Origin: Rhodospirillales bacterium
Lineage (GTDB): Bacteria; Pseudomonadota; Alphaproteobacteria; Rhodospirillales; UBA2165
DNA: 64,000 nucleotides
Assembly (NCBI GenBank): GCA_022823235.1
Contig: JAJDXO010000022.1
Coordinates: forward strand, 61,955-125,954
Reading direction: 5' to 3'
In this document: positions 1 through 64,000 of the stretch, in pieces
Layout of the letters: the number at the start of each line of letters is the position of its first letter
Position numbering within the stretch: the first letter of the stretch is position 1
Notes under the pieces: generated by a model
Databases searched by the model: none
The model's input: only the letters and a program-made list of their open reading frames with translations
Told to the model about the DNA's origin: nothing
Made by a program: the position numbers and the translations under genes

Positions 1-151
1 CCTTGTTCGATTTGTACCGGAACGGGCCCGACGCCATTTCCATGCCCAGACCGAACCGCCGCGACCGGCGCCCCATGATGGCGTCGAACAGCGGAAAATT
101 CCATGCCGCCTCCGCCTGGGGCGGCAGGTTCGAAGGTTTATGGTCACTCAC
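1..151 (-). CDS. N-terminal fragment of a nitroreductase-fold-like protein; the gene runs off the left edge
   Basis: Not in the ORF track. The minus-strand frame has strong GC3 bias and reads ..WNFPLFDAIMGRRSRRFGLGMEMASGPFRYKSNK. An RRSxRxF-type motif near the N-terminus is typical of nitroreductase/SagB-like proteins. A candidate GTG start at 151 overlaps the stop of the 144-395 gene. Confidence 0.3.
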   Translation of the reverse strand, partial: MSDHKPSNLPPQAEAAWNFPLFDAIMGRRSRRFGLGMEMASGPFRYKSNK

Positions 152-395
152 CGGCGTTCTCCCGCCCGGCAGTCCCTTGGTTGCCGGATTTCCCGGAAAA
201 GATGAGTTTGACCATGTAGCCCCAGAACGCGGGCTTCCCGAGGGTCATGCCCAGCATCTTCCGCATGTCGTCACGGCTCATCAGCGTCTCGGCTTCCCAG
301 ACACCCATCTTGCCGACAATGACGACATCGTCGCCTTCGATCCTGAGTCGTTCGATATCGAACTCGAATTCACCCGCGGCGGACTCGATTTTCAC
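144..395 (-). CDS. small hypothetical protein (83 aa)
   Basis: ORF with coding-like composition. It sits 25 nt downstream of the 421-1143 gene on the same strand. I recognise no family. Confidence 0.45.
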   Translation of the reverse strand: MKIESAAGEFEFDIERLRIEGDDVVIVGKMGVWEAETLMSRDDMRKMLGMTLGKPAFWGYMVKLIFSGKSGNQGTAGRENAGE

Positions 396-420
396 GGCAT
401 TTCCCTCCCGCTGACGTCCC

Positions 421-1143
421 TTAAGGAATCATTTTCCAGTAGGCGTCTTTTCGGACGATCAGGCCGTCGCCGATTTCGTACACGTCGAAACCACTGGATT
501 TGCGCCACTTTCCGTCCGGTCCCAGATACTCGACCTCATAGGTCTGGTGGACAATGGCGCCCAGGAACTTCCAGACCGAGCCGGAGAATTTTGGCCCGTT
601 GGGCATGGCGAAGCGATACTCCATTTCCTGGAGGACTTCCTTCCGCCCATAGATCACCTTGCCGTTGGGAAGGTGCCACTGAACGGCCGGGGACAGGCAC
701 TCGCCGATCGTCTTCAGGTCTTGAAGCGTGAAGGCTTCTTCGAATTTGGTGAACAGCTTCTTGTATCCGATCTCGTCCGCCGGCGTCACCTTGATGGACT
801 TGCGTTTGATCTTCTCCTTCTTCTGGCCGGAGACATTCAAGCGGATACGGAGGCCGCCTTCCTTCTTCCGGTCGGGCCGGGCGTCCTTGATCGTGTCGAG
901 GGACGGTATGTCCTGGATCGCCTGATCGGCGTCATTGTCCCTGATCTTCAATGGGGATTTGCTTTTGCGGGCCTTGCCGGCCGGTTTGGATTTGGCCGCC
1001 GCGCTGTTCCTCGTTTTCCCGGCCGCGCGCGGCTTCCGCTTCTCGGTTTGTCTGCCCTTACGCGTCCCGCCGGCCGCCTCTTCGGATACGGGTCCGCCGA
1101 TATCTTCCGTCGTCTGGCGCAGATTATTGTCAACGACCCTCAT
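421..1143 (-). CDS. SnoaL/NTF2-like domain protein with a Lys/Arg/Ala-rich N-terminal tail
   Basis: The C-terminal ~120 aa (FTLQDLKTIGECLSPAVQWHLPNGKVIYGRKEVL..GLIVRKDAYWKM) look like a SnoaL-like polyketide-cyclase/NTF2 fold. The N-terminal ~110 aa are low-complexity basic sequence (KRKPRAAGKTRNSAAAKSKPAGKARKSKS). Confidence 0.6.
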   Translation of the reverse strand: MRVVDNNLRQTTEDIGGPVSEEAAGGTRKGRQTEKRKPRAAGKTRNSAAAKSKPAGKARKSKSPLKIRDNDADQAIQDIPSLDTIKDARPDRKKEGGLRIRLNVSGQKKEKIKRKSIKVTPADEIGYKKLFTKFEEAFTLQDLKTIGECLSPAVQWHLPNGKVIYGRKEVLQEMEYRFAMPNGPKFSGSVWKFLGAIVHQTYEVEYLGPDGKWRKSSGFDVYEIGDGLIVRKDAYWKMIP

Positions 1144-1239
1144 AACATTTCCTCGCTGCCGATGAGAGGGACAGTCTCCCAGTCTTCGCTTTTATCCTTA
1201 TTGACCGTGCCGATAAATTACCGGCATGGAAGCGGGCTT

Positions 1240-1275
1240 GTCAATGAAAATGAATTCATATTCATTTTCATTGAC
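1240..1275. promoter_or_regulatory. 36-bp inverted repeat with 16-bp perfect arms and a 4-nt spacer; candidate operator in a divergent promoter region
   Basis: The sequence is GTCAATGAAAATGAAT-tcat-ATTCATTTTCATTGAC. It lies between the minus-strand 421-1143 gene and the plus-strand TRAP dctP start, 66 nt upstream of the dctP ATG. Confidence 0.5.
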
Positions 1276-1340
1276 TCCCGGGACGCATTTTCATACTGTC
1301 GTCGAACCCTGATTCACAAACCTGACGGGAGGCTCACAGG

Positions 1341-2339
1341 ATGAAAATCAGTTCAAAATTAACGGCCGGTATCATGGCGGCCGCCGTGATGTCGTTTTCG
1401 GCATCCGCCGTCGCCAAGGAACTCCGCCTCAGCATGGCGCCGCCGCCGAATTCGCCTTGGGGTGCGGTGGCTCAGAAGTTCGTCGACAAAGTCAATGACG
1501 TGTCGGGCGGCAAGCTGACCATCAAGGCGTTTATGGCGTCCAAGCTCGGCGGCGAGCAGGACGTCGTCAAACAGATCGCCCGGGGGAGGATCGACATGGG
1601 CGTGATGTCGAATACGGCCGTGTCCCTGCTGGTACCGGAATTTGGTCTGCTCGCCTCGCCCTATGCCTTCAATAGCGCCAAGCAGTTCGACTGCGTGGCG
1701 GACAATCATCTGCTGTCCACCTTCGGCAAGGAATTCGCCGGCGCCGGCATCCGGACTCTTTCCTGGATGGAGGTCGGCTTTCAGGTTGTCTACAGCAAGA
1801 ACGGCGTCCGCGTGCCGGCAGACCTGGCCGGCGTGAAAATCCGGACGGCGCCGTCGGTGACCGATTCCAAGTTCATTCAAACCGCCGGCGGCACCGCCGT
1901 GCCGTTGAGCCCGAAGGACACTATTCCGGCCCTCAAGACCGGACAGGTCACCGCCGCGACGCAGCTTTCCGTTTTCGGCATCGTCGTGGGGTATCCCAAA
2001 GTGGCGCCGCACATTACGCTGACCCGCCACCAGCACCAGGTCGGCGGCGTCATCATTTCGAAGCGCACGTGGGATAAACTGTCCAAGCAGGAACAAGGCT
2101 GGATCAACGAATCCGCGCCGGTCTTCCTCGAACTGCGGAAAATCATCCGCGGCGCGGAAGGCGCGCTCATCAAAAAGGCGCAAAAGGAAGGCGCGACGAT
2201 CATCAATCTGACCGATGCGGAACTGGCGAAATGGAAATCCGTGGCGCCCAAGGCCCAGGAGATCATCCTGAAGGAAATGGGCGGCGCGGCCGGCGCCAAG
2301 TGGCAGGCCATCCAAAAGGCGAAAGCGGCCTGTTCCTAA
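1341..2339 (+). CDS. dctP: TRAP transporter substrate-binding protein (DctP family)
   Basis: It has a signal peptide and is followed by DctQ/DctM-type genes with 2-9 nt gaps. A GGGAGG RBS precedes the ATG. The length and sequence are DctP-like. Confidence 0.9.
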   Translation: MKISSKLTAGIMAAAVMSFSASAVAKELRLSMAPPPNSPWGAVAQKFVDKVNDVSGGKLTIKAFMASKLGGEQDVVKQIARGRIDMGVMSNTAVSLLVPEFGLLASPYAFNSAKQFDCVADNHLLSTFGKEFAGAGIRTLSWMEVGFQVVYSKNGVRVPADLAGVKIRTAPSVTDSKFIQTAGGTAVPLSPKDTIPALKTGQVTAATQLSVFGIVVGYPKVAPHITLTRHQHQVGGVIISKRTWDKLSKQEQGWINESAPVFLELRKIIRGAEGALIKKAQKEGATIINLTDAELAKWKSVAPKAQEIILKEMGGAAGAKWQAIQKAKAACS

Positions 2340-2348
2340 CGCCGGATC

Positions 2349-2840
2349 ATGCTGGCGCGGACCCTAAGGTGGCTTAGGCTCATCGAGGCTTCAGTGGCGT
2401 CGGCCGCATACGCGGCCGTCGCCATTCTTCTTATGGCCGACGTCATCGGGCGGGAGGTGTTCGAGACCGCCATTTTGGGGGCTCAACAGCTGGCCGTGTA
2501 CGGCGCCATCTTGGCGGGCTTTCTCGGCTTTACGCTGGCGACCTCGGACAACACGCACCTCCGTCCGGAGTTTCTGGATTTTATCCTGAAACGGTTCGAG
2601 CCCTGGACGTCCCAGGCCGGCAACGCGCTTTCCGCCCTCTTCTTCTTCGGCGCTGGGTATGTGGCCTGGACGTTCGTCGAAATTTCCATGGATGCCGGAG
2701 ACAGGGCGCCGGTTCTCTATTTCGTCGTCTGGCCGCTCCAGCTCATCATTCCCTACGCGTTCATCTCTTCCGGGCTCAAGCATCTGGCCTTCGCCGCCCG
2801 CCCGGACCTTCAGCCCGCGAAAGAGCGGGAAGCGGGCTAG
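2349..2840 (+). CDS. dctQ: TRAP transporter small permease (DctQ family)
   Basis: A 163-aa, four-TM-type hydrophobic protein located between the DctP and DctM genes. Confidence 0.85.
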   Translation: MLARTLRWLRLIEASVASAAYAAVAILLMADVIGREVFETAILGAQQLAVYGAILAGFLGFTLATSDNTHLRPEFLDFILKRFEPWTSQAGNALSALFFFGAGYVAWTFVEISMDAGDRAPVLYFVVWPLQLIIPYAFISSGLKHLAFAARPDLQPAKEREAG

Positions 2841-2842
2841 AC

Positions 2843-4099
2843 GTGGCCGCCGTCATCCTCCTGCTGCTTGTGTTGGCGGCGCTCGCCCTGCGCCAGAACG
2901 TCATCGTGATCCTGATCGGCGCGGCGGCGTACGTTCATCTCGTCTGGGGTGACGGACAGCTGGAATTCCTGGCCGAGGATATCTGGATCAGCCTCGACAA
3001 TTCCCTGCTGCTCGCGATCCCCATGTTCCTGCTGGCCGGCTCCATCATGACCCGGGGGTCCATCGCGCGCCGTCTCATAGATCTCGCCATCAGCGTGACC
3101 CGGCCCCTGCCCGGCGGCCTAGCCGTCGCGACCATTCTCTCCTGCGCCATTTTCGCCGCCATATCGGGATCGTCCCCGGTGACGCTTCTGGCGGTCGGCA
3201 CGATCCTCTATCCGGCCCTGCTGCAGCACGGCTATCCGAAGAGGTTCGCCCTCGGGGCGCTGACCTCCGGCGGCACCCTCGGCATCGTTATTCCGCCCTC
3301 CATTCCGCTGATCCTCTACGGCATCGTGACGGAGACCTCCATCGCCGATCTGTTCATCGCGGGCATCATTCCCGGCGTGATGATCGCAGTGGTCCTGGCG
3401 TTCTACTCCTATTGGGTAAACCGGCACATGCCGGCGGAACCGTTCGACCTGAACGAGGTCCTGACGGCCCTGGCGCGGGGCGGATGGTCCGCCATGCTGC
3501 CCGTCATCCTGTTGGGCGGCATTTACTCCGGCTTCTTTTCGCCGACCGAGGCCGCGGCCGTCGCCCTCGTCTATGCCCTGTTCGTGGAGATATTCATTCA
3601 CCGGGAGCTGAAGCCCGTCGACTTCTACCACACGGCCGTGGAGACCGCGAAACTGCTCGGCATGTTGTTTCCGATCGTTGCCGTCGCCCTCAGCCTCAAA
3701 ACCATCCTGACCATCGAGGAAGTGCCCGATCAACTGGCGATGTGGATAACCACCATAACCGAAAACAAGATTGCGTTCCTGTTGGCCGTCAACTTGTTGC
3801 TTCTGGTGGTCGGCTTTCTGTTCGATGTCATCTCGGCCATTTTGATCCTGGCCCCGCTTCTGCTGGTGCCGGCGGTCGCCTTCGGCATAGATCCCATACA
3901 CCTTGGGATCATTATGGTGATCAACCTTGAAATCGGGTTCCTGACCCCGCCCATGGGCTTGAACCTGATCGTCGCGATGACGGCCTTCCGCGAGAAGTTT
4001 CTGGAAATCTGCCGCGCCGTCCTGCCCTTCATTGCCTTGATATTCTGCGTTCTCATGGTCGTGACGTTTTGGCCGGCAACCGCCCTTCTGTTTCTGTAA
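2843..4099 (+). CDS. dctM: TRAP transporter large permease (DctM family)
   Basis: A 418-aa polytopic membrane protein with DctM-like motifs (LLAIPMFLLAGSIM, GTLGIVIPPSIPLILYG). It has a GTG start 2 nt after the dctQ stop. Confidence 0.9.
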   Translation: MAAVILLLLVLAALALRQNVIVILIGAAAYVHLVWGDGQLEFLAEDIWISLDNSLLLAIPMFLLAGSIMTRGSIARRLIDLAISVTRPLPGGLAVATILSCAIFAAISGSSPVTLLAVGTILYPALLQHGYPKRFALGALTSGGTLGIVIPPSIPLILYGIVTETSIADLFIAGIIPGVMIAVVLAFYSYWVNRHMPAEPFDLNEVLTALARGGWSAMLPVILLGGIYSGFFSPTEAAAVALVYALFVEIFIHRELKPVDFYHTAVETAKLLGMLFPIVAVALSLKTILTIEEVPDQLAMWITTITENKIAFLLAVNLLLLVVGFLFDVISAILILAPLLLVPAVAFGIDPIHLGIIMVINLEIGFLTPPMGLNLIVAMTAFREKFLEICRAVLPFIALIFCVLMVVTFWPATALLFL

Positions 4100-4117
4100 C
4101 CCGCGAGTAACATTGAC

Positions 4118-4792
4118 ATGAATTTTGAAGATAACGACATGCCTCTCACCGGCTTTCTGGAGAATGTCGCGGGCGTCCTGGAAGCGAACCAGGCGCGCAG
4201 CGTCCGCATCCGGGATTCATATATCAACGCGGGAATCGATCTGCTGAACGAGGAACGTCTCAACCATGTGACCATACCCGATCTGGCGAAATTGTGCGGC
4301 TGCTCCGTCGGCAGCTTCTACACCCGTTTCAAGGACAAGGAAGCCTACTTCCGGGCTCTCCGCGTCACGACCATCCACGCCTGCAATATGGAAATAGACC
4401 GGCGGGTTTCGGTTGACGCGTTGATAACGCTGGGGCCCAAAAAGGGACTGGAGGAGTTGGTCGATTTGATGTCGGACCTGTTTACCAGCCGTTACCGGGG
4501 CGTGCTGCGAGAAAGTCTTCTCAGGATTTTGGAGCCCGACGATCCGTGGGCGCCCATGCGCGATTCCGCGAGAGGGATCATGTCCAATTATCACCTGGCC
4601 TTCGAAAACGCGTTTGAAGGATATATGCCAAAGGAAGCCAGGCGGCGTCTCAGCTTCTGCTTTCAAATGATCGTCGGCGTCCTGCAAAACGATCTCGTCA
4701 ACGACTACCACGTGTTTTCCACGAAGGATAAATCATTGCGCAATGGCCTGAGGGAAGCCGTGCTGAACTATATGAACTTCGGTGGCCGTTGA
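4118..4792 (+). CDS. TetR family transcriptional regulator
   Basis: The N-terminal HTH (VTIPDLAKLCGCSVGSFYTRFKDKEAYF) is typical of the TetR/AcrR family. Confidence 0.8.
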   Translation: MNFEDNDMPLTGFLENVAGVLEANQARSVRIRDSYINAGIDLLNEERLNHVTIPDLAKLCGCSVGSFYTRFKDKEAYFRALRVTTIHACNMEIDRRVSVDALITLGPKKGLEELVDLMSDLFTSRYRGVLRESLLRILEPDDPWAPMRDSARGIMSNYHLAFENAFEGYMPKEARRRLSFCFQMIVGVLQNDLVNDYHVFSTKDKSLRNGLREAVLNYMNFGGR

Positions 4793-5310
4793 TTTATAGC
4801 AGTATCCACGCCCTTGGCTTCTCCCGCTGCGGCCTCCGCGCCGCCGATGCTTTCCTCCAATTTGTCGAATAGGTCGAACATCGTCCGGCGCTCCCGGGCG
4901 GAAAGATTGTCAAGCAGGAGTTCGTGGCGTTCCTGCATATAAGGGCGCGCCCGCTCATAAGCGTCGCGTCCCGCATCCGTCAGACGCAACAACATATGGC
5001 GTTTGTTGGCCTTTGACGGCTGACCCTTGATCAACCGATGCTGCATCATGCCTTTGATGGTCCGGCTCAGGAGGCCTTTGTCCAATTGGGTCGTGCGGGC
5101 GATCTCGGACGATGTGCACTCGCCCAGGGTCTCCAGCATCACCAGGACCCGCCACTGGGTGGGGGTGAGATCGGCATGCTCCTTCAGAATTTTGATGGCC
5201 TGGGCATTCAATTTGGATTGAAGCCGGGACACCCTGAAGGATATCATCTGGTCCAGCGGCGGAGAATCCATCTGCGGTTTCCCCCGCTTAAATGCCGACT
5301 TCTTGTTCAT
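4768..5310 (-). CDS. MarR family transcriptional regulator
   Basis: Winged-helix region LTPTQWRVLVMLETLGECTSSEIARTTQLDKGLLSRTIKGMMQHRLIKGQPSKANKRHMLLRLTDAGR. It is divergent from the tctC-like gene. Confidence 0.85.
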   Translation of the reverse strand: MNKKSAFKRGKPQMDSPPLDQMISFRVSRLQSKLNAQAIKILKEHADLTPTQWRVLVMLETLGECTSSEIARTTQLDKGLLSRTIKGMMQHRLIKGQPSKANKRHMLLRLTDAGRDAYERARPYMQERHELLLDNLSARERRTMFDLFDKLEESIGGAEAAAGEAKGVDTAINQRPPKFI

Positions 5311-5342
5311 CTCGACCTTATCCTGCCATCAGTTGCCTTCGT

Positions 5343-5368
5343 GTCAATTATAATGTTGACGGGTCAAC
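5343..5368. promoter_or_regulatory. candidate MarR operator made of GTCAA/TTGAC half-sites, including the palindrome GTTGAC-GG-GTCAAC
   Basis: GTCAAttataatGTTGACggGTCAAC lies in the marR/tctC divergent intergenic region. The 14-bp element at 5355-5368 is a perfect inverted repeat. Confidence 0.35.
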
Positions 5369-5443
5369 ACTACGGGGATAGCGTTGGCCGGCAAGCAGGA
5401 AAAATACCAATTCGAACTCACGACGACAGGGAGACAAGTTCCA

Positions 5444-6394
5444 ATGAAACACACCTTCAAAATGCTGGTGGGCGCGTTCGCCCTTACCTTGATGACGGGG
5501 GAAGCCTTGGCGGCGAACTGGACACCGCCCGGCCCCATCAAAATGCTGATCGCCTTCCGGGCGGGCGGCGGCGCGGATACGCAGGCGCGCCTGATCGCCG
5601 AAGCCCTCGAGAGCAAGATGGGCTGGAAGTTCATCCCGGAACAGGTCACCGGCAAGGGCGGCGTCAACATGCTGAACGCCCTCTCCAAGCAGCCCAACGA
5701 CGGCACCGCCATCGGCATGGCCGTGACGGAATCCCTCGGCTACAACCTGGCGACCTCCAAATCCCGCCTGAAGGCATCCGATTTTACCGGCCTCTCGACC
5801 ACGGCGGGATTCCAGTTGGGCATCATCGGCCGGACCAAGGACGGCTGGAAAACCATGCGCGACGTGATCGCGGCCGCGAAGGCGGGAAAGAAGATTCGCC
5901 TCGGGACCATGAGCCCCCGGCTGGCCGATCTGACCTATCTCATGGAAAAGGCCAATGGCGTGAAATTCAACATCGTCTCCTACCGGGGCGGGATCGCCGT
6001 ATTGAACGCCATCAACGCGGGTGACGTGGACGTCGGGTATGTCGCCGGTCCGCAGGCCAAAGGCGTCAAGGCCGGCGATCTGGTCGAACTGGCGTCGGCC
6101 CTTTCCAAGCCGCTCAACGCGACGCCGAGCGCGCCGAAGCTCAGCGACCTCGGGGTCAACTTCAATGCCGACGGCCAGTTCGTCTTCGTCGGCCCCGGCG
6201 GCATGCCGGCTGCGGCGCAGGACGCCCTGGGCAAGGCCATCGCCGGGATCGTGACCGACCCCAACCAAAAGGTCGCGAAGATCATCAAGCGGGTCTTCGG
6301 CGGTGCGGTTACCATTACGGGCAAGAAACTGGATGCGCATCTCCAGCAGGGGTATGACGACGCCGGCAAACTTGCGAAGGCCGTCAACCAGTAG
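5444..6394 (+). CDS. tctC: tripartite tricarboxylate transporter substrate-binding protein (TctC/Bug family)
   Basis: Start chosen at MKHTFKMLVGAFALTLMTGEALA (signal peptide) with a GGGAGA RBS. The Bug-family signature IAFRAGGGADTQARL is present. TctB- and TctA-like genes follow. Confidence 0.85.
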   Translation: MKHTFKMLVGAFALTLMTGEALAANWTPPGPIKMLIAFRAGGGADTQARLIAEALESKMGWKFIPEQVTGKGGVNMLNALSKQPNDGTAIGMAVTESLGYNLATSKSRLKASDFTGLSTTAGFQLGIIGRTKDGWKTMRDVIAAAKAGKKIRLGTMSPRLADLTYLMEKANGVKFNIVSYRGGIAVLNAINAGDVDVGYVAGPQAKGVKAGDLVELASALSKPLNATPSAPKLSDLGVNFNADGQFVFVGPGGMPAAAQDALGKAIAGIVTDPNQKVAKIIKRVFGGAVTITGKKLDAHLQQGYDDAGKLAKAVNQ

Positions 6395-6400
6395 AACGCC

Positions 6401-7027
6401 GTGATCGGGGGTCCGGACGGCATCCGGACCCTCGAAACCTCGAACATCGGAGCATCCCCGGTGGATAACCGCTCCAACAGCAACGCCATCCTGGGCGGGC
6501 TCTGCGTTCTGGCGGCTGCGCTGGTCGCCTTCGTCTGGGTGCCTCTCGACGTCGACTCCGGCGTCGTGGAACAAGTCCGCCGGCGGGTTCAGATCGGCGA
6601 CAGCCTGGCGCCCGTTACGGCGGCGGTGTTCATTGCGATCGGCGGATTGGTCCTGCTGCTCGTGGAACGCCGCGTTCCCGACCAGCCCGCATTCACCCTG
6701 CAAAATCTTCGTTTTATTGCGCTTTCGGCGGCCATAATCGTCGTCGGCTTTCTGATCATGCGGTTCACCGGCCCGCTCACCGTCGATGTCGTCAATCTGC
6801 TGACCGGCGGCGAACTGCAATACCGGCTTCTCCGTGATTCCGCGCCTTGGAAGTTCATCGGGTATTTTATCGGCGGCATATTCGTCGTTGCCGGCTTAAT
6901 GGCCCAGGCCGAGGGCGGAACAACCCGGAAAAACCTCGGCATAGCCACCGCCGTCGTCATCGCCCTAATCCTGATCTTCGACGTTCCATTCGACGATCTG
7001 CTGCTGCCGCCGAACGGTGACGTCTGA
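6401..7027 (+). CDS. tctB: TctB-like small membrane component of the tripartite tricarboxylate transporter
   Basis: A hydrophobic multi-TM protein between the tctC and tctA homologs. Its stop overlaps the tctA ATG (ATGA). The exact start (GTG at 6401) is uncertain. Confidence 0.6.
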   Translation: MIGGPDGIRTLETSNIGASPVDNRSNSNAILGGLCVLAAALVAFVWVPLDVDSGVVEQVRRRVQIGDSLAPVTAAVFIAIGGLVLLLVERRVPDQPAFTLQNLRFIALSAAIIVVGFLIMRFTGPLTVDVVNLLTGGELQYRLLRDSAPWKFIGYFIGGIFVVAGLMAQAEGGTTRKNLGIATAVVIALILIFDVPFDDLLLPPNGDV

Positions 7028-8622
7028 TGGGTGTCGGCGATTACATCCTCCAGGGGATCCTGGCATTCTTTCTGGGGTCCGAACTGTTTTCCATACTCGG
7101 CATACCCGTCTCCATCAACATCGTCATGGTGCTCGCCGGATTTCTGCTCGGCATCATGGTGGGGGCGACGCCGGGATTGGCGGGGCCGGTCGCCATGGCG
7201 ATCTCATTGCCGCTTCTGCTCTCGAGCTTCGGGTATCACGCATCGGCATTGCTGCCGGTTCTGGGCTTCCTGATCGGGATCATGAAAGGGGCGACGGTCG
7301 GGGGCGCCGTGCCGGCAATTTTGTTCAATACGCCGGGCACGCCGGATGCCTACATGACCACCCTGGATGGTTTTCCGATGGCGCAGAACGGGCAGGCCAA
7401 GAAGGCGCTCCGCATTGCCCATTTCTCCTCGGCGTCCGGCGATACGTTCTCGGATCTGGTCCTGTTCGTCTGCGCGCCCTTTTTGGCCATCATCATCGAG
7501 GCCCATTTGGACCTCCCGGAGAAAACCGCCCTTCTGATCCTCTCTCTCAGCTTTATCGCCGCCGTGATCGGGGGATCGCCGGCAAAAGGTCTGATTTCCA
7601 CCGGGCTCGGCCTTCTTGCCGTATTCATCGGAACCGGAGAGGATTTTTATCCCCGTCTATCCCTGGGTACGGATCAACTCGCACGCGGGTTTCCGATTAC
7701 CACCGCCGTGCTGGGCGTGCTGATCCTGGGCGCAGTCTTCGAAGGGATCGACAATCTCGTACGGGAGAAGCGCGAAACCGGATCGTTCTCCGCGGTCCCG
7801 GAAAGCGGCGATCAGGTCCTGCACTGGGCCGATATCCGCCGGCTGATGCCTTATATTTCGCGCTCCGCCCTGATCGGGACGGCCATCGGCGCCTTGCCCG
7901 GCATCGGATCGACCCTGGCCGCGACGCTGGGGTACACCGTCGGCAAATCGCGGCATCAGAAACGCAAAAGTACGGACGACCCGGACTTCGGCACGGGGGC
8001 CCCGCAGGGCATCGCAGCCACCGAAGCCGCCAACTCTTCGGTTTCAGGCGCGAACCTGATCCCCGTACTGTCCCTCGGCATTCCCGGAAACGCGGCAGCC
8101 GTTTTCCTGATTTTGGCCGCCGAAAGCATCGGCGGTTTCGTGCCCGGTCCCGCCGTGTTCAAATTTACCACGGACACGGTCAATCCGGAGCTGGTGATCG
8201 CCTTCGGCCTGTTCACGGCCATGGCGTTCGCAAATGTATTGAACTGGACCATCGGCGGACTCTTCATGCGCTCCATGGGGGTCATGATCCGCATCCCCAA
8301 GCAATTGCTGCTGCCGTCCGTCCTGCTGCTGACCTTAACCGCCATCTACATCCAGGAAACCCGGTTGGAAGCAATATGGTTCGCGCTCGGGTTCGGGGTC
8401 CTGGGCTACGCCATGCGGAAGCTCGAGATTTCGCCCCTCCCCTTTGTCATCGCCTTTATTCTCGGCGACAAGCTGGAGCTGAGTGCCCGCCGGGCATTCA
8501 GCGCAAGCGGAAACGACCCCTTCTTTCTGTTCAGCACGCCGATTGCCACGATCCTGATGCTCCTGGCCATCGGGGTCCTTGTGTATACCGCCCGGAAGCG
8601 GCGTCTCGAGGCTTCGGCGTGA
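7027..8622 (+). CDS. tctA: TctA family large permease of the tripartite tricarboxylate transporter
   Basis: A 531-aa polytopic protein with TctA-like motifs (GATPGLAGPVAMAISLPLL, GALPGIGSTLAATLGY, IPGNAAAVFL). Confidence 0.9.
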   Translation: MGVGDYILQGILAFFLGSELFSILGIPVSINIVMVLAGFLLGIMVGATPGLAGPVAMAISLPLLLSSFGYHASALLPVLGFLIGIMKGATVGGAVPAILFNTPGTPDAYMTTLDGFPMAQNGQAKKALRIAHFSSASGDTFSDLVLFVCAPFLAIIIEAHLDLPEKTALLILSLSFIAAVIGGSPAKGLISTGLGLLAVFIGTGEDFYPRLSLGTDQLARGFPITTAVLGVLILGAVFEGIDNLVREKRETGSFSAVPESGDQVLHWADIRRLMPYISRSALIGTAIGALPGIGSTLAATLGYTVGKSRHQKRKSTDDPDFGTGAPQGIAATEAANSSVSGANLIPVLSLGIPGNAAAVFLILAAESIGGFVPGPAVFKFTTDTVNPELVIAFGLFTAMAFANVLNWTIGGLFMRSMGVMIRIPKQLLLPSVLLLTLTAIYIQETRLEAIWFALGFGVLGYAMRKLEISPLPFVIAFILGDKLELSARRAFSASGNDPFFLFSTPIATILMLLAIGVLVYTARKRRLEASA

Positions 8623-9683
8623 CGTCCCGAAAACTTCGCATGTGGGCTTCCGGCTGTTCCCACGTCTCATACGACAAGGCAAACGGCCGCGAGAGTCTGG
8701 GCGATGCCATCCGCCAGGTGGAACGGGATATCGACTGGGATTTCGGAATCAATGTCGGCGACTTTTCGGCCGCTTTCGGCTTGCCGACGGACGAGGAGGG
8801 AGAAGAAATCGTCCGGCAGTTCGGCGCCCTCGGCAAACATCCGCGGGAAGCCATCTACTCCCTGTGCGGCAACCACGACCGAAATGCGCCGGACGAAGAG
8901 GAAGCCGTCTGGTTTCGCAAATTTATAGATCCCATGGGCGAAAACACCGAGACGTCGGGGGTCGATGCCGCCCGTATGCCCTACCCCGTCACCGGCACGT
9001 TCGAGCGGTACTATTTCGACGTCGGCAACATCCGGATCCTGATGATGAGCGACGTCAACGAAACGGCCCAGGAGAAGGGACGCGGAGAACTCGGCGGCAA
9101 TCCCGGCGGCGTCGTCACCCGGGAAACCTTCGACTGGTGGGTGGACCAAATAGACTCCAACCACCGGGACAAAATCATCATTTCAGCGCATCATTACCTT
9201 CTCCACGAAACCACCGTCGCGACGGGCGACTGGGAAGGTATGAAAAAGAATGCCGACGAAGAGTGGACCACCGACTATCACGGCTATTACGCGGAGGGCA
9301 CGCCCCGGGAAGCGAGCTACCTATGCTGGGTCGGCGGCGAGTACCGCTCCGGCCTGTTTGAAAAATGGCTCCACGACAATCCCGGCAAACTGGATTTCTG
9401 GCTGGGGGGCCATACCCATACCAACCCCGACGACACCCATGGCGACAAAAGCCATATCGAAACCCGGTACGGCGGTACGACATTCGTCAACGTGGCGGCG
9501 CTGACCCGGTGGTTCGTAAAGGACCATGCCATGCCTCATTCAAGGCTGTTCACATTCGAGGACGGGTCGGATCGGGCCTCGATCGAATGTTACATGCACA
9601 CGGACGAATACAAACCGCAGGGGTTCTACGACGAGAAAAAGGCCGACATCCAGCTCACCAAGCCGTTCTTGTACGACGGTTGA
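8619..9683 (+). CDS. calcineurin-like metallophosphoesterase family protein
   Basis: This is the C-terminal part of the 888-aa track ORF. It carries GDFS..(GDxx), CGNHD (GNHD) and GGHTHT motifs. A GTG at 8619 overlaps the tctA stop (GTGA) and has a GAGG RBS 7 nt upstream. The alternative ATG is at 8640. Confidence 0.7.
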   Translation: MTSRKLRMWASGCSHVSYDKANGRESLGDAIRQVERDIDWDFGINVGDFSAAFGLPTDEEGEEIVRQFGALGKHPREAIYSLCGNHDRNAPDEEEAVWFRKFIDPMGENTETSGVDAARMPYPVTGTFERYYFDVGNIRILMMSDVNETAQEKGRGELGGNPGGVVTRETFDWWVDQIDSNHRDKIIISAHHYLLHETTVATGDWEGMKKNADEEWTTDYHGYYAEGTPREASYLCWVGGEYRSGLFEKWLHDNPGKLDFWLGGHTHTNPDDTHGDKSHIETRYGGTTFVNVAALTRWFVKDHAMPHSRLFTFEDGSDRASIECYMHTDEYKPQGFYDEKKADIQLTKPFLYDG

Positions 9684-9723
9684 GGCCGGAACCGCCCGCA
9701 CCCCAAGTGGAGCACGAAAGCAA

Positions 9724-11256
9724 ATGAACAACTCGGACCGCCCGAACCTGTTGCTCATCACCTCGGACCAGCAACGGGGGGACTGTTACGGGTTTGCCGG
9801 CCGCCGGGTGTCGACCCCGCATTTGGACGCATTCCGCCGCCAAAGCACATGGCTGAAAAACGCCATTACCCCCAATGTGGTCTGCCAGCCCGCCAGGGCT
9901 TCCATCCTGACGGGTCAACTTCCCAGGACACATGGGGTTCACGACAACGGCATCGACCTCGACGCGGCCACCGGCGAAAAAGGCTTTGCCGGGAGCCTGG
10001 GCCGCGCTGGATACGACACGGCATTTTTCGGCAAGGCGCACTTCGCCAGCTTTTTGACCTTCGAGCCGACCGGCACGCCTGAATGTCTGGAATCTTCCGC
10101 CAACTATGGGGAAGACTGGTATGGGCCGTATATGGGCTTTGAACATGTGGAACTGGTGCTCGTCGGCCACAATCTATTTCCGCCGGAGACGCCGCCGAAG
10201 GGACAACACTATGAGCGCTGGTTCCACGCGGACGGCAAGGGGGCGGAAAAAATCCGTCTGTATGCGGAAAATGCGCGCGACACCAAGGGCGCGGCGCAAA
10301 CGCTTCATTCCCGGCTGCCGACGGCCTGGCACAATTCCAATTGGGTCGCGGACCGGTCCATCGGCTGGCTGGAACAAAGGCGGGACAAGCCGTTCGCCGC
10401 CTGGATCAGTTTCCCGGATCCGCACCACCCCTTCGACTGTCCGGAACCCTGGTCCTACCTGCACCGGCCGGAGGACGTGGACCTGCCGGAGCACCGCACC
10501 CGGGACTTCGAACGCCGGCCATGGTGGCATCGGGCGGTCCTGGAGGGCAAACCGACCGGCAGCGAAACCCATGCGGCCATCCGGACCGGGTACAGCCGCA
10601 TTCAGCCTCAGACCGATGACCAGTTGCGGGAAATTATCGCCAATACCTACGGCATGCTGTCGCTCATCGACCACAATGTGGGCCGCATCCTGAACAGGCT
10701 CGACGAACTGGGGATCGCGGAAAACACCGTCGTCATCTATACGTCCGACCACGGAGACTGGCTGGGCGACCACGGCCTCATCCTGAAGGGTCCGATGCAC
10801 TATGAGGGGCTGCTGCGGGTCGGCATGATCGCCCGAGGACCGGGCATCCGGAAAAACGCCACCGTGGAAGCCCCGGCGTCGACCCTGGATATCGCTTCGA
10901 CATTCGCCGACTATGCGGGCGCGGGACTTCGGCTGAGCCAACACGGAACTTCCATGCGCGGATTGCTGGAGGGGACGGACGGCAGCCGCGATTTCGCCTA
11001 CAATGAATGGGATCTCCATTCCAACCGGACAGGCGTAAATCTGGACCTCCGAACGGTCAGGACCGAGGGTGAGAAACTCACGGTGGACCTGCATTCCGGC
11101 GCCGGCGAAATGTACGACCTCGGGAACGATCCGGATGAAATGGAAAACCTGTACGACGACCCGGCGCACAAAGGCATGAGAGAAACGCTCACCGACATGA
11201 TCGACAGCCGGCCCGACGACGCGCTGGGACGGCGGGAACCGGTCGGAATGGCGTAG
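9724..11256 (+). CDS. formylglycine-type sulfatase (arylsulfatase family), with no obvious signal peptide
   Basis: Start at MNNSDRPNLLLITSDQQRGD. The CxPxR active-site motif is present (VVCQPARASILTG), along with the downstream motifs GKAHF and YTSDHGD. Confidence 0.85.
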   Translation: MNNSDRPNLLLITSDQQRGDCYGFAGRRVSTPHLDAFRRQSTWLKNAITPNVVCQPARASILTGQLPRTHGVHDNGIDLDAATGEKGFAGSLGRAGYDTAFFGKAHFASFLTFEPTGTPECLESSANYGEDWYGPYMGFEHVELVLVGHNLFPPETPPKGQHYERWFHADGKGAEKIRLYAENARDTKGAAQTLHSRLPTAWHNSNWVADRSIGWLEQRRDKPFAAWISFPDPHHPFDCPEPWSYLHRPEDVDLPEHRTRDFERRPWWHRAVLEGKPTGSETHAAIRTGYSRIQPQTDDQLREIIANTYGMLSLIDHNVGRILNRLDELGIAENTVVIYTSDHGDWLGDHGLILKGPMHYEGLLRVGMIARGPGIRKNATVEAPASTLDIASTFADYAGAGLRLSQHGTSMRGLLEGTDGSRDFAYNEWDLHSNRTGVNLDLRTVRTEGEKLTVDLHSGAGEMYDLGNDPDEMENLYDDPAHKGMRETLTDMIDSRPDDALGRREPVGMA

Positions 11257-11384
11257 GGCGATTTTCATGCTCTCCGGTGCGGCGGCCGGCGGGACCGCTT
11301 GCGGGACGCCGGGCGGCGTGCTAGGTCCGGGGAAACGTCCGGAAAGCGCCGCCGACCGGCACGCCGCCTTAACCGAGGAGACCG

Positions 11385-12197
11385 ATGATGAAGACCAAGG
11401 CGTTGGTTTCGATCCTCGCGCCGCTGTGCGCTTTCATGGTCGTTTCGGCCGATGGCCGTACGGCGAACGGCGCCGAGCAGCGCCGGGCGGCCCTCGTCGA
11501 ATGGCAGTCCCGGGAGGGCGCCGAGCGGTTCTCCCGGTCGGTCCACAGGACGGACTTCTTCCCGCTCAGCAACCACTTCATCAGCCAGGACAACGCCATA
11601 TTCTGCGGCCCGGTCTCGTCGGCCATCGTGCTGAACGCGCTGCGGCTGGGCAAGCGGGAGGGACTGCCGCGGGACCGGAGCTCGATTGCCAAGGACGAGA
11701 TGGCCTGGCTCTGGAAGGGGGCCGACCCGTTCTACGGCAAGTACACGCCCAACAACGTGCTCAGCGAGCGGACCAAGACCCGGCTCGAGGTCCTGGGCAA
11801 GCCCATCCTCATCAAGGGCGAGGCGAAGCGTGATTACGGCCTGCAGCTGCGCCAGCTCGCACAGGTCCTGAGAAGCCACGGCCTCGAGGTCGTGACCCGG
11901 GTCGTGGACGATGGCGCGGACGCCGAAGCGATCCGGCGCGAGATCGCCCGGAACCTCGCCGCCGGGGACGACTACGTGCTGGTCAACTACGCGCGCAAGG
12001 CGCTGGGCCAGCGGGGCGGCGGTCACATCTCCCCGCTCGGGGCGTATGACGAAGGCAGCGATTCCTTCCTGATCATGGACGTGAACCCCAACCGGGCGCC
12101 CTGGGTATGGGTCGCCGCCGGCGACCTGATCGCGGCGATGCGCACCTTCGATACCGTCGAGAACCGCGGCTACCTTCTGGTCTCGGAAGGAAAGTAG
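11385..12197 (+). CDS. secreted phytochelatin-synthase-like papain-fold protein (PCS-like, gamma-glutamylcysteine transpeptidase/glutathione hydrolase family)
   Basis: It has a signal peptide (MMKTKALVSILAPLCAFMVVSADG). PCS-like triad contexts are present: FCGPVSSAIVLNAL (Cys), GGGHISPLGAYD (His) and FLIMDVNPNRAPWVWV (Asp). A GAGGAG RBS precedes the start. Confidence 0.7.
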   Translation: MMKTKALVSILAPLCAFMVVSADGRTANGAEQRRAALVEWQSREGAERFSRSVHRTDFFPLSNHFISQDNAIFCGPVSSAIVLNALRLGKREGLPRDRSSIAKDEMAWLWKGADPFYGKYTPNNVLSERTKTRLEVLGKPILIKGEAKRDYGLQLRQLAQVLRSHGLEVVTRVVDDGADAEAIRREIARNLAAGDDYVLVNYARKALGQRGGGHISPLGAYDEGSDSFLIMDVNPNRAPWVWVAAGDLIAAMRTFDTVENRGYLLVSEGK

Positions 12198-12373
12198 GCG
12201 AGAGCGGTATCCGGCGGCACGCCGCGGCCGAAGACCGTGGACCGCCCGGGCGGACAGCCTTTGTTGCAAGACAAAGGCGTTACCGCCGATGAACGTTCGG
12301 TTTAACTCCGTGGACAAGTTGGGCTACGCTGGCGGCAACAACAATCCAACATCACCAATCAGGAGGCTGTTCG

Positions 12374-13918
12374 ATGATGAAAACGCTCATTTCAAGTGCG
12401 GGTGTCTTGGCGCTGATGGCCGCCGCGGGAACGGCCGAGGCGGGCAAAAAGGACAACACGCTTACCGTCGCATTGCAGGAGGCGTTTGCGCACGTTAACC
12501 CGATTCTTGCACCGGGCGCGGAGATGCAAGTCATCCACCGCGAGATTTTCGACACCCTTATGACCTTCGACAGGGATTCGGGAAAATTGCTGCCGTCGCT
12601 GGCGGTGTCATGGAAGCGGGTAGATCCGAAGACGTGGGAATTCAAGCTCCGCAAGGGTGTTTTATGGTCCGACGGCGAGCCGTTCACGGCAAAGGACGTC
12701 GCCCATACGGTCAATTACGCCTCCGATCCCAAAGTGAAGCTCCGTATCAAACCGCGGTTTTCATGGGTAAAAAACGCGGAGGTGATCGACGATCACACCG
12801 TTCGGCTCATTACAAAGCGCCCCTACGCGCCGACGCTGCGCCGGCTCGCCGTGACGTGGCCGATGTTTCCCGAGCACGCACATGGACCCTACAAGAACAA
12901 GGCCGACTTTGGCCGCAAGCCGGTCGGAACGGGTCCCTATCGGGCGGTGCAAGTTGACAAGAACAAGGGGATCATCCTCGTCCGCAACGAGAGATACGGG
13001 CACGCGAACAAGGTTCGCCCGCAGCCGTCGATCGATCGCATCGTATTCAGGATTATCCCGGATCGGCAGACGCAGGTTGCCAGTCTTATCGTCGGCGAAA
13101 TCGACGTGACCCGCGTATTCAGCAAGGATCTCGCCGACCAGCTGGCAAAGAACCCCAAGCTGCGCGCAACGGCGGTGAACAGTTTCCGATACCATTACAT
13201 GTCGCTGGACGCGGCTGATCGCAGCGGGGTCAAGGCGCTCTCCGATATTCGCGTGCGGCGCGCCATTGCGCACGCCATCAATATTCCCCAGTTGCGCAAG
13301 GAGGTTTTGGCGGGCGGCGACAAGGTCTTGCCGATGAGTGCGCCCTGTCTGTCCGACCAGTTCGGCTGCGATGTATCAAGTAAGCCGCCGGCCTACGATC
13401 CCGCCAAGGCCAAAGCGCTGCTGAAGGAAGCCGGGTGGGAACAGGGCTTCGACATGAAAATCACTTCGTTGGGTGAATCGGTGTCGGCCAACGAAGCCAT
13501 CATCGGCTACCTGGGGCACGTTGGTATTCGCGCCACCTTGCAACGGGTGCCGATCAATGCGCTGCGCAAGCTTCGGGCAACGGGCAAAATCAATTCCATC
13601 GTCGGCATATACGGTTCGGGCGGCATCCCCGACGCCGATCCCGTCCTGAGCTTCTTCTGGGCCGGCAAGGGCAAGCCGCGTGATTACTATTACGACGACT
13701 CGATTACGAAATTGGGGCGGCAGAGCCGGTCGATTTTCGACGAGACCAAGCGGCTCGCCCTCACCCGGCAGGCCTTCGACCGCAACAACGAGCAGGTCTA
13801 TATCATTCCGTTCGGCTCAGCGCCGACGGTGTTGATCCACAGCAAAGACCTCAACGTGCCCCGGGATTTTTCCACCAACGCCTATGGACTGCCGCTTTCG
13901 ACGGTGAGTTGGAAGTAG
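12374..13918 (+). CDS. ABC transporter substrate-binding protein, family 5 (peptide/nickel/opine type), orphan
   Basis: Signal peptide, 514 aa, DppA/OppA-like sequence (GTGPYRAVQVDKNKGIILVRNERY), and an AGGAGG-like RBS. No adjacent permease or ATPase genes. Confidence 0.85.
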   Translation: MMKTLISSAGVLALMAAAGTAEAGKKDNTLTVALQEAFAHVNPILAPGAEMQVIHREIFDTLMTFDRDSGKLLPSLAVSWKRVDPKTWEFKLRKGVLWSDGEPFTAKDVAHTVNYASDPKVKLRIKPRFSWVKNAEVIDDHTVRLITKRPYAPTLRRLAVTWPMFPEHAHGPYKNKADFGRKPVGTGPYRAVQVDKNKGIILVRNERYGHANKVRPQPSIDRIVFRIIPDRQTQVASLIVGEIDVTRVFSKDLADQLAKNPKLRATAVNSFRYHYMSLDAADRSGVKALSDIRVRRAIAHAINIPQLRKEVLAGGDKVLPMSAPCLSDQFGCDVSSKPPAYDPAKAKALLKEAGWEQGFDMKITSLGESVSANEAIIGYLGHVGIRATLQRVPINALRKLRATGKINSIVGIYGSGGIPDADPVLSFFWAGKGKPRDYYYDDSITKLGRQSRSIFDETKRLALTRQAFDRNNEQVYIIPFGSAPTVLIHSKDLNVPRDFSTNAYGLPLSTVSWK

Positions 13919-14186
13919 TAGCCCCGGACGAGCAGCACGCCGAAAATATCCTCCGGCGGCGAAACCCGCGCGTTTCTTGAGGGCGGTGATGAAATCGCCC
14001 TCCGCGCGCGGCCGGCGGCCGCCGGGGAAATGTTGGAATTGGACGCCTGCCGCCGCGAGGCACCGACCCCATTCATGATGGTGCGGGTCGCGTTCAATAA
14101 TTTTCCCCGCTTAGAAGCGCAGTGACCTTAATCAGCGGGAATATCTCGTTCCTCGGAACCGCGTTGGCCGAGGCGCTGCTATCGTC

Positions 14187-14864
14187 TCATACAAGCATTT
14201 CTATGGTTTGGTCGGTCGTTCTCACGTCGCCGAAGGATTGGTAAAACGAGGTCAATCCGGCCAGGTGGTCATCGTCATACCGGGCTGCGTTTGCGTCCTC
14301 GACCATCACCACCTTGTAGTCCAGCATCATGGCGTCACGAGCCGTGGATTCGCTGCACATGTTGGTCGCCGTGCCCGCCACGATCAGGTTTTCGATACCC
14401 AGTCCCTGCAATATGTCGTGCAGATCCGAAGCGCCGACGATGAACGGCGAGAAGCGTCTCTTGGTGACGATACGGTCGTCGTCCCTGACCTCGAGGTCGG
14501 GATAAATTTCGTAGCCCTCGTTGCCGGGGCTGAGTTTGGTCAGGTGGTTCCGGCCCTTAGCTTCGGTGAAGAAATACTCGTGGTAGATTTGCCATTGGCT
14601 CGGCGCGCCTTCGTTTTCGGCACACCGCATGATCACCCAAATGACCGGCGCCCCCTTCTCCCTGCATGCCGCGGCAAGCCGATTGATATTGGGGACGATC
14701 GAGATCGCCGTGTCCACCTCGGCCACATAGAAATTCTGCATGTCGATGACGAGGAGTGCGGTCTTGGGCGCTTCAAACGTGTCGAATACTTCCAGCCTTC
14801 CCCGCTTGGCCATGATCCTTTCGATCACGTAGTCGGGGATTTTCACATCATGGGGCATGCCCAT
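14187..14864 (-). CDS. isochorismatase-family cysteine hydrolase
   Basis: TALLVIDMQNFY (Asp motif) and the catalytic Cys context LIVAGTATNMCSESTARDA are characteristic of the isochorismatase/nicotinamidase superfamily. Confidence 0.85.
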   Translation of the reverse strand: MGMPHDVKIPDYVIERIMAKRGRLEVFDTFEAPKTALLVIDMQNFYVAEVDTAISIVPNINRLAAACREKGAPVIWVIMRCAENEGAPSQWQIYHEYFFTEAKGRNHLTKLSPGNEGYEIYPDLEVRDDDRIVTKRRFSPFIVGASDLHDILQGLGIENLIVAGTATNMCSESTARDAMMLDYKVVMVEDANAARYDDDHLAGLTSFYQSFGDVRTTDQTIEMLV

Positions 14865-14888
14865 TTCCTCCCATTAGATTATTATCTT

Positions 14889-14908
14889 TGCCCACTTTAT
14901 CCCACTAG
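14889..14908 (-). promoter_or_regulatory. copy 1 of a shared 20-nt upstream motif (plus strand TGCCCACTTTATCCCACTAG)
   Basis: Identical to 19558-19577 and related to 16481-16501. It lies 25 nt upstream of the minus-strand start at 14864. Confidence 0.5.
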
Positions 14909-14917
14909 TGGAGCGTT

Positions 14918-16399
14918 TCAAAATGGTTTTTGGCCGCCGCCGGATGGGGAGAAATTCATTCGTGCCGGTTTACGAACACCGGATCGCCGCTTGCGGGTCA
15001 CGGTAAACGTCTCGTTCACGAACCACATCCCGCCGTGCCTGACGAGCACCTCGCGCACCACGTCCAGATAGCGGGAATCCCGGGACATGACCTGTTGCGC
15101 CAGCTCCTCCTTGACCTCGACGAAATAGAGCGCGTTGTTCCAGGCAGACGAGAGGGAGAGCAGTCCAAGTTCGTGTTCGTCCATCGACGGCAGTGTGTGC
15201 ATATCGAACCGGAACAGGGAACGGGCGTCGGTCAGGCCGCTGAATTTGAAGTCGCCTTGCCGGGCGCCCAGAGCCTTTCGGAAATCGCGCAGAATGTCGT
15301 AGCGGTTCACGAACGGAATCCGCTGCTTCGGCCAAACGCCGCGCACGATTTCATGGGCGGGATCGTCTCCATGCGACTGAATGACGGTCATCCGACCGCC
15401 CGGCGCCAATCGCTCGACCACGGGTCTCAATACGTAGTCGATCCTGAACTTCATGGTGTGGCTGTGGAGGTAGGGGTGATTGAGCAGGCAGTAATCGTAC
15501 GTTCGGATACCCTCTCCAGCTCTCGGAACGACGTCCTTCAGGTTGGCCCGCTGGTCCTTTCTGTAAATCGTCACCACGCTCGGCACGGCGTAGACCGGTT
15601 GCGCGTGTTCGCCCTGGTAAACGACCCATTCCTTCGAGAGGTCTTCGTAAAGCGCCGCCACCTGCTTCTGGAAGTCGTAGCTCCGGTCGCCATCGAGCGC
15701 CACGTCCCGCCAGATCAGGTCCTCGGGACAATCGCCGGACTTCTTCTCGAGATCGAGCGCTTCCCAAAGATACATATTGGTCATGACGAAAACGCTTAGC
15801 GGATGCTCCGCCATGCGATCCACGAGCCGCCCCATCGTGTTGCGGAGGTCCTCCAATCCACGGCCCTTCAGAACGACAAGCACCGGCGTGTCGGGCAATG
15901 TGGCATTCAAGGCGCGGAGCGTTCGGGTCAACGTGATCCCATTGTCCATGGGCGTGTAGAACAAACGGATGCCCGGCGGGCCCGGCTGCAAATTCTTGAG
16001 CTCCTCGGCCACGCGGTCAGCCAAAACCCACGACTCATTCGTCGTGCCGGCGAACACATGGAAGCGCTGGCGCTGCTCATGAAAGGCGAAACTGCCCGGC
16101 GTGCGGATCGAGGTTTCCTGGCTGATGAGCTCGGCCATGGTCTCCGCATTGGACTGGGCCTTCTTTCGGCGCGGCCGGCCGCGAAGTTCTATCTCGCCCC
16201 GGTCGGCCCGCTCGATGAACGCCGCGATTCGCTCGGCGGTCCGGGACTCGATGCGGCTGCCGCTTGATATACGGCCGACAAGCTTGCCGTCGTTGACCGC
16301 AAGCCGGCCGAACGTCGATTCCGCAATTTTGTGCTTCTTGCAAAATGCCCGAATTGCCGCGGCCAGCTTTTCCGGTTTATCGAGGAGGTGGAGAACCAT
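14918..16399 (-). CDS. hypothetical protein (493 aa): N-terminal HTH-like segment plus a possible class-I methyltransferase-like C-terminal half
   Basis: Long ORF with good GC3 bias. The N-terminus (KIAESTFGRLAVNDGKLVGRISSG) looks HTH-like. VLRPVVERLAPGGRMTVIQSHG resembles the post-motif-II region of SAM methyltransferases. The assignment is tentative. Confidence 0.55.
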   Translation of the reverse strand: MVLHLLDKPEKLAAAIRAFCKKHKIAESTFGRLAVNDGKLVGRISSGSRIESRTAERIAAFIERADRGEIELRGRPRRKKAQSNAETMAELISQETSIRTPGSFAFHEQRQRFHVFAGTTNESWVLADRVAEELKNLQPGPPGIRLFYTPMDNGITLTRTLRALNATLPDTPVLVVLKGRGLEDLRNTMGRLVDRMAEHPLSVFVMTNMYLWEALDLEKKSGDCPEDLIWRDVALDGDRSYDFQKQVAALYEDLSKEWVVYQGEHAQPVYAVPSVVTIYRKDQRANLKDVVPRAGEGIRTYDYCLLNHPYLHSHTMKFRIDYVLRPVVERLAPGGRMTVIQSHGDDPAHEIVRGVWPKQRIPFVNRYDILRDFRKALGARQGDFKFSGLTDARSLFRFDMHTLPSMDEHELGLLSLSSAWNNALYFVEVKEELAQQVMSRDSRYLDVVREVLVRHGGMWFVNETFTVTRKRRSGVRKPARMNFSPSGGGQKPF

Positions 16400-16480
16400 G
16401 CGCTCTCATGTGATGTCCGACGGGAATGCGGACGCATTCAATTCGTTTGGCGGGAAACTTGGAAAATTCGCTTGCAGTAT

Positions 16481-16501
16481 TGCCCATTATCTGCCCATTA
16501 G
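16481..16501 (-). promoter_or_regulatory. copy 2 (variant) of the shared motif: TGCCCATTATCTGCCCATTAG
   Basis: A direct repeat of GCCCAYT at a ~11-bp period. It lies in the divergent region between the 493-aa gene (start 16399) and the LigM-like gene (start 16560). Confidence 0.4.
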
Positions 16502-16559
16502 TAAACAGAAAAGGCTCACGGCTATATATGCTCACCGCTTCCGGAAGGGGAGAAGGTCA

Positions 16560-17924
16560 ATGGCGATCGAAACACTCGAAGACAAGATCAACTCGATAGG
16601 CAATCCGGTGGATATGCTGCGAAACGCCGCGGCCGGGCCCTACCAGTTCCCCATCACCCCGGAGTTCAGCAATTGGCGCGACGAGCAGGAGGCGTGGCGC
16701 AACGGCGCGGTCCTGTTCGACCAGTCGTTCCACATGACCGATCTGTATGTGGACGGTCCGGATACCAGGAAGTTGTGCGAGCACCTGGCGGTTAATTCGA
16801 TGGCCAACTGGCAGCGCGATCTCGCCAAGCAATTCGTCCACTGCACGCCGGATGGTTATGTGGTTGGCGACGCCATCATATTCATCCTCGAGGAAGACAA
16901 AGCCAATATCGTCAACAAGCCCAGCAATGCCAACTGGGTCATGTATCATGCCGAGAAAGAGGGGTATGACGTCTCCTTCGACCTCGACATGCGTGCGCTG
17001 GACAACAAGGAACGGCGCAAGGGATACAGGTTCGAAGTCCAGGGTCCCGAGGCCTGGTCGATCCTCGAAAAACTGAACGGCGGGCCGATCGAGCCGTTCA
17101 AATTCTTCCGGATGGGTGAGATCAACGTGGCCGGCCGGCGCGTACGGGCGCTGCGTCACGGCATGGCCGGCGCAGTCGGCTTGGAACTCTTCGGCCCGTT
17201 CGACGACTACGATCTTATCCGCGACGCCATCCTCGAGGCCGGCCGGGAATACGGCATCAGAGCCGCCGGCTCCAAGACCTATGCGACCGTCGCCCATGAA
17301 TCGGGGTGGTTCCCCTCGCCCCTTCCCGCGATCTATTCCGGCGGCGATCTTGCCGATTACCGGCGGTGGCTGCCCGCGACAAGCTTCGAGGCCAACCTGT
17401 CACTGGGCGGCTCGCTGGTCAGCGACAACGTGGAGGACTACTACCTCACGCCCTACGACCTGGGCTACGGCCATATTGTGAAGTTCGACCATGATTTCAT
17501 CGGGCGCGAAGCGTTGGAGGCAAAGAAGGATCGGCCGCACAAGCACAAGGTGACGCTTCGGTGGAACAAGGACGATGTGCTGAAGGTGTTTGCTTCCATG
17601 TTCAATGAGGGCGACCGGTACAAGTTCCTCGACATACCGGCATCCCACTACGCGACCTGCCCCTATGATCTCGTGACCAGGGACGGCAAGCCTGTGGGCC
17701 TCTCCCACTACCCGGTCTACACATCCAATGTCGCCGGCTGGATTTCCCTGGCCCTGCTGGACGAGGAAGCGGCCGCCCCCGGCACGAAAGTTTCATTGAC
17801 TTGGGGCGAGCCCGACGGCGGCACCGGGAAACCGGCGGTGGAGCGCCACGTTCAGACTGAAATCGCCTGCACCGTGGAGCCGTGTCCGATCTCGGTCACG
17901 GCGCGGGAAACGTACAGAAAGTAG
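16560..17924 (+). CDS. tetrahydrofolate-dependent aryl O-demethylase, LigM/DesA-like (aminomethyltransferase/GcvT fold)
   Basis: Start at MAIETLEDK with a GGGGAGAAGG RBS. As I recall LigM/DesA, the similarity runs the full length (PEFSNWRDEQEAWRNGAVLFDQSFHM, LRHGMAGAVGLELFGP, ESGWFPSPLPAIYSG, YGHIVKFDHDFIGREALE, SVTARETY). Confidence 0.8.
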   Translation: MAIETLEDKINSIGNPVDMLRNAAAGPYQFPITPEFSNWRDEQEAWRNGAVLFDQSFHMTDLYVDGPDTRKLCEHLAVNSMANWQRDLAKQFVHCTPDGYVVGDAIIFILEEDKANIVNKPSNANWVMYHAEKEGYDVSFDLDMRALDNKERRKGYRFEVQGPEAWSILEKLNGGPIEPFKFFRMGEINVAGRRVRALRHGMAGAVGLELFGPFDDYDLIRDAILEAGREYGIRAAGSKTYATVAHESGWFPSPLPAIYSGGDLADYRRWLPATSFEANLSLGGSLVSDNVEDYYLTPYDLGYGHIVKFDHDFIGREALEAKKDRPHKHKVTLRWNKDDVLKVFASMFNEGDRYKFLDIPASHYATCPYDLVTRDGKPVGLSHYPVYTSNVAGWISLALLDEEAAAPGTKVSLTWGEPDGGTGKPAVERHVQTEIACTVEPCPISVTARETYRK

Positions 17925-17972
17925 GGACCACCGACGCAATGTAATCCCAGCTGTCCATGGTCCGCGCAGGCG

Positions 17973-18542
17973 TCAGATAAAGTGCGGAACTTCCCTTTTG
18001 GTGGGCCCGACCGAATAACGCGGGTCCGGTCTTCGGCCGCCCCACCGGTCAGCCGTGACGTCCTCCAGAACGACCTGATGGTCAAGCGAACGGCCGAGTT
18101 TGCCATCCCATAGCGTCGCCCTGTTCCCCGGCACGGCGTTTTCGCAGACCACCAGGAAGCCGCGGGGAAGCACCTCTCCCGAACCGCCATTTTCCGAGAT
18201 CAACTCGGACGGCAAGCCTACTTCGCCGAGGGATTGTCCATTGAGCGCGATGGCATCGAGGTGGCCGGCCAGGTTTTTCAGGCGCCAGGCTTTTCGCGCC
18301 AGCACGATACTCCCGGAAGCCAACCGCACCGCCGGCGATATGAGCGCGCCGCCGCCCAATGCGGTGAGCGCATACCTCGAATTGGCCTCCTCGCCCTGCT
18401 CCACCTGATGGTAGAGCTCGGTTGTCAGAACCGTCAGGGGCGTCGGGGTGCTGCCGACAAATATGCGGTCGATCACGATATCCGGCGTGGTGATATTCCC
18501 TTCCGGTCCCTCGACGTGCGGCTTGTACAGAAAGAGCGACAT
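17973..18542 (-). CDS. hypothetical protein (189 aa)
   Basis: Starts 12 nt downstream of the stop of the BNR-repeat gene on the same strand. Composition is coding-like. I recognise no family. Confidence 0.5.
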   Translation of the reverse strand: MSLFLYKPHVEGPEGNITTPDIVIDRIFVGSTPTPLTVLTTELYHQVEQGEEANSRYALTALGGGALISPAVRLASGSIVLARKAWRLKNLAGHLDAIALNGQSLGEVGLPSELISENGGSGEVLPRGFLVVCENAVPGNRATLWDGKLGRSLDHQVVLEDVTADRWGGRRPDPRYSVGPTKREVPHFI

Positions 18543-18554
18543 GACGATGTCTCC

Positions 18555-19526
18555 TCAAACGGGCGCCCAGGCAATCATGCGGATTTCGCCGAGTTCACGG
18601 TCCGCCTTTTGCCAGCTTTCGCCGCCATCCGTGCTTTTGAATATTTGCCCGAAGATGGTTGCCGCAAAAAGCAACGAGGGATCCGCGGCGTTGGTCCCGA
18701 TCGACCACAAGGTGCTGTTGGGTTCGTGGGACAACGCGCACTCCGCCCAGCTGTCTCCAAAATCGCGGCTGATGAGAAACTGCCCCGCCTCGCCGGACGG
18801 CCTGTCGCCCACCGAAGCGATCACGACGGGGGAGTTCGCCGCGGGCTGCTTGATGCTTCGAAAATAGTCCCATCTCGCCAGCGGGATATTCAACTGCTCC
18901 CATGTCGCGCCGTTGTCGGCCGACCTGTGCAGCCCATCTTCGGTCGAACACAGGATGGTTCGCTCGTCCCCCTCGTCCAGAAACACCAAATCGTGGGTAT
19001 CGTTGTCGTGCAGTCCCTCGATCATCAGCCGCCAAGTTTTGCCCCGGTCGTCGGAACGGATCACCCCATCGATTTCGACGGTAATCCATATGGTATCTTC
19101 GTACTTCGGGTCGAATTGGACCGACGTCACGCGGGACGTGTTGATGAACCAGCATTCGGTTGAAGCATTCAGATTGGCCCGCGTCCAGGTCTGCCCATCA
19201 TCCTCCGAGGTGAATATTTCACCCGGCCGCGTGCCGCAGGCAATGAAATTGGGGTCGTTCGGCGCGCGGGCGATCTGGAGAATGTGGAGCGAATCCATGG
19301 GAGAGGGGATGTAGTCGAACCGGCCGTTGTCCTCGGTGAACCGGTAAAGGCCCTGATCGGTCCCCGCCAGCACCTCCCCGGGCCGAGCATGGTGTGTGTT
19401 GACCGACCAGCATCTCGCTTCGTTGTAAAATCCGCCGGTCGGCGTGGGCAGGCGGTTCCAGCTTTCCCCCTCGTCTTCGCTGATCCAAACGCTTTGCATG
19501 GTCGCCGCGTAGGCCTTGTATCTCAC
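18555..19526 (-). CDS. BNR/Asp-box repeat beta-propeller protein (sialidase-fold / Ycf48-like)
   Basis: Six SxDxGxTW-type Asp-boxes: SEDEGESW, SEDDGQTW, SDDRGKTW, SADNGATW, SRDFGDSW, STDGGESW. GTG start with GAGGA 9 nt upstream. Confidence 0.8.
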   Translation of the reverse strand: MRYKAYAATMQSVWISEDEGESWNRLPTPTGGFYNEARCWSVNTHHARPGEVLAGTDQGLYRFTEDNGRFDYIPSPMDSLHILQIARAPNDPNFIACGTRPGEIFTSEDDGQTWTRANLNASTECWFINTSRVTSVQFDPKYEDTIWITVEIDGVIRSDDRGKTWRLMIEGLHDNDTHDLVFLDEGDERTILCSTEDGLHRSADNGATWEQLNIPLARWDYFRSIKQPAANSPVVIASVGDRPSGEAGQFLISRDFGDSWAECALSHEPNSTLWSIGTNAADPSLLFAATIFGQIFKSTDGGESWQKADRELGEIRMIAWAPV

Positions 19527-19557
19527 AACCTAAATCCTCGGCAGTCCAAAACCGTTC

Positions 19558-19577
19558 TGCCCACTTTATCCCACTAG
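19558..19577 (-). promoter_or_regulatory. copy 3 of the shared 20-nt upstream motif (TGCCCACTTTATCCCACTAG)
   Basis: A 20/20 match to 14889-14908. It lies 32 nt upstream of the minus-strand start at 19526. Confidence 0.5.
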
Positions 19578-19897
19578 ATGAATTTTTCAATCCATGTTTT
19601 CCGGGTTCCGCCCATTGCCAAAATCCGGTTGCGGCTGCGACACCCCCAAGAGCGGGCTAGGTCACAATTTAACGACGGCATCACGATAGGCGAGAAGTCA
19701 CCCGCCGCCTCCGTCGAAATTTGTCCTCCAACGCGGACAATCAAAGGACTATGAGGATAAATTCCCTAAATGAAATACAGGGATTAAATCGATCGACAAC
19801 AGGGGATTTCAGGCGTGCAGCAAGGAATGCCAAGGTGCAACAGATTATGGTGCGATTGTCAAATGCCGTGCCATGTACTGAACCCTCGGGGGCATGA

Positions 19898-20350
19898 CTA
19901 CTTGTGCCCCTCATGCCCGTGACTGCCGGGGCCGTGTCCCCTCTGCATCTTCTTTTCTTTCATATGGTCCGGCCCGCCCGGGGAGAACATTATTTTCTCG
20001 CCGAGCCTATCCCGAAACGGTTTCGCCAGGTCGTAGACGAACCGCCACTCGCCAAACATCTCCAATTCAATCTCGAACTCATAGCGGCCGGCCGAATGGC
20101 GCGCCGCATTGGCGGGTACGGGCTTGACATTATGGGCCAGGGGCATCGAAGGCATATCCGCTTTGACCATGATGTCCGCCCCAGTCAGGGGCTTCCCATC
20201 CTGCATGAGCATGACCGTACAACTGAAGGTAAGTTTTGCGTCCGTAGGTTTGCACTCCGTCTTGCTCTTGACCGCCTGCGCATGTACCGGCGACGCCATC
20301 AGAACGCCCGCCAACGAAACCAGTCCAATGCTACTCGCGAGCCATTTCAT
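19898..20350 (-). CDS. secreted FixH/YtkA-like domain protein with a His-rich C-terminal tail
   Basis: Start at MKWLASSIGLVSLAGVLMASPVHA (signal peptide) with a GGAGG RBS. It has a Met-rich segment (ADMPSMPLAH) and the tail HGPGSHGHEGHK. It is the last gene of the long minus-strand array and overlaps the preceding ATPase gene by 20 nt. Confidence 0.5.
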   Translation of the reverse strand: MKWLASSIGLVSLAGVLMASPVHAQAVKSKTECKPTDAKLTFSCTVMLMQDGKPLTGADIMVKADMPSMPLAHNVKPVPANAARHSAGRYEFEIELEMFGEWRFVYDLAKPFRDRLGEKIMFSPGGPDHMKEKKMQRGHGPGSHGHEGHK

Positions 20351-20987
20351 TTGCCCTCCCCCTTTTGAGTTGGCCATTTACCATTAAAAAAAACTGACTC
20401 GAGTCGGCGTTGTCCGGAACGTTGTGCTGACCGGTCACCAATACACCGACGCCATCTCGCCTGAGCGCGGCTATTCCCTCCCACACTCGATGACCCGGGT
20501 CCGTTGAAAGGCCCAAAAGCGGTTCATCGAGCAGGAGATATTTTGGCGAGGTCATAACTCCCCGCCCAAACGCAAGCATTTGCGCCTGTCCGCCGCTCAA
20601 CGAGTACGCCGGTGCATTCAACAGGGGGCCCAGTTCCGGGAATAGCGCAAGGACACGATCCATCTGTCCTCGCGCACCGGATACCGCGGAGCCGAATTCC
20701 AGGTTCTCGCGCGTCGTCAGACTTGCGAACAGATGCCGCCCTTCCGGCGCCAACACCACGCCCCTCCGCAACATCAGTGCGGGGGTTCTGCGACGTCCCG
20801 GCCGCCCGTCCACGATAATCTCGCCTTCCGAACGGACGGCGCCGACAATGGCTTTAAGCAGGCTGGATTTTCCGGCCCCATGATGACCGTCGAGGATAAC
20901 GAGGCCACCTGAAGCGAGTGTGAAATCGGCCTGGCGGACCGCCTGTACCAAGCCATAGCGCACCGAGATATTCTTCAGTTCAAGCAT
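20331..20987 (-). CDS. ABC ATP-binding protein, LivF-like (second set, divergent motifs)
   Basis: Start at MLELKNISVRYG. Walker A is GHHGAGKSS, the signature is LSGGQAQML and Walker B is LLLDEP. The H-loop region is atypical (LVTGQHN). Confidence 0.8.
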   Translation of the reverse strand: MLELKNISVRYGLVQAVRQADFTLASGGLVILDGHHGAGKSSLLKAIVGAVRSEGEIIVDGRPGRRRTPALMLRRGVVLAPEGRHLFASLTTRENLEFGSAVSGARGQMDRVLALFPELGPLLNAPAYSLSGGQAQMLAFGRGVMTSPKYLLLDEPLLGLSTDPGHRVWEGIAALRRDGVGVLVTGQHNVPDNADSSQFFLMVNGQLKRGRANEMARE

Positions 20988-21639
20988 CCCCGACAGCCTC
21001 TGCGGGCTTTCCCGCTGTCGCGACTGACGGAACATGGCTTTCCAATGTCACAATCTCGTCGACGAGAACGCGCATCAGATCCTGGCGATGCTCAACGATC
21101 AGCAATGCCGCGTCGCCGGAAACATTCCGCGACAGGAACCGGGCGAATGCGGATAATTCCTCACCGGACAGGCCGGCGGAAGGTTCATCCAGGAACAGCA
21201 CCCTGGGGTCGGCGAGAAGCGCACGCACAACTTCGATCTTACGAAGTACCGGAAGAGGAACCTGGAATGGAAAGAGATCCAAAACGTCCTCCAGGGCACT
21301 ATGAGCGACCAACTGTCTCCTGCGGGCGGGATCGCATGTTTCGAAGCGAAACTGATCTCGTACCGTTAGAGTGGGGACGAGGCGCGACGTTTGAAAACTG
21401 CGTCTAATTCCCGCCCGGGCGTATTTCCAGGGAGGCTGGTCATTGAGAGAATGCCCATCAAGTAATATCTGCCCGGAACTGGGCGCCAGGAATCCGGTCG
21501 CAATGTTGATCAACGTCGATTTGCCCGTCCCGTTCCCGCCGCTTAATCCAACACGGTCACCAGGCTTCAAAACAATCGAAATGTCGTCCAGCACGTGGAC
21601 ACCCCCGAACGACTTGGTTATGCGTCTGAGCTCAAACAT
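20980..21639 (-). CDS. ABC ATP-binding protein, LivG-like (second set) with a degenerate ABC signature
   Basis: Walker A is GGNGTGKST and Walker B is LFLDEP. The LSxGxQ signature position reads PLPVLRKIEVVRAL. The protein is 219 aa versus 253 aa for the first-set LivG. Confidence 0.75.
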   Translation of the reverse strand: MFELRRITKSFGGVHVLDDISIVLKPGDRVGLSGGNGTGKSTLINIATGFLAPSSGQILLDGHSLNDQPPWKYARAGIRRSFQTSRLVPTLTVRDQFRFETCDPARRRQLVAHSALEDVLDLFPFQVPLPVLRKIEVVRALLADPRVLFLDEPSAGLSGEELSAFARFLSRNVSGDAALLIVEHRQDLMRVLVDEIVTLESHVPSVATAGKPAEAVGDA

Positions 21640-22531
21640 CGCGGCGCCGAATGCGTCCCCACAATCTGTTGACGGCGCGGGGGCTCAACAGGCCTTGGGG
21701 GAATATAATCAGGAGCACCGCCACCAGACCGCCAAAGGCAATCATTCGATATTCCGAAAGCGCTCTGATGCTCTCCAGCAGCCCGATATCAATTCCGACA
21801 CCAATTAGAGGCCCAAGGGGTGCGCCGAGACCTCCGATAACCGTATAGGCCAAGGCATGGACACCCAGCATCACGCCAAACATTTGGGGCTCGATGTGAG
21901 TGTTGAACAGAGCGAACAGTGCGCCGCCAAATCCTGCAACCATGCCGGATAGACCGATGAAGGCCATGCGGTAGTGGTCCGGCCGAACACCCAATGATTG
22001 GGCCAGCAGCGAATCTCTTCCGACCAACCTGGCCCGCAACATGACGGTGGTGCGCTCGAAATAGAACAGCAGCAGCAGGAGCGCCAGTAAACAGACAACC
22101 GTGAGAATGAGGAAATCGGTCACCTCGAAATCATTCTCGAATATCCAGCGAATGTTGGAGAATCCCTCTGGTCCGTCCATGCCCGTGGACCTGCCATCGA
22201 TCTCGAGGGGAATTCGAATTCTGAGTAATGTGAGGCGCAGGAGTTCGGCAAAGCAAAGCGAGGCGATGGCGAAATAGAGACCGGACAATCGAATGACTAA
22301 CGCAGCCAGGAGCAGCGCCGCCAGCCCCCCTGCAATGGTACTCAGGAAAAGCGCCAAAATTATATGCCCGCCAAAAATCGCGGTTACGGTAGCCGTGACA
22401 TATGCGCCAATTGCAAAGAAGGCCTGTTGACCAAAGGAAACCTCTCCCACCACCAAAACGAGGTAAGCCGACAACGCCAGGAATGAAATGAGAGCGACGT
22501 TCGTGAGCGTGGATGCAACGTAGAGGCTCAT
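21632..22531 (-). CDS. branched-chain amino acid-type ABC permease (LivM-like, second set)
   Basis: A 299-aa polytopic protein of the LivM family type, translationally coupled to its neighbours. Confidence 0.85.
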   Translation of the reverse strand: MSLYVASTLTNVALISFLALSAYLVLVVGEVSFGQQAFFAIGAYVTATVTAIFGGHIILALFLSTIAGGLAALLLAALVIRLSGLYFAIASLCFAELLRLTLLRIRIPLEIDGRSTGMDGPEGFSNIRWIFENDFEVTDFLILTVVCLLALLLLLFYFERTTVMLRARLVGRDSLLAQSLGVRPDHYRMAFIGLSGMVAGFGGALFALFNTHIEPQMFGVMLGVHALAYTVIGGLGAPLGPLIGVGIDIGLLESIRALSEYRMIAFGGLVAVLLIIFPQGLLSPRAVNRLWGRIRRRDV

Positions 22532-22533
22532 CG

Positions 22534-23430
22534 CTAAATCCTCTCCGCCGCCAGACGGCCGGTTCGATAGATGGCCTCGCCCAGCAGACCGCCGGGCCGC
22601 AAGACCAGAATGAGCAACAGCAGGCCAAACGTCAAAATGTCACGAAACTCGGCACCCAGGTAAAAGGTTACGTGGGCCTCGGCGAAGCCCAGCAGCAGCC
22701 CGCCAACTATTGCACCCGGCAATGATCCCACCCCCCCAAGCATCATTGCGATCAAACCCTTGAATGTGCTCCAAAGACCGAAGTGCGGCGTGATCTGCCC
22801 GTCACTGGATAAAATAAGAAATGCCGCTATTCCTCCCAGGACGCCGGCCAATCCGAACGTCGCCATTCCCAATCGCGCGACTTTGCCACCAAGAAGATAA
22901 GCGGTATCCGGGTCGTCGGCGGACGCCCTCAACAACAACCCGAAACGGGTGCGATAGAGGGTCCAGTAGAGCGCCCCGATCGCAACGACGGCGACCCAGA
23001 AATGAAGAATCTGATCGCCCCGCAAAATTATGCCGGAGAACGATACCGCCTCGATATCAATTCCGGCGAAGCTGTGGGTCCGGTGAGGCAGCAATTGAGA
23101 CGAGATCTCATCCAGCTGCATCCAGATTGCAAAACTGGCGATCATCGACGCCATGACTCCCGTCTTCCCAAGATGAGGGGAAAAACAAAGCCGCTCGACA
23201 TAAATGCCGGCAAACGCGGCGCCCAGTACGGTAACCAAAAAAACTCCTACCGCTCCCCAACCAATGATCGGCTCCAGCCAGACCGCGAGCGCACCACCGA
23301 ACAGAAGCGACGACCCATAGGCCAAATTGATACGCTTCATGATCCCGAAAATGAGCGAAAAGCCGAGCGCCAAGAGAGCGTACGCCGATCCAAACAGTAG
23401 TCCGTCGATAGACGTCTGAAGGAAATCCAT
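22534..23430 (-). CDS. branched-chain amino acid-type ABC permease (LivH-like, second set)
   Basis: A 298-aa protein with a LivH-like N-terminus (LQTSIDGLLFGSAYALLALGFSLIFG). Confidence 0.85.
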   Translation of the reverse strand: MDFLQTSIDGLLFGSAYALLALGFSLIFGIMKRINLAYGSSLLFGGALAVWLEPIIGWGAVGVFLVTVLGAAFAGIYVERLCFSPHLGKTGVMASMIASFAIWMQLDEISSQLLPHRTHSFAGIDIEAVSFSGIILRGDQILHFWVAVVAIGALYWTLYRTRFGLLLRASADDPDTAYLLGGKVARLGMATFGLAGVLGGIAAFLILSSDGQITPHFGLWSTFKGLIAMMLGGVGSLPGAIVGGLLLGFAEAHVTFYLGAEFRDILTFGLLLLILVLRPGGLLGEAIYRTGRLAAERI

Positions 23431-23446
23431 CCCGGCTTCCGATTTG

Positions 23447-24160
23447 CTAATGTTCGCCCAGGTACGCCCGCTTGATTACGTCGTCGTTGGCCATTTCACC
23501 GGGCGTTCCACTGAAGGCGACCTTGCCCTGGTCCAGCAGGTAGAAATGATCAGCGACCTCAAGCGCCTTCACGGCATTTTGCTCGACCAGCAGGATCGAT
23601 ATGCCGTCATTATTCATTTGCCTGATAATGGAAAAAATTTCGTCGACGATAAGAGGAGCCAGACCGAGAGATGGCTCGTCCAGCAGAAGCATCTTTGGTC
23701 GCGACATAAGGGCCCGTGCAACAGAAAGCATTTGTTGCTCACCGCCCGACAATGTTCCCGCGGTCTGTTCCTCGCGCTCTTTGAGGACGGGAAACCGGTC
23801 GAACATATTCTCCAGGTCTTCAGCGATCTCCGTCGCTTCCGAACGATGTCGAATATATGCGCCGGCCAGCAAATTGTCCCTGACCGACATCTGCGGAAAG
23901 ACCAGGCGGTTCTCCGGAACCAAGGCGAGGCCCTGCTGCAATATCCTGGGCGCCGACGAACCCGCCAACTCAGCCCCGTCGAATTTGACGGACCCGGAAC
24001 TGGGTTTCAGTATTCCGGCCGCGGTAAACAAGAGGGTTGTCTTGCCGGCGCCGTTCGGGCCCAGAATACATGTTACTTTTCCGTCTTCGGCCGTTAGCGA
24101 CACACCCTTCAGCGCTCTGATCAATCCATAGGAGGTGGAGAGATTTTCTATCGAGAGCAT
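23447..24160 (-). CDS. livF: ABC ATP-binding protein LivF-like (first set)
   Basis: Start at MLSIENLSTSYG, right after the upstream stop. Canonical motifs GPNGAGKTT, LSGGEQQML, LLLDEPSLGLAP and LLVEQN are present. Confidence 0.9.
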   Translation of the reverse strand: MLSIENLSTSYGLIRALKGVSLTAEDGKVTCILGPNGAGKTTLLFTAAGILKPSSGSVKFDGAELAGSSAPRILQQGLALVPENRLVFPQMSVRDNLLAGAYIRHRSEATEIAEDLENMFDRFPVLKEREEQTAGTLSGGEQQMLSVARALMSRPKMLLLDEPSLGLAPLIVDEIFSIIRQMNNDGISILLVEQNAVKALEVADHFYLLDQGKVAFSGTPGEMANDDVIKRAYLGEH

Positions 24161-24161
24161 G

Positions 24162-24923
24162 TCAGTTCCCCGCCTCCACATTTTTCGCGGAACCGAAATA
24201 GGCCTCCTGAACCATCTCGTTATTTTGAATTTCAAGCGGCGTGCCCTCGGCGATGGGCTTGCCGAAATTCAAGACGGTGATCCGATCGGTAACACTCATC
24301 ACCAAATCCATTACATGCTCGACAAGAAGCACGGTCATCCCGAGATTCTTCATCGTCAGTATTCGATTTCTGAGGTCGGCCACCTCTTCCGAATTCATCC
24401 CCGCGGCCGGCTCATCAAGCAAAATGAGCTTGGGCTTCGACGCCATTGCCCTCGCAAGTTCAAGTCGGCGCTGCTCCCCGAAGGACAGGCTGCTGGCCGG
24501 TCTGTCCGCGCGATCCCCAAGCCCTGAAAATTCCAGCAGCTTCTGAATTTCATGCCGCCGGTCGGCCGGACTGCCGAACCAATTTACCAACCAGCTTGTC
24601 TCGTGGCCCGGCGCGTCGCGCCAGGCAACCCATAGATTCTGCCAGACCGTCAGATCACCGAAGAGACGGATATTTTGGAACGTTCTGGAAACACCGAATT
24701 CTATTCTCTGGTGCGGCGCCAGCCTTCCCAGGTCAACGTTATCCAGCTCGATCGTGCCCGCCGTTTGAGGGAAGACACCGCAGATCAGATTGACGGTCGT
24801 GCTTTTCCCCGACCCGTTGGGCCCGATCAGGCCGAATATCTCACCCTTGTTTATCTGCATGTCGAGGCCATCGACGGCCCGAACGCCACCGAAGTATTTC
24901 GCAAGGTTGGTGAGCTTAAGCAT
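24162..24923 (-). CDS. livG: ABC ATP-binding protein LivG-like (first set)
   Basis: Canonical motifs GPNGSGKST, LSFGEQRRLELARAM, LLDEPAAGMN and LLVEHVMD are present. Confidence 0.9.
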   Translation of the reverse strand: MLKLTNLAKYFGGVRAVDGLDMQINKGEIFGLIGPNGSGKSTTVNLICGVFPQTAGTIELDNVDLGRLAPHQRIEFGVSRTFQNIRLFGDLTVWQNLWVAWRDAPGHETSWLVNWFGSPADRRHEIQKLLEFSGLGDRADRPASSLSFGEQRRLELARAMASKPKLILLDEPAAGMNSEEVADLRNRILTMKNLGMTVLLVEHVMDLVMSVTDRITVLNFGKPIAEGTPLEIQNNEMVQEAYFGSAKNVEAGN

Positions 24924-25833
24924 CGATGCCGCCTCTCTTTTGATTCATCCGGAGCAGCTTTCTCAAATCGGAGGTGAAATTGCCGTCAACGAGTCCCTGC
25001 GGTCTGAAATTCATCGCAACGATGATCAGCAGACCAAAAAGAATATTGCGGTAATCCCCCATGAAACGGAGGCCTTCGATGATGAAGCCCTGGATGAATA
25101 TGACCGCCATCAGGGTTCCAAGGACGTTTTTCAGACCGCCTAGAATCGGGTAGGAGACCGCGAAGGTCGCCAACAAAATCGAGAATGTGTGGTGATCGAC
25201 ATATGTGGTCGAGTGGGCGAACAGGCCGCCGGCAATTCCCGCGATGACGCCACCGCCGGTCATCGCCGCAACCTTGACCATTGTCAGGTTGACGCCTGAG
25301 CTTTGCGCCGCCAGCTCGTCCTCACCCACCGCCCGCAGGACGGCGCCGGCACGTACTTTGTCCAGCCACCAGAGAAGGACCATGACCAGAATCACGATCA
25401 GCCAGATTAGTAGAACCACATGCGCCTGTTCCCAGCCGTTCGCGGCAAAGTAACGGATTTCCCTGAAGCCCTGAGTGCTGTCCGGTCCAACCTCGAGGCC
25501 GTTCACTTCGACCCGCCAGTTCACGTTGAAAAATACGAGACGGACAATTTCGGAGAAAGCGATGGTTGCCACCACCAGCATCAGTCCCTTGACCCGCAGG
25601 GCCGGGAAGCCGACCAGGAATGCAAAAAATCCCGCAACCAGCGCACCAACCAATAGCGCCGGCAAGATATGCCACCCGAATATGACCGTCAAAATGCCGG
25701 AAACGTACGATCCAATCGCAAAAAATCCGACCTGTGCGAGACTTAACTGCCCGGTCAGCAGCAATACGTATGCCGACAAGCCAAGCAGCGTATGGACGCC
25801 AATCGTTTGTGTAATTCCGAGGTAATATTCCAT
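24916..25833 (-). CDS. livM: branched-chain amino acid-type ABC permease LivM-like (first set)
   Basis: A 305-aa polytopic LivM-type protein. It overlaps livG by 8 nt. Confidence 0.85.
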   Translation of the reverse strand: MEYYLGITQTIGVHTLLGLSAYVLLLTGQLSLAQVGFFAIGSYVSGILTVIFGWHILPALLVGALVAGFFAFLVGFPALRVKGLMLVVATIAFSEIVRLVFFNVNWRVEVNGLEVGPDSTQGFREIRYFAANGWEQAHVVLLIWLIVILVMVLLWWLDKVRAGAVLRAVGEDELAAQSSGVNLTMVKVAAMTGGGVIAGIAGGLFAHSTTYVDHHTFSILLATFAVSYPILGGLKNVLGTLMAVIFIQGFIIEGLRFMGDYRNILFGLLIIVAMNFRPQGLVDGNFTSDLRKLLRMNQKRGGIDA

Positions 25834-25837
25834 CGGG

Positions 25838-26725
25838 TCAATCCCGATCTATGGAAGTCCCGAAAATGCCATTAGGCCGGACCACCAAAAACAGAAAGAG
25901 CACCAGGAAGACATAAATGTCGCGCTCGTTGACGCCGCGGAACAAAAGAAAAAGATTTTCCAGCGCGCCGATCATGAAGCCTGCGGCAATGGCGCCGCGA
26001 ATACTCCCGAGCCCGCCGATAACGGCCACAATCAACCCCTTTACCGTCAACGGCAGCGTCAGAAGAGGCGACAGAACACCGACCGCGGCAGCGGCCAAGC
26101 ATCCGGCGACACCACCGAGGACGCCCGCCAGCACGAATACGGTTGAATTCGTCCTATGGGTCGGAATACCGCAGAGAAGCGACGCCACCGGTTGTTGCGA
26201 GGCCGCCCGGGTCGCAAGACCCATTTTGGTACGATAGAGCATGAAGACGATCACACCCATCAGGACGAAGCTCGCAAAGGTGACAAACAGCAGGTCACCG
26301 CGAAACCCGAACTCGCCAACGGGAAAATAGGCGTCCGGAAGCAGGACCGGGAACGTTATCGGCGAACCGGCCGTTTTGTCGATTATCAACTCGTCTATAA
26401 AGAAAAGCGCGCCGATTGATGCCATCAGAGGGGCAAGCATGTTATTGCGCGGCATAAATTGGAAACACGAAATATAAATGAGCAGCCCCACGAGACCGGC
26501 CGCCAACGGACCGACCAGAAATGCGATAACGGTCGGCACGGCGAATATTGTGATTGAAGCCAAGCCGATATAGGCGCCGGCAATGGAAGACGCGGCGTAG
26601 GCCAGATTCAGCTTGTGCATCGCGCCAAAAATGAGCGTGAAGCCAAGCCCGACCAATGCGTAGACCGAACCAAAAAGCACGCCATCAATAAGCGATTGAA
26701 CGATATCGATATGATCGAAGTTCAT
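25838..26725 (-). CDS. livH: branched-chain amino acid-type ABC permease LivH-like (first set)
   Basis: A 295-aa protein with LivH-type sequence (LIDGVLFGSVYALVGLGFTLIFG). Confidence 0.85.
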   Translation of the reverse strand: MNFDHIDIVQSLIDGVLFGSVYALVGLGFTLIFGAMHKLNLAYAASSIAGAYIGLASITIFAVPTVIAFLVGPLAAGLVGLLIYISCFQFMPRNNMLAPLMASIGALFFIDELIIDKTAGSPITFPVLLPDAYFPVGEFGFRGDLLFVTFASFVLMGVIVFMLYRTKMGLATRAASQQPVASLLCGIPTHRTNSTVFVLAGVLGGVAGCLAAAAVGVLSPLLTLPLTVKGLIVAVIGGLGSIRGAIAAGFMIGALENLFLLFRGVNERDIYVFLVLFLFLVVRPNGIFGTSIDRD

Positions 26726-26809
26726 TGTTTCCTGTGACGGTGAATTGGCCGTCGATCCTGTTATGGCCCGCTAGGTTAGGTCCAATTTATTACCAGATCA
26801 AAGTGGAGT

Positions 26810-26853
26810 GGCAGTCCGCGGCAGGGGACTAGCTGCTGCTGCCGCGGACTGCC
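26810..26853 (-). other. intercistronic stem-loop (15-bp perfect stem) between the binding-protein gene and the permease genes
   Basis: GGCAGTCCGCGGCAG-(14 nt)-CTGCCGCGGACTGCC, located 17 nt downstream of the binding-protein stop on the minus strand. No clear U-tract follows. Confidence 0.5.
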
Positions 26854-26869
26854 TGCACTAGCGCGTCAG

Positions 26870-28132
26870 CTAGCGCGGGTCGTGAATAACAACCCAGTTG
26901 CCGGCCTTCGCCTGCACGAAGACATACGGTTTCAGGGCTTCACCCTCGTCCTGGACGCGAGTGACCTTGCCGATCAAGCCATTGGTGGTGGTCAGCGCTT
27001 CCAGTCCGTCACGGATCATCCGGCGTTCTTTCTGCACCATGGAGGCCTGACCGGTAACGCCGACCGATTCCATGACCTGTTTGATGATCATGACGTTTTC
27101 CCAAGCCGCAGCCGAATGCAGGTCGGCATCGCCGCCGTTCTTATTCGCGAGAGCAGCCACTTCTTTGGCCATATCGGTAATCGGCGCGAAACTTGTCGGA
27201 ATAATCATGCCTTCCGCCTCGGCCGCGCAGCCCTTCATGACTTCCTGGGAAGATGAAGAGGTGAGGCCGATGAGCAGTTTCGGCGTTGCCCGCTGGCGTT
27301 TCAGCTCTTTCAGCATGCCGCAGGTGGTAAAGGGGTGGGACGAGATAATGTAGATATCCGCCCCCGAACGCCGGAACGCCCGAGCCTGCACCGAGAAGTT
27401 GGTATCGGCCTGGAGCCAGTTGGAAGACGACGCCAGGACATTCTTGAACCCCGAGGCCAGCTTCCCGCTCAGGCCTTCGATATTGCCCTTCGACCACTTG
27501 AAGCCGTGACGGGTCGCGGCCTGAACAATCACCTTGGAGTAGGTGCCGTTCGAGTGGCCCTGATCGGTTTCCGTACCACCGTAAATGGTCTTCAGGTTTG
27601 GATGATTGGCAGCCACCCACGCCCAGAGCTTGTCATACATGTCAGGCTCGTTAGGCGTGTTGCGGAACGTCCATTGCGAGATTTTGGCCAGGCCGTTTCT
27701 CACCGCCGTGTCCGTCAGAATTGGAAATTGGAGTCCGGTATCTCCGGCATCACCCACCTTTTTCTGGAAGACGCCAAACATCGCGGCGGCTGCGCCCGAG
27801 CACGTCGGCCCGATACCCACCAGCGCGTTCGATTCCGAAGCTACCTTGCGGGCGACAGCGATAGCCTGCTCGGCGTTGCAAGCACTGTCGTGGTACTTGA
27901 ACGCAAGTTTGGCCTTTGAGCCATCCTTCAGCTTTATCCCGCCGGTTTCATTCACGCGTGCGACGGCGGCTTTCATCACTGCCTCCGAGTTCACGCCGAA
28001 CGACCTCAGGGGACCGGATTTTGCTCCCCATCCGGCAATATTGATCGTCGTTTCCGCCAGCGCCGAGGTGCTTGCGAACGCAAGTGCCATGGTCGCTGCT
28101 AGTGACAAGTTTTTCAATGTTGAGTGAGACAT
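26870..28132 (-). CDS. LivK-type (type I periplasmic binding fold) ABC substrate-binding protein
   Basis: Signal peptide MSHSTLKNLSLAATMALAFASTSALA and 420 aa. It is the first transporter gene of the array. Confidence 0.85.
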   Translation of the reverse strand: MSHSTLKNLSLAATMALAFASTSALAETTINIAGWGAKSGPLRSFGVNSEAVMKAAVARVNETGGIKLKDGSKAKLAFKYHDSACNAEQAIAVARKVASESNALVGIGPTCSGAAAAMFGVFQKKVGDAGDTGLQFPILTDTAVRNGLAKISQWTFRNTPNEPDMYDKLWAWVAANHPNLKTIYGGTETDQGHSNGTYSKVIVQAATRHGFKWSKGNIEGLSGKLASGFKNVLASSSNWLQADTNFSVQARAFRRSGADIYIISSHPFTTCGMLKELKRQRATPKLLIGLTSSSSQEVMKGCAAEAEGMIIPTSFAPITDMAKEVAALANKNGGDADLHSAAAWENVMIIKQVMESVGVTGQASMVQKERRMIRDGLEALTTTNGLIGKVTRVQDEGEALKPYVFVQAKAGNWVVIHDPR

Positions 28133-28257
28133 TTCAGCTACTACCTCTCTGCTTCAGTGGTTATCAAATAAACTAGCTCTGTCATTTTCCTGTTTTGGAA
28201 GGCATTCACTTGCCCCAAAACCAAGGGCCAAGCGGGTGCTTCCTCCGTTTCTTCGAA

Positions 28258-29124
28258 CTACCGGTTCCGGAATACCGGCGCTCTTTTGGTGACAAAGGCA
28301 TTCATCCCCTCTTTCTGGCCTTCCGTAGCGAATGCGGCCTGAAATAGGAGACGTTCTTGCCGCAATCCTTCGGACAGCGGGGTCTCGAAAGCTCTGTTGA
28401 CGGCGGCTTTGGCCATCTTGACGGCAGGTGAGTTGTAGCCTGCGATGGTGTGGGCCGCTTCAAGAGCCGTTTGGAGTAGTTCTTCTTTTGGGACGACTCG
28501 GGCGACGAACCCGGCCTGCCTGGCTTCGTCCGCACCGATATTTCGACCCGTCAAGACAAGATCCATTGCGAGGGCTTTGCCAATCGAGCGGGTAAGCCGT
28601 TGCGAGCCGCCCATACCCGGCAGTATGCCAAGCTTGATTTCCGGTTGGCCGAACTGGGCGTCGTCCGACGCAATAATGAAATCACAGAGCAGGGCCAGTT
28701 CGCACCCGCCTCCGAGCGCGTAACCGCTTACGGCCGCAATTATCGGCGTGGAAATGGCGTCGACTTCGTCCCAGGGTGATAGGAAATCGTCCATGTAAAA
28801 TTCGGTGAATGTTTTCTCCGCCATTTCCTCGATGTCGGCACCGGCCGCAAATGCGCGGGGGCTGCCGGCAATGACGATCGCTCCTATGTCAGGATCCGCA
28901 TCGAATGATTTCAGGGCCGTCAGAGTTTCATGGGCCAATTGCCGGTTCAGCGCGTTGAGGCTCTTGGGCCGGTTCAAGGTGATCAAGCCCACGTCGTCAC
29001 GCCGTTCGACAATGATCATTTCCGGACCGCCGGCTTTGTCCGGAACAATTGCCGGGAGTGCCTTTTTGGCTACCGGGAGCGCCTTTTTGGCCTTCGGTCT
29101 CTTCGCAGCTGCGCGTTGGGGCAT
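28258..29124 (-). CDS. enoyl-CoA hydratase/isomerase (crotonase) with a Lys/Ala/Pro-rich N-terminal extension
   Basis: The crotonase core is present ([42 protein letters not shown]). The ORF start at 29124 has GGAG upstream and adds the tail [23 protein letters not shown]. The alternative start is 29019. Confidence 0.85.
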
Positions 29125-29147
29125 TGGTCGAATCTCCTGCAGGGTGT

Positions 29148-30428
29148 TCAGGCCGCTTCCGGCGCGGCCTTGGGCGCCGTCGCGGTGTCTGATTGTTTGG
29201 AGGTTGATGATGCGCCGCCGGCTCCTGACGGCAGGTCATACGAGCCCTTGTCGGACATCAATTCGGCAAGGATGGCTTCGCGATGCTGGCCAAGTCCGGG
29301 GGCATTCAGCGGAATTTCAGTATCGATCTCAACCCGTCCCGTCATCTTTATCGGGTTGCCCGCCGTCTTGAACGGCTTCGCCGCTTCACCCTGAACCTGC
29401 ACGATCATATTGCGGGCCTTGAGTTGGGGATGCTCGAAAAGCTTGTCGATGGTGTTGATGGGGGAGCAGGGAACGCCCTCTTCGTTCAACGCGTCGATCC
29501 AGTGCTGAACGTTCTGCGCCGACAGAATCCGCTCCATCTCGACGACCAATTCGGGCCGGTTCCGGCACCGCAGATCATTGGTCATGAAGCGCGTATCCAG
29601 CGCCAACTCAGGCGCGCCGATCGCTTCGGCCATAAGCATGAAGAGAGTGTCGTTGCCGGCGGCGATGACAATTTTTCCGTCTTTGGCGCGAAAGCTCTCA
29701 AATGGCGCAAGAGATGGGTGACTATCTCCGGTCCGGTTGGGCACTATTCCCTCGACGTCATATCGGGCCAGGGCTGTTTCCATGAGAGCCGCCTGGCAAT
29801 CCAGCATCCCGATATCGACGCGGGTGCCCTGGGCATCCTTCGAACGGCTGTAGAGCGAAGCAACAATGCCGACCGCAGCGAACAGTGCGGCGCCGAGATC
29901 GCCAAAGCTCGTGCCGACACGGGCCGGCTCCTCGTCGGGCCATCCGGTGAGGCTCATTATTCCGCCCATCGCCTGAACCACCATGTCGTAACCGGGCAAT
30001 TCACTGAACGGCCCGGAGTGGCCAAAGCCGGAGATGGACGCGTAGATCAGATGCGGGTGAGTTTTGGCGAGACGTTCGGGGCCATAGCCCAAGCGATCCA
30101 TAACGCCGGGCCGAAAGTTTTCGACGAGAACGTCGGACTCATCCAGCAGCCGTTCCAGCAGTTCCCGATCCCTTGGGGATTTGATGTCGAGAACAATGCT
30201 CTCCTTGCGCCTGTTGAAGCAGCAGAAGTAAGCGGATTCGTTCTCGACGAACGGTCCGAATTCCCGGGTATCGTCACCTGTGCCGATTTTCTCGACCTTT
30301 ATGACCCGGGCTCCCAGGTCGGCAAGCACCATGGTGCAATACGGCCCCGCAAGGACGCGGGAGAAGTCAAGTACCGTGACCCCGTCGAGCGGGCCTTTTT
30401 TTGGTTCCAGTTCGTTTGCGCTAGCCAC
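29148..30428 (-). CDS. family III CoA-transferase (CaiB/BaiF type)
   Basis: [33 protein letters not shown] is the family III N-terminal signature. The GTG start at 30428 has a GGGAGG RBS 6 nt upstream and overlaps the stop of the GMC gene. Confidence 0.85.
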
Positions 30429-32098
30429 TATCTGCCTCCCGTGCCCTGTTCGATAATCCAACGCGACGCCTTCTCGGCGATCATCAATGTGGGACTGTTG
30501 GTGTTGCCGCTGGTGATGGTCGGCATCACGCCCGCATCCACGACCCTCAATCCGTCAATACCCCGCAACCGCAATCTGCCGTCCACGACAGCCGTCGGAT
30601 CGTCATCGCGGCCCATTTTCGTGGTTCCGACGGGGTGAAAAATCGTGGTGCCGATGTCGCCGGCGGCCTTTACAAGTTCGCCGTCCGACTGCAGTTCGGC
30701 ACCCGGCAAATATTCTTCCGGCGCGTACTGTTTCATTCGTGGTTGCCGGATGATGTTCCGGGCAACCTTGATCGCTTCGACCGCGACGTCCTTGTCTTCT
30801 TGAGTGTCGAGATAATTTGGCGCGATTGCCGCGGGTGTTTTTGGGTCTGGAGACGTTGCCAATACGGTCCCACGGCTGGTCGGGTTCAAATTACAGACGC
30901 TTGCCGTAATGGCGGGGAAAGAGTGCAGGTCCTCCCCAAAAGCGTTGAGGCTCAAGGGCTGTACATGAAACTGGATGTTGGAGAATTCCCTGGCGGGGCT
31001 GCTCTTCGTGAAAATTCCAAGTTGCGACGGCGCCATGCTCATCGGTCCGCTTCGCTTCAGCAGATATTCCAGACCAATTCCCGCTTTTCCGAGGAAGGTA
31101 GAGGCACGCTCGTTAAGGGTCGGCACCCCCTTTACCTTGTAGATCGTTCTGAGCTGAAGATGATCCTGCAGGTTTCGTCCGACCCCGGGCAGGTGATGCT
31201 CCACTCCGATGCCGATTTTCTTGAGATGCTCTCCATCGCCGATACCGGACAATTGGAGGATGTGCGGGCTTCCAATTGCGCCGGCGGAAAGAATGACTTC
31301 TCCGCTGCACGCGATGGATTGGGATACGCCATTTTTTTGCAACAACACCGAGGCACATCGCTTGCGGCCGCTGTCTTGTATGGCGAATACCAGTTTCTCG
31401 ACTTGAGCATTCGTCCATACGTCAAGATTTGGCCGGGACTTGGCGGATCGCAGGAATGCCTTCGAGGTACTCCATCGCCAACCATTGCGCTGATTTACTT
31501 CGAAGTATCCGATGCCCGTATTGTCGCCCGCGTTGAAGTCGTTGGTGGCTGGTATTCCCGCCTGGTTTGCCGCTTCCGAGAACGCATCGAGAACCTCCCA
31601 ATTGAGCCTTTGCTTCTCAATCCTCCACTCACCGCCACCGCCGTGGACACCGTCTTCACTTTGAATTTTCGTGTTGGGTTCGGCATTCACGCCGTCCAAC
31701 CGATAGTTATCTTCATGAGCCTTGAAGTCTTCCAAACAGGCCGCCCAGGACCATTCATTTTCACCGGTCGCATTGGCCCAGGAATCGTAATCCCTCGCCT
31801 GCCCCCGCATATAAATCATGCCGTTTATGCTGGAGCAGCCGCCAAGGGTTCGTCCACGAGGATAAAGAAGCGACCGCCCGTTGAGACCGGCCTGGCTTTC
31901 CGTGCGAAAGCACCAGTCCGTTCTGGGATTGCCAATGCAGTAGAGGTATCCGACCGGGATGTGAATCCAGTGGTAGTTGTCCTTGGATCCGGCTTCGAGA
32001 AGCAACACTCTATTGTTGGGGTCGGCGCTAAGCCGGTTCGCCACCAAGCAACCGGCCGTTCCAGCTCCAACAATGACGTAGTCGTATTCCCGACTCAT
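30428..32098 (-). CDS. GMC family FAD oxidoreductase (choline/alcohol dehydrogenase-like)
   Basis: N-terminal FAD motif YDYVIVGAGTAGCLVANRLS, the GMC signature GGCSSINGMIYMRG, and the C-terminal motif TTIFHPVGTTKMG. Confidence 0.9.
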   Translation of the reverse strand: MSREYDYVIVGAGTAGCLVANRLSADPNNRVLLLEAGSKDNYHWIHIPVGYLYCIGNPRTDWCFRTESQAGLNGRSLLYPRGRTLGGCSSINGMIYMRGQARDYDSWANATGENEWSWAACLEDFKAHEDNYRLDGVNAEPNTKIQSEDGVHGGGGEWRIEKQRLNWEVLDAFSEAANQAGIPATNDFNAGDNTGIGYFEVNQRNGWRWSTSKAFLRSAKSRPNLDVWTNAQVEKLVFAIQDSGRKRCASVLLQKNGVSQSIACSGEVILSAGAIGSPHILQLSGIGDGEHLKKIGIGVEHHLPGVGRNLQDHLQLRTIYKVKGVPTLNERASTFLGKAGIGLEYLLKRSGPMSMAPSQLGIFTKSSPAREFSNIQFHVQPLSLNAFGEDLHSFPAITASVCNLNPTSRGTVLATSPDPKTPAAIAPNYLDTQEDKDVAVEAIKVARNIIRQPRMKQYAPEEYLPGAELQSDGELVKAAGDIGTTIFHPVGTTKMGRDDDPTAVVDGRLRLRGIDGLRVVDAGVMPTITSGNTNSPTLMIAEKASRWIIEQGTGGR

Positions 32099-32109
32099 TT
32101 ACGTTGCCC

Positions 32110-33636
32110 CTAGCTGACCGTCGGCATGACGAACTCGGCGCCGTCCTGGATGTCTTCGGGCCACCGCTGCATGATCGATTTTTGTTTGGTGTAGAACCTC
32201 ACGCCCTCTTCGCCATAGGCATGCATGTCGCCGAAAAGGCTGCGCTTCCAACCGCCGAACCCGTGCCAAGCCATGGGCACGGGAATCGGCACGTTGATGC
32301 CCACCATGCCGACTTGGATCCGGCGCCCAAACAAGCGAGCGATTTCACCGCTGCGCGTGTAGCAACTGACACCGTTGCCATATTCGTGTGCGTTGACGAG
32401 ACCGATCGCCTCTTCCAGCGTGTCCACGCGAACACAGGACAACACCGGCCCGAATATTTCCTCGCGGTAAATCCGCATGTCGGGGGTTACATGATCGAAG
32501 AGACTCGCACCGAGGAAGTATCCGCGGTTGGTACCGCCAACGGAATAACCCCTGCCATCGACCAACAGGTCGGCTCCCTCGGCAACACCATCATCGATAA
32601 AGGCCGAAATGCGTTGGAGGGCGCTTTCGGTCACAATCGGACCCATTTCGCTCTTGGGATCCATACCGGACCCGATGCAAAGGTCGCGGGCCCGGGACTC
32701 CAATCTGGGAATGACTTTGTCGGCTGCGTCGCCCACCAGCACGGCGACCGAAATCGCCATGCAGCGTTCTCCCGCCGAACCGTAGGCAGCGCCGATTAGT
32801 CCATCCACCGCCTTGTCCAGATCGGCATCCGGCATGACGACCAGATGGTTTTTGGCGCCGCCCAGGGCTTGCACTCGTTTTCCGTTGGTCGCGCCGCGTT
32901 CATAGATTTTGTTTGCAACCGGCGTTGAGCCGACGAAAGAGAGTGCGGCGACATCCGGGTGGTCCAACAGCGCCTCGACCGCAACCCTGTCACCCTGGAC
33001 GACGTTGAAAACCCCCGGCGGGAAGCCGGCTTCGGTCATCAATTCCGCAATGATAATCGAGGGCGTGGGATCGGTGGGACTCGGCTTGAGTATGAAACAG
33101 TTGCCGCAAGCGATCGCCACCGGAAACATCCATGCCGGTACCATGACGGGAAAATTGAACGGCGTGACGCCCGCGACCACCCCAAGAGGCTGGCGAAGGG
33201 TCCAATTGTCGATTCCAGCCGATGCCTGGTCGGAAAAATCACCTTTCAGCAGTTGAGGAATACCGCAGGCAAACTCAACGGACTCTATGGCGCGGTCCAC
33301 CTCTCCCTGCGCATCAGAGAAGACCTTCCCGTGTTCAGCCGTGATTATTTCCGCCAGCCTGTCCTTGTTTCCGTGAAGCAGACCGAGAAACGCGGTCATC
33401 GTGCGCGCGCGCTTGAGAGGAGGGGTTTCCGACCAGCCGGGAAATGCCGTCTTGGCCGCCCGCACCGCCACATCGACATCCCGAGGGGTGGAACAGATCA
33501 CGCGGGAGGTGTTTTCACCGGTTGCGGGGTTATAGATCGCGAGAGCATCCTCCGAACCAACCGGATGTCGCGCGCCATTCACGTAGTTAAAGACGGTATC
33601 TAATTCTGGAGCCTGACCAGAACTATCCATATCCAA
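32110..33636 (-). CDS. mmsA: CoA-acylating methylmalonate-semialdehyde dehydrogenase-like aldehyde dehydrogenase
   Basis: [30 protein letters not shown], the catalytic Cys context [14 protein letters not shown], and [13 protein letters not shown] all match the MmsA subfamily pattern. Confidence 0.8.
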
Positions 33637-33729
33637 CTTCCTTCCCTGCCCATCACTCCGCCGAACATGATTATTATCGGGGATGATCTATATTTTTTGA
33701 CCGACCGTCTATAAAAATAGCAAAATTTT

Positions 33730-34365
33730 TTACCTTTGAATACTATTTAAGAAATGGGCCCCATAGGTCTCAATAGGCGCACCGCTTCGCTCCAATTTTG
33801 CCCGCAATACCGCGCCTTCCCAACCAATCCAGAAGCTGGCCGCCACCACATCGCAATCCAAATTGGACGAAATTTGGTTCTCCGCCTGAGCCAATTTGAG
33901 GCAGGCGGCGGTCCTCGACTGCCAATCGTGCAGCGTCTCGATCAACAGCTGGCGAAAGGAATCGGGAATGACAGCCATTTCCTGCCCAAGGTTTCCAACC
34001 AGGCATCCGCGGCGAAACTCATAACGGGCCATATTGGTCTTGGCCTCTTCCATAAAGGCCGCAATTCTCTGCAATGGCGGCAAACCTGGATCAAGGTAAT
34101 TTGAGTCCAGGAGATCCGCAAAATAGGAGGCATAGCTCTTTATCAGCTCGATCCCAAATGACTCCTTACTTTCGAAGTAGTGATAAAATGACCCCTTGGG
34201 TACATTCACACTTTTCAAAATCTCGTCCAAACCCGTTGACGCAAATCCCTTCTCCGTAAGAAATGCGACGCCGGCCCGGACGAGAGACTCGCGCATCGCC
34301 TTCGCTTCCAGGGGATCTCTGCGGGGCCTGCCACGTGGACGGGGCTTGGTCATTTCGATAACCAT
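33730..34365 (-). CDS. TetR family transcriptional regulator (first gene of the minus-strand array)
   Basis: HTH region LVRAGVAFLTEKGFASTGLDEILKSVNVPKGSFYHYFESKESF. Confidence 0.85.
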   Translation of the reverse strand: MVIEMTKPRPRGRPRRDPLEAKAMRESLVRAGVAFLTEKGFASTGLDEILKSVNVPKGSFYHYFESKESFGIELIKSYASYFADLLDSNYLDPGLPPLQRIAAFMEEAKTNMARYEFRRGCLVGNLGQEMAVIPDSFRQLLIETLHDWQSRTAACLKLAQAENQISSNLDCDVVAASFWIGWEGAVLRAKLERSGAPIETYGAHFLNSIQR

Positions 34366-35033
34366 GGCGGATCAATTAGACCGGCCGTCTCATTAAATCA
34401 ACAAATTTCTGAATATCCCGAGAGAAATCGGCGATCACGTGAAACTGGCAACGTCGGACTGACTTGCTGTCGGGAACCTAGACCGCGCGGGGGCCGTCGC
34501 GGACGAATATTCCTTACTGCAATTTTGTTGGTTCCATCGAGGAGATTGTGCTCACGTTGATTGTCCATGCTTGTCAACCATGGTCGGTGGGGGCCGGCGG
34601 TCGGCTGTACGGAACCCGATCGCACGTATCGATGACTCGAAATATTTGATCTACGGTGAAAGTTATTGGCCGGAGAAGGTTTGGCTGGCGAGAGCGCGCA
34701 GACCCGGACACCGGAACACACCCGCGCCCCATGGATTGGTGGCGGGAAACGGTCGAGAAAGAGTGGTGGCGGGTGCCGTCTGATGCGAACCCGTCTCCGG
34801 TGGATTTCCCTGATTTAAGTGGGACTTGGCGGGACGGAACGGCGGTTTTTCGAACGTCGTTGCCGAAGTGCCGCCAAAATGCGGGCTCCGGGTTGTGGGA
34901 GATCGCTTGAAATTTAATCACCCGGGTACGGCTGCCCTAATCAACGATTGATGGCCGAATTTGGCAGCCGCCCCGGGGCAGCATCGCAGCCACCGGCCGA
35001 TCACTGGCGGAGCCGATGAGGCGCCCTAAATGT

Positions 35034-35047
35034 AATAGTATACTATT
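35034..35047. promoter_or_regulatory. perfect 14-bp palindrome AATAGTATACTATT upstream of the permease-SPFH operon
   Basis: Self-complementary on inspection. It shares the core TATACTAT with the box in the znuA/pit intergenic region and lies 34 nt upstream of a sigma70-like -35 hexamer. Confidence 0.4.
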
Positions 35048-35080
35048 TCGTTAGAAAACATTAAGGACGTCTATTTTCAG

Positions 35081-35109
35081 TTGAGGTCGTCAATCATCAA
35101 ACGTATATT
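35081..35109 (+). promoter_or_regulatory. sigma70-like promoter (TTGAGG, 17 nt, TATATT)
   Basis: The hexamers and 17-nt spacer were read directly from the sequence. It lies ~105 nt upstream of the ATG at 35214. Confidence 0.4.
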
Positions 35110-35213
35110 CCCGAAAGTTTTCCGATAAACGGGACGCCCCGCGAACGGGATTGGGCTGGAGTCGGTAAAGTGGCGATATTCCCCGGCTTGCAACGGGCAA
35201 CGAAGAAAGCGCC

Positions 35214-37550
35214 ATGAATCAACTGATTCTTTTCCTCGATTTCCTGTGGAATTCGTTTCTACTGTTGGGACCGATGCTGTTGCTCGGCCTTTTCCTGGCC
35301 GGGTTGATCCATGTTTTCATCTCGCGGGATGCCGTCTTGCGGTGGCTGCGCCGGGACAGTCTCAAATCCGTCTCCTCCAGCGCGGCGATCGGCGTGCCGA
35401 TGCCGCTTTGCAGTTGTTCCGTGGTTCCGGTGGTGGCGGAAATGCGGCGCAAGGGGGCGTCGCGCTCGGCATGCATGTCGTTCCTGATCACGGCGCCCGA
35501 GACCGGTGCCGATTCGATCCTGGTCACCAACGCCTTTTTCGGGCCGGTGGCTGCCGTGGTCCGGCCGGTCATCAGTTTCATCACCGGCGTGATGGCCGGG
35601 ATCTTCTGCATCGGGATGATCCGGGACGGCGATGCGGTCGAACCCGAGCCCGTCGCCGACGGTCACGGCCACGATCATCACGGCCACGATCATCACGATC
35701 ACGATCATGGCCATGACCACAGCCACAAAACGCTGATACCGGGCGACGACGACTGCTACATCAGCCCGGCCACCCTCAGGGCGTTTTTCGTCACATGGCT
35801 CAGCCGCCTCAACCAGGGCATCGGCCAGGCGCGGTCCATGACGTGGATCAAGCCGGATTTCTACCGCGAGTTTCTCTCCATTCCCGAACCCGCGGCGGCG
35901 CCGGAGGACGATGACGGACGGGACCTCAGCGGCCTCTCCTTCACCACCGTCTGCAAGCACATCCTGCGCTACGGCTTCGTCGAGGTGGCCGACGACATCC
36001 TGTTCGCCCTGCTGGTCGGCGTGATCCTGGGCGGGGTGATCTTCCTCGCCATTCCCGACAACCTCATGGCCCACGAGTACGCCCGCTGGCTGGCCTATCC
36101 CGTCATGGTGCTGGTGGGGGTTCCGCTCTACATCTGCGCCTCGGCGAGTACGCCGATCGCCGCGGCTCTCGTCGCCAAGGGATTCAGCCCGGGGGCGGCG
36201 CTCGTGTTCCTGATGACGGGGCCCGCAACCAATACCGGGACGATCGCGATCATCGCCAGCCAGTTCGGCGCGCGATTCGCTTCGGTCTATGTCGGCTCGG
36301 TCATCGTCGTGACGGTGGCTCTCGGCATCGCCGTCGATCTCCTGATGCTCGCCTTCGGCCTGTCGCTCGCGGTCAATCTCGACGCGTCGGACTCGCCGGC
36401 GCTGGCGGCGATCCAGTGGACCGGCGCGCTCGGCCTCTTCGCGCTCATGTTCTGGCGCTTCCGCGCGGGGGCGCTGAAGAGCGGCTACCAGGACCTGCTC
36501 ATGAACCTCCGGCCGCTATCGGGGCCGACGAAGGGATGGTGGGCGCGCATGACCGGCGATGCGCCGCTGAAGGGTTTGCTGCGCCCCCTTACGCCCGCCG
36601 GGGCGACCGTCTGGCTGTTCGTCGCCGCCGCGTTTCTATTGAGCGGCTTCACGGTCGTACGGCCGGGCGAGGTTGGCTACGGGCGCCTGTTCGGCGCGGT
36701 GGCATGGCGGGACCTGCCGCCGGGCCTTCACTATCTTGCGCCCTGGCCGTTCGCGCGGGCGGACAAATGGCCGGTCCGGGAGGTGAAGTCCGTGACCAGC
36801 GGCACGACGGGCGAGTATCTCACCGGCGACATCAACCTGATGTCGATGTCGCTGAACGTGCAGTACCGGGTCAGCGACCCCTACGTCTATCACTACCGGG
36901 TGGCGAACCCGGAGCAGGCCATCGGCAACAATATCCGCAAGGAGTTGCGCAAGTTCGTCGCGGGGCGCACGCTGGACAACCTGCTGAACGTCGAACGCGC
37001 GCTGCTTCAGAATCACATCGAGGAGGTATTCGAGAATCGCCTCCCGGGCGGGGACAGCGCGCTGCTCGACGCCATCGATCTGGTGAAGGTGAACCTGCTC
37101 TCCGTAAGTCCCGTCGGCGGCGCGATGGGCGCGTTCCGGGAGGTTTCGAGCTCCCAGGACGACAGGGAGCGCATCATCGTCAACGCGCAGCGCCTTACGG
37201 TGTCGCTGATCCCCCGCGCGCACGGCAATGCGGAGTACGAAGTCCAGCAGGCCAAAGGCGAAGCGGCGCGGCGCGTCATCACCTCCGCGGCCGAAAGCGA
37301 CGCCATCCGCATGGTCGCCGGCGCCGTCCGGGAATCGCCGGAAGTCCTTCACAACATGCTGTGGCGCGAAAAGCTGGAAACGTCGCTCTCGGGCCGCAGC
37401 AAGATCATCGTCCCGAATCAGGACACGCTGAACAGGGTAGCGCTGTGGAAGAGGTCGCTCGGCGCCGCCGCCGGACCGCAACCCGGCCATTCCGCCCATT
37501 CGGGCGGCGACAAGCACGCGGCCGGAGCCGCCGGAGGCAGCCATGACTAG
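35214..37550 (+). CDS. fusion protein: PF03773-type CxC permease (putative thiophilic-metal transporter) with a poly-His/Asp loop, plus a C-terminal membrane-anchored SPFH/band-7 (HflK-like) domain
   Basis: The N-terminal half has the family motif GVPMPLCSCSVVP..FLITAPETGADS and a second permease half (VGVPLYICASASTPIAAAL..LMTGPATNT). The loop reads GHGHDHHGHDHHDHDHGHDHSH. After an extra TM (ATVWLFVAAAFLLSGFTVV) comes an SPFH domain (VRPGEVGYGRLFG..PGLHYLAPWPF..NVQYRVSDPYVY). It is one uninterrupted 778-codon frame. Confidence 0.8.
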   Translation: MNQLILFLDFLWNSFLLLGPMLLLGLFLAGLIHVFISRDAVLRWLRRDSLKSVSSSAAIGVPMPLCSCSVVPVVAEMRRKGASRSACMSFLITAPETGADSILVTNAFFGPVAAVVRPVISFITGVMAGIFCIGMIRDGDAVEPEPVADGHGHDHHGHDHHDHDHGHDHSHKTLIPGDDDCYISPATLRAFFVTWLSRLNQGIGQARSMTWIKPDFYREFLSIPEPAAAPEDDDGRDLSGLSFTTVCKHILRYGFVEVADDILFALLVGVILGGVIFLAIPDNLMAHEYARWLAYPVMVLVGVPLYICASASTPIAAALVAKGFSPGAALVFLMTGPATNTGTIAIIASQFGARFASVYVGSVIVVTVALGIAVDLLMLAFGLSLAVNLDASDSPALAAIQWTGALGLFALMFWRFRAGALKSGYQDLLMNLRPLSGPTKGWWARMTGDAPLKGLLRPLTPAGATVWLFVAAAFLLSGFTVVRPGEVGYGRLFGAVAWRDLPPGLHYLAPWPFARADKWPVREVKSVTSGTTGEYLTGDINLMSMSLNVQYRVSDPYVYHYRVANPEQAIGNNIRKELRKFVAGRTLDNLLNVERALLQNHIEEVFENRLPGGDSALLDAIDLVKVNLLSVSPVGGAMGAFREVSSSQDDRERIIVNAQRLTVSLIPRAHGNAEYEVQQAKGEAARRVITSAAESDAIRMVAGAVRESPEVLHNMLWREKLETSLSGRSKIIVPNQDTLNRVALWKRSLGAAAGPQPGHSAHSGGDKHAAGAAGGSHD

Positions 37551-38460
37551 ACGCAGGACTATATGGACCACGCTCGCGGTCGTATTCGCGGCCGTCGTCG
37601 CGTGGGACGTCCACTACGTGATCGATGAGTCCGAACAGGGCGTCCTGACCAATTTCGGCAAAATCGTGCCGCCGGTGAAGCAACCCGGGCTGCACTTCAA
37701 GCTGCCGACGCCCATCTCGGTCGTCTACAAGGTGGACCGGCGGGTGCGGCCGCTGATGAACCTGAAGCAGGAGCTGATCACCGAGGACCAGAAGAACGTT
37801 CTGGTGGACGGCTACCTGCTGTGGCGCATCTCGGATCCCATCCGCTACGTCGAGGCAATCCGCACCGAAGCCAACGCGGTGAAGCGGCTGGGCGATCTGT
37901 ACAGGGCGAGCGTCGGCATCGTGGTCAGCAACAAGTCGAGGGACGCCTTCGTAAGCCTCGGGCTCCAGCACCAGGACATCACCAAGGCGTCCGGCGAAAT
38001 CCTCGATCAGATCAAACCCGTCGCGGCGGAGGATTACGGGATCGAGGTCGTCAGGGCGGGTCTGGTCGAATACACCCTGCCCGCGGCGAACCGCCCCAGT
38101 GTAATCCAGCGGATGATCTCCGAACGCGCCCGTATCGCCGCCCGCTACCGCAGCGAGGGCGAGGAGCGGGCGATAGGCATCGAGGCGTTCGCCATCAACG
38201 AGCACGAAAAGATCATGGCGACGGCCCACGCCGAAGCCACCGCCATCCTGGGCAAGGCGGAAGCCGATGCGCTGGAGACGCTGGCCGCCGCGTACCGCGA
38301 CGACCCGGAGTTCTACAAGTTCATCCGGGCGCTCGACAGCTACGACACGATCATCGACAAGAACACCACGCTGATGCTGCCGGCCGACAACGAGCTGTTC
38401 AAGTATCTGGACGGCAAGGAGATTCCGAAGCCGCCGGCGCCGACGCAGGCGCAGGAATAG
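37543..38460 (+). CDS. SPFH/band-7 domain protein, HflC-like
   Basis: N-terminal TM followed by IDESEQGVLTNFGKIV..PGLHFKLP..LLWRISDPIRYV and a C-terminal coiled-coil region. It overlaps the upstream gene by 8 nt. Confidence 0.85.
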   Translation: MTRRRTIWTTLAVVFAAVVAWDVHYVIDESEQGVLTNFGKIVPPVKQPGLHFKLPTPISVVYKVDRRVRPLMNLKQELITEDQKNVLVDGYLLWRISDPIRYVEAIRTEANAVKRLGDLYRASVGIVVSNKSRDAFVSLGLQHQDITKASGEILDQIKPVAAEDYGIEVVRAGLVEYTLPAANRPSVIQRMISERARIAARYRSEGEERAIGIEAFAINEHEKIMATAHAEATAILGKAEADALETLAAAYRDDPEFYKFIRALDSYDTIIDKNTTLMLPADNELFKYLDGKEIPKPPAPTQAQE

Positions 38461-38470
38461 GGAGCGAGCC

Positions 38471-39934
38471 ATGGCGGACGCTCCCGAAGCGCCGGCGCCC
38501 AGCACGCGCATCATCCACGCGGTTTTCGACTATATGCGCGACCGCTCGACGGTTCTGATCGCCGCGCTCGCGGCGGTCGTCGTGCTGACGTTCCTGGCGG
38601 ACGGCGTTTACGTGGTAAAGAAGGAAGAGCAAGCGGTGCTGACGCGCTTCGGCAAGGTGGTCGATCCGAAAATCCTGCCCGGCATCCACTACGCTTTTCC
38701 GTATGTCGAACGGGCCCATGTGCGCAAGGTCACGCGCATCACGCGGCGCGACGTGGCTACCCGCGACGGGACGGGCAAGGTCTCGTTCTCAATTCTCTCC
38801 GGCGATGTAAACCTGTTCGAAGCGGACGTGGCGCTGCAATACAGGATCGGAAACCTGAAGAACTTCCTTTACGCCACCGCTGATCCGGAGGCCGTTCTGA
38901 CGCTCCTGGTGCGCGAACGCCTGATCGAGATCATGGGAAAGCACTTCATCGATCTCATTTTCACCACCAACCGGGAGATCATCCAGACGCTCCTGTTCGA
39001 GGACACGTCCGCCTATCTGAAGGACCACGATATCGGCATCGAATTGCTGGCGCTCAACATCGTGGATGTGCGTCCCATCGAGGAAACCGTCGCCGCGTTC
39101 AGGGACGTGAGCGACGCGATCGCCGAAGGCATTCAATCCGTCAGCGACGCCAACCGCCGGATGGAAAAACTTCTGGCCCGCAGCCGGGGCCAGGCGGAGG
39201 CGGTCGTCATGAACGCCAAGGCAAGGGCGCGCGAACGCCGGCTTCAAGCCGAGAGCAGCGCCAAGATCTTCGCCGACCTGCTGGTGGTCTACCGGAGCCA
39301 GCCGTCCTCGGTCACGGTGACGCGGTATTGGCAGCGCATGCGAAACATTTTCCGTGAAGCCACGCTGTCGACGGTCAATCCGGGCGACGCCTCTTCCATA
39401 GACGTCAACATGGTCGAAGGCTTCGTGCCCGGCGTGGGCCGCGCACCCGTCGCCGCGTCCACGGCCGCGCCGGGGACGCAGAACCTCGCCGGCGCGAGAC
39501 GCACCCTGTCCACGGTCAGCGAAGGGAGCGGCCACGGCCTCGAGAACGTCGATTCCGACCGCTTCCTGATGGACGGGCGCTTCCATGCAACCCGCGGAGA
39601 GCGCCACCACCTGAGCACGGCCAAGCTGCGTTCCCTGATTTTCGACGATCTGTCCATCTTCAGTCACCGCCACGTCGCGCCGACCGGCGTCGCAACGGCC
39701 GCGGAGCGGAACGAGAAACCGCTGGTCGAGCGGACGACCGTGATCCCGGACGAAGGGGACGAGAGCGGGCCGGCGCAACCCGGGCATGTGAAGCGGGCCA
39801 AGGAGAAATCGGAAAAGGCGACGAAAACGCAATCGGCGAAAGGGACGAAGGCGAAGCACGAGAAACCGGGGAAGGCGGGGAACGAGGAGAGCGCGGCGGC
39901 GAAACCGGGTATGACGGATGCGAGCGCCAAGTAG
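38471..39934 (+). CDS. SPFH/band-7 domain protein, HflK-like, with a long C-terminal extension ending in a Lys-rich tail
   Basis: TM followed by VVKKEEQAVLTRFGKVV..PGIHYAFPYVE..ALQYRIGNLKNFLY. The C-terminal tail reads KRAKEKSEKATKTQSAKGTKAKHEKPGKAGNEE. Confidence 0.85.
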   Translation: MADAPEAPAPSTRIIHAVFDYMRDRSTVLIAALAAVVVLTFLADGVYVVKKEEQAVLTRFGKVVDPKILPGIHYAFPYVERAHVRKVTRITRRDVATRDGTGKVSFSILSGDVNLFEADVALQYRIGNLKNFLYATADPEAVLTLLVRERLIEIMGKHFIDLIFTTNREIIQTLLFEDTSAYLKDHDIGIELLALNIVDVRPIEETVAAFRDVSDAIAEGIQSVSDANRRMEKLLARSRGQAEAVVMNAKARARERRLQAESSAKIFADLLVVYRSQPSSVTVTRYWQRMRNIFREATLSTVNPGDASSIDVNMVEGFVPGVGRAPVAASTAAPGTQNLAGARRTLSTVSEGSGHGLENVDSDRFLMDGRFHATRGERHHLSTAKLRSLIFDDLSIFSHRHVAPTGVATAAERNEKPLVERTTVIPDEGDESGPAQPGHVKRAKEKSEKATKTQSAKGTKAKHEKPGKAGNEESAAAKPGMTDASAK

Positions 39935-41105
39935 TTCCATCTCGACGTTCGCTCTCGTCTTTTTCGTATGCTCCGCGAGTTGGGCCCAAGCGAATTCGAA
40001 CCAGCCCGGCGTCACCGCGGACGCGGTCGTTTTCGGCCAGATTGCCTGTTTCTCGGGCTTTTGCGGGCAATCTGGCCTGCAATATCGCGGGGGTATCCTG
40101 GCCGCCTTCCACGAGCGCAATCGGGAGGGCGGCGTACGGGGACGGACGCTCGGTCTCCGATCGGTGGACGATGGCTACGAACCGGAGACCGCCGCGGCCA
40201 ACGCGGAGAAGTTGGTCGCTTCCAACGAGGTTTTCGCCGTTATCGGCGGCATCGGCACGCCGACGGCGAGACGCATTGCGCCCATACTTCGCCAGGCGAA
40301 AACGCCTTTCGTGGGCATTCTGACGGGCGCCGATTTCCTGCGCGACGCCGACCGGTTCCCGAACGTGGTGAATCTGCGGACCGGGTACGAGGAGGAAACG
40401 CGGCAACTGGTTTTCTACATGGCCGGCGAATTGGGAGCGAAACGCTTCGGCATCATCTACCAGGAAGATTCGTTCGGACGTTCCGTGCTCAGAAGCTACC
40501 GGACCGCGCTCGCGGAACGCGGCCTGCCGGTACTCGCCAAGTCGACATATTCGCGGCACACCCACGGCATTCATGGAGCCGTGTTCAACATGGAACGGGC
40601 GGACCTGGACGCGGTGATGCTGGCCACGACCACGGGTGTCGCCGGCGACGCCATCAATGCGGCGCGGGTGCTCGGCCAAAAGTGGGTCGCGGCGCTCTTG
40701 TCCACCGTCAGCGTGAAGCGTCTGCGGGCCGCGGTCGAGAGCACCGCGGAGCCCGCCCTCATATCCAGGGTTCTCCCCGACGTCGAGGATGAAAGCATCG
40801 CATTGGTCCGGCGATTCCGTTCCGCACTTGCCGAGTACAGGAAGACCGGGTCGGAGGCCGCCCGCCTCGTGCCGGACAAGTTCTGTCTCGAAGGCTACAT
40901 TCTGGGACGTTTCGTCGTCGAGGTGCTCGCACGCCTTCCGAACGAACCGACCCGGAAAGAGTTTCTGACGGCCGCGCTGAGCGCGAATCCCGTCTTTATC
41001 GACGATTGGAGAATTTCCTTCGAGCCCGGCGGCAACGCCGGATCGACATATGTAAGGCTCATCAATTCCGGGGGCAGACCCCCTGAAAAGGTAATCGGAC
41101 AGTGA
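39918..41105 (+). CDS. periplasmic binding protein, type I fold (LivK/receptor-ligand-binding family), with no cognate ABC genes in the operon
   Basis: It has a signal peptide (FALVFFVCSASWAQA) and the sequence VVFGQIACFSG..GVRGRTL..DDGYEP..FAVIGGIGTPT. It overlaps the upstream gene by 17 nt. Confidence 0.75.
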   Translation: MRAPSSSISTFALVFFVCSASWAQANSNQPGVTADAVVFGQIACFSGFCGQSGLQYRGGILAAFHERNREGGVRGRTLGLRSVDDGYEPETAAANAEKLVASNEVFAVIGGIGTPTARRIAPILRQAKTPFVGILTGADFLRDADRFPNVVNLRTGYEEETRQLVFYMAGELGAKRFGIIYQEDSFGRSVLRSYRTALAERGLPVLAKSTYSRHTHGIHGAVFNMERADLDAVMLATTTGVAGDAINAARVLGQKWVAALLSTVSVKRLRAAVESTAEPALISRVLPDVEDESIALVRRFRSALAEYRKTGSEAARLVPDKFCLEGYILGRFVVEVLARLPNEPTRKEFLTAALSANPVFIDDWRISFEPGGNAGSTYVRLINSGGRPPEKVIGQ

Positions 41106-41593
41106 AGAAGATCGATGAATTCGAACGGGAAGAAACCAGCGAGGAATGGCTGCGGGAGGGCTACAAGGTCGTGTCCATGCGCCGGAACATCATGTTCCGG
41201 ATGCTCCTCGAATCGACACGACTGCTGTTGTTCGGCAATGCCGGCGGCACCGCGCTCATCATCGGCTTCATGAGCACTGCCGTGACCGGCGGGGACGAAG
41301 GGGTGTTTCACTGGTTCGCACTGGCGACCGTGCTGGTGTTCGGCGTGGGCATTCTGACCTCCGCGCTGACCATGTTCCTGGTCACCATCGTCTCCGTCAG
41401 GGAGGCGCACGGAAGCGAGACCGCCCTCAAGCGCTTCACCGACGGCGAGGGCGACCGGTCCGAGGTCATGTTCAATGTCGAGGGCCGCACCTGGCGCACC
41501 GCCGACTGGGCCACCCTGACCGGCATCGTCAGCGCCGCCTGCTTCATCCTCGGCGGCATGGCCGGGATTGCCTTGCTGGTGGTCTTCTTCTGA
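41102..41593 (+). CDS. small integral membrane protein (163 aa, 3-4 TM), unknown family
   Basis: It overlaps the upstream stop by 4 nt (ATGA-type coupling). Hydrophobic segments were seen in the translation. Confidence 0.6.
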   Translation: MKKIDEFEREETSEEWLREGYKVVSMRRNIMFRMLLESTRLLLFGNAGGTALIIGFMSTAVTGGDEGVFHWFALATVLVFGVGILTSALTMFLVTIVSVREAHGSETALKRFTDGEGDRSEVMFNVEGRTWRTADWATLTGIVSAACFILGGMAGIALLVVFF

Positions 41594-41624
41594 GAACGAT
41601 GCGGCAGTCGGCGCTCGCGGAGGG

Positions 41625-42428
41625 TTAGCCGTCCTCGCGGGATGGTCCCCGAACCGGGATCAGCAGGCTGGCGGCGAAGATTCCGCTCGCCACCAGCACG
41701 ATCGCCGGCCCCGCGGGAATGTCCCAGAGGAGCGAGACGAACAGACCGGCGGCGACCGAAGCGATTCCGATCGCCGTCGACGCCACCGCCATCTGCTCGG
41801 GCGTCGCCGCCATGCGGCGCGCCGCGGCGGCGGGGACGATGACCAGCGCCACGACCAGCAGCATGCCGACGATCTTCATTCCGACCGCGATAACCCCGGC
41901 GAGCAGGAACAGGAACAAGAAACGAATCCGCTCTACCGGCACGCCCTCCGCCGCCGCGAGATCCTGGTTGAGGGTAACGGCGAGAAGGTTGCTCCATTGC
42001 CAGGCAAGCGCCGCCGTAACCACGGCCGCGGTGCCGAAGATCAGCCAGAGATCGACGACACCGACCGACAGAATATCGCCGAACAGATAACCGATCAGAT
42101 CGACTCGCACCCGTTCCATGAACGCGACGACGACCAGCCCGGCCGCGAACACCGCATGCGCCAGAACCCCGAGCAGGGCGTCGACGGAAATGACCCGCTG
42201 GCGCTCCAGCAGGAGGAGACAGACCGCGAGCAGGAGGCATATGGCGAAGACCGCGACGATCGGCTCGATCTGGAGCAGGAATCCGAGCGCGACCCCGAGC
42301 AGCACCGCATGCGCGAGCGCGGTGCCGAAATACGCCATGCGCCGCCACACCACGAAACACCCGACCGGTCCGGCGGCGAGCGCCGCCCCGATCCCGCCGC
42401 CAAGGGCGCGCAGGACGAAATCCTCCAT
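41625..42428 (-). CDS. znuB: zinc ABC transporter permease ZnuB
   Basis: Start at MEDFVLRALGGGIGAALAAGPVGCFVVWRRMAYFG, overlapping the znuC stop (TGATG). The membrane protein is ZnuB/TroCD-family-like. Confidence 0.85.
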   Translation of the reverse strand: MEDFVLRALGGGIGAALAAGPVGCFVVWRRMAYFGTALAHAVLLGVALGFLLQIEPIVAVFAICLLLAVCLLLLERQRVISVDALLGVLAHAVFAAGLVVVAFMERVRVDLIGYLFGDILSVGVVDLWLIFGTAAVVTAALAWQWSNLLAVTLNQDLAAAEGVPVERIRFLFLFLLAGVIAVGMKIVGMLLVVALVIVPAAAARRMAATPEQMAVASTAIGIASVAAGLFVSLLWDIPAGPAIVLVASGIFAASLLIPVRGPSREDG

Positions 42429-43243
42429 CACCGATGCCGGCCGGCCGGCCGTGCCTGCTCCGGTGGGTCCGCCTCGATCGAGAGCGGCTCGCCCAGCGCG
42501 TCGTGACGATGGTCGTGGGCATGCTGATACACGGCGAACGTCTCCGACAAATGCTGTCCGAACAGGGAGATGAACTCGGGGTGCCGCAGAACCGCCTGCG
42601 GCCGCCCGGTGCAGCACACATGCCGGTTGAGGCAGACCACGGTGTCGGTCGCGGCCATCACCAGGTGAAGATCGTGCGAGACCAGGAGAACCCCGAAGCC
42701 GCGCCGGTCACGGATATCGGCGATGAGCCGGTAGAGGTCGCTTTGGCTGGTGACGTCCACCCCCGCCAGCGGCTCGTCGAGCACCAGGAGTTGGGGCTCG
42801 CGCAGCAACGCCCGCGCCAGCAGCACGCGCTGCATCTCCCCGCCGGAAATCTCGGCCAGGGGATGGCCCAGGATGGGATCGCCGCCGACCTCGTCGAGCA
42901 CGCGTTGGAGCGCTTTGCGGGGGGCGGGTGAGCCGAGCGTCATGAAACGTTCCACCGTGATCGGCATAACGGGATCGCGCTGCATGTGCTGCGGCACGTA
43001 GCCGACGCGCAGGCCGGGGCTCTGCAGCACCTCACCGCTATCGGGTTCCAGGATGCCCAGGATCACGCGGATGAGCGTCGACTTGCCGGCGCCGTTCAGC
43101 CCAATCAGGGTGACGATTTCCCCGGCGCGGACAGCGATATCCACGGCGTCGAGCACGCTCCGCCGGCCGAAGCGCAGGCTAACGCCGCGCGCCTCGACGA
43201 GGGGGGCGGCCTCGGACGGATCGCGGGAGGGTGCACCTGTCAT
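42428..43243 (-). CDS. znuC: zinc ABC transporter ATP-binding protein ZnuC
   Basis: Motifs GLNGAGKSTL, ISGGEMQRVLLARAL and LVLDEP, plus a His-rich C-terminus (YQHAHDHRHD). The start is uncertain: ATG at 43243 or 43264, or TTG at 43294. Confidence 0.85.
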   Translation of the reverse strand: MTGAPSRDPSEAAPLVEARGVSLRFGRRSVLDAVDIAVRAGEIVTLIGLNGAGKSTLIRVILGILEPDSGEVLQSPGLRVGYVPQHMQRDPVMPITVERFMTLGSPAPRKALQRVLDEVGGDPILGHPLAEISGGEMQRVLLARALLREPQLLVLDEPLAGVDVTSQSDLYRLIADIRDRRGFGVLLVSHDLHLVMAATDTVVCLNRHVCCTGRPQAVLRHPEFISLFGQHLSETFAVYQHAHDHRHDALGEPLSIEADPPEQARPAGRHR

Positions 43244-43306
43244 TCGGGAACCTGCCGTGACCATGCCCTTTGCGGCGGGACGTGCGCGCGGCAATCGGGG
43301 CGCCGG

Positions 43307-44260
43307 TCAATTCCTGCCGAGACAGCCTGCCATCGAGTCGCTCAGGCCGCGCATGATCTCCATCCAGGCGTCCGGACCGGGCTTCGTGTCGGCGCCGATC
43401 GGGTCGAGTACCGCGGTCCCCACGTCGCTGCCCTCGATCACCGTGCGGACCAGATCGGGCTCGAACTGCGGTTCGGTGAACACGCAGCGGATCTTGTGCT
43501 CGGCGAGCGCGGCGCGCAGCTCGACGAGCCGCTTGGCGCTCGGCGCCCGCGCCGGGTCGACCGCGACCGCGCCCTTGCTGTTCAATCCGTAGGCGCGCTC
43601 GAAATACTGGTAGGCGTCGTGAAACACCACGAAGGCGTGTCCGCGTACCGGCGTCAGGCGGGCCTGAAGGGAGGCGTGCAGGTCGACAATCCGCTTGCGC
43701 GTCGCCGCGGCATTGGCGCGCCAGATCGCGGAGCGGGCGGGGTCGAGAAATGTCAGCGCCGCCGCGACCTCATCGACGATCCGGCCGGCATTGGCGGGAT
43801 CGAGCCAGATATGCATGTTGAACTCGCCATGCTCATGACCGTGGTCTTCGTGCTCGTCGACATGGGGCTCCTCGTCATGGTGGTCCTCTTCCCATATCCC
43901 CCCTTCGCGGTTGCGCAGCAGGCGTATTCCGGGCACCTCGTGCAGGGTCACGACCCTGGACCGGGCGCCGAGATTCTCGACCGCACGATGGAGGAAGGTC
44001 TCCATCGCCTCGCCGACCCACACGATCAGATCGGCCTCGGTGAGAGCCCGGGCATCGGACGGGCGCATCTGATAGGTGTGGGGCGATGCGCTGCCCTTGA
44101 GCAGAAGCCGGGGTTTTCCGGCGTCGCCCATCACCCCGGCGACGAGGGAATGGATCGGCTTGAGGCTGACCACGACATCAGGGGTCTGCGCGCTCAGCCC
44201 ATGCGGTGCCAGCGGCACGCACAGCGCAGCGAAAATCAGTGTCTTGCGGATGAAGTCCAC
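43307..44260 (-). CDS. znuA: periplasmic zinc-binding protein ZnuA
   Basis: The GTG start at 44260 has a perfect AGGAGG 6 nt upstream, followed by a signal peptide. The acidic/His-rich loop EEDHHDEEPHVDEHEDHGHEHGE is typical of ZnuA. Cluster-9 binding-protein motifs are present (SPHTYQMRPSD, HDAYQYFE). Confidence 0.9.
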   Translation of the reverse strand: MDFIRKTLIFAALCVPLAPHGLSAQTPDVVVSLKPIHSLVAGVMGDAGKPRLLLKGSASPHTYQMRPSDARALTEADLIVWVGEAMETFLHRAVENLGARSRVVTLHEVPGIRLLRNREGGIWEEDHHDEEPHVDEHEDHGHEHGEFNMHIWLDPANAGRIVDEVAAALTFLDPARSAIWRANAAATRKRIVDLHASLQARLTPVRGHAFVVFHDAYQYFERAYGLNSKGAVAVDPARAPSAKRLVELRAALAEHKIRCVFTEPQFEPDLVRTVIEGSDVGTAVLDPIGADTKPGPDAWMEIMRGLSDSMAGCLGRN

Positions 44261-44333
44261 GTCCGTCCTCCTTGGATGTCCGGCGCCGCGCGTTCCAACT
44301 ATCGGATGTCGGAACCAGCGGCGCCATGATTTC

Positions 44334-44355
44334 AATATAACGTTATACTATAATT
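44334..44355. promoter_or_regulatory. candidate Zur operator: overlapping AT-rich palindromes TATAACGTTATA and TTATAcTATAA
   Basis: Located in the znuA/pit divergent intergenic region. It resembles GTTATA-N-TATAAC Fur-family (Zur) boxes and overlaps -10-like hexamers on both strands (TATAAT on plus). zur is encoded 2.3 kb away. Confidence 0.55.
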
Positions 44356-44499
44356 GTCGTTCTCAATACCAATTGGTTTTGCCGGTTCCCGCGCGCGCAG
44401 GACGGCCTGGAAGCCTTACCGCGTTCCCCGGTGCGTCACGATTCGATTCGTAGGCAGGGCGCCGACGAGTGGTTACGGGAACGCTCCAACTAACGGCCA

Positions 44500-45843
44500 T
44501 TGGCTGGCCGCTTGACACTCCCGAACGATCTCTGCTCCATTACTTTCACACTTGGGAATTCACTTTCCTTGGCAGCGAATCTCACCATTATTCTCGTCGC
44601 GGCGATCTGCGCCGGTCTGTACATGGCCTGGGCGATCGGCGCGAACGACGTTGCGAATTCGATGGGCACGTCGGTCGGTTCGGGAGCCATCACCGTCGGC
44701 GTCGCCATCGTGATCGCCGGCGTGTTCGAATTCCTCGGGGCGTTTCTGGCCGGCGGCGAGGTCACCTCGACGATCCGCAAGGGCATCATCGACGCCGAGG
44801 CCCTGGAGCACGATCCCGACCTGCTCGTCATCGGCATGCTGTCGGCTCTCCTGGCCGCCGCCGTCTGGCTCACTATCGCTTCCAGATTCGGCTGGCCCGT
44901 ATCGACCACGCATTCGATCGTCGGAGCCATCATCGGTTTTGCCGTCGTCGCGATCGGCTTCGACGCCGTCCACTGGTGGGACGTGGCCACGATCGCCGCA
45001 AGCTGGGTGGTCACCCCGGTTCTCGCCGGCGTGATCGCGTTTCTCCTGGTGTTGAGCGTGCAGTGGCTGATCTTCAACAGGGACGATCCGGCCGCGAATG
45101 CGCGCCGCTACGTGCCCGTCTACATATTCGCCGCGGTGTTCGTAACCGCTTCGGTGACCTTCGTGAAGGGGTTGAAGCATGTCGGCATGGATCTGAGCAT
45201 GCCGATGGCGCTCCTGTATTCGGTGGCCGCGGCCGCCGCGGTGGCCGTCGCCAGCCGTCTGGTCATCAACAGGTTGAGCTTCGAGAGCCTCGAATCCTCC
45301 ACCGGGGGGCAATCGCGCTTCACCGATGTCGAGAAGGTGTTCGGCATCCTCATGATCGTCACCGCGTCGGGCATGGCCTTCGCCCACGGTTCGAACGACG
45401 TCGCCAATGCGATCGGACCCGTCGCCGCGATCGTCGGCGTGGTGACCACGGGCGGGGTCGCGGCCAAGTCGGCGGTGCCGGTGTGGATCCTGCTGATCGG
45501 CGCGGCGGGTATCGTGATCGGCCTGGCGACCTTCGGCTACCGGGTCATGGCGACGATCGGGAGGAAGATCACCGAGCTTACGCCGAGCCGCGGATTCGCC
45601 GCCGAATTCGCCGCCGCGTCGACGGTCGTCGTGGCAAGCGGCACCGGGCTTCCCGTCTCGACCACCCAGACGCTGGTGGGCGCCGTGATGGGAGTCGGCC
45701 TCGCCCGGGGCATGGGCGCCCTCGACTTCGGCGTGGTCCGCACCATCTTGGTGTCCTGGATCGTCACGCTTCCCGTGGGCGCGGTGCTGGCGGTGGCGAT
45801 ATACTACCTCTTGTCGGCGGTATTCGTTCAAGGTGCCGGATGA
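44500..45843 (+). CDS. inorganic phosphate transporter, PiT (PHO4/PitA) family
   Basis: Duplicated PiT signature: first copy WAIGANDVANSMGTSVGSG, second copy FAHGSNDVANAIGP. The start is uncertain: TTG at 44500 or TTG at 44569. Confidence 0.85.
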   Translation: MAGRLTLPNDLCSITFTLGNSLSLAANLTIILVAAICAGLYMAWAIGANDVANSMGTSVGSGAITVGVAIVIAGVFEFLGAFLAGGEVTSTIRKGIIDAEALEHDPDLLVIGMLSALLAAAVWLTIASRFGWPVSTTHSIVGAIIGFAVVAIGFDAVHWWDVATIAASWVVTPVLAGVIAFLLVLSVQWLIFNRDDPAANARRYVPVYIFAAVFVTASVTFVKGLKHVGMDLSMPMALLYSVAAAAAVAVASRLVINRLSFESLESSTGGQSRFTDVEKVFGILMIVTASGMAFAHGSNDVANAIGPVAAIVGVVTTGGVAAKSAVPVWILLIGAAGIVIGLATFGYRVMATIGRKITELTPSRGFAAEFAAASTVVVASGTGLPVSTTQTLVGAVMGVGLARGMGALDFGVVRTILVSWIVTLPVGAVLAVAIYYLLSAVFVQGAG

Positions 45844-46484
45844 TGAGAATCGCCGAAGAGTTTCTGCTCCTGCTGCGCGACGAGGACGGGGCGCTGTCGC
45901 GGGCCCCGGAATGGCTGGCCCGCTACGCCCTGGGCGCCTCGGTGCTGATGGATCTGGCGCTGGAGAATCGCATCGACACCGACGCCCGGCGGCTGTTCCT
46001 GATCGACTCGTCCCCGGTGGGGGATGCGCTGCTCGATCCCATGCTCTCCGAGATCGCGCAAACGGGCCGGGAGCACGACGCCCTCTACTGGGTGGAGCAC
46101 GCGACCCACCATGCCGACGAAATCCGGGAAACGGCCCTGGCGCGGCTGGTCGACAGCGGCGTCCTGCGATTGAGCGACGACCGCATCCTGCGGATATTCG
46201 GAGCGCGGCATTACCCGCTTGCCGACGAAGAAGCGGAGCGCGATCTGATTCGGCGGATTCGGGAGACGCTGCTGAGCGACACGATCCCGAACCCGAGAGA
46301 TATCGTGATCGTCACCCTGGCGGACGGCTGCGGGCTCATCGGTCATATCCTGTCCGCGGAAGAACTGTCCGGCGCCGCGGCGCGCATCGAACTGGTGCGG
46401 AATCTGGAGTTGATCGGCCGGGCGTTCCTCAACGCCCTGGATGTCGCCGTTCAACCCGCCGCCGGGAAGCTCGATCACGACTGA
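45840..46484 (+). CDS. GPP34/GOLPH3-like family protein
   Basis: This is the C-terminal part of the 671-aa track ORF. The ATG at 45840 overlaps the PiT stop (ATGA). MRIAEEFLLLLRDEDG..YALGASVLMDLALENRI..ARLVDSGVL matches the bacterial GPP34 pattern as I recall it. Confidence 0.6.
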   Translation: MMRIAEEFLLLLRDEDGALSRAPEWLARYALGASVLMDLALENRIDTDARRLFLIDSSPVGDALLDPMLSEIAQTGREHDALYWVEHATHHADEIRETALARLVDSGVLRLSDDRILRIFGARHYPLADEEAERDLIRRIRETLLSDTIPNPRDIVIVTLADGCGLIGHILSAEELSGAAARIELVRNLELIGRAFLNALDVAVQPAAGKLDHD

Positions 46485-46620
46485 CCCCGCCGCCCGGGCG
46501 GGAGGACCCGTCGGGCCGCCAGAGCGGTATCCGGCCATCTTGCCCGCGGGAGCGAGGTGGTTTAGTTTCAGAGTTCCCTGGGCGTGCCGCCGAACCGGTC
46601 GACACCGGAGAACCAATGTC

Positions 46621-47115
46621 ATGAACAGCCTTCAGGAACGGAATGGCGGGTTCCTCCCCGATCAGCACGATCACGGAGATTGCGTGGCGGTCGCGCTGGA
46701 GGACGCGATTGCGGTTTGCGGCGAACGCGGGGTGCGGCTCACGCCGGTACGCCGGCGTGTGCTGGAAATCATCTGGCAGGGCCACCGTCCGCTCGGCGCC
46801 TACGCCATCCTGGAAGTGCTTTCGAACGAGGGGTATTCCCCGGCGCCACCCACGGTCTATCGCGCGCTCGAGTTCCTGCTCACCCAGGGGCTGGTGCACC
46901 GGCTGTCGTCGCTGAACGCGTTCGTCGGCTGCGCCAGTCCCGGCCGTCCGCATGCGGGGCAGTTCCTGCTGTGCACCGCCTGCGGCTCGGCGGCCGAACT
47001 CAACGATCCCGACATCGAACGCGCGATCGAGCGCGGCGCGGCGGCCGAGGGCTTCGTCTGCCGGAACCATACCGTGGAGATCAGCGGGCTCTGCCCGCAT
47101 TGCCGCGAGGCCTGA
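46621..47115 (+). CDS. zur: Fur-family zinc uptake regulator Zur
   Basis: Start at MNSLQERNGG. Winged helix LTPVRRRVLEIIWQGHRPLGAYAILEVL. Two CxxC pairs are present (LLCTACG and GLCPHCRE). Confidence 0.85.
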   Translation: MNSLQERNGGFLPDQHDHGDCVAVALEDAIAVCGERGVRLTPVRRRVLEIIWQGHRPLGAYAILEVLSNEGYSPAPPTVYRALEFLLTQGLVHRLSSLNAFVGCASPGRPHAGQFLLCTACGSAAELNDPDIERAIERGAAAEGFVCRNHTVEISGLCPHCREA

Positions 47116-47211
47116 CTGACGGACCACTTGGGATCGATCCGCCGGCCGGATTTACCGGCCGCCCGGCGTCTCGATACGGGGACTAAGGTCGTCGGTTCGC
47201 ATGGAAAAAAG

Positions 47212-47288
47212 TGGTGGGCCTGGCAGGACTCGAACCTACAACCAGACCGTTATGAGCGGCCGGCTCTAACCAATTGAGCTACAGGCCC
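47212..47288 (-). tRNA. tRNA with anticodon CAT (elongator Met, or Ile2 if lysidinylated)
   Basis: The minus strand reads GGGCCTGTAGCTCAATTGGTTAGAGCCGGCCGCTCATAACGGTCTGGTTGTAGGTTCGAGTCCTGCCAGGCCCACCA. Folding by eye gives a 7-bp acceptor stem, a CT-CAT-AA anticodon loop, a GGTTCGAGTCC T-arm and an encoded CCA. Confidence 0.9.
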
Positions 47289-47381
47289 CACCGTGATGGC
47301 GGAGCATATACCAAGCGCGCCCGGCCAACAAAGCGCAAGGCCGCTGGCGCCGCCGGTGCGGGCGCGCATCACGCCCAGCCG

Positions 47382-48686
47382 TCACCTGATCATCGTCTCC
47401 GGCAGGATCAGCGCGATCGGGGGAAAGAGGATAAGCAGCGCCGTGCACACCAGCATCGCGCCCCAGAAGGGCATCACCCCGCGGAATATCTCCCCCATGG
47501 GCACGCCCTCGGCGATCCCCTTCACGACGAAGACGTTCAGGCCCAGGGGCGGGCTGATCAAACTCATCTCCAGCACGACCACGAGGAGCACCCCGAACCA
47601 GATGGGATCGAAGCCCATATCGACGATCATCGGGAAAACGATGGGGATGGTCAGCACCATGATGGCGAACCCTTCGAGGAAGGTGCCGAGCACGATGTAG
47701 CCGAGGATGATCATGATCAGCACGGTGGTCGGCGCGAGGCTCAGTCCTTCCACCATCTGGGCGAGATCGGAAGGCAGCTGGGTCACGGCGAGGAACGGGT
47801 TGAAGATGAAGGCGCCGATCAGGATCAGGTAGACCATGGCGAAGGTCTTGATGGTCTCCAGCACGCAGAACTTGATCATTTCCGGATTGGCACGGCCGCG
47901 CACCACCATCAGCATGAAGGTGAAGAACGCGCCGACCGCCGCCGCTTCCACCGGCGTAAATACGCCAAGGTAGATTCCGCCGAGCACGACGATGACGATG
48001 ACCATCAGCGCCGACGCGCTGGCGACCGAAGACATCCGTTCCCGCCAGCTCTGGCGGTCGGCCCGCGGCCCGATGGCCGGATTGAAGCGGGTGAGGATGT
48101 AGATGGTCAGCATGAAAAGACCGGTGAGCAGAATGCCCGGCAGCACGCCCGCCAAAAACAATTGCCCGATGGACTCCTCCGTCAGCAGGGCATAGATGAT
48201 GAACCCGGTGCTCGGCGGGATGAGGATTCCGAGGGTGCCGCCGGCGGCGACGCAGCCGGTCGCCAGCCTCGGATGATACTCATAGCGCTTCATTTCGGGG
48301 AGCGAGACCCGTCCCATGGTGACGGCGGAGGCGAGGCTGGAGCCCGACACCGCCGCAAAGCCCGCGCAGCCGACGATGGTCGCGGACGCCAGACCGCCCG
48401 GCCAATGGCCGACCAGCGAGCGGGCCATGTCGTACAGCTCGCGGCTCATGCCGGACACCATGGCGAAATTTCCCATCAGTACGAACAGCGCGATGATACT
48501 GAGATCGTAATTGTAGGAAATCTCGAAGGGGATGGTGCCGAGGAGCGCCAAGGTGGCATCGACGCCGTTAAGCCACAAATAGCCGAATGTGCCGGCGATC
48601 CCCAGCGCGATGCCGATGGGAAACCGCATGAAGATGAGGACGAACAAGCCCCCGAGGGTATAGAGGCCGATGGCGGTGGCGCTCAC
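47382..48686 (-). CDS. dctM: TRAP transporter large permease (DctM family)
   Basis: A 434-aa polytopic protein with DctM-like motifs (GGTLGILIPPSTGFIIYA). It starts 1 nt downstream of the dctQ stop. Confidence 0.9.
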   Translation of the reverse strand: MSATAIGLYTLGGLFVLIFMRFPIGIALGIAGTFGYLWLNGVDATLALLGTIPFEISYNYDLSIIALFVLMGNFAMVSGMSRELYDMARSLVGHWPGGLASATIVGCAGFAAVSGSSLASAVTMGRVSLPEMKRYEYHPRLATGCVAAGGTLGILIPPSTGFIIYALLTEESIGQLFLAGVLPGILLTGLFMLTIYILTRFNPAIGPRADRQSWRERMSSVASASALMVIVIVVLGGIYLGVFTPVEAAAVGAFFTFMLMVVRGRANPEMIKFCVLETIKTFAMVYLILIGAFIFNPFLAVTQLPSDLAQMVEGLSLAPTTVLIMIILGYIVLGTFLEGFAIMVLTIPIVFPMIVDMGFDPIWFGVLLVVVLEMSLISPPLGLNVFVVKGIAEGVPMGEIFRGVMPFWGAMLVCTALLILFPPIALILPETMIR

Positions 48687-48687
48687 G

Positions 48688-49182
48688 TCACTCTCCGCCG
48701 GGCGTGTCGGGCTTCTCCTCGGCCGGGAAGAATATCCGCAGGATCATGACGAAGGCGAACAGCGCCGCGCCGAAAGCGAGGACGTAATAGAACGGATAGA
48801 ACGGGATCAGCACCAGTTGGGACGCTTCGTTGAACTCCCGCACATCGACGGACTGCACCAGGGTCCGCCAGGCGATGACCAGAAAGAACAAGCCGCCCGC
48901 CAGGCTGATGAAGCGGTTGAGGAGGCCCTGAACGCCCCGCCCCATCTTGTTATAGAAGATGTCGATGGCAACGTGCCCGTTGTGAAAGCCGCAATAGGCA
49001 AGCCCCAGAAACACCATCACCAGCACGGCGAAGTGGGTGATGTCGAAGACGCCGGTGATGGGGCTGTTGAAAAAATATCGTCCGGCCACGTCGGCTGTGG
49101 TCAGCAGCATCAACGCGATGAGGATGAATCCCGCGATGAATGCCGCCGCCGTAACGACCAGCCGAGTGGCGCGGACGAGCAT
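48688..49182 (-). CDS. dctQ: TRAP transporter small permease (DctQ family)
   Basis: A 164-aa four-TM protein between dctP and dctM. Confidence 0.85.
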   Translation of the reverse strand: MLVRATRLVVTAAAFIAGFILIALMLLTTADVAGRYFFNSPITGVFDITHFAVLVMVFLGLAYCGFHNGHVAIDIFYNKMGRGVQGLLNRFISLAGGLFFLVIAWRTLVQSVDVREFNEASQLVLIPFYPFYYVLAFGAALFAFVMILRIFFPAEEKPDTPGGE

Positions 49183-49196
49183 GGTGCCTGGATCGC

Positions 49197-50237
49197 CTAT
49201 GACGATTTGCCGGTGTAGTCAGAGACAATCTGGCCGTAGGGCAGACCCTGGCCCTCGAAATCCTTGATCCATTGGGTCTTGGCGGCCTGGAGCCGTTCAA
49301 CCCACTTCGCCTTCTCGGCATCGGTCAACTTGGTGATCGAGGTGTCGGGCCGGTCGGTAATGGTCTTGATGCCGCCGGCGCGGGCGCCTTCATAGGACCG
49401 GGCGCCGACGAGGCTGAACTCGAGACCGCTGTTCTTGTCGATCACCGCCTTCTGCGCCGGGCTGAGCTTGTCGTAGGCGGCCCGGTTCATGGCGATGATC
49501 TGCGGCGAGTAGCCCATGGGCAGATCGACGATGTAGTGTTTCACCACCTCGGCGAGCTTGAAGCTCTTGACGGTGGAAATACCGACGATGGCGCCGTCAA
49601 CCACGCCCTTTTCGAGCGCGCCGTATGTTTGCGGCATGGGCATGGCGACCGGAATCGCCCCCAGCGCCTTGATGATCGCGGCCTGATTGCGGGACGGGGT
49701 GCGCAGTTTGAGGCCCTTCAGGTCATCGGGCGTGCGGACCACCTTGTTGGTCATGACCACCGGCACGTCGGTGCCCCAGAGGCCGAGCAGCTTCACCCGC
49801 TTGTAGTCGTCGGCGATGTGCTTGTTGTAAATCCGCCACATGGCCTTGGTGGCTTCGACGGAGTCCGGGTACTGAAGCGGAATCTCCATCACCAGGGTGC
49901 GCGGGAACAGCGTCGAGGTGTAGCCCGGAAGATGGAACTCGATGTCGGCGATGCCGTTGACCACGCGCTTGAAGGCGCCGGGGGGTTTGCCGCCGATCTG
50001 CCCGCCGGGGAAGCCGACGATGTTGATGCCGACGCCGGCGCCGGACAGGGTCTTGCCCCAGGGCGTCATCATCCCCGCCCATACCGGATGTTTGGGGCTG
50101 GCGAAGAACGCCATCTTGAGATCCTTGTCGGCGGCCTGCGCCGAACCGGCGAACAGGCCGGCGCCGAACGCGATGGCGCCGGCCGCCGACACGGCCAAGG
50201 CCGTCCGGCGAGAGAGCTTGGGTAGCGACTTAATCAT
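49197..50237 (-). CDS. dctP: TRAP transporter substrate-binding protein (DctP family)
   Basis: Tat/Sec-like signal (RRTALAVSAAGAIAFGAGLFAGSAQA) and 346 aa. Confidence 0.9.
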   Translation of the reverse strand: MIKSLPKLSRRTALAVSAAGAIAFGAGLFAGSAQAADKDLKMAFFASPKHPVWAGMMTPWGKTLSGAGVGINIVGFPGGQIGGKPPGAFKRVVNGIADIEFHLPGYTSTLFPRTLVMEIPLQYPDSVEATKAMWRIYNKHIADDYKRVKLLGLWGTDVPVVMTNKVVRTPDDLKGLKLRTPSRNQAAIIKALGAIPVAMPMPQTYGALEKGVVDGAIVGISTVKSFKLAEVVKHYIVDLPMGYSPQIIAMNRAAYDKLSPAQKAVIDKNSGLEFSLVGARSYEGARAGGIKTITDRPDTSITKLTDAEKAKWVERLQAAKTQWIKDFEGQGLPYGQIVSDYTGKSS

Positions 50238-50374
50238 TTGAACCTCCGTGTTTCGATGTGTCGTTGACCCTTGGGGGTCTTGTTTTCACTTATTTTAAGG
50301 GTGCGATCGGCGGGACGCCAAGCCACTTGGGTGGGCCGAATCCCATGTCCGGGATTTCGCGGCGTTCGACGGTT

Positions 50375-51067
50375 TCAGCGGGCGCCATTCCGGTTCTCCG
50401 CGGCTGATGCGGTTTGCCGCTTCCCGGCCCGGAAGGCGGCCTGAATGTCGGATGCCGGACAGACCTTGCCCAGCAGCGCCCGGGTATTTTGCAGGGTCGC
50501 CTCGTGCAGGGCCGGGGTATGGGAGGCGACGCAGTCCTCGGCGACCGCCACGTGGAAGCCCCGGTTATAGGCTTCGCGCAGCGTGGCCTCGACGCAGACG
50601 TTGGTCTGGACGCCGGCGAATATCAAGGTCTCGATGCCCCGGGACCGGAGGTGTGCCTCGAAGTCCGGGTTGGTGAACGCCGAATAGCTGTGCTTGACGA
50701 ATTGGGGCTCGCCGCCTGCCGGCTCGACCCCGAAGGGCTCATAGCCCTGCGTCCCCGGCACGCAGCAGCTCCGCTCAATTCCCGCCTCCCGCTTTCGCCG
50801 GAGGAACGTCGGCGGCACCAGCGCATCGTCGTAGTTGGCATAGATCCACAGCACCGGTATGCCGCCCGCCCGGGCGCCGTCGATGAGACCCCGCAATGCC
50901 GGGACGATGGCCCGGCACGGCGCCGGGTCCAGGCCCAGGCCCGCCACGAAGCCGTCGGCGGCGCAGAAATCCACCTGCATGTCGACGACCGCCAGCGCCG
51001 CCCGGGTCTCGGAGAGAAGCCCGAGCACCGGGTTGCCGGACAACCTATCCCGCACCTTGGCGTCCAT
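50375..51067 (-). CDS. isochorismatase-family cysteine hydrolase
   Basis: Start at MDAKVRDRL, overlapping the ligB-like stop. AALAVVDMQVDFC and the catalytic Cys context LIFAGVQTNVCVEATLREA are present. Confidence 0.8.
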   Translation of the reverse strand: MDAKVRDRLSGNPVLGLLSETRAALAVVDMQVDFCAADGFVAGLGLDPAPCRAIVPALRGLIDGARAGGIPVLWIYANYDDALVPPTFLRRKREAGIERSCCVPGTQGYEPFGVEPAGGEPQFVKHSYSAFTNPDFEAHLRSRGIETLIFAGVQTNVCVEATLREAYNRGFHVAVAEDCVASHTPALHEATLQNTRALLGKVCPASDIQAAFRAGKRQTASAAENRNGAR

Positions 51068-51912
51068 CAGTGAATGGTGTCCCACACCGTGCCGCCGATG
51101 CCGCAGCGCATCTCGGCGGAGGGAACGTAGAAGATGGACCGGGCCCTGGTCCCGCCGGCCGCCGCCATGGCGACCATCCAGGCCAGCAGCTCCGTGGTGC
51201 CGCCGCCGCCGGCCGCGTTCATCTTCTCCACCGTCGCCTCGCGGCACACCTTGCCGAGATCGCCCTCTTCGAGCAGCGCCATGAACCAGCGGTCGAAATC
51301 CTCGTCGAGGGTGAAGTAGCGGGGGCCGCCCGGCTCGTGGGACAGGCCGCCGGTCCCCATGACCGCGACCCGCATTCCGCCGGGCAGGTCGTCCCGGATC
51401 GTCCTGGCGATCACCTCGCCCGCGTGGACGCTGATTTCCGGGGTCGGCACCGGCGGGCTGATGCAGTTCATGTGGATCGGCACCAGCGGCACCGAATAGT
51501 CGGGCGTCAGGTAGTGGAGCGGCACCGAAAAATTGTCGTCGAACAACAAATCGTCCCGGCTGTCGAGGCTCAGACCGGCCGCCTCCCCCGCCGTCACCAG
51601 GGCCTGCGCGACATCGGGATGCCCGTCGACCTCATAGCCGTCCAGGTCCAGCCAGGACTTGAAGAACTCGGCCGGGCCCCGCCAGCGGGCCGCCGTGCCG
51701 ACGCAGAAATCGGGCGGGTCGTGGAGCGGCTGGTTGAGCATGTGGTCATTGGCCACGCCGACGATCACGTCGGGCCTGGAGGCCTGGAGATGTTCCCGCA
51801 TCTTCGCATAGCCGCCGACGATCTCGGCCTGCTCGTCCTCCGGCGCCGAACCGAGCCAGCCCGTGCATCCGGGCGCATGGGCCAGCGCGATTACCGATAC
51901 GATCTCCGCCAT
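51067..51912 (-). CDS. class III extradiol ring-cleavage dioxygenase, LigB (beta) subunit family
   Basis: IALAHAPG, VIVGVANDHM, FSVPLHYL and GTGGLSHEPGGPR are LigB/PCA-4,5-dioxygenase-type motifs. Confidence 0.8.
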   Translation of the reverse strand: MAEIVSVIALAHAPGCTGWLGSAPEDEQAEIVGGYAKMREHLQASRPDVIVGVANDHMLNQPLHDPPDFCVGTAARWRGPAEFFKSWLDLDGYEVDGHPDVAQALVTAGEAAGLSLDSRDDLLFDDNFSVPLHYLTPDYSVPLVPIHMNCISPPVPTPEISVHAGEVIARTIRDDLPGGMRVAVMGTGGLSHEPGGPRYFTLDEDFDRWFMALLEEGDLGKVCREATVEKMNAAGGGGTTELLAWMVAMAAAGGTRARSIFYVPSAEMRCGIGGTVWDTIH

Positions 51913-51923
51913 CTCTCCCTCCT

Positions 51924-52241
51924 CTACGACCGCTTTTTGTGTTCGACGATTTTATCGCCGAAGGACTTCCTGTAGGCCTGGGCGGCGTCGCTCTTGCTGT
52001 CGTTGTCGGCCGAGCCGTGCACCAGACGGGTCACCTGGGGCAGGAAATAGGAATGCACCCCCATCTCACCCAGCGTCACCACGTCGACCGCGCGCCAGGC
52101 GGCCCGCTCGGCGTCACTCAATCCATACTGCTCCATGACGTCTTCCATGCGGTCGGCGAAGCCGGTGTACAAGGCCGGGTCGCGCCTGATCTCGAAAATC
52201 AGCTTGTTCGATGGAAGATCGGGATCATATTCGTTTGCCAT
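51924..52241 (-). CDS. LigA-like small (alpha) subunit of an aromatic ring-opening dioxygenase
   Basis: Start at MANEYDPDL within the 158-aa track ORF. It is ~105 aa, immediately upstream of the LigB homolog (11-nt gap), with a LigA-domain-like helical pattern (NKLIFEIRRDP..YGLSDAERAAWRAVD..GVHSYFL). Confidence 0.6.
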   Translation of the reverse strand: MANEYDPDLPSNKLIFEIRRDPALYTGFADRMEDVMEQYGLSDAERAAWRAVDVVTLGEMGVHSYFLPQVTRLVHGSADNDSKSDAAQAYRKSFGDKIVEHKKRS

Positions 52242-52300
52242 ATCGCCAGCCTCCCCTGCCGGACGCGGTGCAATTCTAGTACATTTCGAGCCGAGCCGTC

Positions 52301-53779
52301 CTATATCCGGTCGAACAGGCCGGCGAACTTCTCGCGCATCCTCGCTTTCAGCTCCGGCGTCGCCTGGGCGACGGTCGGAAAATCGTCCTTCCACCCCCAC
52401 GGCCGGCAGGCGTCGACGATCGCCCGGTTGTTCTCGTAGGGCGGCCCCTGCAGCAGCGGGTCCAGCGGCGTCGACCAGGCGCGGCGGATGAAGTCGATGT
52501 CGTTGGGCGGATCGCAGCGGGTCGACATGGCCCAGATCACGTCATACAGGTCGGTGGGGTCGATGTCCTCGTCGACGACGGTCACCCAGCGCCCGGCGTA
52601 ATTGCCGGCGTGGCAATTGGCGGCCAGCATGCCGGCCTGGCTGACATGGCCGGGATAGAGCTGCTTGATGGCGATGACGTTGAACAGCCGTCCGGCGCCG
52701 GCCTCGTGGCACCATACGCCCTGGACGCCGGGAAGCCCCGCTTTCTCCACCTCGTCCCAGATCATCGCCGCCTTCATGGCGCTGCGGGCGTAGGTGAAGT
52801 TGTTGGGCGGCCGCGCGGGATTGGCGAGGCACATGATCGGGTCGTTGCGGTAGTAGACCCGGCGGACCTTGATGGAGGGCTCGTCCGACCTGTCACTGGC
52901 GTAGTAGCCCATGAACTCGCCGAACGGCCCCTCGGGCATCAGTTCGTCGCCGTAGATCTCGCCTTCGATGGCGATTTCGGCGCGGGCCGGAATGGGCAGG
53001 CCGTGGATTTCGGACTTCACGGTTTCGAACGGAAAACCCCGGTGGCCGCCGGCGTAGTGCATCTCGTTGGTGCCCCAGTCGATCTCGTTGTGGGCGGCGA
53101 GGAACAACAACGGGTCCTGGCCGAAGCAGATCACCACCGGGCAGGGCTCGCCCTTGGCGAAGTACTTTTCGCGGATCAGCCGGCCGTGCTTGCCGGGCGA
53201 CATCCAAATGCCGCAGGTGTTCTTGTTCTGCACCATCACCCGGTAGGTGGCGGCGTTGATCCAGTCCTCCTCCGGGTCGCGGGTGATCACCATGTCGTCG
53301 GTGCCGATGTAGCGCCCGCCGTCTTCTTCGTGGATGAAGGGGATCGGGAACTTGTAGAGGTCGACCTCGTCGTCCCGGTCGATGTTGTCGAAGACCGGCC
53401 CGCCGTCCTGTTCCTCGGGCGGGATCAGCTCGAAGTCGGTGCGCAGCCGGTCGCGGCACGCCTGGACCACGTCGAGGGAATTCTTCGGTTCGTCGAAGCC
53501 GAGGATATAGGCCAGCCGGCGCATGGAGTTGGCGGCGCCCGCCAGCACCCGGAAGCCGTCGGGGAATCCCTCGATTTTCTCGAACAGCAGCGCCGGCGCC
53601 CTGCCGGCGGCCGAGTCCTGGCACACCATTTCGGCCAGCGTGCCCATTTCCAGGTTCCAGTCCGCGCCTTCGACCCGTTCGAGTTCGCCCATTTGGTCGA
53701 TGCGCTCGATCAGGTCGCGCAAATCCTCGTGCCGGTCCTGGTTGCGTCCCGACCAGCTCCCGCCGATGGCATCATCCAT
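52301..53779 (-). CDS. UbiD-family (prenylated-FMN dependent) aromatic acid decarboxylase
   Basis: Start at MDDAIGGSW. The protein is 492 aa with UbiD-like blocks (PALLFEKIEGFPDGFRVL, GGRYIGTDDMVITRDPE, NAATYRVMV, GPFGEFMGYY). No ubiX is present in the window. Confidence 0.8.
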   Translation of the reverse strand: MDDAIGGSWSGRNQDRHEDLRDLIERIDQMGELERVEGADWNLEMGTLAEMVCQDSAAGRAPALLFEKIEGFPDGFRVLAGAANSMRRLAYILGFDEPKNSLDVVQACRDRLRTDFELIPPEEQDGGPVFDNIDRDDEVDLYKFPIPFIHEEDGGRYIGTDDMVITRDPEEDWINAATYRVMVQNKNTCGIWMSPGKHGRLIREKYFAKGEPCPVVICFGQDPLLFLAAHNEIDWGTNEMHYAGGHRGFPFETVKSEIHGLPIPARAEIAIEGEIYGDELMPEGPFGEFMGYYASDRSDEPSIKVRRVYYRNDPIMCLANPARPPNNFTYARSAMKAAMIWDEVEKAGLPGVQGVWCHEAGAGRLFNVIAIKQLYPGHVSQAGMLAANCHAGNYAGRWVTVVDEDIDPTDLYDVIWAMSTRCDPPNDIDFIRRAWSTPLDPLLQGPPYENNRAIVDACRPWGWKDDFPTVAQATPELKARMREKFAGLFDRI

Positions 53780-53942
53780 GACGTGTCCTCCCCGTTTCGG
53801 CGCCCGGCGGGAAGGAACCGGGCGGCCGACCGTCATCCGGCATATTCTATTGCCATCCGGACCCGCGCCGCCCCCGAAATCCGTCCAAGTCCGCTCGACG
53901 GACCCGGCGGTCCCACATAATCGGCGGGCCAATTCGCCAACC

Positions 53943-53975
53943 AAAAACGGCGCTCCCGCAGGGAAGCGCCGTTTT
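53943..53975 (-). terminator. rho-independent terminator downstream of rpoD
   Basis: The minus strand reads AAAACGGCGCTTCCC-TGCG-GGAGCGCCGTTTTTGG. This is a GC-rich stem followed by a U-run, 19 nt after the rpoD stop. Confidence 0.7.
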
Positions 53976-53993
53976 CCCGTTCGAGTCCGGACC

Positions 53994-56006
<2,013 letters not shown>

Positions 56007-56110
56007 GACTTCCCCGCTTGCTTTCTATCCTCTTGCCCCGGGAGTCCCGGAGCGTGTTCCCCTGCCGGCCCCGCGGGCCCGGCCCTATATGAATGACGAT
56101 ACCGCTGGGT

Positions 56111-57970
56111 TTATGCCGCCGTGCCGGAACCCGTTTCAGCCGGACCGGCGTCCAACTGATCGGTTTCCTGGACCTGCTGCTGCTTCTTCAATTCCACGAG
56201 GCGCCGGAAGTCCGCTCCATTCGGCTCTTTGCCGAGACGTTCTTCCACTGCCTTGATCTCGGCCAGCAGCCGATCCCGCTGGTAAAGCCTGAGCACTTGG
56301 TCCCAGCCTCTACGGGCAATGTCCAATGGTACGTCCGGCCGGGCGAATGTCGCGTGGTCTAATACCTGTCGGCTCAAAAGGCCGCCCAAAAGCGTCGAAA
56401 ACCCGGTCTGATATAAGTGGTCATGCAGACCCTGAAAATCAAGGTCGGACCGCTGTTCGAGGGTCTTTAAGACCTCTTGGCGCAGTTTGTCAAGTTCCGG
56501 GCTCGTAAAGTCGAGGATTCCCAACTGTTCGCCGATGTCGTCCATCATCTCGGGATGAGCGATCAAAACCACCAGAAGAATGCGTTCGCGGAGGGAAATC
56601 CGGTCGATTTTGGCGCCGGCGCCCGCCGCTTCGTCGATCTGCACCGATTTTGACGCAGGCTTCGCCCCGCCGGCCCCTGTCGCCGGCCGGGATTTGCGCA
56701 TTTCCCGCCACAGGCGGTCCTTGAACGTCGAGAGATAGTGGCCCCGCACCGTCTCATCGGCGATCTTGAACGCCTGATCCTTGAGTTTTTTCTCGATCCA
56801 CGCCCGGTCGTCCGGGTCGTTCAACGGCTTGCCCGCCCGTTCCATGCGCCAGATGACCTCCGACAAGGGCACCGCCCGGTTCAGCAGGTCTCCCATGGCG
56901 TCCCGGCCCCGGGTCCGGATCAGGCTGTCCGGGTCCTCACCGGCGGGCAGGAAGGCGAACCGCAATGTGTGCCCGGCATTGAGGATGGGCAGCGCCCGCT
57001 CCGCCGCCCGGGATGCCGCCCGCTCGCCCGCATTGTCGCCGTCGAAGCACAGGATGGGCTCGCGGGAGAACCGCCAGACCAGCCTGATCTGGTCCTCGGT
57101 CAGCGCCGTGCCCAAGGGCGCGACGGCGGTCCGGAACCCGGCCTGCTGCAGCGCCAGCACGTCGGTGTAGCCTTCGACGATGACGATGGGGTCGTCCCGG
57201 GCGTGCTCGCGGGCCTGATAGAGGCCGTACAGTGTCCGGCCCTTCTGGAACACCGGGGTCTCGGGCGAGTTCAGGTATTTGGGCGCGTTGGAGCCGGGAC
57301 CGGCATCGAGGATGCGCCCGCCGAAGGCGATCACCCGGCCGCGGCCGTCCAATATGGGGAACATCACCCGGCCCCGGAACCGGTCGTACGGCGGGCGGTC
57401 ATCATCGTCCGGCTGCACCACCAGCCCGGCCTCCAGGAGCTTCCCGTCCGGCGTGCCGTCCTTGGTCAGCGCCGCCTTCAGCGCGCCCCGCCCGTCGGGG
57501 GCGAAGCCCAGCCGGTAGGTCTTGATGGTCTCCTCGGTCAGGCCCCGGTCCCGCAGATATTGCAGCGCCCGCTTGCCTTCGGGCATGCGGAGCTGCTTCT
57601 CGAAATAGAGCGCGGCGGCTTCCAGCACGTCGTAGAGGCCCTTGGCGCGCTCGCTCCGGGCCCGTTCCTCCGGCGAGTCCCGCGGCACTTCCATGCCGGC
57701 TTCCGCCGCCAGCCGCTCGACCGCTTCGGGGAACGACAGGTTTTCCGTCTCCATGACGAAGTCGAAGACGCTGCCGTGGGCCTCGCAGCCGAAGCAGTGA
57801 TAAAAGCCCTTCTCCTCGTTGACCGTGAAGGACGGCGTCTTTTCGTTGTGGAACGGACACAGGCCCTTATGTACGCGGCCCGCGCGCTTCAGGGCGACGC
57901 GCTTGCCGATCACCGAGACCAGGCCCACCCGCGCCCTGAGTTCGTCCAGAAAGTGAGGAGAAAACGCCAT
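56111..57970 (-). CDS. dnaG: DNA primase DnaG
   Basis: Zinc-finger region CPFHNEKTPSFTVNEEKGFYHCFGCEAHG and TOPRIM region VIVEGYTDVLALQQAG. It is upstream of rpoD, as in the conserved macromolecular-synthesis arrangement. Confidence 0.95.
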   Translation of the reverse strand: MAFSPHFLDELRARVGLVSVIGKRVALKRAGRVHKGLCPFHNEKTPSFTVNEEKGFYHCFGCEAHGSVFDFVMETENLSFPEAVERLAAEAGMEVPRDSPEERARSERAKGLYDVLEAAALYFEKQLRMPEGKRALQYLRDRGLTEETIKTYRLGFAPDGRGALKAALTKDGTPDGKLLEAGLVVQPDDDDRPPYDRFRGRVMFPILDGRGRVIAFGGRILDAGPGSNAPKYLNSPETPVFQKGRTLYGLYQAREHARDDPIVIVEGYTDVLALQQAGFRTAVAPLGTALTEDQIRLVWRFSREPILCFDGDNAGERAASRAAERALPILNAGHTLRFAFLPAGEDPDSLIRTRGRDAMGDLLNRAVPLSEVIWRMERAGKPLNDPDDRAWIEKKLKDQAFKIADETVRGHYLSTFKDRLWREMRKSRPATGAGGAKPASKSVQIDEAAGAGAKIDRISLRERILLVVLIAHPEMMDDIGEQLGILDFTSPELDKLRQEVLKTLEQRSDLDFQGLHDHLYQTGFSTLLGGLLSRQVLDHATFARPDVPLDIARRGWDQVLRLYQRDRLLAEIKAVEERLGKEPNGADFRRLVELKKQQQVQETDQLDAGPAETGSGTAA

Positions 57971-58087
57971 GGCGGCTTTATAGCAGGCGCCAATCCCCGC
58001 GTACGCGCGAGTTGCGAGTTATCCCCGTGTTCCTTGCGATTCACAGGGGGCGGCGGCAAATCGCCGGATCATGAATTCGCCGAATCA

Positions 58088-58407
58088 CCCCCTCACCCCA
58101 AAGTGTCGTCATACCCCGGCGCAAGTCCGGGGTATCCACATTTCCAATTCCTGAACCACAGAGACGGTGAGACAGTGAGGGGCACCGCTCCCGCCCCAAA
58201 GCGTCATGGCCGGGCAAGGACCCGGCCTTCAGTCGGCCGAAGCCGACTTTCGGACGGCGTAGGCCGGCCATCCACGTGTACCGGGGGCCGCTAGGCATGG
58301 ATGCCCGGATCAAGTCCGGGCATGACGATAGCATAACAATTATCGCGTCATGGCCGGGCCCAGACCCGGCCATCCACGTGGTGATGACGGCTTGCGGGTG
58401 AGGGGGG
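58088..58407. repeat. cluster of GC-rich REP-like hairpin elements (at least four units) between dnaG and yqeY
   Basis: Hairpins at 58111-58135, 58208-58227, 58231-58248, 58301-58323 and 58353-58372. The units GCGTCATGGCCGGGC..CCCGGCCATCCACGTG recur. The block is bracketed by inverted CCCCCTCACCC (58088) and GGGTGAGGGGG (58396). Confidence 0.7.
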
Positions 58408-58420
58408 AGGAGAGAGGCCC

Positions 58421-58876
58421 CTACCCCAGCTTGTCCTTGACGATGCCGCTGGCTTTGCCAAAGTCCATCCGGCCGGCGTATTTTTCCTTCAGCGCGCCCA
58501 TCACCCGGCCCATCTCCTTGATGGAGCCGGCGCCCGTTTCGTCGATGACGCCCTGGACGGCCTCGGCCATGGCCTCGTCGGAGAGCTGCTCGGGGAGGAA
58601 CCGCTCGATGATGTCGATTTCCGCCTGCTCCTTCTCGGCCAGTTCGGCGCGGTTGCCGTCCCGGTAGAGCTGGATGGCTTCCCGGCGCTGCTTGATCATG
58701 CTCTGCAGCAGGCCGAGGATGGCGTCGTCGCCGATCCCCTCCTGGTTGCCCTTGGACCGGTCGGCGATGTCACGGTCCTTGAGCGCCGCCAGGATCAGGC
58801 GGCAGGTCGAGGTCGCCACCCCGTCCTTCGATTTCATGGACTCCTTGAGGGTATCGTTGATCCGGGCCCTGAGCAT
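58421..58876 (-). CDS. yqeY: GatB/YqeY domain-containing protein
   Basis: A 151-aa protein. MLRARINDTLKESMKSKD..ILAALKDRDI..EAIQLYRDGNRAELAEKEQAEIDIIERFLP is typical of YqeY. Confidence 0.85.
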   Translation of the reverse strand: MLRARINDTLKESMKSKDGVATSTCRLILAALKDRDIADRSKGNQEGIGDDAILGLLQSMIKQRREAIQLYRDGNRAELAEKEQAEIDIIERFLPEQLSDEAMAEAVQGVIDETGAGSIKEMGRVMGALKEKYAGRMDFGKASGIVKDKLG

Positions 58877-59195
58877 GGGGCAGTCTTTTCGCCGTTGCGG
58901 AAGGGCGAGACACTAGCCAAAAAGCGGAACCGGAGTCAAATCCCATGCAAAATATAACTAATTGATATTAAACGTTTTTTTCGGCGTTTTTTTCTTGACG
59001 GCAATGACTTCAATGCTTTAAGCAACGCTTCCAGCCGTGATGTGACGGCGGGGGCGCCCAATATCCCGTTTCCGGCAAGCCGGCGCCGGGCCCGGTCCGC
59101 CAGACCGCCCGATCCACAGCCATGGATAGACCGCTGATTCCGTTGCCGTTTCCGGCTTCGGACCAGCCCAGAGACGCGAGAGAGGCCGCCCGAGA

Positions 59196-60401
59196 ATGCC
59201 GCCCGCCGACGGCCACGCCGCGCCCCGAGGAAGCGGCGCGCCCACCAGCACAAGTCCGCCCCCCGGACCGCCCGATGGGGCCGATGCGGCATTGGTTCTT
59301 TCCGACGGCACGGTGTTCTGGGGAACCGGCCTCGGCGCCGAGACCTCCAACGTCGGCGAGGTGTGCTTCAACACCTCGATCACCGGTTATCAGGAAATCC
59401 TCACCGATCCCTCCTACGCCGGGCAGATCATCACCTTCACCTTCCCCCATATCGGCAACGTGGGCACCAACCCGGAAGACATCGAGACCGTGACCCCGGC
59501 GGCCCGGGGCTGCGTGCTCCGCGCCGGCATCACCGGGCCCGCCAACTTCCGGGCGACCCGTCATCTGGACGAGTGGCTCAAGTCCCACGGCCTCCCCGGC
59601 ATCGCCGGGATCGATACCCGGGCGCTGACCCGCAAGATCCGGGAGTCGGGCTTCATCAACGGCACGGTGGTGAACGGCGGAGACTTGGACGTGGCGGCGG
59701 CGCTCGCCGAAGCCCGGGCGTGGCCCGGCCTCGACGGCATGGACCTCGCCAAGACCGTCACCTGCGGCCAGACCTACCGGTGGGAGGAGGGCACCTGGGC
59801 GCTGGGCCGGGGCTACGGCGCCCTGGACAAGCCCGATCATCACGTGGTCGCCGTCGATTTCGGCGCCAAGCGCAACATCCTCCGCTGCCTCGCCGCCGCC
59901 GGGTGCCGCGTCACGGTGGTGCCGGCGACCGCCACCGCCGAGGACGTATTGGGCCACGAGCCGGACGGGGTGTTCCTCTCCAACGGCCCGGGCGATCCGG
60001 CGGCCACCGGCGACTACGCGGTGCCCATGATTAAGGATGTCGTGGCCTCGGGCACGCCGGTGTTCGGCATCTGCCTCGGCCATCAGATGCTGGCGCTTTC
60101 ATTGGGATGCAGGACGGAGAAAATGCATCACGGCCACCGGGGCGCCAATCACCCGGTGAAGGACCTGGAAACCGGCGGCGTCGAGATCACCAGCCAGAAC
60201 CACGGCTTCGTGGTGGTGCGGGATTCGCTCCCCGACGGCGTGGTCGAGACCCACACGTCCCTGTTCGACGGCACCATTGAAGGCATCCGCCTCGACGGCA
60301 GGCCCGTATTCAGCGTCCAGCATCACCCGGAAGCCTCGCCCGGCCCCCAGGACAGCCACCACCTCTTCGACCGGTTCGTGAAGATGATGGACTCCAAGTG
60401 A
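59196..60401 (+). CDS. carA: carbamoyl-phosphate synthase small (glutamine amidotransferase) subunit CarA
   Basis: ALVLSDGTVFWG..GEVCFNTSITGYQEILTDPSYAGQIITFTFPHIGNVGTN, plus the GATase triad context GICLGHQMLA and HHPEASPGP. The 30-aa Pro/Gly/Ala-rich N-terminal extension from the ATG at 59196 is doubtful. An in-frame TTG sits just before VLSDGTVF. Confidence 0.9.
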   Translation: MPPADGHAAPRGSGAPTSTSPPPGPPDGADAALVLSDGTVFWGTGLGAETSNVGEVCFNTSITGYQEILTDPSYAGQIITFTFPHIGNVGTNPEDIETVTPAARGCVLRAGITGPANFRATRHLDEWLKSHGLPGIAGIDTRALTRKIRESGFINGTVVNGGDLDVAAALAEARAWPGLDGMDLAKTVTCGQTYRWEEGTWALGRGYGALDKPDHHVVAVDFGAKRNILRCLAAAGCRVTVVPATATAEDVLGHEPDGVFLSNGPGDPAATGDYAVPMIKDVVASGTPVFGICLGHQMLALSLGCRTEKMHHGHRGANHPVKDLETGGVEITSQNHGFVVVRDSLPDGVVETHTSLFDGTIEGIRLDGRPVFSVQHHPEASPGPQDSHHLFDRFVKMMDSK

Positions 60402-60423
60402 CTCACCACGGAGCACACCGAAG

Positions 60424-60461
60424 CCCCCCACCCCATCCCTCCCCCGCAAGGGGGGAGGGGG
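60424..60461. repeat. 38-nt GC-rich hairpin element, left copy (CCCCCCACCCCATCCCTCCCCCGCAAGGGGGGAGGGGG)
   Basis: Identical to 60898-60935. It contains the hairpin CCCTCCCCC-GCAA-GGGGGGAGGG. A 21-nt inverted partial copy lies at 60484-60504. Confidence 0.8.
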
Positions 60462-60520
60462 TGTTGGTTCGCGGCAATAATCACCTCCCCCCTTGCGGGG
60501 GAGGTCGAGGCGTTCGGCGG

Positions 60521-60874
60521 TCAGCCGGACGCCGAGGGTGGGGGGAAAGCGCGCAGCGCGGATTGAATTTCGGCGATCACCCCGTCGGTCCTTTCCAGCA
60601 CGTCGCTATTCCAGAAGCGGATGACCCGGAAGTCCTGGCTTCCGAGCCACGCCGTACGCGCAGCATCAGCGGCCGCATGGGCGTCATGTTGTCCGCCATC
60701 CACTTCGACGATCAGCCGCGCTTCGTAACACAAGAAGTCGACGACGTATGGACCCAAAGGCACCTGACGGCGAAATCTGTGACCGTCGACTTGGCGGCGG
60801 CGCAAACGGGACCAAAGGCGTTGCTCCGCGTCCGTCGGGTTTCTTCGCAGCTTGCGGGCGTTCTTGTTGGCCAT
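60521..60874 (-). CDS. DUF559 (Vsr/restriction-endonuclease-like) domain protein
   Basis: Start at MANKNARKLRRNPTDAEQRLWSRLRRRQ. The sequence continues FRRQVPLGPYVVDFLCYEARLIVEVDGGQH..RFWNSDV, which is the classic DUF559 pattern. Confidence 0.8.
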   Translation of the reverse strand: MANKNARKLRRNPTDAEQRLWSRLRRRQVDGHRFRRQVPLGPYVVDFLCYEARLIVEVDGGQHDAHAAADAARTAWLGSQDFRVIRFWNSDVLERTDGVIAEIQSALRAFPPPSASG

Positions 60875-60897
60875 GCTTCCAGGATAGACGAATTGGA

Positions 60898-60935
60898 CCC
60901 CCCACCCCATCCCTCCCCCGCAAGGGGGGAGGGGG
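60898..60935. repeat. 38-nt GC-rich hairpin element, right copy
   Basis: A 38/38 match to 60424-60461 in direct orientation. The two copies flank the DUF559 gene. Confidence 0.8.
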
Positions 60936-61090
60936 ATAGTCCTTCTCACTGCCTCATTGCCTCTGTGGTTCAAAAAATCCTCCGTGATCTCCGTGTTCCC
61001 GGTGGCGAATCCCGAATCCCGGGCTATATCAACTAATGTTCGTCTTCAGCGGGGGTTTTGCCGGACGGGAAATGTCCGAAAAGGCGGCCG

Positions 61091-61130
61091 AATGTCCATA
61101 AATGTCCATGAATGTCCATGAATGTCCATT
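61091..61130. repeat. four tandem copies of a 10-bp unit AATGTCCAT(A/G/T), plus a degenerate fifth copy at 61071-61079
   Basis: AATGTCCATA AATGTCCATG AATGTCCATG AATGTCCATT were read directly. The array ends 53 nt upstream of the carB ATG. Confidence 0.85.
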
Positions 61131-61182
61131 GCACGAAAACGCCCAAAATCGCCTTGTTGGAATCCAATTCTGATGGAATTTG

Positions 61183-64000
<2,818 letters not shown>

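Follow-up and report, generated by a model that had tools for sequence, protein, structure and literature searches.

Genes and motif copies at the locus

In the window, the whole 64-kb stretch of DNA that was analysed, a gene for a LigM/DesA-like O-demethylase is flanked on both sides by minus-strand genes. The genes of the locus are:

14187..14864, minus strand: isochorismatase-family hydrolase gene (Pfam Isochorismatase, E 2e-43)
14918..16399, minus strand: gene for a 493-aa protein, candidate regulator (AlphaFold and Foldseek)
16560..17924, plus strand: LigM/DesA-like tetrahydrofolate-dependent O-demethylase gene, divergent from the 493-aa gene (Pfam GCV_T)
17973..18542, minus strand: 189-aa gene, 12 nt after the BNR gene (ORF list)
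18555..19526, minus strand: BNR/Sortilin-type beta-propeller gene, 323 aa, GTG start (Pfam Sortilin-Vps10, BNR, PSII_BNR)

The LigM-like gene product is a close homologue of LigM (PDB 5x1i, E 3e-148), with NCBIfam scores of 594.7 bits for DesA (cut-off 800) and 566.6 bits for LigM (cut-off 580), both below the equivalog cut-off. Searches of the 189-aa protein against Pfam and NCBIfam gave no match; its gene forms a pair with the BNR gene in 11 of 18 near loci and is probably co-transcribed with it. The start of the isochorismatase gene is more likely at 14858, as in the public gene call (223 aa), than at 14864. Copies of a short motif lie upstream of these genes and are predicted to be operators:

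14858..14877, minus strand: weak fourth operator copy (predicted), CTAATGGGAGGAAATGGGCA, over the Shine-Dalgarno sequence (ribosome-binding site) and start codon of the isochorismatase gene
14889..14908, minus strand: predicted operator of the isochorismatase-family gene, same sequence as the BNR copy
16481..16501, minus strand: predicted operator of the 160-bp divergent region, CTAATGGGCAGATAATGGGCA, half-sites 11 bp apart
19558..19577, minus strand: predicted operator of the BNR/189-aa operon, CTAGTGGGATAAAGTGGGCA, two half-sites 10 bp apart

The 20-mer TGCCCACTTTATCCCACTAG, which reads CTAGTGGGATAAAGTGGGCA on the minus strand, occurs with a 20/20 match at 14889-14908 and 19558-19577, and the variant TGCCCATTATCTGCCCATTAG is located at 16481-16501. 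A sequence-only reading had reported these three copies, and a sequence search confirmed them together with their distances to the start codons (25 nt to the ATG at 14864, 32 nt to the GTG at 19526, and 82 and 59 nt to the ATGs at 16399 and 16560, respectively). The weaker fourth copy had been overlooked. The four copies are all oriented along the minus strand, like the genes that follow them, and each consists of two TAGTGGG(C/A)A-type half-sites in direct orientation with a period of 10-11 bp; the common orientation and direct-repeat geometry described for three copies thus extend to the fourth. The period of ~11 bp is that of pho-box-type direct repeats. The half-sites of 14858-14877 are helically phased with those of 14889-14908 (spacings of 10, 21 and 10 bp).

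The pattern CTA[AG]TGGG-N4-5-A[AG]TGGGCA has four matches in the 64 kb vs. none in 200 first-order Markov simulations. No third site with up to 3 mismatches to the 20-mer was found in the window, and 100 shuffles gave 0 matches. With a position weight matrix (PWM) derived from 52 orthologous sites, only the four copies score above 12 bits in the whole 64 kb, at 35.4 bits (19558-19577), 34.2 bits (14889-14908), 32.5 bits (16481-16501) and, for 14858-14877, 18.5 bits, which is under every training site (lowest 21.7 bits). Similarity of the identical pair extends to 33 nt at 85% identity (14889-14921 vs. 19558-19590), including a common TTGAAA box. The motif scans covered the window and the fetched loci; the regulon may be larger, or copies may be scattered, elsewhere in the genome.

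Conservation of the motif in near relatives

The near set comprises 19 related loci (374.6 kb) whose 493-aa-family proteins are 56-74% identical. The pattern TA[AG]TGGG-N4-6-[AG]TGGG has 54 matches in these loci vs. 0.65 expected by chance, all 54 on the gene strand and 52 of them no more than 120 nt upstream of a cluster gene. Conservation upstream of orthologs, which the sequence-only reading had proposed as a check, is thus borne out. In ~20 other species the sites precede the BNR/189-aa operon, the isochorismatase gene, and the 493-aa gene with the region divergent from the LigM-like gene; the motif also precedes ECH and amine-oxidase genes in near loci. It tracks its genes whatever their place within the cluster, which argues for the single regulon that had been suggested, with the genes presumably co-regulated.

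Comparison across species showed that the half-site positions are conserved and that the spacers and flanks vary. A TA lies ahead of half-site 1 in all 52 of 52 sites, though the search did not demand it. The BNR-class sites of 11 loci have the consensus ATTGACA-N6-CTAGTGGGAnCATAGTGGGCA, and the divergent-region site TTTACTAGTGGGCAGAAAATGGGCAG is nearly invariant in 16 loci, beginning 33 nt from the LigM-like start codon in locus L009. Orthologous isochorismatase-class sites were found in 16 cases, and locus L003 has three phased half-sites where the fourth copy would be. A metagenome scan for exact YTAGTGGGNNNATAGTGGGCAG placed four of five matches upstream of BNR or isochorismatase genes, and three of those four stretches also carry a 493-aa-family gene. 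Words near-identical to the motif are present in an unrelated prophage-like contig.

An origin of the copies from a small dispersed repeat or mobile element, or from a functionless recent local duplication, would account for the 20/20 pair with its 33-nt extension and for the words in the prophage-like contig. However, only the half-site positions are kept across species, the sites occupy orthologous positions in ~20 species with an invariable strand, no terminal repeats or transposase genes are found at the sites, and the 64 kb holds no further copy. Such an origin is highly improbable.

Promoter context

Both identical copies are located within promoter-like sequences:

14894..14921, minus strand: predicted promoter TTGAAA-N16-TAAAGT, 9/12 positions; the -35 box holds the TGA stop of the 493-aa gene
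19563..19590, minus strand: predicted sigma-70-type promoter TTGAAA-N16-TAAAGT (consensus scan, 9/12 positions)

In the promoter at 19563..19590, the spacer contains half-site 1, and half-site 2 extends over the -10 box and the start region. Orthologous sites of the BNR, isochorismatase and ECH classes keep this layout. A sigma-70-like consensus was observed at 3 sites in the whole region vs. 2.2 expected, so that the match is weak by itself, and TTGAAA-N16-TAAAGT gains weight because the box is conserved in orthologues, whose predicted promoters include TTGACA-N16-nATAGT with the ATG just 6-50 nt downstream. The distance of the TTGACA-like box from the motif depends on the gene class: the box lies 6-7 nt upstream of BNR and isochorismatase sites and 20 nt upstream of 493-aa sites, and it overlaps the RidA sites.

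The specialised promoter that had been considered as one option, here one for an alternative sigma factor instead of a regulator site, is consistent with the constant orientation of the motif 25-80 nt upstream of start codons and with the coincidence of its ATAGT/TAAAGT part with a -10-like hexamer. The register to the TTGACA-like box, however, changes with the gene class, and identical half-sites one helical turn apart do not resemble a -35/-10 pair. In distant relatives, moreover, half-sites are seen in either orientation, also at positions ahead of the -35 box. The option is less likely than a regulator site, and we regard it as very unlikely.

If the predicted promoters are real, transcripts would include part of each site, and the fourth copy overlaps a ribosome-binding site, as could be expected of an element that acts as RNA in the 5' untranslated region (a leader structure, or a site bound by a small RNA or protein). 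This explanation has very little probability: there is no Rfam match at the sites, the repeats are direct and have no complementary arm, and in several classes the site is upstream of or inside the promoter.

Predicted structure of the 493-aa protein

Searches of the 493-aa protein against Pfam, NCBIfam and PDB sequences gave no match; among the families of interest below, this applies to ArsR, HTH_20 and HTH_5, to SKI (Pfam) and to MarR- and GntR-family domains (Pfam, NCBIfam). HTH_3, HTH_31 and related HTH profiles gave no match to four N-terminal fragments, at a cut-off as loose as E 10, and none to the full-length proteins. AlphaFold models of the protein (pLDDT of 85 and 86, the latter for the N-terminal model) indicate an XRE-like HTH domain at about residues 1-66, a disordered basic linker at 70-102 and a class-I methyltransferase fold at 103-470. 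The N-terminal model has helices at residues 2-7, 9-23, 27-35, 40-45 and 52-66. Its best Foldseek matches among PDB and viral structures are nearly all XRE/Cro-C1 HTH domains (TM 0.5-0.66, r.m.s.d. of ~2-3 Å), each individually non-significant with an E of 0.3-5; they include C.AhdI, HigA2, HipB, SinR of Bacillus subtilis (PDB 3zkc) and phage repressors. The N-terminal domain is the most conserved part of the protein, with invariant C20, T29, G31, N36, D37, G38, K39, R43 and G47, a conservation that would fit the unchanged half-site.

The C-terminal domain resembles class-I SAM methyltransferases in fold only (62 PDB matches at E <= 1e-3, with histamine N-methyltransferase at E 1e-7). The glycine-rich motif I (DxGxGxG) and the acidic residue at the end of beta-2 are missing in the window protein and the near clade, which have FYTPMDNG and KGR in their place; distant relatives and those without the HTH domain retain the SAM motif as FDAGxGDG and KE.

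The half-site array in distant relatives

The distant set consists of 62 loci with relatives of the 493-aa protein that are 36-43% identical. In an unbiased hexamer count upstream of the gene in these loci, half-site words ranked highest in enrichment, with AGTGGG (40-fold, 55/62 loci), TAGTGG (34-fold), TGGGCA (20-fold, 55/62) and GTGGGC (19-fold). The half-sites are found in both orientations, including the inverted pairs TGCCCAC-N7-9-GTGGGCA and GTGGGA-TATA-TCCCAC, and most lie just upstream of the -35 box, a placement compatible with activation too. The BNR, 189-aa and isochorismatase genes are missing from 61 of the 62 loci. Instead, the family member is directly upstream of a type-4 MTHFR gene in 46 loci and of metK(-ahcY) in 4. 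Upstream windows of 250 nt contain a median of 5 RTGGG at the HTH-bearing distant loci (at least 3 in 59/62) and 0-1 at homologues that have no N-terminal domain, the latter from 5 loci only, three of them AT-rich. The gammaproteobacterial relatives L028 and L029 show no clear half-site array. The family is present in at least 575 species.

No gene other than that of the 493-aa family goes with the half-site array throughout the family, and for this reason the 493-aa protein is the most likely binder of the motif. Its possible role as the regulator, raised in the sequence-only reading, is thereby strengthened, since the array follows the gene in distant loci and the model suggests an XRE-like HTH domain. 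The alternative is that the motif is a genuine operator bound by a transcription factor whose gene lies elsewhere, such as a response regulator of the OmpR/PhoB type, and that the 493-aa protein is an enzyme within the regulon. The direct-repeat geometry of 10-11 bp is the classic layout of winged-helix response regulators, the C-terminal domain has an enzyme fold whose stand-alone versions retain the SAM-binding motif, and the HTH assignment of the 493-aa protein is weak. As in the pho box of PhoB/OmpR, two direct repeats ~11 bp apart lie beside a promoter. Pho boxes, however, take the place of the -35 element, ~10 bp ahead of the -10 box, and are bound by a phosphorylated response regulator of the winged-helix type, whereas the sites here lie over the spacer, the -10 box and the start region, with a TTGACA-like box of its own further upstream. 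Nor does a response-regulator gene accompany the motif: Response_reg and Trans_reg_C genes are absent from the locus and the orthologous clusters, and the clusters contain no conserved response regulator or other DNA-binding gene. Furthermore, the array stays with the 493-aa-family gene in 55 of the 62 distant loci despite differing neighbours and is missing upstream of the HTH-less homologues. The response-regulator option is therefore less likely than the 493-aa protein, and a binder encoded elsewhere is unlikely.

Proposed mechanism

The sites are probably operators of an autoregulated one-component regulator, the 493-aa protein of an undescribed family, which would act on a local regulon, most plausibly as a repressor. 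The four copies would serve as operators in or beside the core promoters of three minus-strand units (BNR with 189-aa, 493-aa and isochorismatase), and the operator at 16481-16501 may also serve the divergent LigM-like gene. The XRE-like HTH domain would read the half-site. XRE-type proteins usually bind palindromes as dimers, whereas the near-clade sites are direct repeats; the disordered basic linker of ~30 residues could let two or more DNA-binding heads reach direct or inverted half-sites, while the methyltransferase-fold domain would join the subunits and receive the signal. Because the promoter spacer, the -10 box and the start region are all covered by half-sites, the protein is proposed to repress its target genes and its own gene, probably by blocking RNA polymerase. 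Binding of a ligand to the C-terminal domain would cause the protein to leave the DNA. The company that the family keeps, CH3-THF-producing demethylases, CH3-THF-oxidising MTHFR and metK/ahcY, points to a methyl-cycle metabolite or a methoxylated substrate as the ligand.

A broader reading, put forward tentatively and somewhat short of probable, is that a new one-component family with an XRE head fused to a SAM-methyltransferase-like protein reads GTGGGCA-type half-sites and couples tetrahydrofolate-dependent demethylation (LigM-like, type-4 MTHFR) and the SAM cycle (metK, ahcY) to methyl-group status. In the window clade, the SAM pocket would have been remodelled to sense another ligand, and the protein would control the BNR propeller, the 189-aa protein and the isochorismatase-like hydrolase. 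If so, the 493-aa protein founds a regulator family tied to genes of methyl-group removal and recycling.

Comparison with known regulators

BzdR of Azoarcus sp. CIB combines an XRE-type HTH, a linker and an enzyme-derived effector domain, and represses an aromatic-catabolism operon whose promoter is overlaid by several operator regions (PMC3602430). The 493-aa protein is predicted to have the same order of an N-terminal XRE-like HTH, a linker and a C-terminal enzyme fold, and stand-alone enzyme-like homologues of its C-terminal domain exist as for BzdR. However, its C-terminal fold is that of a class-I methyltransferase and not of shikimate kinase, it has no Pfam HTH match, and the two proteins have no detectable sequence relationship.

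The effector (sensor) domain of SahR and SamR is methyltransferase-like, and the 493-aa protein shares such a domain by fold resemblance only. SahR and SamR are SAH- or SAM-responsive methyl-cycle regulators of the ArsR family with targets including metK, ahcY and metF, and SahR binds a 20-bp palindromic site through an ArsR winged helix (PMC4239095). Similar to these targets, type-4 MTHFR or metK(-ahcY) adjoins the distant relatives of the 493-aa protein. In contrast to SahR, the DNA-binding domain is XRE-like by model, lacking the ArsR-type winged helix, and the sites are GTGGGCA-type repeats rather than a 20-bp palindrome. In the window clade, moreover, the glycine-rich SAM loop has been lost, as has the acidic residue of beta-2.

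SinR uses a small XRE-type domain to recognise a 7-bp monomer site that occurs in tandem and inverted arrangements. Its partner domain, half-site and biology all differ from those of the 493-aa protein, but the half-sites here are likewise direct in the near clade and in inverted pairs in the distant clade.

DesR, FerC and VanR belong to the MarR or GntR families and have inverted repeats as binding sites. They are repressors of vanillate/syringate O-demethylase genes (LigM/DesA type), ferulate genes and neighbouring aromatic-catabolism genes, and a metabolite of the pathway relieves the repression. The 493-aa protein differs from them in having no MarR or GntR domain. DesR is cited as a regulator in PMC11868366. 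The setting is similar to that of these three repressors, with a LigM/DesA-type demethylase gene and neighbouring genes under a proposed repressor.

Motif copies and genes of the locus

The genes of the locus are arranged as follows.

Genes of the locus
14187-14864, minus strand: isochorismatase-family hydrolase (Pfam, E 2e-43)
14918-16399, minus strand: 493-aa protein without a Pfam or NCBIfam match
16560-17924, plus strand: LigM/DesA-like THF-dependent O-demethylase (E 3e-148 to the solved LigM; under both NCBIfam equivalog cut-offs)
17973-18542, minus strand: 189-aa unknown protein without a Pfam or NCBIfam match
18555-19526, minus strand: BNR/Sortilin-type propeller (Pfam)

The 20-mer TGCCCACTTTATCCCACTAG has exactly two copies in the window, as the sequence-only reading had claimed, and reads CTAGTGGGATAAAGTGGGCA on the minus strand, the strand of the downstream genes. 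Allowing up to three mismatches added no match in the window, and 100 shuffles gave none. The motif-to-start-codon distances reported earlier (25 nt for the isochorismatase gene, 32 nt for the BNR gene, 82 and 59 nt for the 493-aa and LigM-like genes) proved correct when re-measured. Each proposed operator consists of two TAGTGGG(C/A)A-type half-sites placed 10-11 bp apart in direct orientation.

Proposed operators in the window
14858-14877, minus strand: fourth copy, CTAATGGGAGGAAATGGGCA, covering the Shine-Dalgarno sequence and start codon of the isochorismatase gene
14889-14908, minus strand: exact 20-mer upstream of the isochorismatase gene
16481-16501, minus strand: variant copy, CTAATGGGCAGATAATGGGCA, between the divergent 493-aa and LigM-like genes
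19558-19577, minus strand: exact 20-mer upstream of the BNR gene

The similarity of the two identical copies runs on to 33 nt at 85% identity, with a common TTGAAA box. The region upstream of the isochorismatase gene contains four half-sites with spacings of 10, 21 and 10 bp, which places them on one face of the helix. The pattern CTA[AG]TGGG-N4-5-A[AG]TGGGCA has four matches in the window versus none in 200 first-order Markov simulations. A weight matrix derived from orthologous sites marked only four places in a scan of the 64 kb (35.4, 34.2, 32.5 and 18.5 bits), the weakest being the fourth copy, which scores below every training site.

Between the proposed operator at 16481-16501 and the 493-aa start codon lies a perfect 16-nt palindrome, GAATGCGGACGCATTC (16424-16439), which may form a hairpin in the leader or be bound by a second regulator. 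Within 14916-14990, the 493-aa gene ends in a TGA that falls inside TTGAAA, the -35 box of the predicted promoter for the isochorismatase gene.

Conservation of the motif in close relatives

Relatives of the 493-aa protein form 1231 clusters at 90% identity, all unnamed or hypothetical, and occur in at least 575 species-representative genomes; the organisms named are Paracoccaceae/Rhodobacteraceae and other Alphaproteobacteria. Close relatives of the locus were compared in 19 loci from Paracoccaceae, Rhizobiaceae, Hoeflea and others, in which the family protein is 56-74% identical (the near clade). Conservation upstream of orthologues, suggested earlier as a check on the motif, was found in these loci: TA[AG]TGGG-N4-6-[AG]TGGG has 54 matches in 374.6 kb, where base composition predicts 0.65. 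Every match is on the gene strand, the opposite strand having none, and 52 lie no more than 120 nt from a cluster-gene start (median 44.5 nt).

The motif immediately precedes the BNR/unknown pair, the isochorismatase gene and the family gene itself, is present between the LigM-like gene and the RidA/family-gene operon, and in some relatives also immediately precedes enoyl-CoA hydratase or amine-oxidase genes. It stays with these genes despite their changed positions within the clusters. The consensus of the 52 sites is CTAGTGGG(A/C)nnA(A/T)A(G/A)TGGGCAG, in which the TA preceding the first half-site is invariant, though the search left it free. Since the TA and the half-sites are constant and the spacers and flanks vary, the conservation pattern bears the signature of a protein-binding site rather than of a repeat family. 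When the JGI metagenome collection was scanned for the exact pattern, five matches appeared, four of which are upstream of BNR or isochorismatase genes; three of these four stretches also hold a family gene. The fifth lies on an unrelated low-GC prophage-like fragment.

The prophage-like, low-GC locus L093 (JAEIGA010146778.1) encodes a holin, an endolysin and a tyrosine integrase, and carries the near-copies TTAGTGGGCAAATAGTGGGCAG and TTAGTGGGCACGTAGTGGGCAA at 1578-1599 and ~1763-1784, just 3' of the integrase gene. These may be arm-type integrase sites or a chance likeness. In two Gammaproteobacteria (L028 and L029, 43% identity), BNR, 189-aa-like, isochorismatase and LigM-like genes are nearby; no clear half-site array was found upstream of their family gene, and only a degenerate TAATGGGATAATGG-like word is present upstream of the BNR gene.

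The near-clade clusters (L003, L009-L027) are much larger than that of the window, which retains only five of their genes. They include genes for a FerA-like ADP-forming acyl-CoA synthetase, aldehyde dehydrogenase, SDR, tautomerase, enoyl-CoA hydratase, amine oxidase, esterase, GST and TRAP or ABC transporters, and some additionally hold PrpF/RraA-like/PIG-L genes.

Promoter context

Both identical copies in the window lie inside a consensus match, TTGAAA-N16-TAAAGT. In the near clade, three layouts were distinguished by consensus matching.

Promoter layouts in the near clade
BNR, isochorismatase and ECH classes: TTGACA-like box, 6-7 nt, CTAGTGGGAnnATAGTGGGCAG
493-aa family gene class: TTGACn-N17-(TATCTA/AATCTA/TAACGC..), then at once two half-sites, ~-7 to +15
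RidA class (divergent region): TTTACTAGTGGGCAGAAAATGGGCAG, almost invariant

The layout of the BNR, isochorismatase and ECH classes corresponds to TTGACA-N16-nATAGT, with the first half-site in the spacer and the second on the -10 box and start region. Only 6-50 nt separate the motif from the start codon in these classes, and thus no other promoter fits downstream. In the RidA class, the TTTACTAGTGGGCAGAAAATGGGCAG site of L009 starts 33 nt from the LigM-like start codon and must therefore overlap the promoter or leader of that gene. Relative to the sigma-70-like boxes, the motif sits in a different register from class to class, indicating that it is a site in its own right rather than a component of sigma recognition. 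In every class it overlaps core promoter elements of the consensus-matched promoters. Such overlap is the usual position of a repressor.

A class II activator site of the Pho-box kind would require a -10 box downstream of the motif. Such a box (GATAAT) follows only one copy, that at 14889, and several orthologues leave no room for it because the ATG is within 6-30 nt. An archaeal TATA/BRE or leaderless promoter was set aside, as the proteins place the locus in the Alphaproteobacteria. In the divergent region 16400-16560, a search of either strand gave only a weak match, TTTACT-N17/18-CAATAC/AATACT, and no promoter is claimed there. In three ECH-class loci (L021:15936, L022:15930 and L024:15928), the start codon is just 6-10 nt past the motif, which implies either that the transcript lacks a leader or that the operator lies inside an operon.

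Distant relatives and the probable binding protein

No known regulator gene was found to be conserved in the clusters. The 493-aa family gene is present in all of them. The relationship between this gene and the half-site was examined in a distant set of 62 loci (family protein 36-43% identical) from Pseudolabrys, Stellaceae, Acetobacteraceae, Burkholderiales and others. Sixty-one of these loci lack the BNR, 189-aa and isochorismatase genes, and only five have a LigM-like gene within 10 kb. ORF clustering around them is confounded by spurious high-GC ORFs, and public gene calls and tblastn were used.

An unbiased hexamer count of the 230 nt upstream of the family gene against 1.07 Mb of surrounding sequence ranked AGTGGG first (40-fold, 55 of 62 loci), followed by TAGTGG (34-fold), TGGGCA (20-fold, 55 of 62) and GTGGGC (19-fold). 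Together, the enriched hexamers spell the half-site of the window. The usual layout, CCCAC-N6-TGCCCAC-N7-9-GTGGGCA-N5-TTGTGG-TTGAC, has half-sites in both direct and inverted order and borders on a -35-like box, often with GTGGGA-TATA-TCCCAC palindromes further upstream. A natural control is provided by five loci with homologues of the C-terminal domain only, a small sample in which three genomes are AT-rich: 0-1 RTGGG words occur per 250 nt upstream, versus a median of five in the 250 nt upstream at the HTH-bearing loci (at least three in 59 of 62). The comparative evidence thus supports the earlier proposal of one regulon and its suggestion that the 493-aa protein could be the regulator, here taken as the likely one; binding of the motif by this protein is judged quite probable.

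The HTH-less proteins (P0123, P0127, P0135, P0136 and P0161; loci L098-L102) are 369-386 aa long and homologous to the methyltransferase-fold domain. In the four sequences that were read (P0123, P0127, P0135 and P0161), the acidic residue of beta-2 is retained, as is a glycine-rich motif I of the form xAGxGxG, three of them having DAGxGDG. No half-site array was found upstream of their genes.

Predicted structure of the 493-aa protein

As with Pfam and NCBIfam, a search of the 493-aa protein against PDB sequences gave no match. Its AlphaFold model (38-sequence alignment, mean pLDDT 85) shows three parts.

Parts of the AlphaFold model
Residues ~1-66: helical N-terminal domain
Residues ~70-102: disordered Arg/Lys-rich linker containing GRPRRKK
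After the linker: alpha/beta domain

The N-terminal domain, modelled on its own with a pLDDT of 86, has no match among the Pfam HTH models. Among structures in the PDB and a viral library, nearly all of its best matches are XRE/Cro-C1 HTH proteins, including C.AhdI, HigA2, HipB, SinR and phage repressors (TM 0.5-0.66, r.m.s.d. ~2-3 Å), with E values of 0.3-5, none significant alone. No other part of the family protein is as conserved as this domain (invariant C20, T29, G31, N36, D37, G38, K39, R43 and G47), which agrees with a half-site that stays constant in all members. Being long and flexible, the linker might allow one and the same head to read direct half-sites in one clade and inverted ones in another, an arrangement known for AraC and SinR.

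The alpha/beta domain model matches class-I SAM-dependent methyltransferases (62 PDB matches at E <= 1e-3; best, histamine N-methyltransferase, E 1e-7). The sequence features typical of SAM binding, FDAGxGDG and an acidic residue following beta-2, are retained in distant members. In the window protein and the near clade (at least 50% identity), FDAGxGDG is replaced by FY(T/A/S)PMDNG (FYTPMDNG in the window; residues ~145-180) and the beta-2 glutamate by glycine (KGR). The near clade probably no longer binds SAM canonically, and the replacements suggest a change of ligand. At its C-terminus, the window protein is extended by ~20 residues that none of the 37 aligned homologues has.

Methyl-group context of the family

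A type-4-like MTHFR gene directly follows the family gene in 46 of the 62 distant loci, and metK does so in four, with ahcY next in two of those (L030-L089, for example L075:11450-12298, and L095:9464-12105). Gene orders of this kind look like operons and would link the family with the methyl cycle. At locus L075, from Pseudolabrys sp. Root1462, the MTHFR-like protein matches S6MTHFR (PDB 7xg9) with an E value of 5e-56, versus 1e-7 for ordinary MTHFRs. S6MTHFR is a type-4 enzyme oxidising the CH3-THF that arises from LigM-type demethylases (PMC11868366). The same locus has pcaHG-like dioxygenase, LigM-like and MetE-like genes. In the near clade, the family gene adjoins the LigM-like gene, whose cluster encodes a FerA-like ADP-forming acyl-CoA synthetase, enoyl-CoA hydratase, aldehyde dehydrogenase and transporters. 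With MTHFR, metK/ahcY or LigM-like neighbours, the family is tied to THF- or SAM-borne methyl groups almost everywhere sampled.

Proposed mechanism and relation to known systems

We propose that the 493-aa protein, as a dimer or higher oligomer, would bind phased TAGTGGG(C/A)A half-sites overlapping the promoters of the BNR/189-aa operon, its own gene and the isochorismatase gene, with the divergent LigM-like gene probably a target as well. Repression would last until a ligand binds the methyltransferase-fold domain. The position of the sites slightly favours repression over activation.

The sensor of SahR/SamR is a methyltransferase-like domain, a likeness to the 493-aa protein. SahR/SamR is also the closest system in logic, as a regulator of the methyl cycle, but has an ArsR winged helix and a palindromic site (PMC4239095). 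BzdR is the closest in architecture, being a repressor with an XRE HTH, a linker, an enzyme-derived sensor and several operator regions; however, its C-terminal domain is shikimate-kinase-like rather than of the methyltransferase fold (PMC3602430). Pho boxes resemble the motif in repeat geometry only, and differ in position and type of binder. DesR, FerC and VanR also regulate demethylase genes, but are unrelated MarR or GntR proteins. At the sequence level, the 493-aa protein failed all tests of membership in the BzdR, SahR/SamR, Pho-box and DesR/FerC/VanR families. The literature searched on the motif, ligM regulators and HTH-methyltransferase regulators held no description of this family, nor, outside Sphingobium, of the regulation of THF-dependent O-demethylation or type-4 MTHFR genes. 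The operator set of a local one-component regulator is a familiar kind of system; no description seems to exist of the regulator family, its half-site or its connection with demethylation and the methyl cycle.

If the assignment is true, a widespread unannotated family would gain a function as a transcription factor, a DNA site and a regulon. It would offer a regulatory handle on THF-dependent O-demethylation and the recently described CH3-THF-oxidising type-4 MTHFR, and would add another enzyme fold recruited as a regulator sensor, beside those of BzdR and SahR. The BNR propeller, the 189-aa protein and the isochorismatase-like hydrolase, whose roles are unknown, would be tied to the demethylation pathway. 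The compact promoter-operator-regulator set is a potential biosensor for methoxylated aromatics or methyl-cycle metabolites.

Other features of the window

The window is part of a 158.8-kb metagenome scaffold. An Rfam scan gave a single sub-threshold match, to the Glutamine-II riboswitch (15175-15232, plus strand; 25.4 bits versus a gathering score of 33), which falls in the 493-aa coding region on the opposite strand and is probably due to chance. The G+C content steps at ~36 kb from 0.55-0.58 (20000-36000) to 0.63-0.68 (36000-64000), and the lower-GC stretch contains several ABC transporter operons of the branched-chain amino acid type.

Follow-up and report, generated by a model that had tools for sequence, protein, structure and literature searches.

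From the analysis of a 64-kb stretch of DNA (the window), we consider it probable that an AT-rich box upstream of znuA is the Zur operator of znuACB, that the divergent pair PiT-GPP34 is an independent mobile cassette, and that zur is expressed from its own upstream region. The box is assigned to znuACB because its spacing to znuA is constant and its spacing to PiT variable, and because a conserved block in front of PiT is independent of the box. The first-pass annotation had described an AT-rich box with two palindromes, a divergent znuA and the order PiT-GPP34-zur, all of which were recovered in place. The finding is largely ordinary, and its intriguing part is the recurring link of PiT-GPP34 to zinc gene clusters.

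The Zur-type box and the znuACB operon

41625..42428, minus strand: znuB, ABC-3 permease (Pfam ABC-3 8e-67, NCBIfam ZnuB 268 bits)
42428..43244, minus strand: znuC, ABC ATPase (NCBIfam ZnuC 301 bits)
43307..44260, minus strand: znuA, zinc-binding periplasmic protein (Pfam ZnuA 7.8e-69, NCBIfam ZnuA 257 bits)
44340..44356, no strand assigned: Zur-type box ACGTTAT-ACT-ATAATTG, candidate operator of znuACB
44357..44505, plus strand: variable spacer from the box to the PiT promoter block, delimited by alignments

The GTG start codon of znuA at 44260 is preceded by AGGAGG-N6, as had been described, and both start codon and Shine-Dalgarno sequence are kept in five relatives. znuC likely starts at ATG 43244 (271 aa), following a 271-aa gene call in the related locus L081; the open reading frame itself reaches 43294. 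The likely start of znuB, ATG 42428, overlaps the znuC stop codon as TGATG, and the L081 gene call comprises 268 aa. No convincing znuA promoter was found by eye or by consensus scan.

Positions 44331-44360 read tttcaatataacgttatactataattgtcg and hold TATAACGTTATA (44336-44347) as well as GTTATACTATAAT (44342-44354), in a region (44320-44379) with a GC content of 0.33 vs. approx. 0.65 in its surroundings. The motif GTTATANTATAAC occurs once in the 64 kb, both with at most one mismatch (0.00 sites expected, 100 shuffles) and with at most two (0.14 expected). A looser GTTA-N5-TAAC with at most one mismatch was found five times vs. 4.06 expected and is, taken alone, not exceptional. A comparison with curated Zur motifs had been suggested in the first-pass annotation; a matrix built from six boxes of other loci was scanned over the window and placed the box second with 14.1 bits, behind a box at 35030, but shuffled windows reach a best score of 12.5 ± 2.2 on average, which is only slightly lower.

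The core ATGTTATACTAT is kept in eight related loci, among them L081, L001, L002, L083, L084 and L086/L090. The palindrome TATAACGTTATA, in contrast, is window-specific. In L003, the box is split by a 7-nt insertion. The AT-rich stretch might, on another reading, be no Zur site at all: in a high-GC genome, it could simply be promoter or UP-element DNA, or another AT-binding regulator could bind there. This would fit the loose motif count and the modest matrix score, as well as the half-sites, of which the left one alone is well conserved and the right one degenerate. However, relatives whose flanks have diverged keep the exact 12-nt core unchanged, L084 has it in two tandem copies, a zur gene is adjacent, and the motif class recurs specifically at zinc loci: nine of the ten best 7-3-7 matches in approx. 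450 kb of loci adjoin znuA, zur or an SO_0444 operon. We therefore give this reading very little credence, and the earlier description of the box as Zur-type stands, similar boxes adjoining zinc genes both in the window and in relatives.

The distance from the box to the znuA start is constant across related loci (approx. 80 nt). In contrast, the distance to the PiT start varies from 91 nt in L081 and 215 nt in the window to approx. 370 nt in L003 and approx. 960 nt in L086. The intervening spacer (44357..44505) is conserved between the window and L001, L002 and L003 but missing from L081, and both L003 and L086 have an expanded version; it gave no Rfam match and no covariation. When zinc is sufficient, Zn-loaded Zur would bind the conserved half-site ATGTTAT-ACT-AT and block the znuA promoter, which we infer to overlap or adjoin the box, approx. 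70-90 nt upstream of the GTG. Repressing Zur boxes usually overlap -10/-35 elements (PMC4176598, PMC6103462).

The PiT-GPP34 cassette and zur

44512..44540, plus strand: candidate PiT promoter, TTGACA (44512-44517), N17, CTCCAT (44535-44540), proposed from conservation
44569..45843, plus strand: PiT-family (PHO4) transporter, 424 aa (Pfam PHO4 3.1e-118)
45840..46484, plus strand: GPP34-family protein, 214 aa (Pfam GPP34 6.7e-37, 128 bits)
46520..46620, plus strand: conserved block 5′ of zur, candidate zur promoter region, from homology across loci
46621..47115, plus strand: zur, Fur-family zinc uptake regulator, 164 aa (Pfam FUR 1.6e-11)

A PiT start at 44500 was rejected in favor of TTG 44569, since this start is conserved and the database lists the exact 424-aa protein among its called genes. 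The ATG of the GPP34 gene overlaps the PiT stop codon (ATGA), which implies translational coupling, and 31 loci keep the pair. GPP34 is a short, single-domain protein with profile matches to GOLPH3/Vps74. Upstream of PiT, the block TTGACA-N17-CTCCAT, followed by a GGGAA Shine-Dalgarno-like element at 44554-44558, is conserved in the window, L081, L001, L002, L086 and L082 and degenerate in L003 and L083; a strict sigma-70 scan gave no match at 44512-44540. L082 keeps this block without znuA, zur or a GTTAT-type box; there, GPP34 is 93% identical and the neighbors are UbiD and ferritin genes. Further, PiT is 79-92% identical across phyla, and many GPP34 homologs stem from MAGs with bin names that correspond to those of published sponge or coral metagenomes. 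PiT-GPP34 looks like a horizontally mobile, translationally coupled cassette with a putative promoter of its own. It would spread among bacteria, many of them sponge-associated, carrying the proximal block 44512-44540 along, and its transcription would most likely be Zur-independent.

As proposed in the first-pass annotation, the box could instead be a bidirectional operator, at which Zur represses znuACB and also a PiT-GPP34-zur transcript, so that PiT would be a Zn-phosphate importer induced by zinc starvation and zur would be autoregulated. On the plus strand, the box indeed contains a perfect TATAAT (44349-44354) with ATGATT 17 nt upstream, and the -10-like element stays TATAAT or TATATT in L002, L001 and L081. 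This TATAAT could be a weak, Zur-occluded promoter toward PiT. The layout of znuACB divergent from PiT-GPP34-zur is common to the window, L081, L083, L084 and L086/L090, the gap between GPP34 and zur contains neither a terminator nor a significant fold, PiT-GPP34 is recurrently found beside zinc genes, and E. coli Pit is cited for zinc uptake as neutral metal phosphate (PMC4176598). Nevertheless, we consider a shared operator quite unlikely. The leader would vary from 215 nt in the window to approx. 960 nt in L086 across an indel-rich region, and the promoter-like block next to PiT persists where the box is absent. In approx. 24 PiT-GPP34 loci lacking a divergent znuA, the 500 nt preceding PiT contained no box. 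In L083, PiT is internally deleted and the box, znuACB and zur are intact. Moreover, Pit of E. coli is described as constitutively expressed (PMC4176598), and that of Cupriavidus metallidurans as regulated by phosphate (PMC11112998). The PiT protein itself fails the PitA model (86 bits vs. a cutoff of 800, matching over the C-terminal part only) and by sequence is closest to the Na/Pi transporter TmPiT (PDB 6L85; E-value 5e-87, full length, residues 6-418 vs. 2-399), which leaves the analogy to PitA drawn earlier weak.

The regulator gene has Zur as its best NCBIfam match (8e-31, 107 bits, below the cutoff of 167), followed by PerR (5e-8), and its translation shows two CxxC motifs (CTAC, CPHC). 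The block upstream of zur is homologous between the window and L001 and is also present in L081, L083 and L084; L001 retains it although the genes upstream run on the opposite strand there. Of the suggested co-transcription, the position of zur behind GPP34 holds and is kept in L081, L083 and L084, but zur has its own conserved upstream block. It is probably expressed from this region of approx. 100 nt, with read-through from PiT-GPP34 as a possible contribution.

A second box and the recurring zinc-gene neighborhood

35030..35046, no strand assigned: Zur-like box ATGTAATAGTATACTAT, the second and stronger one, located 168 nt 5′ of the SO_0444-permease::HflK gene
35214..41593, plus strand: five-gene SO_0444-permease::HflK operon (Pfam and NCBIfam, synteny), consisting of the following genes
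35214-37550, plus strand: permease of the SO_0444 family (322 bits to the SO_0444 model, cutoff 300), fused to HflK and containing a His-rich loop
about 37522-38448, plus strand: HflC-like (HflC 156 bits, cutoff 134)
38471-39844, plus strand: HflK-like (profile matches)
39918-41105, plus strand: Peripla_BP_6 binding protein (profile matches)
41102-41593, plus strand: 163-aa membrane protein, last gene of the operon, no Pfam or NCBIfam family match

The Zur-type box upstream of znuA is not the only one in the window. The box at 35030-35046 contains a 14-nt perfect palindrome, AATAGTATACTATT, shares 11 of 14 positions with the 7-3-7 consensus and is the top matrix match of the window (17.7 bits). 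Equivalent boxes precede the SO_0444 operon in L004, L005, L007, L085, L086 and L090. Where this operon follows PiT-GPP34 in tandem (L004, L005, L007), the box is located after GPP34, not before PiT.

At least six arrangements bring PiT-GPP34 next to zinc genes: divergent from znuACB as in the window, in tandem with the SO_0444 operon (the three loci just named), divergent with ZnuA (L006/L009), in the order PiT-GPP34-ZnuA-operon-ZnuCB (L008/L087), convergent (L104 and L025/L028/L029), and in the order znuA-PiT-GPP34 (L011). In some loci, the SO_0444 operon is embedded between znuA and znuCB. Such a frequency is far above the expectation for an unrelated cassette and hints at co-function, which could include some co-regulation; together with the Zur-like box at the SO_0444 partner, it makes a functional link to zinc possible. 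PiT-GPP34 could accordingly be a functional part of a zinc-homeostasis island with Znu and SO_0444::HflK, transcribed from its own constitutive or phosphate-responsive promoter rather than controlled by the box; its contribution beside the Zur-controlled systems could be metal-phosphate uptake or phosphate/sodium coupling. The survival of the adjacency across the arrangements, the Zur-like boxes of neighboring operons and the His-rich loop of the permease (DGHGHDHHGHDHHDHDHGHDHSH in translation) point this way. However, zinc genes are missing from the surroundings of many PiT-GPP34 loci, e.g., L082 or those of the Paracoccaceae group, in which the pair is flanked by Lon/Bax1-I and an inositol monophosphatase gene. 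In addition, the identity of PiT across phyla means that the loci are not independent, and joint transfer of the whole island may explain the adjacency. Thus, this island is conceivable, though rather unlikely.

Comparison with known systems

The closest known operators are the E. coli znuA/znuCB Zur operator (4MTD) and the alphaproteobacterial znuA boxes of Rhizobium leguminosarum, Agrobacterium and Caulobacter. These share with the window an AT-rich GTTA-N5-TAAC or ATGTTAT-N3-ATAACAT pseudo-palindrome, a divergent intergenic region and a nearby zur (PMC6103462, PMC4176598, PMC12183173). Clear alpha-type boxes were found in L011 (ATGTTATAAAATAACAA) and L015. In contrast to these systems, znuA, znuC and znuB of the window form a one-strand operon, and the divergent partner is PiT-GPP34, not znuCB. 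Compared to known Zur operators, the putative box has only one strongly conserved half-site, and zur is separated from it by the PiT-GPP34 cassette.

PitA, the metal-phosphate:H+ symporter of E. coli and Cupriavidus, has been reported to import divalent-metal phosphate, zinc included, and its expression is described as constitutive or responsive to phosphate, not as controlled by Zur (PMC4176598, PMC11112998); in C. metallidurans, phosphate and not zinc regulates it (PMC11112998). It belongs to the same superfamily as the PiT protein of the window (Pfam PHO4), which has 424 aa vs. approx. 500 for PitA. Full-length likeness is seen to TmPiT of Thermotoga maritima (SLC20/PiT type), for which, unlike for PiT of the window, no GPP34 partner or zinc context is reported. 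The 6L85 structure, labeled “Phosphate transporter” in the PDB, is presumably that of a sodium-dependent protein. Other PiT transporters have a PhoU-like DUF47 protein as partner, for instance in Sinorhizobium orfA-pit and Bacillus ykaA-pit. In both pairings, a small soluble protein, presumably a regulator or accessory factor, shares an operon with PiT; however, GPP34 has an unrelated fold and lies downstream of PiT, whereas the DUF47 partner lies upstream.

Ferreira et al. (2025; PMC11706023) reported an enrichment of GPP34 proteins among sponge symbionts, with which the many homologs in MAGs with sponge or coral bin names are consistent. In that study, GPP34 was proposed to be a PI4P-binding effector modulating host phagocytosis, and a cytochrome P450 was reported to flank it; “phosphate transporter” and “zinc” are absent from the main text of that study (PMC11706023). 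In the window, GPP34 is instead coupled to PiT, and this translational coupling in 31 loci points to a role as intracellular partner rather than as effector of host phagocytosis. Finally, the permease passes the model of the SO_0444 Cu/Zn efflux family (NCBIfam NF033936) and the second protein of its operon passes HflC. Unlike in that family, the permease is fused to an HflK-like domain, carries a His-rich loop and belongs to an operon preceded by a Zur-like box; it may act in metal import or export.

The Zur-type box between znuA and PiT

The first-pass annotation had placed a strongly AT-rich stretch with two overlapping palindromes between znuA, for which it gave a GTG start behind AGGAGG on the minus strand, and the gene of a PiT-family phosphate transporter. 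The gene identities and the znuA start hold, and the stretch is present as a dip in GC content to 0.33 (44320-44379) compared with ~0.65 in the surroundings. The region is laid out as follows.

Features of the znuA-zur region and of the operon beside it
35214-41593, plus strand: five-gene SO_0444::HflK operon, directly upstream of znuBCA
44260, minus strand: GTG start of znuA, preceded by AGGAGG; znuB, znuC and znuA form one operon
44336-44347: palindrome TATAACGTTATA
44342-44354: palindrome GTTATACTATAAT
44340-44356: Zur-type box
44512-44540: TTGACA-N17-CTCCAT block next to PiT, with a Shine-Dalgarno sequence after it; conserved, candidate PiT promoter
44569-45843, plus strand: PiT
45840-46484, plus strand: GPP34-like gene
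46621-47115, plus strand: zur
47212-47288, minus strand: tRNA-Met, directly after zur

The palindrome GTTATACTATAAT is one mismatch away from GTTATANTATAAC, which occurs only once in the 64 kb with at most one mismatch (0.00 expected from 100 dinucleotide-preserving shuffles) and also once with at most two (0.14 expected). The looser proteobacterial Zur-box rule GTTA-N5-TAAC (PMC4176598), searched with one mismatch, returned five sites in the window versus 4.06 expected and is not significant alone. Compared with ATGTTATNNNATAACAT, the box agrees at 10 of 14 positions, its left half being near-perfect and its right half degenerate. When ~450 kb of loci were scanned with the 7-3-7 pattern ATGTTAT-N3-ATAACAT, nine of the top ten matches, each agreeing at 11 or more of 14 positions, were found to adjoin zinc genes. 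Loci from database relatives are numbered L001-L108.

Matches to the 7-3-7 pattern
L011: znuA/zur intergenic region
L001: upstream of a cluster of a His-rich outer-membrane protein and a ZnuA-like protein
L004, L005, L007: upstream of the conserved SO_0444::HflK operon
35030-35046 in the window: upstream of the SO_0444::HflK operon

Scored with a crude matrix from six sites outside the window, the site at 35030 ranked first in the window (17.7 bits) and the box at 44340 second (14.1 bits), the latter score being modest by itself against the best scores of shuffled windows (12.5 +/- 2.2 bits). A further matrix match, at 28158, was taken as chance; the gene downstream of it encodes an unrelated binding protein.

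Relatives were collected as 80 genomic loci via GPP34 alignment, plus further contigs by exact-protein look-up. Where znuA is divergent from PiT (L081, L001, L002, L083, L084, L086/L090), the core ATGTTATACTAT is invariant and the flanking intergenic DNA has diverged; the box precedes the znuA start by ~80 nt in the window, L081, L001, L002, L083, L084 and L086. The palindrome TATAACGTTATA is not conserved and is specific to the window. The motif recurs at 35030 in the window, at 10033 in L001, and in L004, L005, L007, L011, L015, L085, L086, L090 and L104, and all recurring boxes adjoin znuA, zur or the SO_0444 operon, thus behaving like a regulon. Motif match, conservation and recurrence at zinc operons support a Zur-type identity of the box, and the best reading of score, position and conservation taken together is that 44340-44356 is the predicted Zur operator of the znuACB operon.

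Two relatives show altered versions of the site. In L084 (1615-1655), the znuA box is present in two tandem copies, ATAATGTTATACTATAGTC followed by ATAATGTTATACTATCATTG. In L003 (4341-4372), a 7-nt insertion, CATTGTA, splits the core (ATTATAC-CATTGTA-CATAAT), which may have inactivated or altered the operator of this metagenome-assembled genome (MAG).

The box and the candidate PiT promoter

A consensus scan of 44000-47400 for sigma-70 promoters and terminators gave no match, so that no promoter could be placed; -10/-35 candidates read by hand for znuA are not conserved and were dropped. Where Zur represses, its sites as a rule overlap the core promoter (PMC4176598, PMC6103462). From the box to the PiT start, L081 has 91 nt, the window 215 nt, L003 ~370 nt and L086 ~960 nt, the intervening DNA being rich in insertions and deletions among the relatives compared. 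In the window, ~160 nt separate the box from the conserved TTGACA block downstream of it. This block is kept in L082 (GPP34 93% identical), where the pair is flanked by UbiD and ferritin genes, without znuA, zur or a GTTAT-type box. Further, a matrix scan of up to 500 nt upstream of PiT in ~24 loci without divergent znuA, L082 included, detected no box. In L004, L005 and L007, where PiT-GPP34 directly precedes a box-bearing operon, the box follows GPP34 and is not found before PiT. Since Zur sites normally overlap the core promoter, the spacing and the conserved block point to control of znuACB by the box; in the simplest model, PiT-GPP34 would be transcribed from a promoter of its own.

The first-pass annotation had instead treated the box as an operator shared by znuA and a PiT-GPP34-zur unit. 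A perfect TATAAT within the box on the PiT strand is the single point in favor of this model; a weak promoter occluded by Zur may lie there. However, the box is not located at PiT's own promoter and does not accompany PiT in other genomes, so that spacing, promoter conservation and comparative presence or absence all speak against a shared operator. The same three lines leave the proposed role of PiT as a zinc-phosphate importer without support.

L001, L002 and L003 conserve a block of ~140 nt that lies within 44357-44505, between the box and the candidate PiT promoter; L081 lacks it. The block contains no Rfam match and no ORF, and RNAalifold returned a covariation term of -0.38, which gives no support for a structured leader. 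An Rfam scan of 43800-47600 (E <= 1) recovered tRNA only and nothing in the PiT leader. Across all loci, the PiT upstream regions have only the Shine-Dalgarno/start region in common, with no universal leader or riboswitch. L082 has, at 4655-4700, a perfect inverted repeat of 12 nt, CATGTTTTGACG...CGTCAAAACATG, between the candidate promoter block and the start codon of PiT; as one arm appears again 4 kb away, at 590, it may be a small repeated element.

The PiT-GPP34 pair and zur

PiT starts at TTG 44569 and not at 44500, which gives a protein of 424 aa; the same length was obtained with independent gene callers, an identical protein is on record, and the TTG start with its GGGAG-type Shine-Dalgarno sequence is conserved in ~30 loci. 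Membership of the PiT family is clear from Pfam PHO4, which is matched over its full length (395 bits, profile positions 1-350 of 350). The analogy with E. coli PitA, on which the importer proposal had leaned, turned out to be weak: the curated PitA model NF033774 gives 85.9 bits, below its cutoff of 800, and matches the C-terminal region only, while TmPiT (6L85), which we take to be sodium-coupled, is matched over the full length with an E-value of 5e-87. No TGTCA-type Pho-box repeats were found upstream of PiT. Pit is described as constitutive in E. coli (PMC4176598); in Cupriavidus, it is described as under the control of phosphate and not of zinc (PMC11112998). Our literature search yielded neither a Zur-regulated PiT nor a PiT-GPP34 pair. 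In L083 (6507-7004; GPP34 81% identical), PiT is cut to 165 aa by a large internal deletion and has a degenerate TTGACA block, while the box, znuACB, GPP34 and zur are all intact; either a true pseudogene or an error of long-read assembly could account for this.

The GPP34-like identity of the second gene is supported by its match to Pfam GPP34 (127.9 bits, positions 1-193 of 201), a profile which also matches GOLPH3 (5.7e-8) and Vps74. Of the residues which we take to form the human PI4P pocket (W81, R90, R171 and R174), R174 stands opposite the invariant R96 in the HMMER alignment and R171 opposite D93; W81 and R90 are not opposite W25 or any arginine. The PiT stop codon overlaps the GPP34 start codon (ATGA, 45840-45843) in essentially all of the 31 loci L001-L031, i.e., the pair is fixed. 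PiT is 79-92% identical across MAGs of Alphaproteobacteria, Paracoccaceae, Nitrospinota, Binatia and Gammaproteobacteria (at least four phyla), an identity which implies recent horizontal transfer, by which the pair would be spreading. The bin names of many MAGs with PiT-GPP34 match published metagenome sets from sponges or corals. GPP34 is reported to be enriched in sponge symbionts and has been proposed as a host-directed PI4P-binding effector, a hypothesis formulated without coupling to PiT, as the main text does not mention a transporter context (PMC11706023). Translational coupling to PiT in one large clade suggests a different, testable cellular role for GPP34, other than that of a sponge-symbiosis effector. 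More distant GPP34 homologs (52-57% identity) have unrelated neighbors (RNR, DAP epimerase, ThuA, PIN) and are uninformative on PiT.

The product of zur belongs to the Fur family (Pfam FUR 44.8 bits, cutoff 23.1) and has two CxxC motifs; NCBIfam Zur is its best match by far (8e-31; PerR next, 5e-8), yet the 107 bits remain below the cutoff of 167. As had been noted from the window, zur follows GPP34 on the same strand, and it does so in L081, L083 and L084 as well. In the 136-nt gap between the two genes, neither a terminator nor a significant fold (z = -0.26) is predicted, so that read-through from PiT-GPP34 into zur is possible. The ~100 nt before zur are conserved in the window, L081, L083, L084 and L001, and as the block is kept in L001 although the upstream genes there are on the opposite strand, zur very likely has a promoter of its own. 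Since no Zur box was found in the gap, the proposed autoregulation of zur gains no evidence from it. In L001, only the first ~40 codons of zur are left (10368-10489), followed by an integrase/IS-like ORF (10750-11290); the remnant is divergent from a cluster of His-rich outer-membrane, ZnuA-like and ABC-3 proteins which has its own Zur-like box. Gene order after zur and the tRNA-Met gene differs among the relatives (DctMQP in the window and L081, an ammonium transporter and a phage-type integrase in L083, an EF-hand protein in L084); the region is likely to be a rearrangement or integration hotspot.

The SO_0444::HflK operon and possible zinc islands

The five-gene operon encodes an SO_0444-family permease fused to HflK (SO_0444 model 322 bits, cutoff 300; His-rich loop DGHGHDHHGHDHHDHDHGHDHSH), HflC, an HflK-like protein, a Peripla_BP_6 protein and a 163-aa membrane protein. 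Upstream of it lies the second, stronger Zur-like box of the window, and no small ORFs, e.g., for zinc-independent ribosomal protein paralogs, were found between 34366 and 35213. A metagenome scan seeded with the permease showed the operon to be conserved in more than 20 loci. In L087 it separates znuA from znuCB, all on one strand; it follows znuA in L104, L006, L008 and L009, and precedes znuCB in L088 and L089. Its Zur-like boxes and its place within znuA...znuCB in some genomes make the operon a candidate for a new component of zinc homeostasis. Conservation within the operon is strikingly uneven: compared with L002, L003 and L086, the window has 93-96% identity in the 163-aa membrane protein (41102-41593), which has no match in Pfam or NCBIfam, and only 54-56% in the adjacent binding protein.

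PiT-GPP34 adjoins zinc genes in at least six different layouts, often beside the five-gene operon, and occurs without nearby zinc genes in a Paracoccaceae group and L082. These layouts are real, though non-independent, evidence of a functional link between the pair and zinc, and by them a weaker form of the first-pass idea survives, at low probability. In a bolder reading, which we consider rather improbable, PiT-GPP34 would be an accessory module of zinc-homeostasis islands that moves horizontally and occurs across several bacterial phyla, in many cases in bacteria associated with sponges; GPP34 would be an intracellular gate or sensor for PiT rather than a secreted effector, and the pair would work with Znu and SO_0444::HflK/HflC, e.g., in zinc-phosphate import or in phosphate balancing during zinc uptake. 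That the pair is kept beside zinc genes through these rearranged layouts would follow from such a module. The predicted site before znuACB corresponds to a standard Zur operator preceding the genes of a zinc ABC importer, here in an uncultured Defluviicoccus-like alphaproteobacterium, and is useful for annotation and unsurprising; more interesting are the coupling of PiT to GPP34 and an SO_0444::HflK operon bearing a putative Zur box.

Follow-up and report, generated by a model that had tools for sequence, protein, structure and literature searches.

A small gene of the DUF559 nuclease family, bracketed by identical repeats, lies between carA and carB in the 64,000-nucleotide stretch of Rhodospirillales DNA analyzed here (hereinafter the window), and raises the question of how it came to be there and what the repeats have to do with the nuclease. 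DUF559 is a very large family whose members are small nucleases; a structure has been solved (3HRL), and we know of no assigned function.

An inserted segment between carA and carB

The original prediction had placed the end of carA at 60401, the start of carB at 61183 and the DUF559 ORF on the minus strand at 60521–60874, all of which is correct:

59196–60401, plus strand: carA, carbamoyl-phosphate synthase small chain, the left host flank outside the cassette (PF00988 and PF00117, E ~1e-50)
60419–60978, no strand: the insertion, 560 bp in the window versus 18 nt in the closest relative, L083
60521–60874, minus strand: DUF559 ORF, 117 aa, Vsr-like PD-(D/E)XK nuclease fold (PF04480, E=7.5e-41)
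61183–64000, plus strand: carB, large chain, the right host flank, which runs off the window; its leader (60979–61182) includes GAATGTCCAT repeats common to L083

The limits of the insertion come from L083, whose CarA is 92% identical to that of the window at the amino-acid level: BLAST blocks between the two (93–95% nucleotide identity) stop at 60418 and restart at 60979, a separate alignment is concordant, and the empty site of L083 contains no remnant of a repeat unit. A strain variant that is 98% identical (L001) has the same layout as the window, and in most carA relatives the spacer measures −5 to +20 nt (typically 4–6 nt). Comparison of carA–carB spacers in related genomes, which the original prediction had proposed, thus found both states, with L083 as the empty one; its suggestion of a small inserted cassette is supported by this empty site in the nearest relative, by the short spacers of carA relatives and by recurrence at many loci and in many phyla (see below). 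The direct 38-nt bracket that it took for the footprint of the insertion did not hold up, the family-wide layout being a pair of inverted units to which the window adds one extra. We likewise rule out that the 38-nt direct repeats are a target duplication, as relatives show inverted units and an empty site without a unit.

The repeats are three-block units of a published class

The 38-mer occurs exactly twice in the window, with no mismatch between the copies (0 expected from 100 shuffles), bearing out the two 38/38-identical direct copies reported at 60424–60461 and 60898–60935. Its 21-nt core occurs three times, the middle copy being inverted (60484–60504), and a search allowing up to three mismatches found no further core across the 64 kb window. 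These copies resolve into three units:

60424–60461, plus strand: U1, the extra unit of BoxC/TM triplex-motif type; third block 60424–60433, linker CAT, hairpin 60437–60459
60484–60545, minus strand: U2, the unit at the 3′-end of the cassette, split into a hairpin (60484–60504), a 31-nt insert (60505–60535) and a third block (60536–60545)
60898–60935, plus strand: U3, the unit at the 5′-end of the cassette, reading hairpin–ATG–GGGGTGGGGGG in gene orientation and ending 23 nt before the start codon

BoxC, PIT elements and TM-ECO motifs are names for a class of repeats known since 1992, for which neither a function nor a mobilizing protein is known (Bergler, 1992; Hoyne and Maher, 2000; Holder et al., 2015, PMC4666352). 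They consist of a C-rich arm, a 3–6-nt loop, a purine arm, a 3-nt loop and a mirrored G-rich block, with the published TM-ECO pattern CCCTCNCCC N3-6 GGGNGAGGG N3 GGGNGAGGG. In vitro, DNA of this kind folds as a hairpin or an intrastrand triplex; the triplex evidence, from CD and NMR, is confined to the E. coli unit (PMC4666352). On its G strand the window motif reads CCCTCCCCC-loop-GGGGGAGGG-N3-GGGTGGGGG, with CTTGC as the loop and ATG as N3. The feature that defines the class is a third block mirroring the purine arm after a 3-nt loop (G for G, A or T for A); in the window this block mirrors the arm perfectly across a 3-nt linker, with 9/9 triads compatible. Judged by this design, the 38-mer is a member of the BoxC/PIT/TM intrastrand-triplex class, rather than the private hairpin that it was first taken for. 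The window unit departs from the literal TM-ECO pattern at a single position, where its third block has G in place of A; that is, it differs from the published units in having a single A/T position in each block where they have two (GGGGGAGGG / GGGTGGGGG). Across 176 units, mirroring of the arm reaches 81% in the 3-nt-linker register versus 7–26% otherwise, which matches the published TM pattern, and 126 of the 176 are fully compatible. A G-quadruplex pattern also fits the G strand of 120/176 units; the two structures are inseparable in silico, and we favor the triplex description on account of the register-specific mirroring and the published CD and NMR data. The 13-nt 5′ part of the 38-mer (CCCCCCACCC plus CAT), which might be read as non-palindromic, is instead the third block of the three-block motif.

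The original prediction had each copy fold into a GC-rich hairpin. A hairpin block is indeed present, as one part of the three-block motif, and the single hairpins of the window fold no better than composition-matched shuffles (z −0.4 to −1.0). In contrast, 60438–60458 paired with 60484–60504 does (z −4.3); this 21-bp inverted repeat, formed by U1 and U2, lies downstream of both convergent genes. The U1 hairpin followed by GTGTTGGTTC passes a lenient terminator scan on the plus strand, and an Rfam scan returned sub-threshold microRNA-like matches to the long hairpin only. For the middle copy, the predicted location and inverted orientation stand, whereas the description as partial does not: it is a whole unit split by the 31-nt insert, as supported by four inverted repeats (I1, I2, I10 and I12) from an inverted-repeat search. 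Its third block, GGGTGGGGGG at 60536–60545, falls inside the last codons of the ORF and reads CCCCCCACCC on the gene strand, encoding PPP. With the middle copy taken as a whole split unit, the ORF is bounded by inverted units (60484–60545 and 60898–60935), as in its relatives. The ORF is intact despite the broken 3′ unit; the window copy may be immobile now, given this split and the extra unit beyond. U1 and U3 agree in sequence and orientation.

The DUF559 protein

The match to PF04480 scores 138.9 bits against a gathering cut-off of 20.6 and covers residues 3–107 of 117. An active site of the Vsr-like type is predicted from its conserved acidic and histidine residues, D46, E57, D59 and H63, which are invariant in 32 aligned sequences including the window protein. 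The closest solved homolog is PDB 3HRL (E=5e-38), while PDB 3R3P, the homing endonuclease I-Bth0305I, is a distant match (E=1.4e-3) and the closest characterized relative. An in-frame ATG at 60910, within the U3 linker, would yield the 129-aa form called in public records; the 117-aa product is absent from exact-protein records because those calls use this start. The protein scores 108.9 with the NCBIfam PRK09767 equivalog model (YcjD), below the cut-off of 218, and is thus not a YcjD ortholog. Among Pfam families it matched DUF559 and, below threshold, MTES_1575, with no match to the Vsr family; the neighboring genes are carA and carB, so no cytosine methyltransferase is adjacent, and the PADLOC anti-phage defense models gave no family at E<=0.01. 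Relatives of the window DUF559 show dN/dS of 0.06–0.4, and the protein is under purifying selection.

Inverted units mark the ends of DUF559 genes across phyla

We surveyed ~80 DUF559 loci from many phyla, picked by similarity to the window protein and for that reason not representative of DUF559 at large. C-first hairpins, counted over 81 loci, number 82 within 150 nt upstream of the gene and 74 at −45 to +150 nt of the stop codon, versus 85 in the remaining ~1.25 Mb, an enrichment of about 80-fold at the gene ends. The association with other DUF559 genes that the original prediction had asked about is therefore strong, and the repeat is not a ubiquitous REP lacking such enrichment. Orientation follows a rule: of 67 relatives, 46 have a nearest upstream unit in ‘rc’, the orientation of U3, and 6 in ‘fwd’, while the nearest downstream unit is ‘fwd’ in 33 loci and ‘rc’ in 5. 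The resulting modules measure 393–546 bp (median 424), and the same 7-nt stem core occurs at both ends in 21/37 loci versus 3.8 expected. The ORFs of relatives end either in CCCCCCACCC-TAA/TAG/TGA-hairpin, with PPP and the stop codon inside the 3′ unit, or by read-through into it (PSPxxGEG tails), and in many the G block lies 2–8 nt before the ATG, in a Shine-Dalgarno-like position. In an independent 510 kb of DNA selected by carA, 10 of the 13 strict units adjoin DUF559 and 2 more lie in truncated carA–carB spacers.

Related cassettes with the same units occupy unrelated loci (e.g., TRAP-nirK in Azospirillum, fabI-sapF in E. coli and most of L003–L082). One Dehalococcoidia MAG contains two copies (L029 and L042) that are 93.7% identical over 411 nt in unrelated flanks, and their homology sets in at the outer boundary of the upstream unit. 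Identity between the two L079 copies is 91.5%. No near-identical copies (>98%) at different loci were found among the loci sampled, and P0067, the one multi-contig protein checked, was discarded as a case of recent mobility, its 22 contigs all being one locus in many samples. ORF-less rc>fwd doublets of ~100 bp also exist. For 37 cassettes, the 30 nt outside the ends showed no excess of direct repeats that would mark a fixed target-site duplication, and outer inverted repeats gave no signal above unrelated pairings. Linker type as a marker of the 5′ or 3′ end, considered as an explanation of the published E. coli ‘type A + type B’ pairs, was dropped, the classes being mixed (27/14 versus 24/20).

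In E. coli, the DUF559 gene ycjD has a BoxC unit downstream, the protein ending SPSP* in a C-block, and this unit beside ycjD/fabI belongs to the BoxC/PIT/TM family. Lineages with ycjD have 19–30 TM units (23 in K-12) and B2 strains without ycjD 1–2, a correlation that follows the phylogroups and represents one or two independent contrasts; without ycjD, O157 strains still have 11–12 units. Plasmid or phage carriage was rejected as a transfer route, as the gene, with 24 plasmid records that are mostly chromids, is rare on plasmids and absent from phages.

The carA–carB spacer as a recurrent landing site

At least four carA clades include members with DUF559 in the carA–carB spacer, which it occupies in both orientations and interleaved with empty sites. 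The three closest long-contig relatives of the window DUF559 (68–74% identity) are all found in carA–carB spacers, again in both orientations, and by this comparison its lineage is tied to the spacer. Within the carA–carB clade, DUF559 and carA identities pair as 72/72, 68/71 and 71/65%; these roughly equal divergences are compatible with a long vertical residence plus losses. Three loci (L134, L143 and L144) have lost the 3′ unit and abut carB with their ORFs intact. At 4/17 occupied loci, 20–40 nt of the carB 5′ end are duplicated beside the insert, irregularly so.

The spacer also houses unrelated small genes, namely a toxin-antitoxin pair and GxxExxY (TIGR04256 match, E=7e-42). Like the DUF559 cassette, GxxExxY is a small PD-(D/E)XK gene (~125 aa) between inverted repeats (CCACAGAG-type), inserted at the very same carA–carB site in L099, L105 and L107; it differs in protein family and repeat sequence, the comparison being made at carA–carB loci only. 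Relic ends of this older cassette type flank the DUF559 cassette in the window:

60402–60423, plus strand: relic left inverted repeat, AACCACAGAGACACAGAGG-like, directly after the carA stop codon
60945–60970, plus strand: relic right inverted repeat, CTCACTGCCTCATTGCCTCTGTGGTT

The left relic aligns with the left ends of the intact same-site cassettes (L099, L105, L107) and with L083, and the right one with the right ends of L107, L105 and L099. TRF reports a period-8 array at 60945–60963, and a further partial right repeat of GxxExxY type at 60981–61005 is common to L083. Small selfish genes of several kinds have landed repeatedly at the carA–carB junction. The nearby dnaG-yqeY spacer, like the carA–carB spacer, collects assorted palindromes.

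A nuclease proposed to act on its own ends, and the alternatives

The reading that we prefer, and to which we give slightly better than even chances, treats the 560-bp segment as a minimal selfish cassette, the structured ends of which are acted on by the Vsr-like nuclease that it encodes. The original prediction's idea of a nuclease located beside its own recognition sites is plausible. Our reading starts from the insertion polymorphism, the cassette anatomy, the cross-phylum recurrence, the co-variation of the ends, the ORF-less doublets, the unit-bounded same-genome copies and the purifying selection on the protein observed above. The canonical cassette of ~420 bp comprises a 5′ unit (9-bp C-first hairpin, 3-nt linker and G-rich third block), a short leader, the DUF559 ORF and a 3′ end of C-rich third block, linker (often the stop codon) and hairpin, so that terminal inverted repeats of about 36–38 nt enclose one gene for a Vsr-like PD-(D/E)XK nuclease. 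We propose that the protein would recognize the structured units and introduce a nick or a cut in them or close by; host recombination and replication would repair the break, thereby copying the cassette, or ORF-less pairs of units, into new or empty sites. Such a life cycle might be homing-like or IS/MITE-like, proceeding without a strand-transfer enzyme. The copying step is hypothetical, as a hydrolytic nuclease alone cannot perform strand transfer, and homing into pre-existing units cannot explain first arrivals, since empty carA–carB sites usually contain no unit.

Among the alternatives, we give an appreciable but minor chance to a domestication resembling that of RAYTs, in which a host-retained, essentially immobile DUF559, its gene simply lying among units, acts in trans on dispersed units to maintain, spread or process them, or relieves the replication blocks that they cause; the carA–carB copy would then have been in place for long, with recombination between its inverted units turning it around and with losses in some lineages. 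E. coli fits this picture, with one ycjD lacking intact ends alongside 19–30 dispersed units, as do the similar rates at which DUF559 and carA diverge in the carA–carB clade, the low dN/dS, the three intact ORFs that have lost a 3′ unit and the capacity of inverted units to flip the gene. However, in the 64 kb window and the 510 kb of carA-selected DNA nearly all units accompany DUF559 genes instead of being scattered, the module is tight (~424 bp) and its ORF stops within a unit, units delimit the same-genome copies, and the empty site of the nearest relative shows no trace of a unit; the 4–6-nt spacers of most relatives would moreover require many precise losses. Rather improbable, in our estimate, is a free-standing homing endonuclease that targets the conserved carA/carB junction and spreads from genome to genome via recombination in the conserved flanks, with the units being incidental or regulatory. 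The presence of the three closest long-contig relatives and many others in carA–carB spacers speaks for it, along with a fold related to that of I-Bth0305I, the duplicated carB 5′ ends beside some inserts and partly incongruent DUF559/carA identities (L176, 71/65; L005, 60/73). It is at odds with both orientations within one clade, with related same-unit cassettes at many unrelated loci and with a 110-aa protein that has no counterpart of the extra DNA-binding domain of I-Bth0305I; further, a spacer that also receives GxxExxY and a toxin-antitoxin pair may simply tolerate inserts.

We hold it for still less probable that the hairpins are cis-acting expression signals (terminators, mRNA stabilizers or ribosome-binding elements) with no role in DNA mobility. 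U1 with its T-rich tail does pass the lenient terminator scan after carA, U1 and U2 can form a strong hairpin between convergent genes, and the G block precedes the ATG by 2–8 nt in many relatives; yet most units have no T tract, published tests of these elements found no promoter or terminator activity (PMC4666352), and the mirrored third block, the inverted symmetry of the ends and their co-variation, the doublets and arrays that lack an ORF and the insertion polymorphism would go unexplained. That a common GC-rich REP merely happens to neighbor a small gene in a junk-tolerant spacer has, finally, hardly any probability. While BoxC/TM units are a widespread repeat class and the carA–carB and nearby dnaG-yqeY spacers both gather palindromes, this reading is already contradicted by the ~80-fold enrichment, by the orientation rule and by the independent 510 kb sample, where 12/13 units are at DUF559 or carA–carB sites; stop codons inside units and the lack of other copies in the 64 kb likewise speak against it.

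Relationship to known systems and implications

The selfish cassette that we favor shares features with several known systems. Like REP/REPIN-RAYT systems, it has structured palindromic units in inverted orientation around a single nuclease gene, unit sequences that vary in step with the gene copy, units elsewhere that stand alone or as inverted doublets, and, in E. coli, one gene alongside tens of units; unlike them, it encodes a Vsr-like PD-(D/E)XK hydrolase instead of an HUH tyrosine transposase (Y1_Tnp), its units have a third mirrored block, and its gene is often multi-copy and spread across phyla, with most units at the gene itself in many genomes. With insertion sequences and MITEs it shares terminal inverted repeats of ~36–38 nt (the 3′ one being split in the window), an ORF that stops within the right end, derivatives that keep these ends but lack the ORF, presence/absence polymorphism and same-genome copies bounded by the ends. 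However, at ~0.42 kb it is far below the size of any known autonomous IS, its sole ORF is DUF559, with no DDE, HUH, serine or tyrosine recombinase, and it has no regular target-site duplication. The EDxHD Vsr-like homing endonucleases (I-Bth0305I, PDB 3R3P) resemble it in a distantly related catalytic fold, a small selfish-looking gene between conserved genes and occupied and empty alleles, whereas the DUF559 cassette has neither intron nor intein nor a separate DNA-binding domain, and brings its own inverted repeats to many loci. The Vsr repair endonuclease has the same PD-(D/E)XK/Vsr superfamily fold, and public annotators often enter DUF559 genes as ‘very-short-patch-repair endonuclease’; DUF559 differs in context and in having neither a Vsr Pfam match nor an adjacent cytosine methyltransferase. 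With published BoxC/PIT/TM repeats, finally, the window units share the three-block design and intergenic occurrence, singly or in inverted pairs, at strain-variable loci; here, by contrast, they are the inverted ends of a gene cassette.

In the published survey, TM loci were unusually polymorphic among E. coli strains, no mobility gene was identified, and its authors reported never having found mobility activity nearby and no associated protein, with DUF559 not being mentioned (PMC4666352). We found no publication linking DUF559 to BoxC/PIT/TM repeats in the literature covered, which lies outside subscription journals. That such units form the inverted ends of DUF559 cassettes in many phyla points to the protein partner that these repeats had lacked. 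We tentatively suggest, at somewhat less than even chances, that DUF559 proteins are the cognate nucleases that the BoxC/PIT/TM repeats have been missing, the two together forming a new class of minimal (~0.42 kb) autonomous mobile elements, in which the sole protein, the Vsr-like PD-(D/E)XK nuclease, would recognize non-B-DNA (hairpin or triplex) ends, solo units and inverted doublets would be MITE-like offspring, and this activity would explain the reported genome instability. A direct test of the link would take one small protein and one 38-nt oligonucleotide, with E. coli K-12 as a genetic system at hand. Should the nuclease act on the ends, it would constitute a mobile or repeat-maintaining system of a hydrolytic PD-(D/E)XK enzyme and non-B DNA, unlike all transposase classes, and a possible source of compact structure-specific DNA nickases. 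If true, two orphans, DUF559 and the BoxC/PIT/TM repeats, would explain each other.

A nuclease cassette between carA and carB

The original prediction described a DUF559 gene bracketed by 38-nt hairpin repeats between carA and carB, and this layout was reproduced at the same coordinates. The repeats are copies (U1-U3) of a three-block unit consisting of a two-armed hairpin, a 3-nt linker and a third block.

Features of the carA-carB locus
carA: ends at 60401; left neighbour of the insert
60402-60423, 60945-60970 and 60981-61005: relic inverted repeats of the CCACAGAG type, flanking the DUF559 cassette
60424-60461: U1, extra unit; 38-mer copy in the same orientation as U3
C block 60545-60536 (encodes PPP), 31-nt insert, hairpin 60504-60484: U2, split 3' unit
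60521-60874, minus strand: DUF559 ORF, 117 codons; Pfam DUF559 match E=7.5e-41
60898-60935: U3, 5' unit; 38-mer copy
carB: starts at 61183; right neighbour of the insert

The 38-mer (CCCCCCACCCCATCCCTCCCCCGCAAGGGGGGAGGGGG) is present in two mismatch-free copies, at 60424-60461 and 60898-60935, where chance predicts none, and its 21-nt core recurs inverted at 60484-60504; no further copy of the core with up to three mismatches was found elsewhere in the 64-kb window. As predicted, U1 and U3 are identical and in the same orientation; U1 is, though, simply additional to the 5' unit U3, and the impression of direct repeats arose because it is oriented like U3. U1 pairs with U2 as a 21-bp inverted repeat located where carA and DUF559 converge (z -4.3), and the terminator likeness of U1 is weak. 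The layout is the same in a 98% strain variant (L001), and an ENA metagenome scaffold (L002) is identical to the window. Between the window and L001 the DUF559 ORF (60521-60874) differs by three nucleotides, all non-synonymous C/T transitions (S/N, R/K, A/T), with zero synonymous changes, and the loop of the inverted hairpin reads TTGC versus TCGC.

The closest relative, the metagenome contig L083 (carA at 92% amino-acid identity, flanks at 93-95% nucleotide identity), has an empty site: its alignment with the window stops at 60418 and resumes at 60979, with 18 nt in L083 versus 560 bp in the window. This 560-bp segment is an insertion, and the empty-site relative bears out the one originally proposed between carA and carB. 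In most carA relatives with carB visible the spacer measures -5 to +20 nt, and the spacer comparison suggested at the outset recovered both empty and occupied sites. Window and L083 share the carB leader, GAATGTCCAT repeats included, and it thus lies outside the insert. It comprises four tandem GAATGTCCAT copies (61090-61129) and AAATGTCC at 61070, about 55-110 nt upstream of carB; since the repeats at 61070-61129 are kept, with changes, in L083, they belong to the ancestral leader, and the GAATGTCCAT copies may be regulator binding sites. A second non-homologous replacement separates the two genomes in the dnaG-yqeY spacer (window 58093-58418 versus L083 2902-3222), which holds a BoxC/TM unit and C-rich blocks in L083, and other palindromes (GTCATGGCCGGGC...GCCCGGCCATCCACGTG, two to three copies) plus a AACCACAGAGAC motif in the window.

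The DUF559 cassette of the window sits between relic ends of another cassette type: segments 60402-60423 and 60945-60970 can be aligned to the termini of intact GxxExxY (TIGR04256) cassettes. Three other lineages (L099, L105, L107) have these cassettes at exactly this carA-carB site. GxxExxY genes are likewise small PD-(D/E)XK genes between inverted repeats and constitute a second such family.

The window protein retains the conserved D46, E57, D59 and H63, and its closest solved structure is 3HRL, an uncharacterised N. gonorrhoeae protein (E=5e-38). A profile search with it found no membership in the Vsr family, no methyltransferase gene neighbours it, and PADLOC returned no match. Among its relatives dN/dS is 0.06-0.4; the gene is rare on plasmids and absent from phages.

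The repeats belong to the BoxC/PIT/TM class

DUF559 homologues with 60-74% identity carry odd tails (e.g., PPPRPSPARGEG or LPLKGGG) and N-terminal extensions (e.g., MGWG), which are translated GC-rich elements like the window repeat. We collected 80 genomic loci through relatives of the window DUF559 protein, from Alpha-, Beta-, Gamma- and Deltaproteobacteria, Chloroflexi, Nitrospirae, Dadabacteria, Dormibacterota, Terriglobia and Bacteroidota. Perfect-stem C-first hairpins numbered 82 within 150 nt upstream of the DUF559 genes and 74 around their stop codons, against 85 in the remaining ~1.25 Mb of these loci; the 38-mer is thus enriched in kind at the gene ends, the original prediction having weighed a REP without such enrichment.

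The unit consensus is CCC(C/T)(C/T)(A/C)CCC, a 3-nt linker (TAA, CAA, CGA, TGA, CAG, TAG and others) and a 9-bp hairpin. The third block is a mirror of the hairpin's purine arm (G for G, A/T for A), and only so in the 3-nt-linker register (81%, versus 7-26% when the register is shifted); full mirror compatibility is reached by 126 of 176 units, and the window 38-mer scores 9/9. This register-specific mirroring led us to reject the C-rich block as a loose flank. Palindromic small inserts (with GAACGCC) lie exactly between third block and hairpin in the window (60505-60535) and in the relative L173 (3900-3990), and the linker appears to be a recurrent insertion or break point.

By its sequence design, the window repeat is assignable to the elements published as BoxC, PIT or TM-ECO, the last with the pattern CCCTCNCCC N3-6 GGGNGAGGG N3 GGGNGAGGG (PMC4666352). 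There are 23 copies in E. coli K-12 and 3610 across 262 proteobacterial genomes; triplex formation by the motif was demonstrated in vitro, and TM loci show unusual between-strain variability (PMC4666352). According to its authors, the survey never turned up a mobility function in the vicinity of the motifs, and DUF559 is absent from their text; ycjD nevertheless stands in their table as the neighbour of one unit (PMC4666352).

Cassette architecture across phyla

Along the gene strand, the closest unit upstream has its hairpin outwards and its G block facing the gene in 46 loci (reversed in 6), and the closest one downstream is arranged in mirror fashion in 33 loci versus 5. The ORF commonly ends in PPP and a stop codon that doubles as the 3' unit's linker; alternatively, it reads through the hairpin. 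In the 37 loci with both ends, the outer hairpin edges are 393-546 bp apart (median 424), and the same stem core occurs at both ends in 21, against 3.8 expected by permutation. One Dehalococcoidia MAG holds two copies, 93.7% identical over 411 nt in unrelated flanks, with homology beginning at the outer edge of the upstream unit. ORF-less pairs in reverse-complement then forward orientation (~100 bp) and arrays are present away from DUF559 genes. Dehalococcoidia and SAR202 have tandem arrays of alternating units (period ~70-125 nt) both beside and away from such genes:

Alternating-unit arrays
L038: 5300-6460 and 8800-11760
L010: 10330-10700 and 14890-15200

The carA-carB junction as an insertion site

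carA-carB spacers harbour DUF559 cassettes at four or more positions of the carA tree, among empty sites and in both orientations. The three closest long-contig relatives of the window protein (68-74% identity) all reside there, two in the direction of carA and the third against it. A rough protein tree splits the residents into two groups plus several singletons, set among cassettes of other loci, and identities to the window are similar for DUF559 and carA but partly incongruent, so that old residence with inversion and loss is not cleanly separable from repeated arrival. In 4 of 17 occupied loci the insert has, on its carA side, a diverged copy of 20-40 nt from the carB 5' end, which shows that insertion went into the carB start and the gene was restored. 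In L174 this copy shares nucleotides with the carA stop codon, an arrangement like that of genomes whose carA and carB overlap.

Diverged copies of the first carB codons (ATGCCNAAGCGNACNGACAT...)
L174: region 4392-4420
L120: 5143-5170
L068 and L011: present

Solo units occupy the spacer in L104 and L131. L112 has a RelE/ParE-like toxin with an antitoxin there (2318-2877), and L125, L137 and L161 have unrelated long palindromes. The junction is a collector of small selfish elements.

ycjD and BoxC in E. coli

In E. coli the DUF559 gene is ycjD, with sapF on one side and fabI (envM) on the other; the citation given for the first BoxC description, Bergler et al. 1992, is the envM sequence paper. 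The ycjD C-terminus is SPSP* within CCCTCTCCCTGA, and downstream (K-12 NC_000913.3 1351030-1351410; L172) follow a truncated second DUF559 3' end (GGAGACGGTGCTGGAGAATATTC...) and then a complete BoxC unit. The gene is present in 3378 of 5426 complete genomes, and in phylogroups A, B1 and C it takes the place of the efflux operon eefRABCD (PMC12817139). Across a spread sample, unit matches number 12-26 with the ycjD locus versus 1-15 without; published counts are 19-30 in the ycjD carriers A, B1 and C, 1-2 in B2 and 11 in O157:H7. These counts fit a dependence of the repeats on ycjD, a correlation that tracks phylogeny and is weak evidence alone.

Mechanism and alternatives

The existence of a discrete module, in which structured inverted repeats enclose a single nuclease gene, is established, as are its gain and loss, its copying within genomes and the conservation of its design across phyla. 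We infer that the DUF559 nuclease would recognise its own units and nick or cut there, and that host repair would then duplicate either the cassette or pairs of units lacking the ORF. Against such nuclease-driven copying, no DUF559 activity is known, joining DNA is beyond a hydrolase, regular target duplication is absent, the unit is usually missing from empty sites, and very recent cassette copies were not found. The leading alternative is a gene of RAYT-like character, for the most part immobile, whose product would service dispersed units.

A homing endonuclease specific to carA-carB is less likely. In its favour, the closest characterised relative of the window protein is the homing endonuclease I-Bth0305I (E=1.4e-3); against it, the cultured Azospirillum lipoferum 4B has the same cassette arrangement between a TRAP transporter and nirK. 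Purely regulatory units are also less likely, and chance association of the units with DUF559 is excluded; an independent, carA-selected 510 kb holds 13 strict units, of which 10 adjoin DUF559 genes and 2 more are in carA-carB spacers cut by contig ends.

The BoxC/PIT/TM repeat class and the DUF559 family were each already known; their association, or the resulting cassette, was not found in the searchable literature, whose coverage leaves out most subscription journals. The finding is not categorically new in kind, resembling a repeat family with its cognate nuclease, or an IS/MITE-like element.
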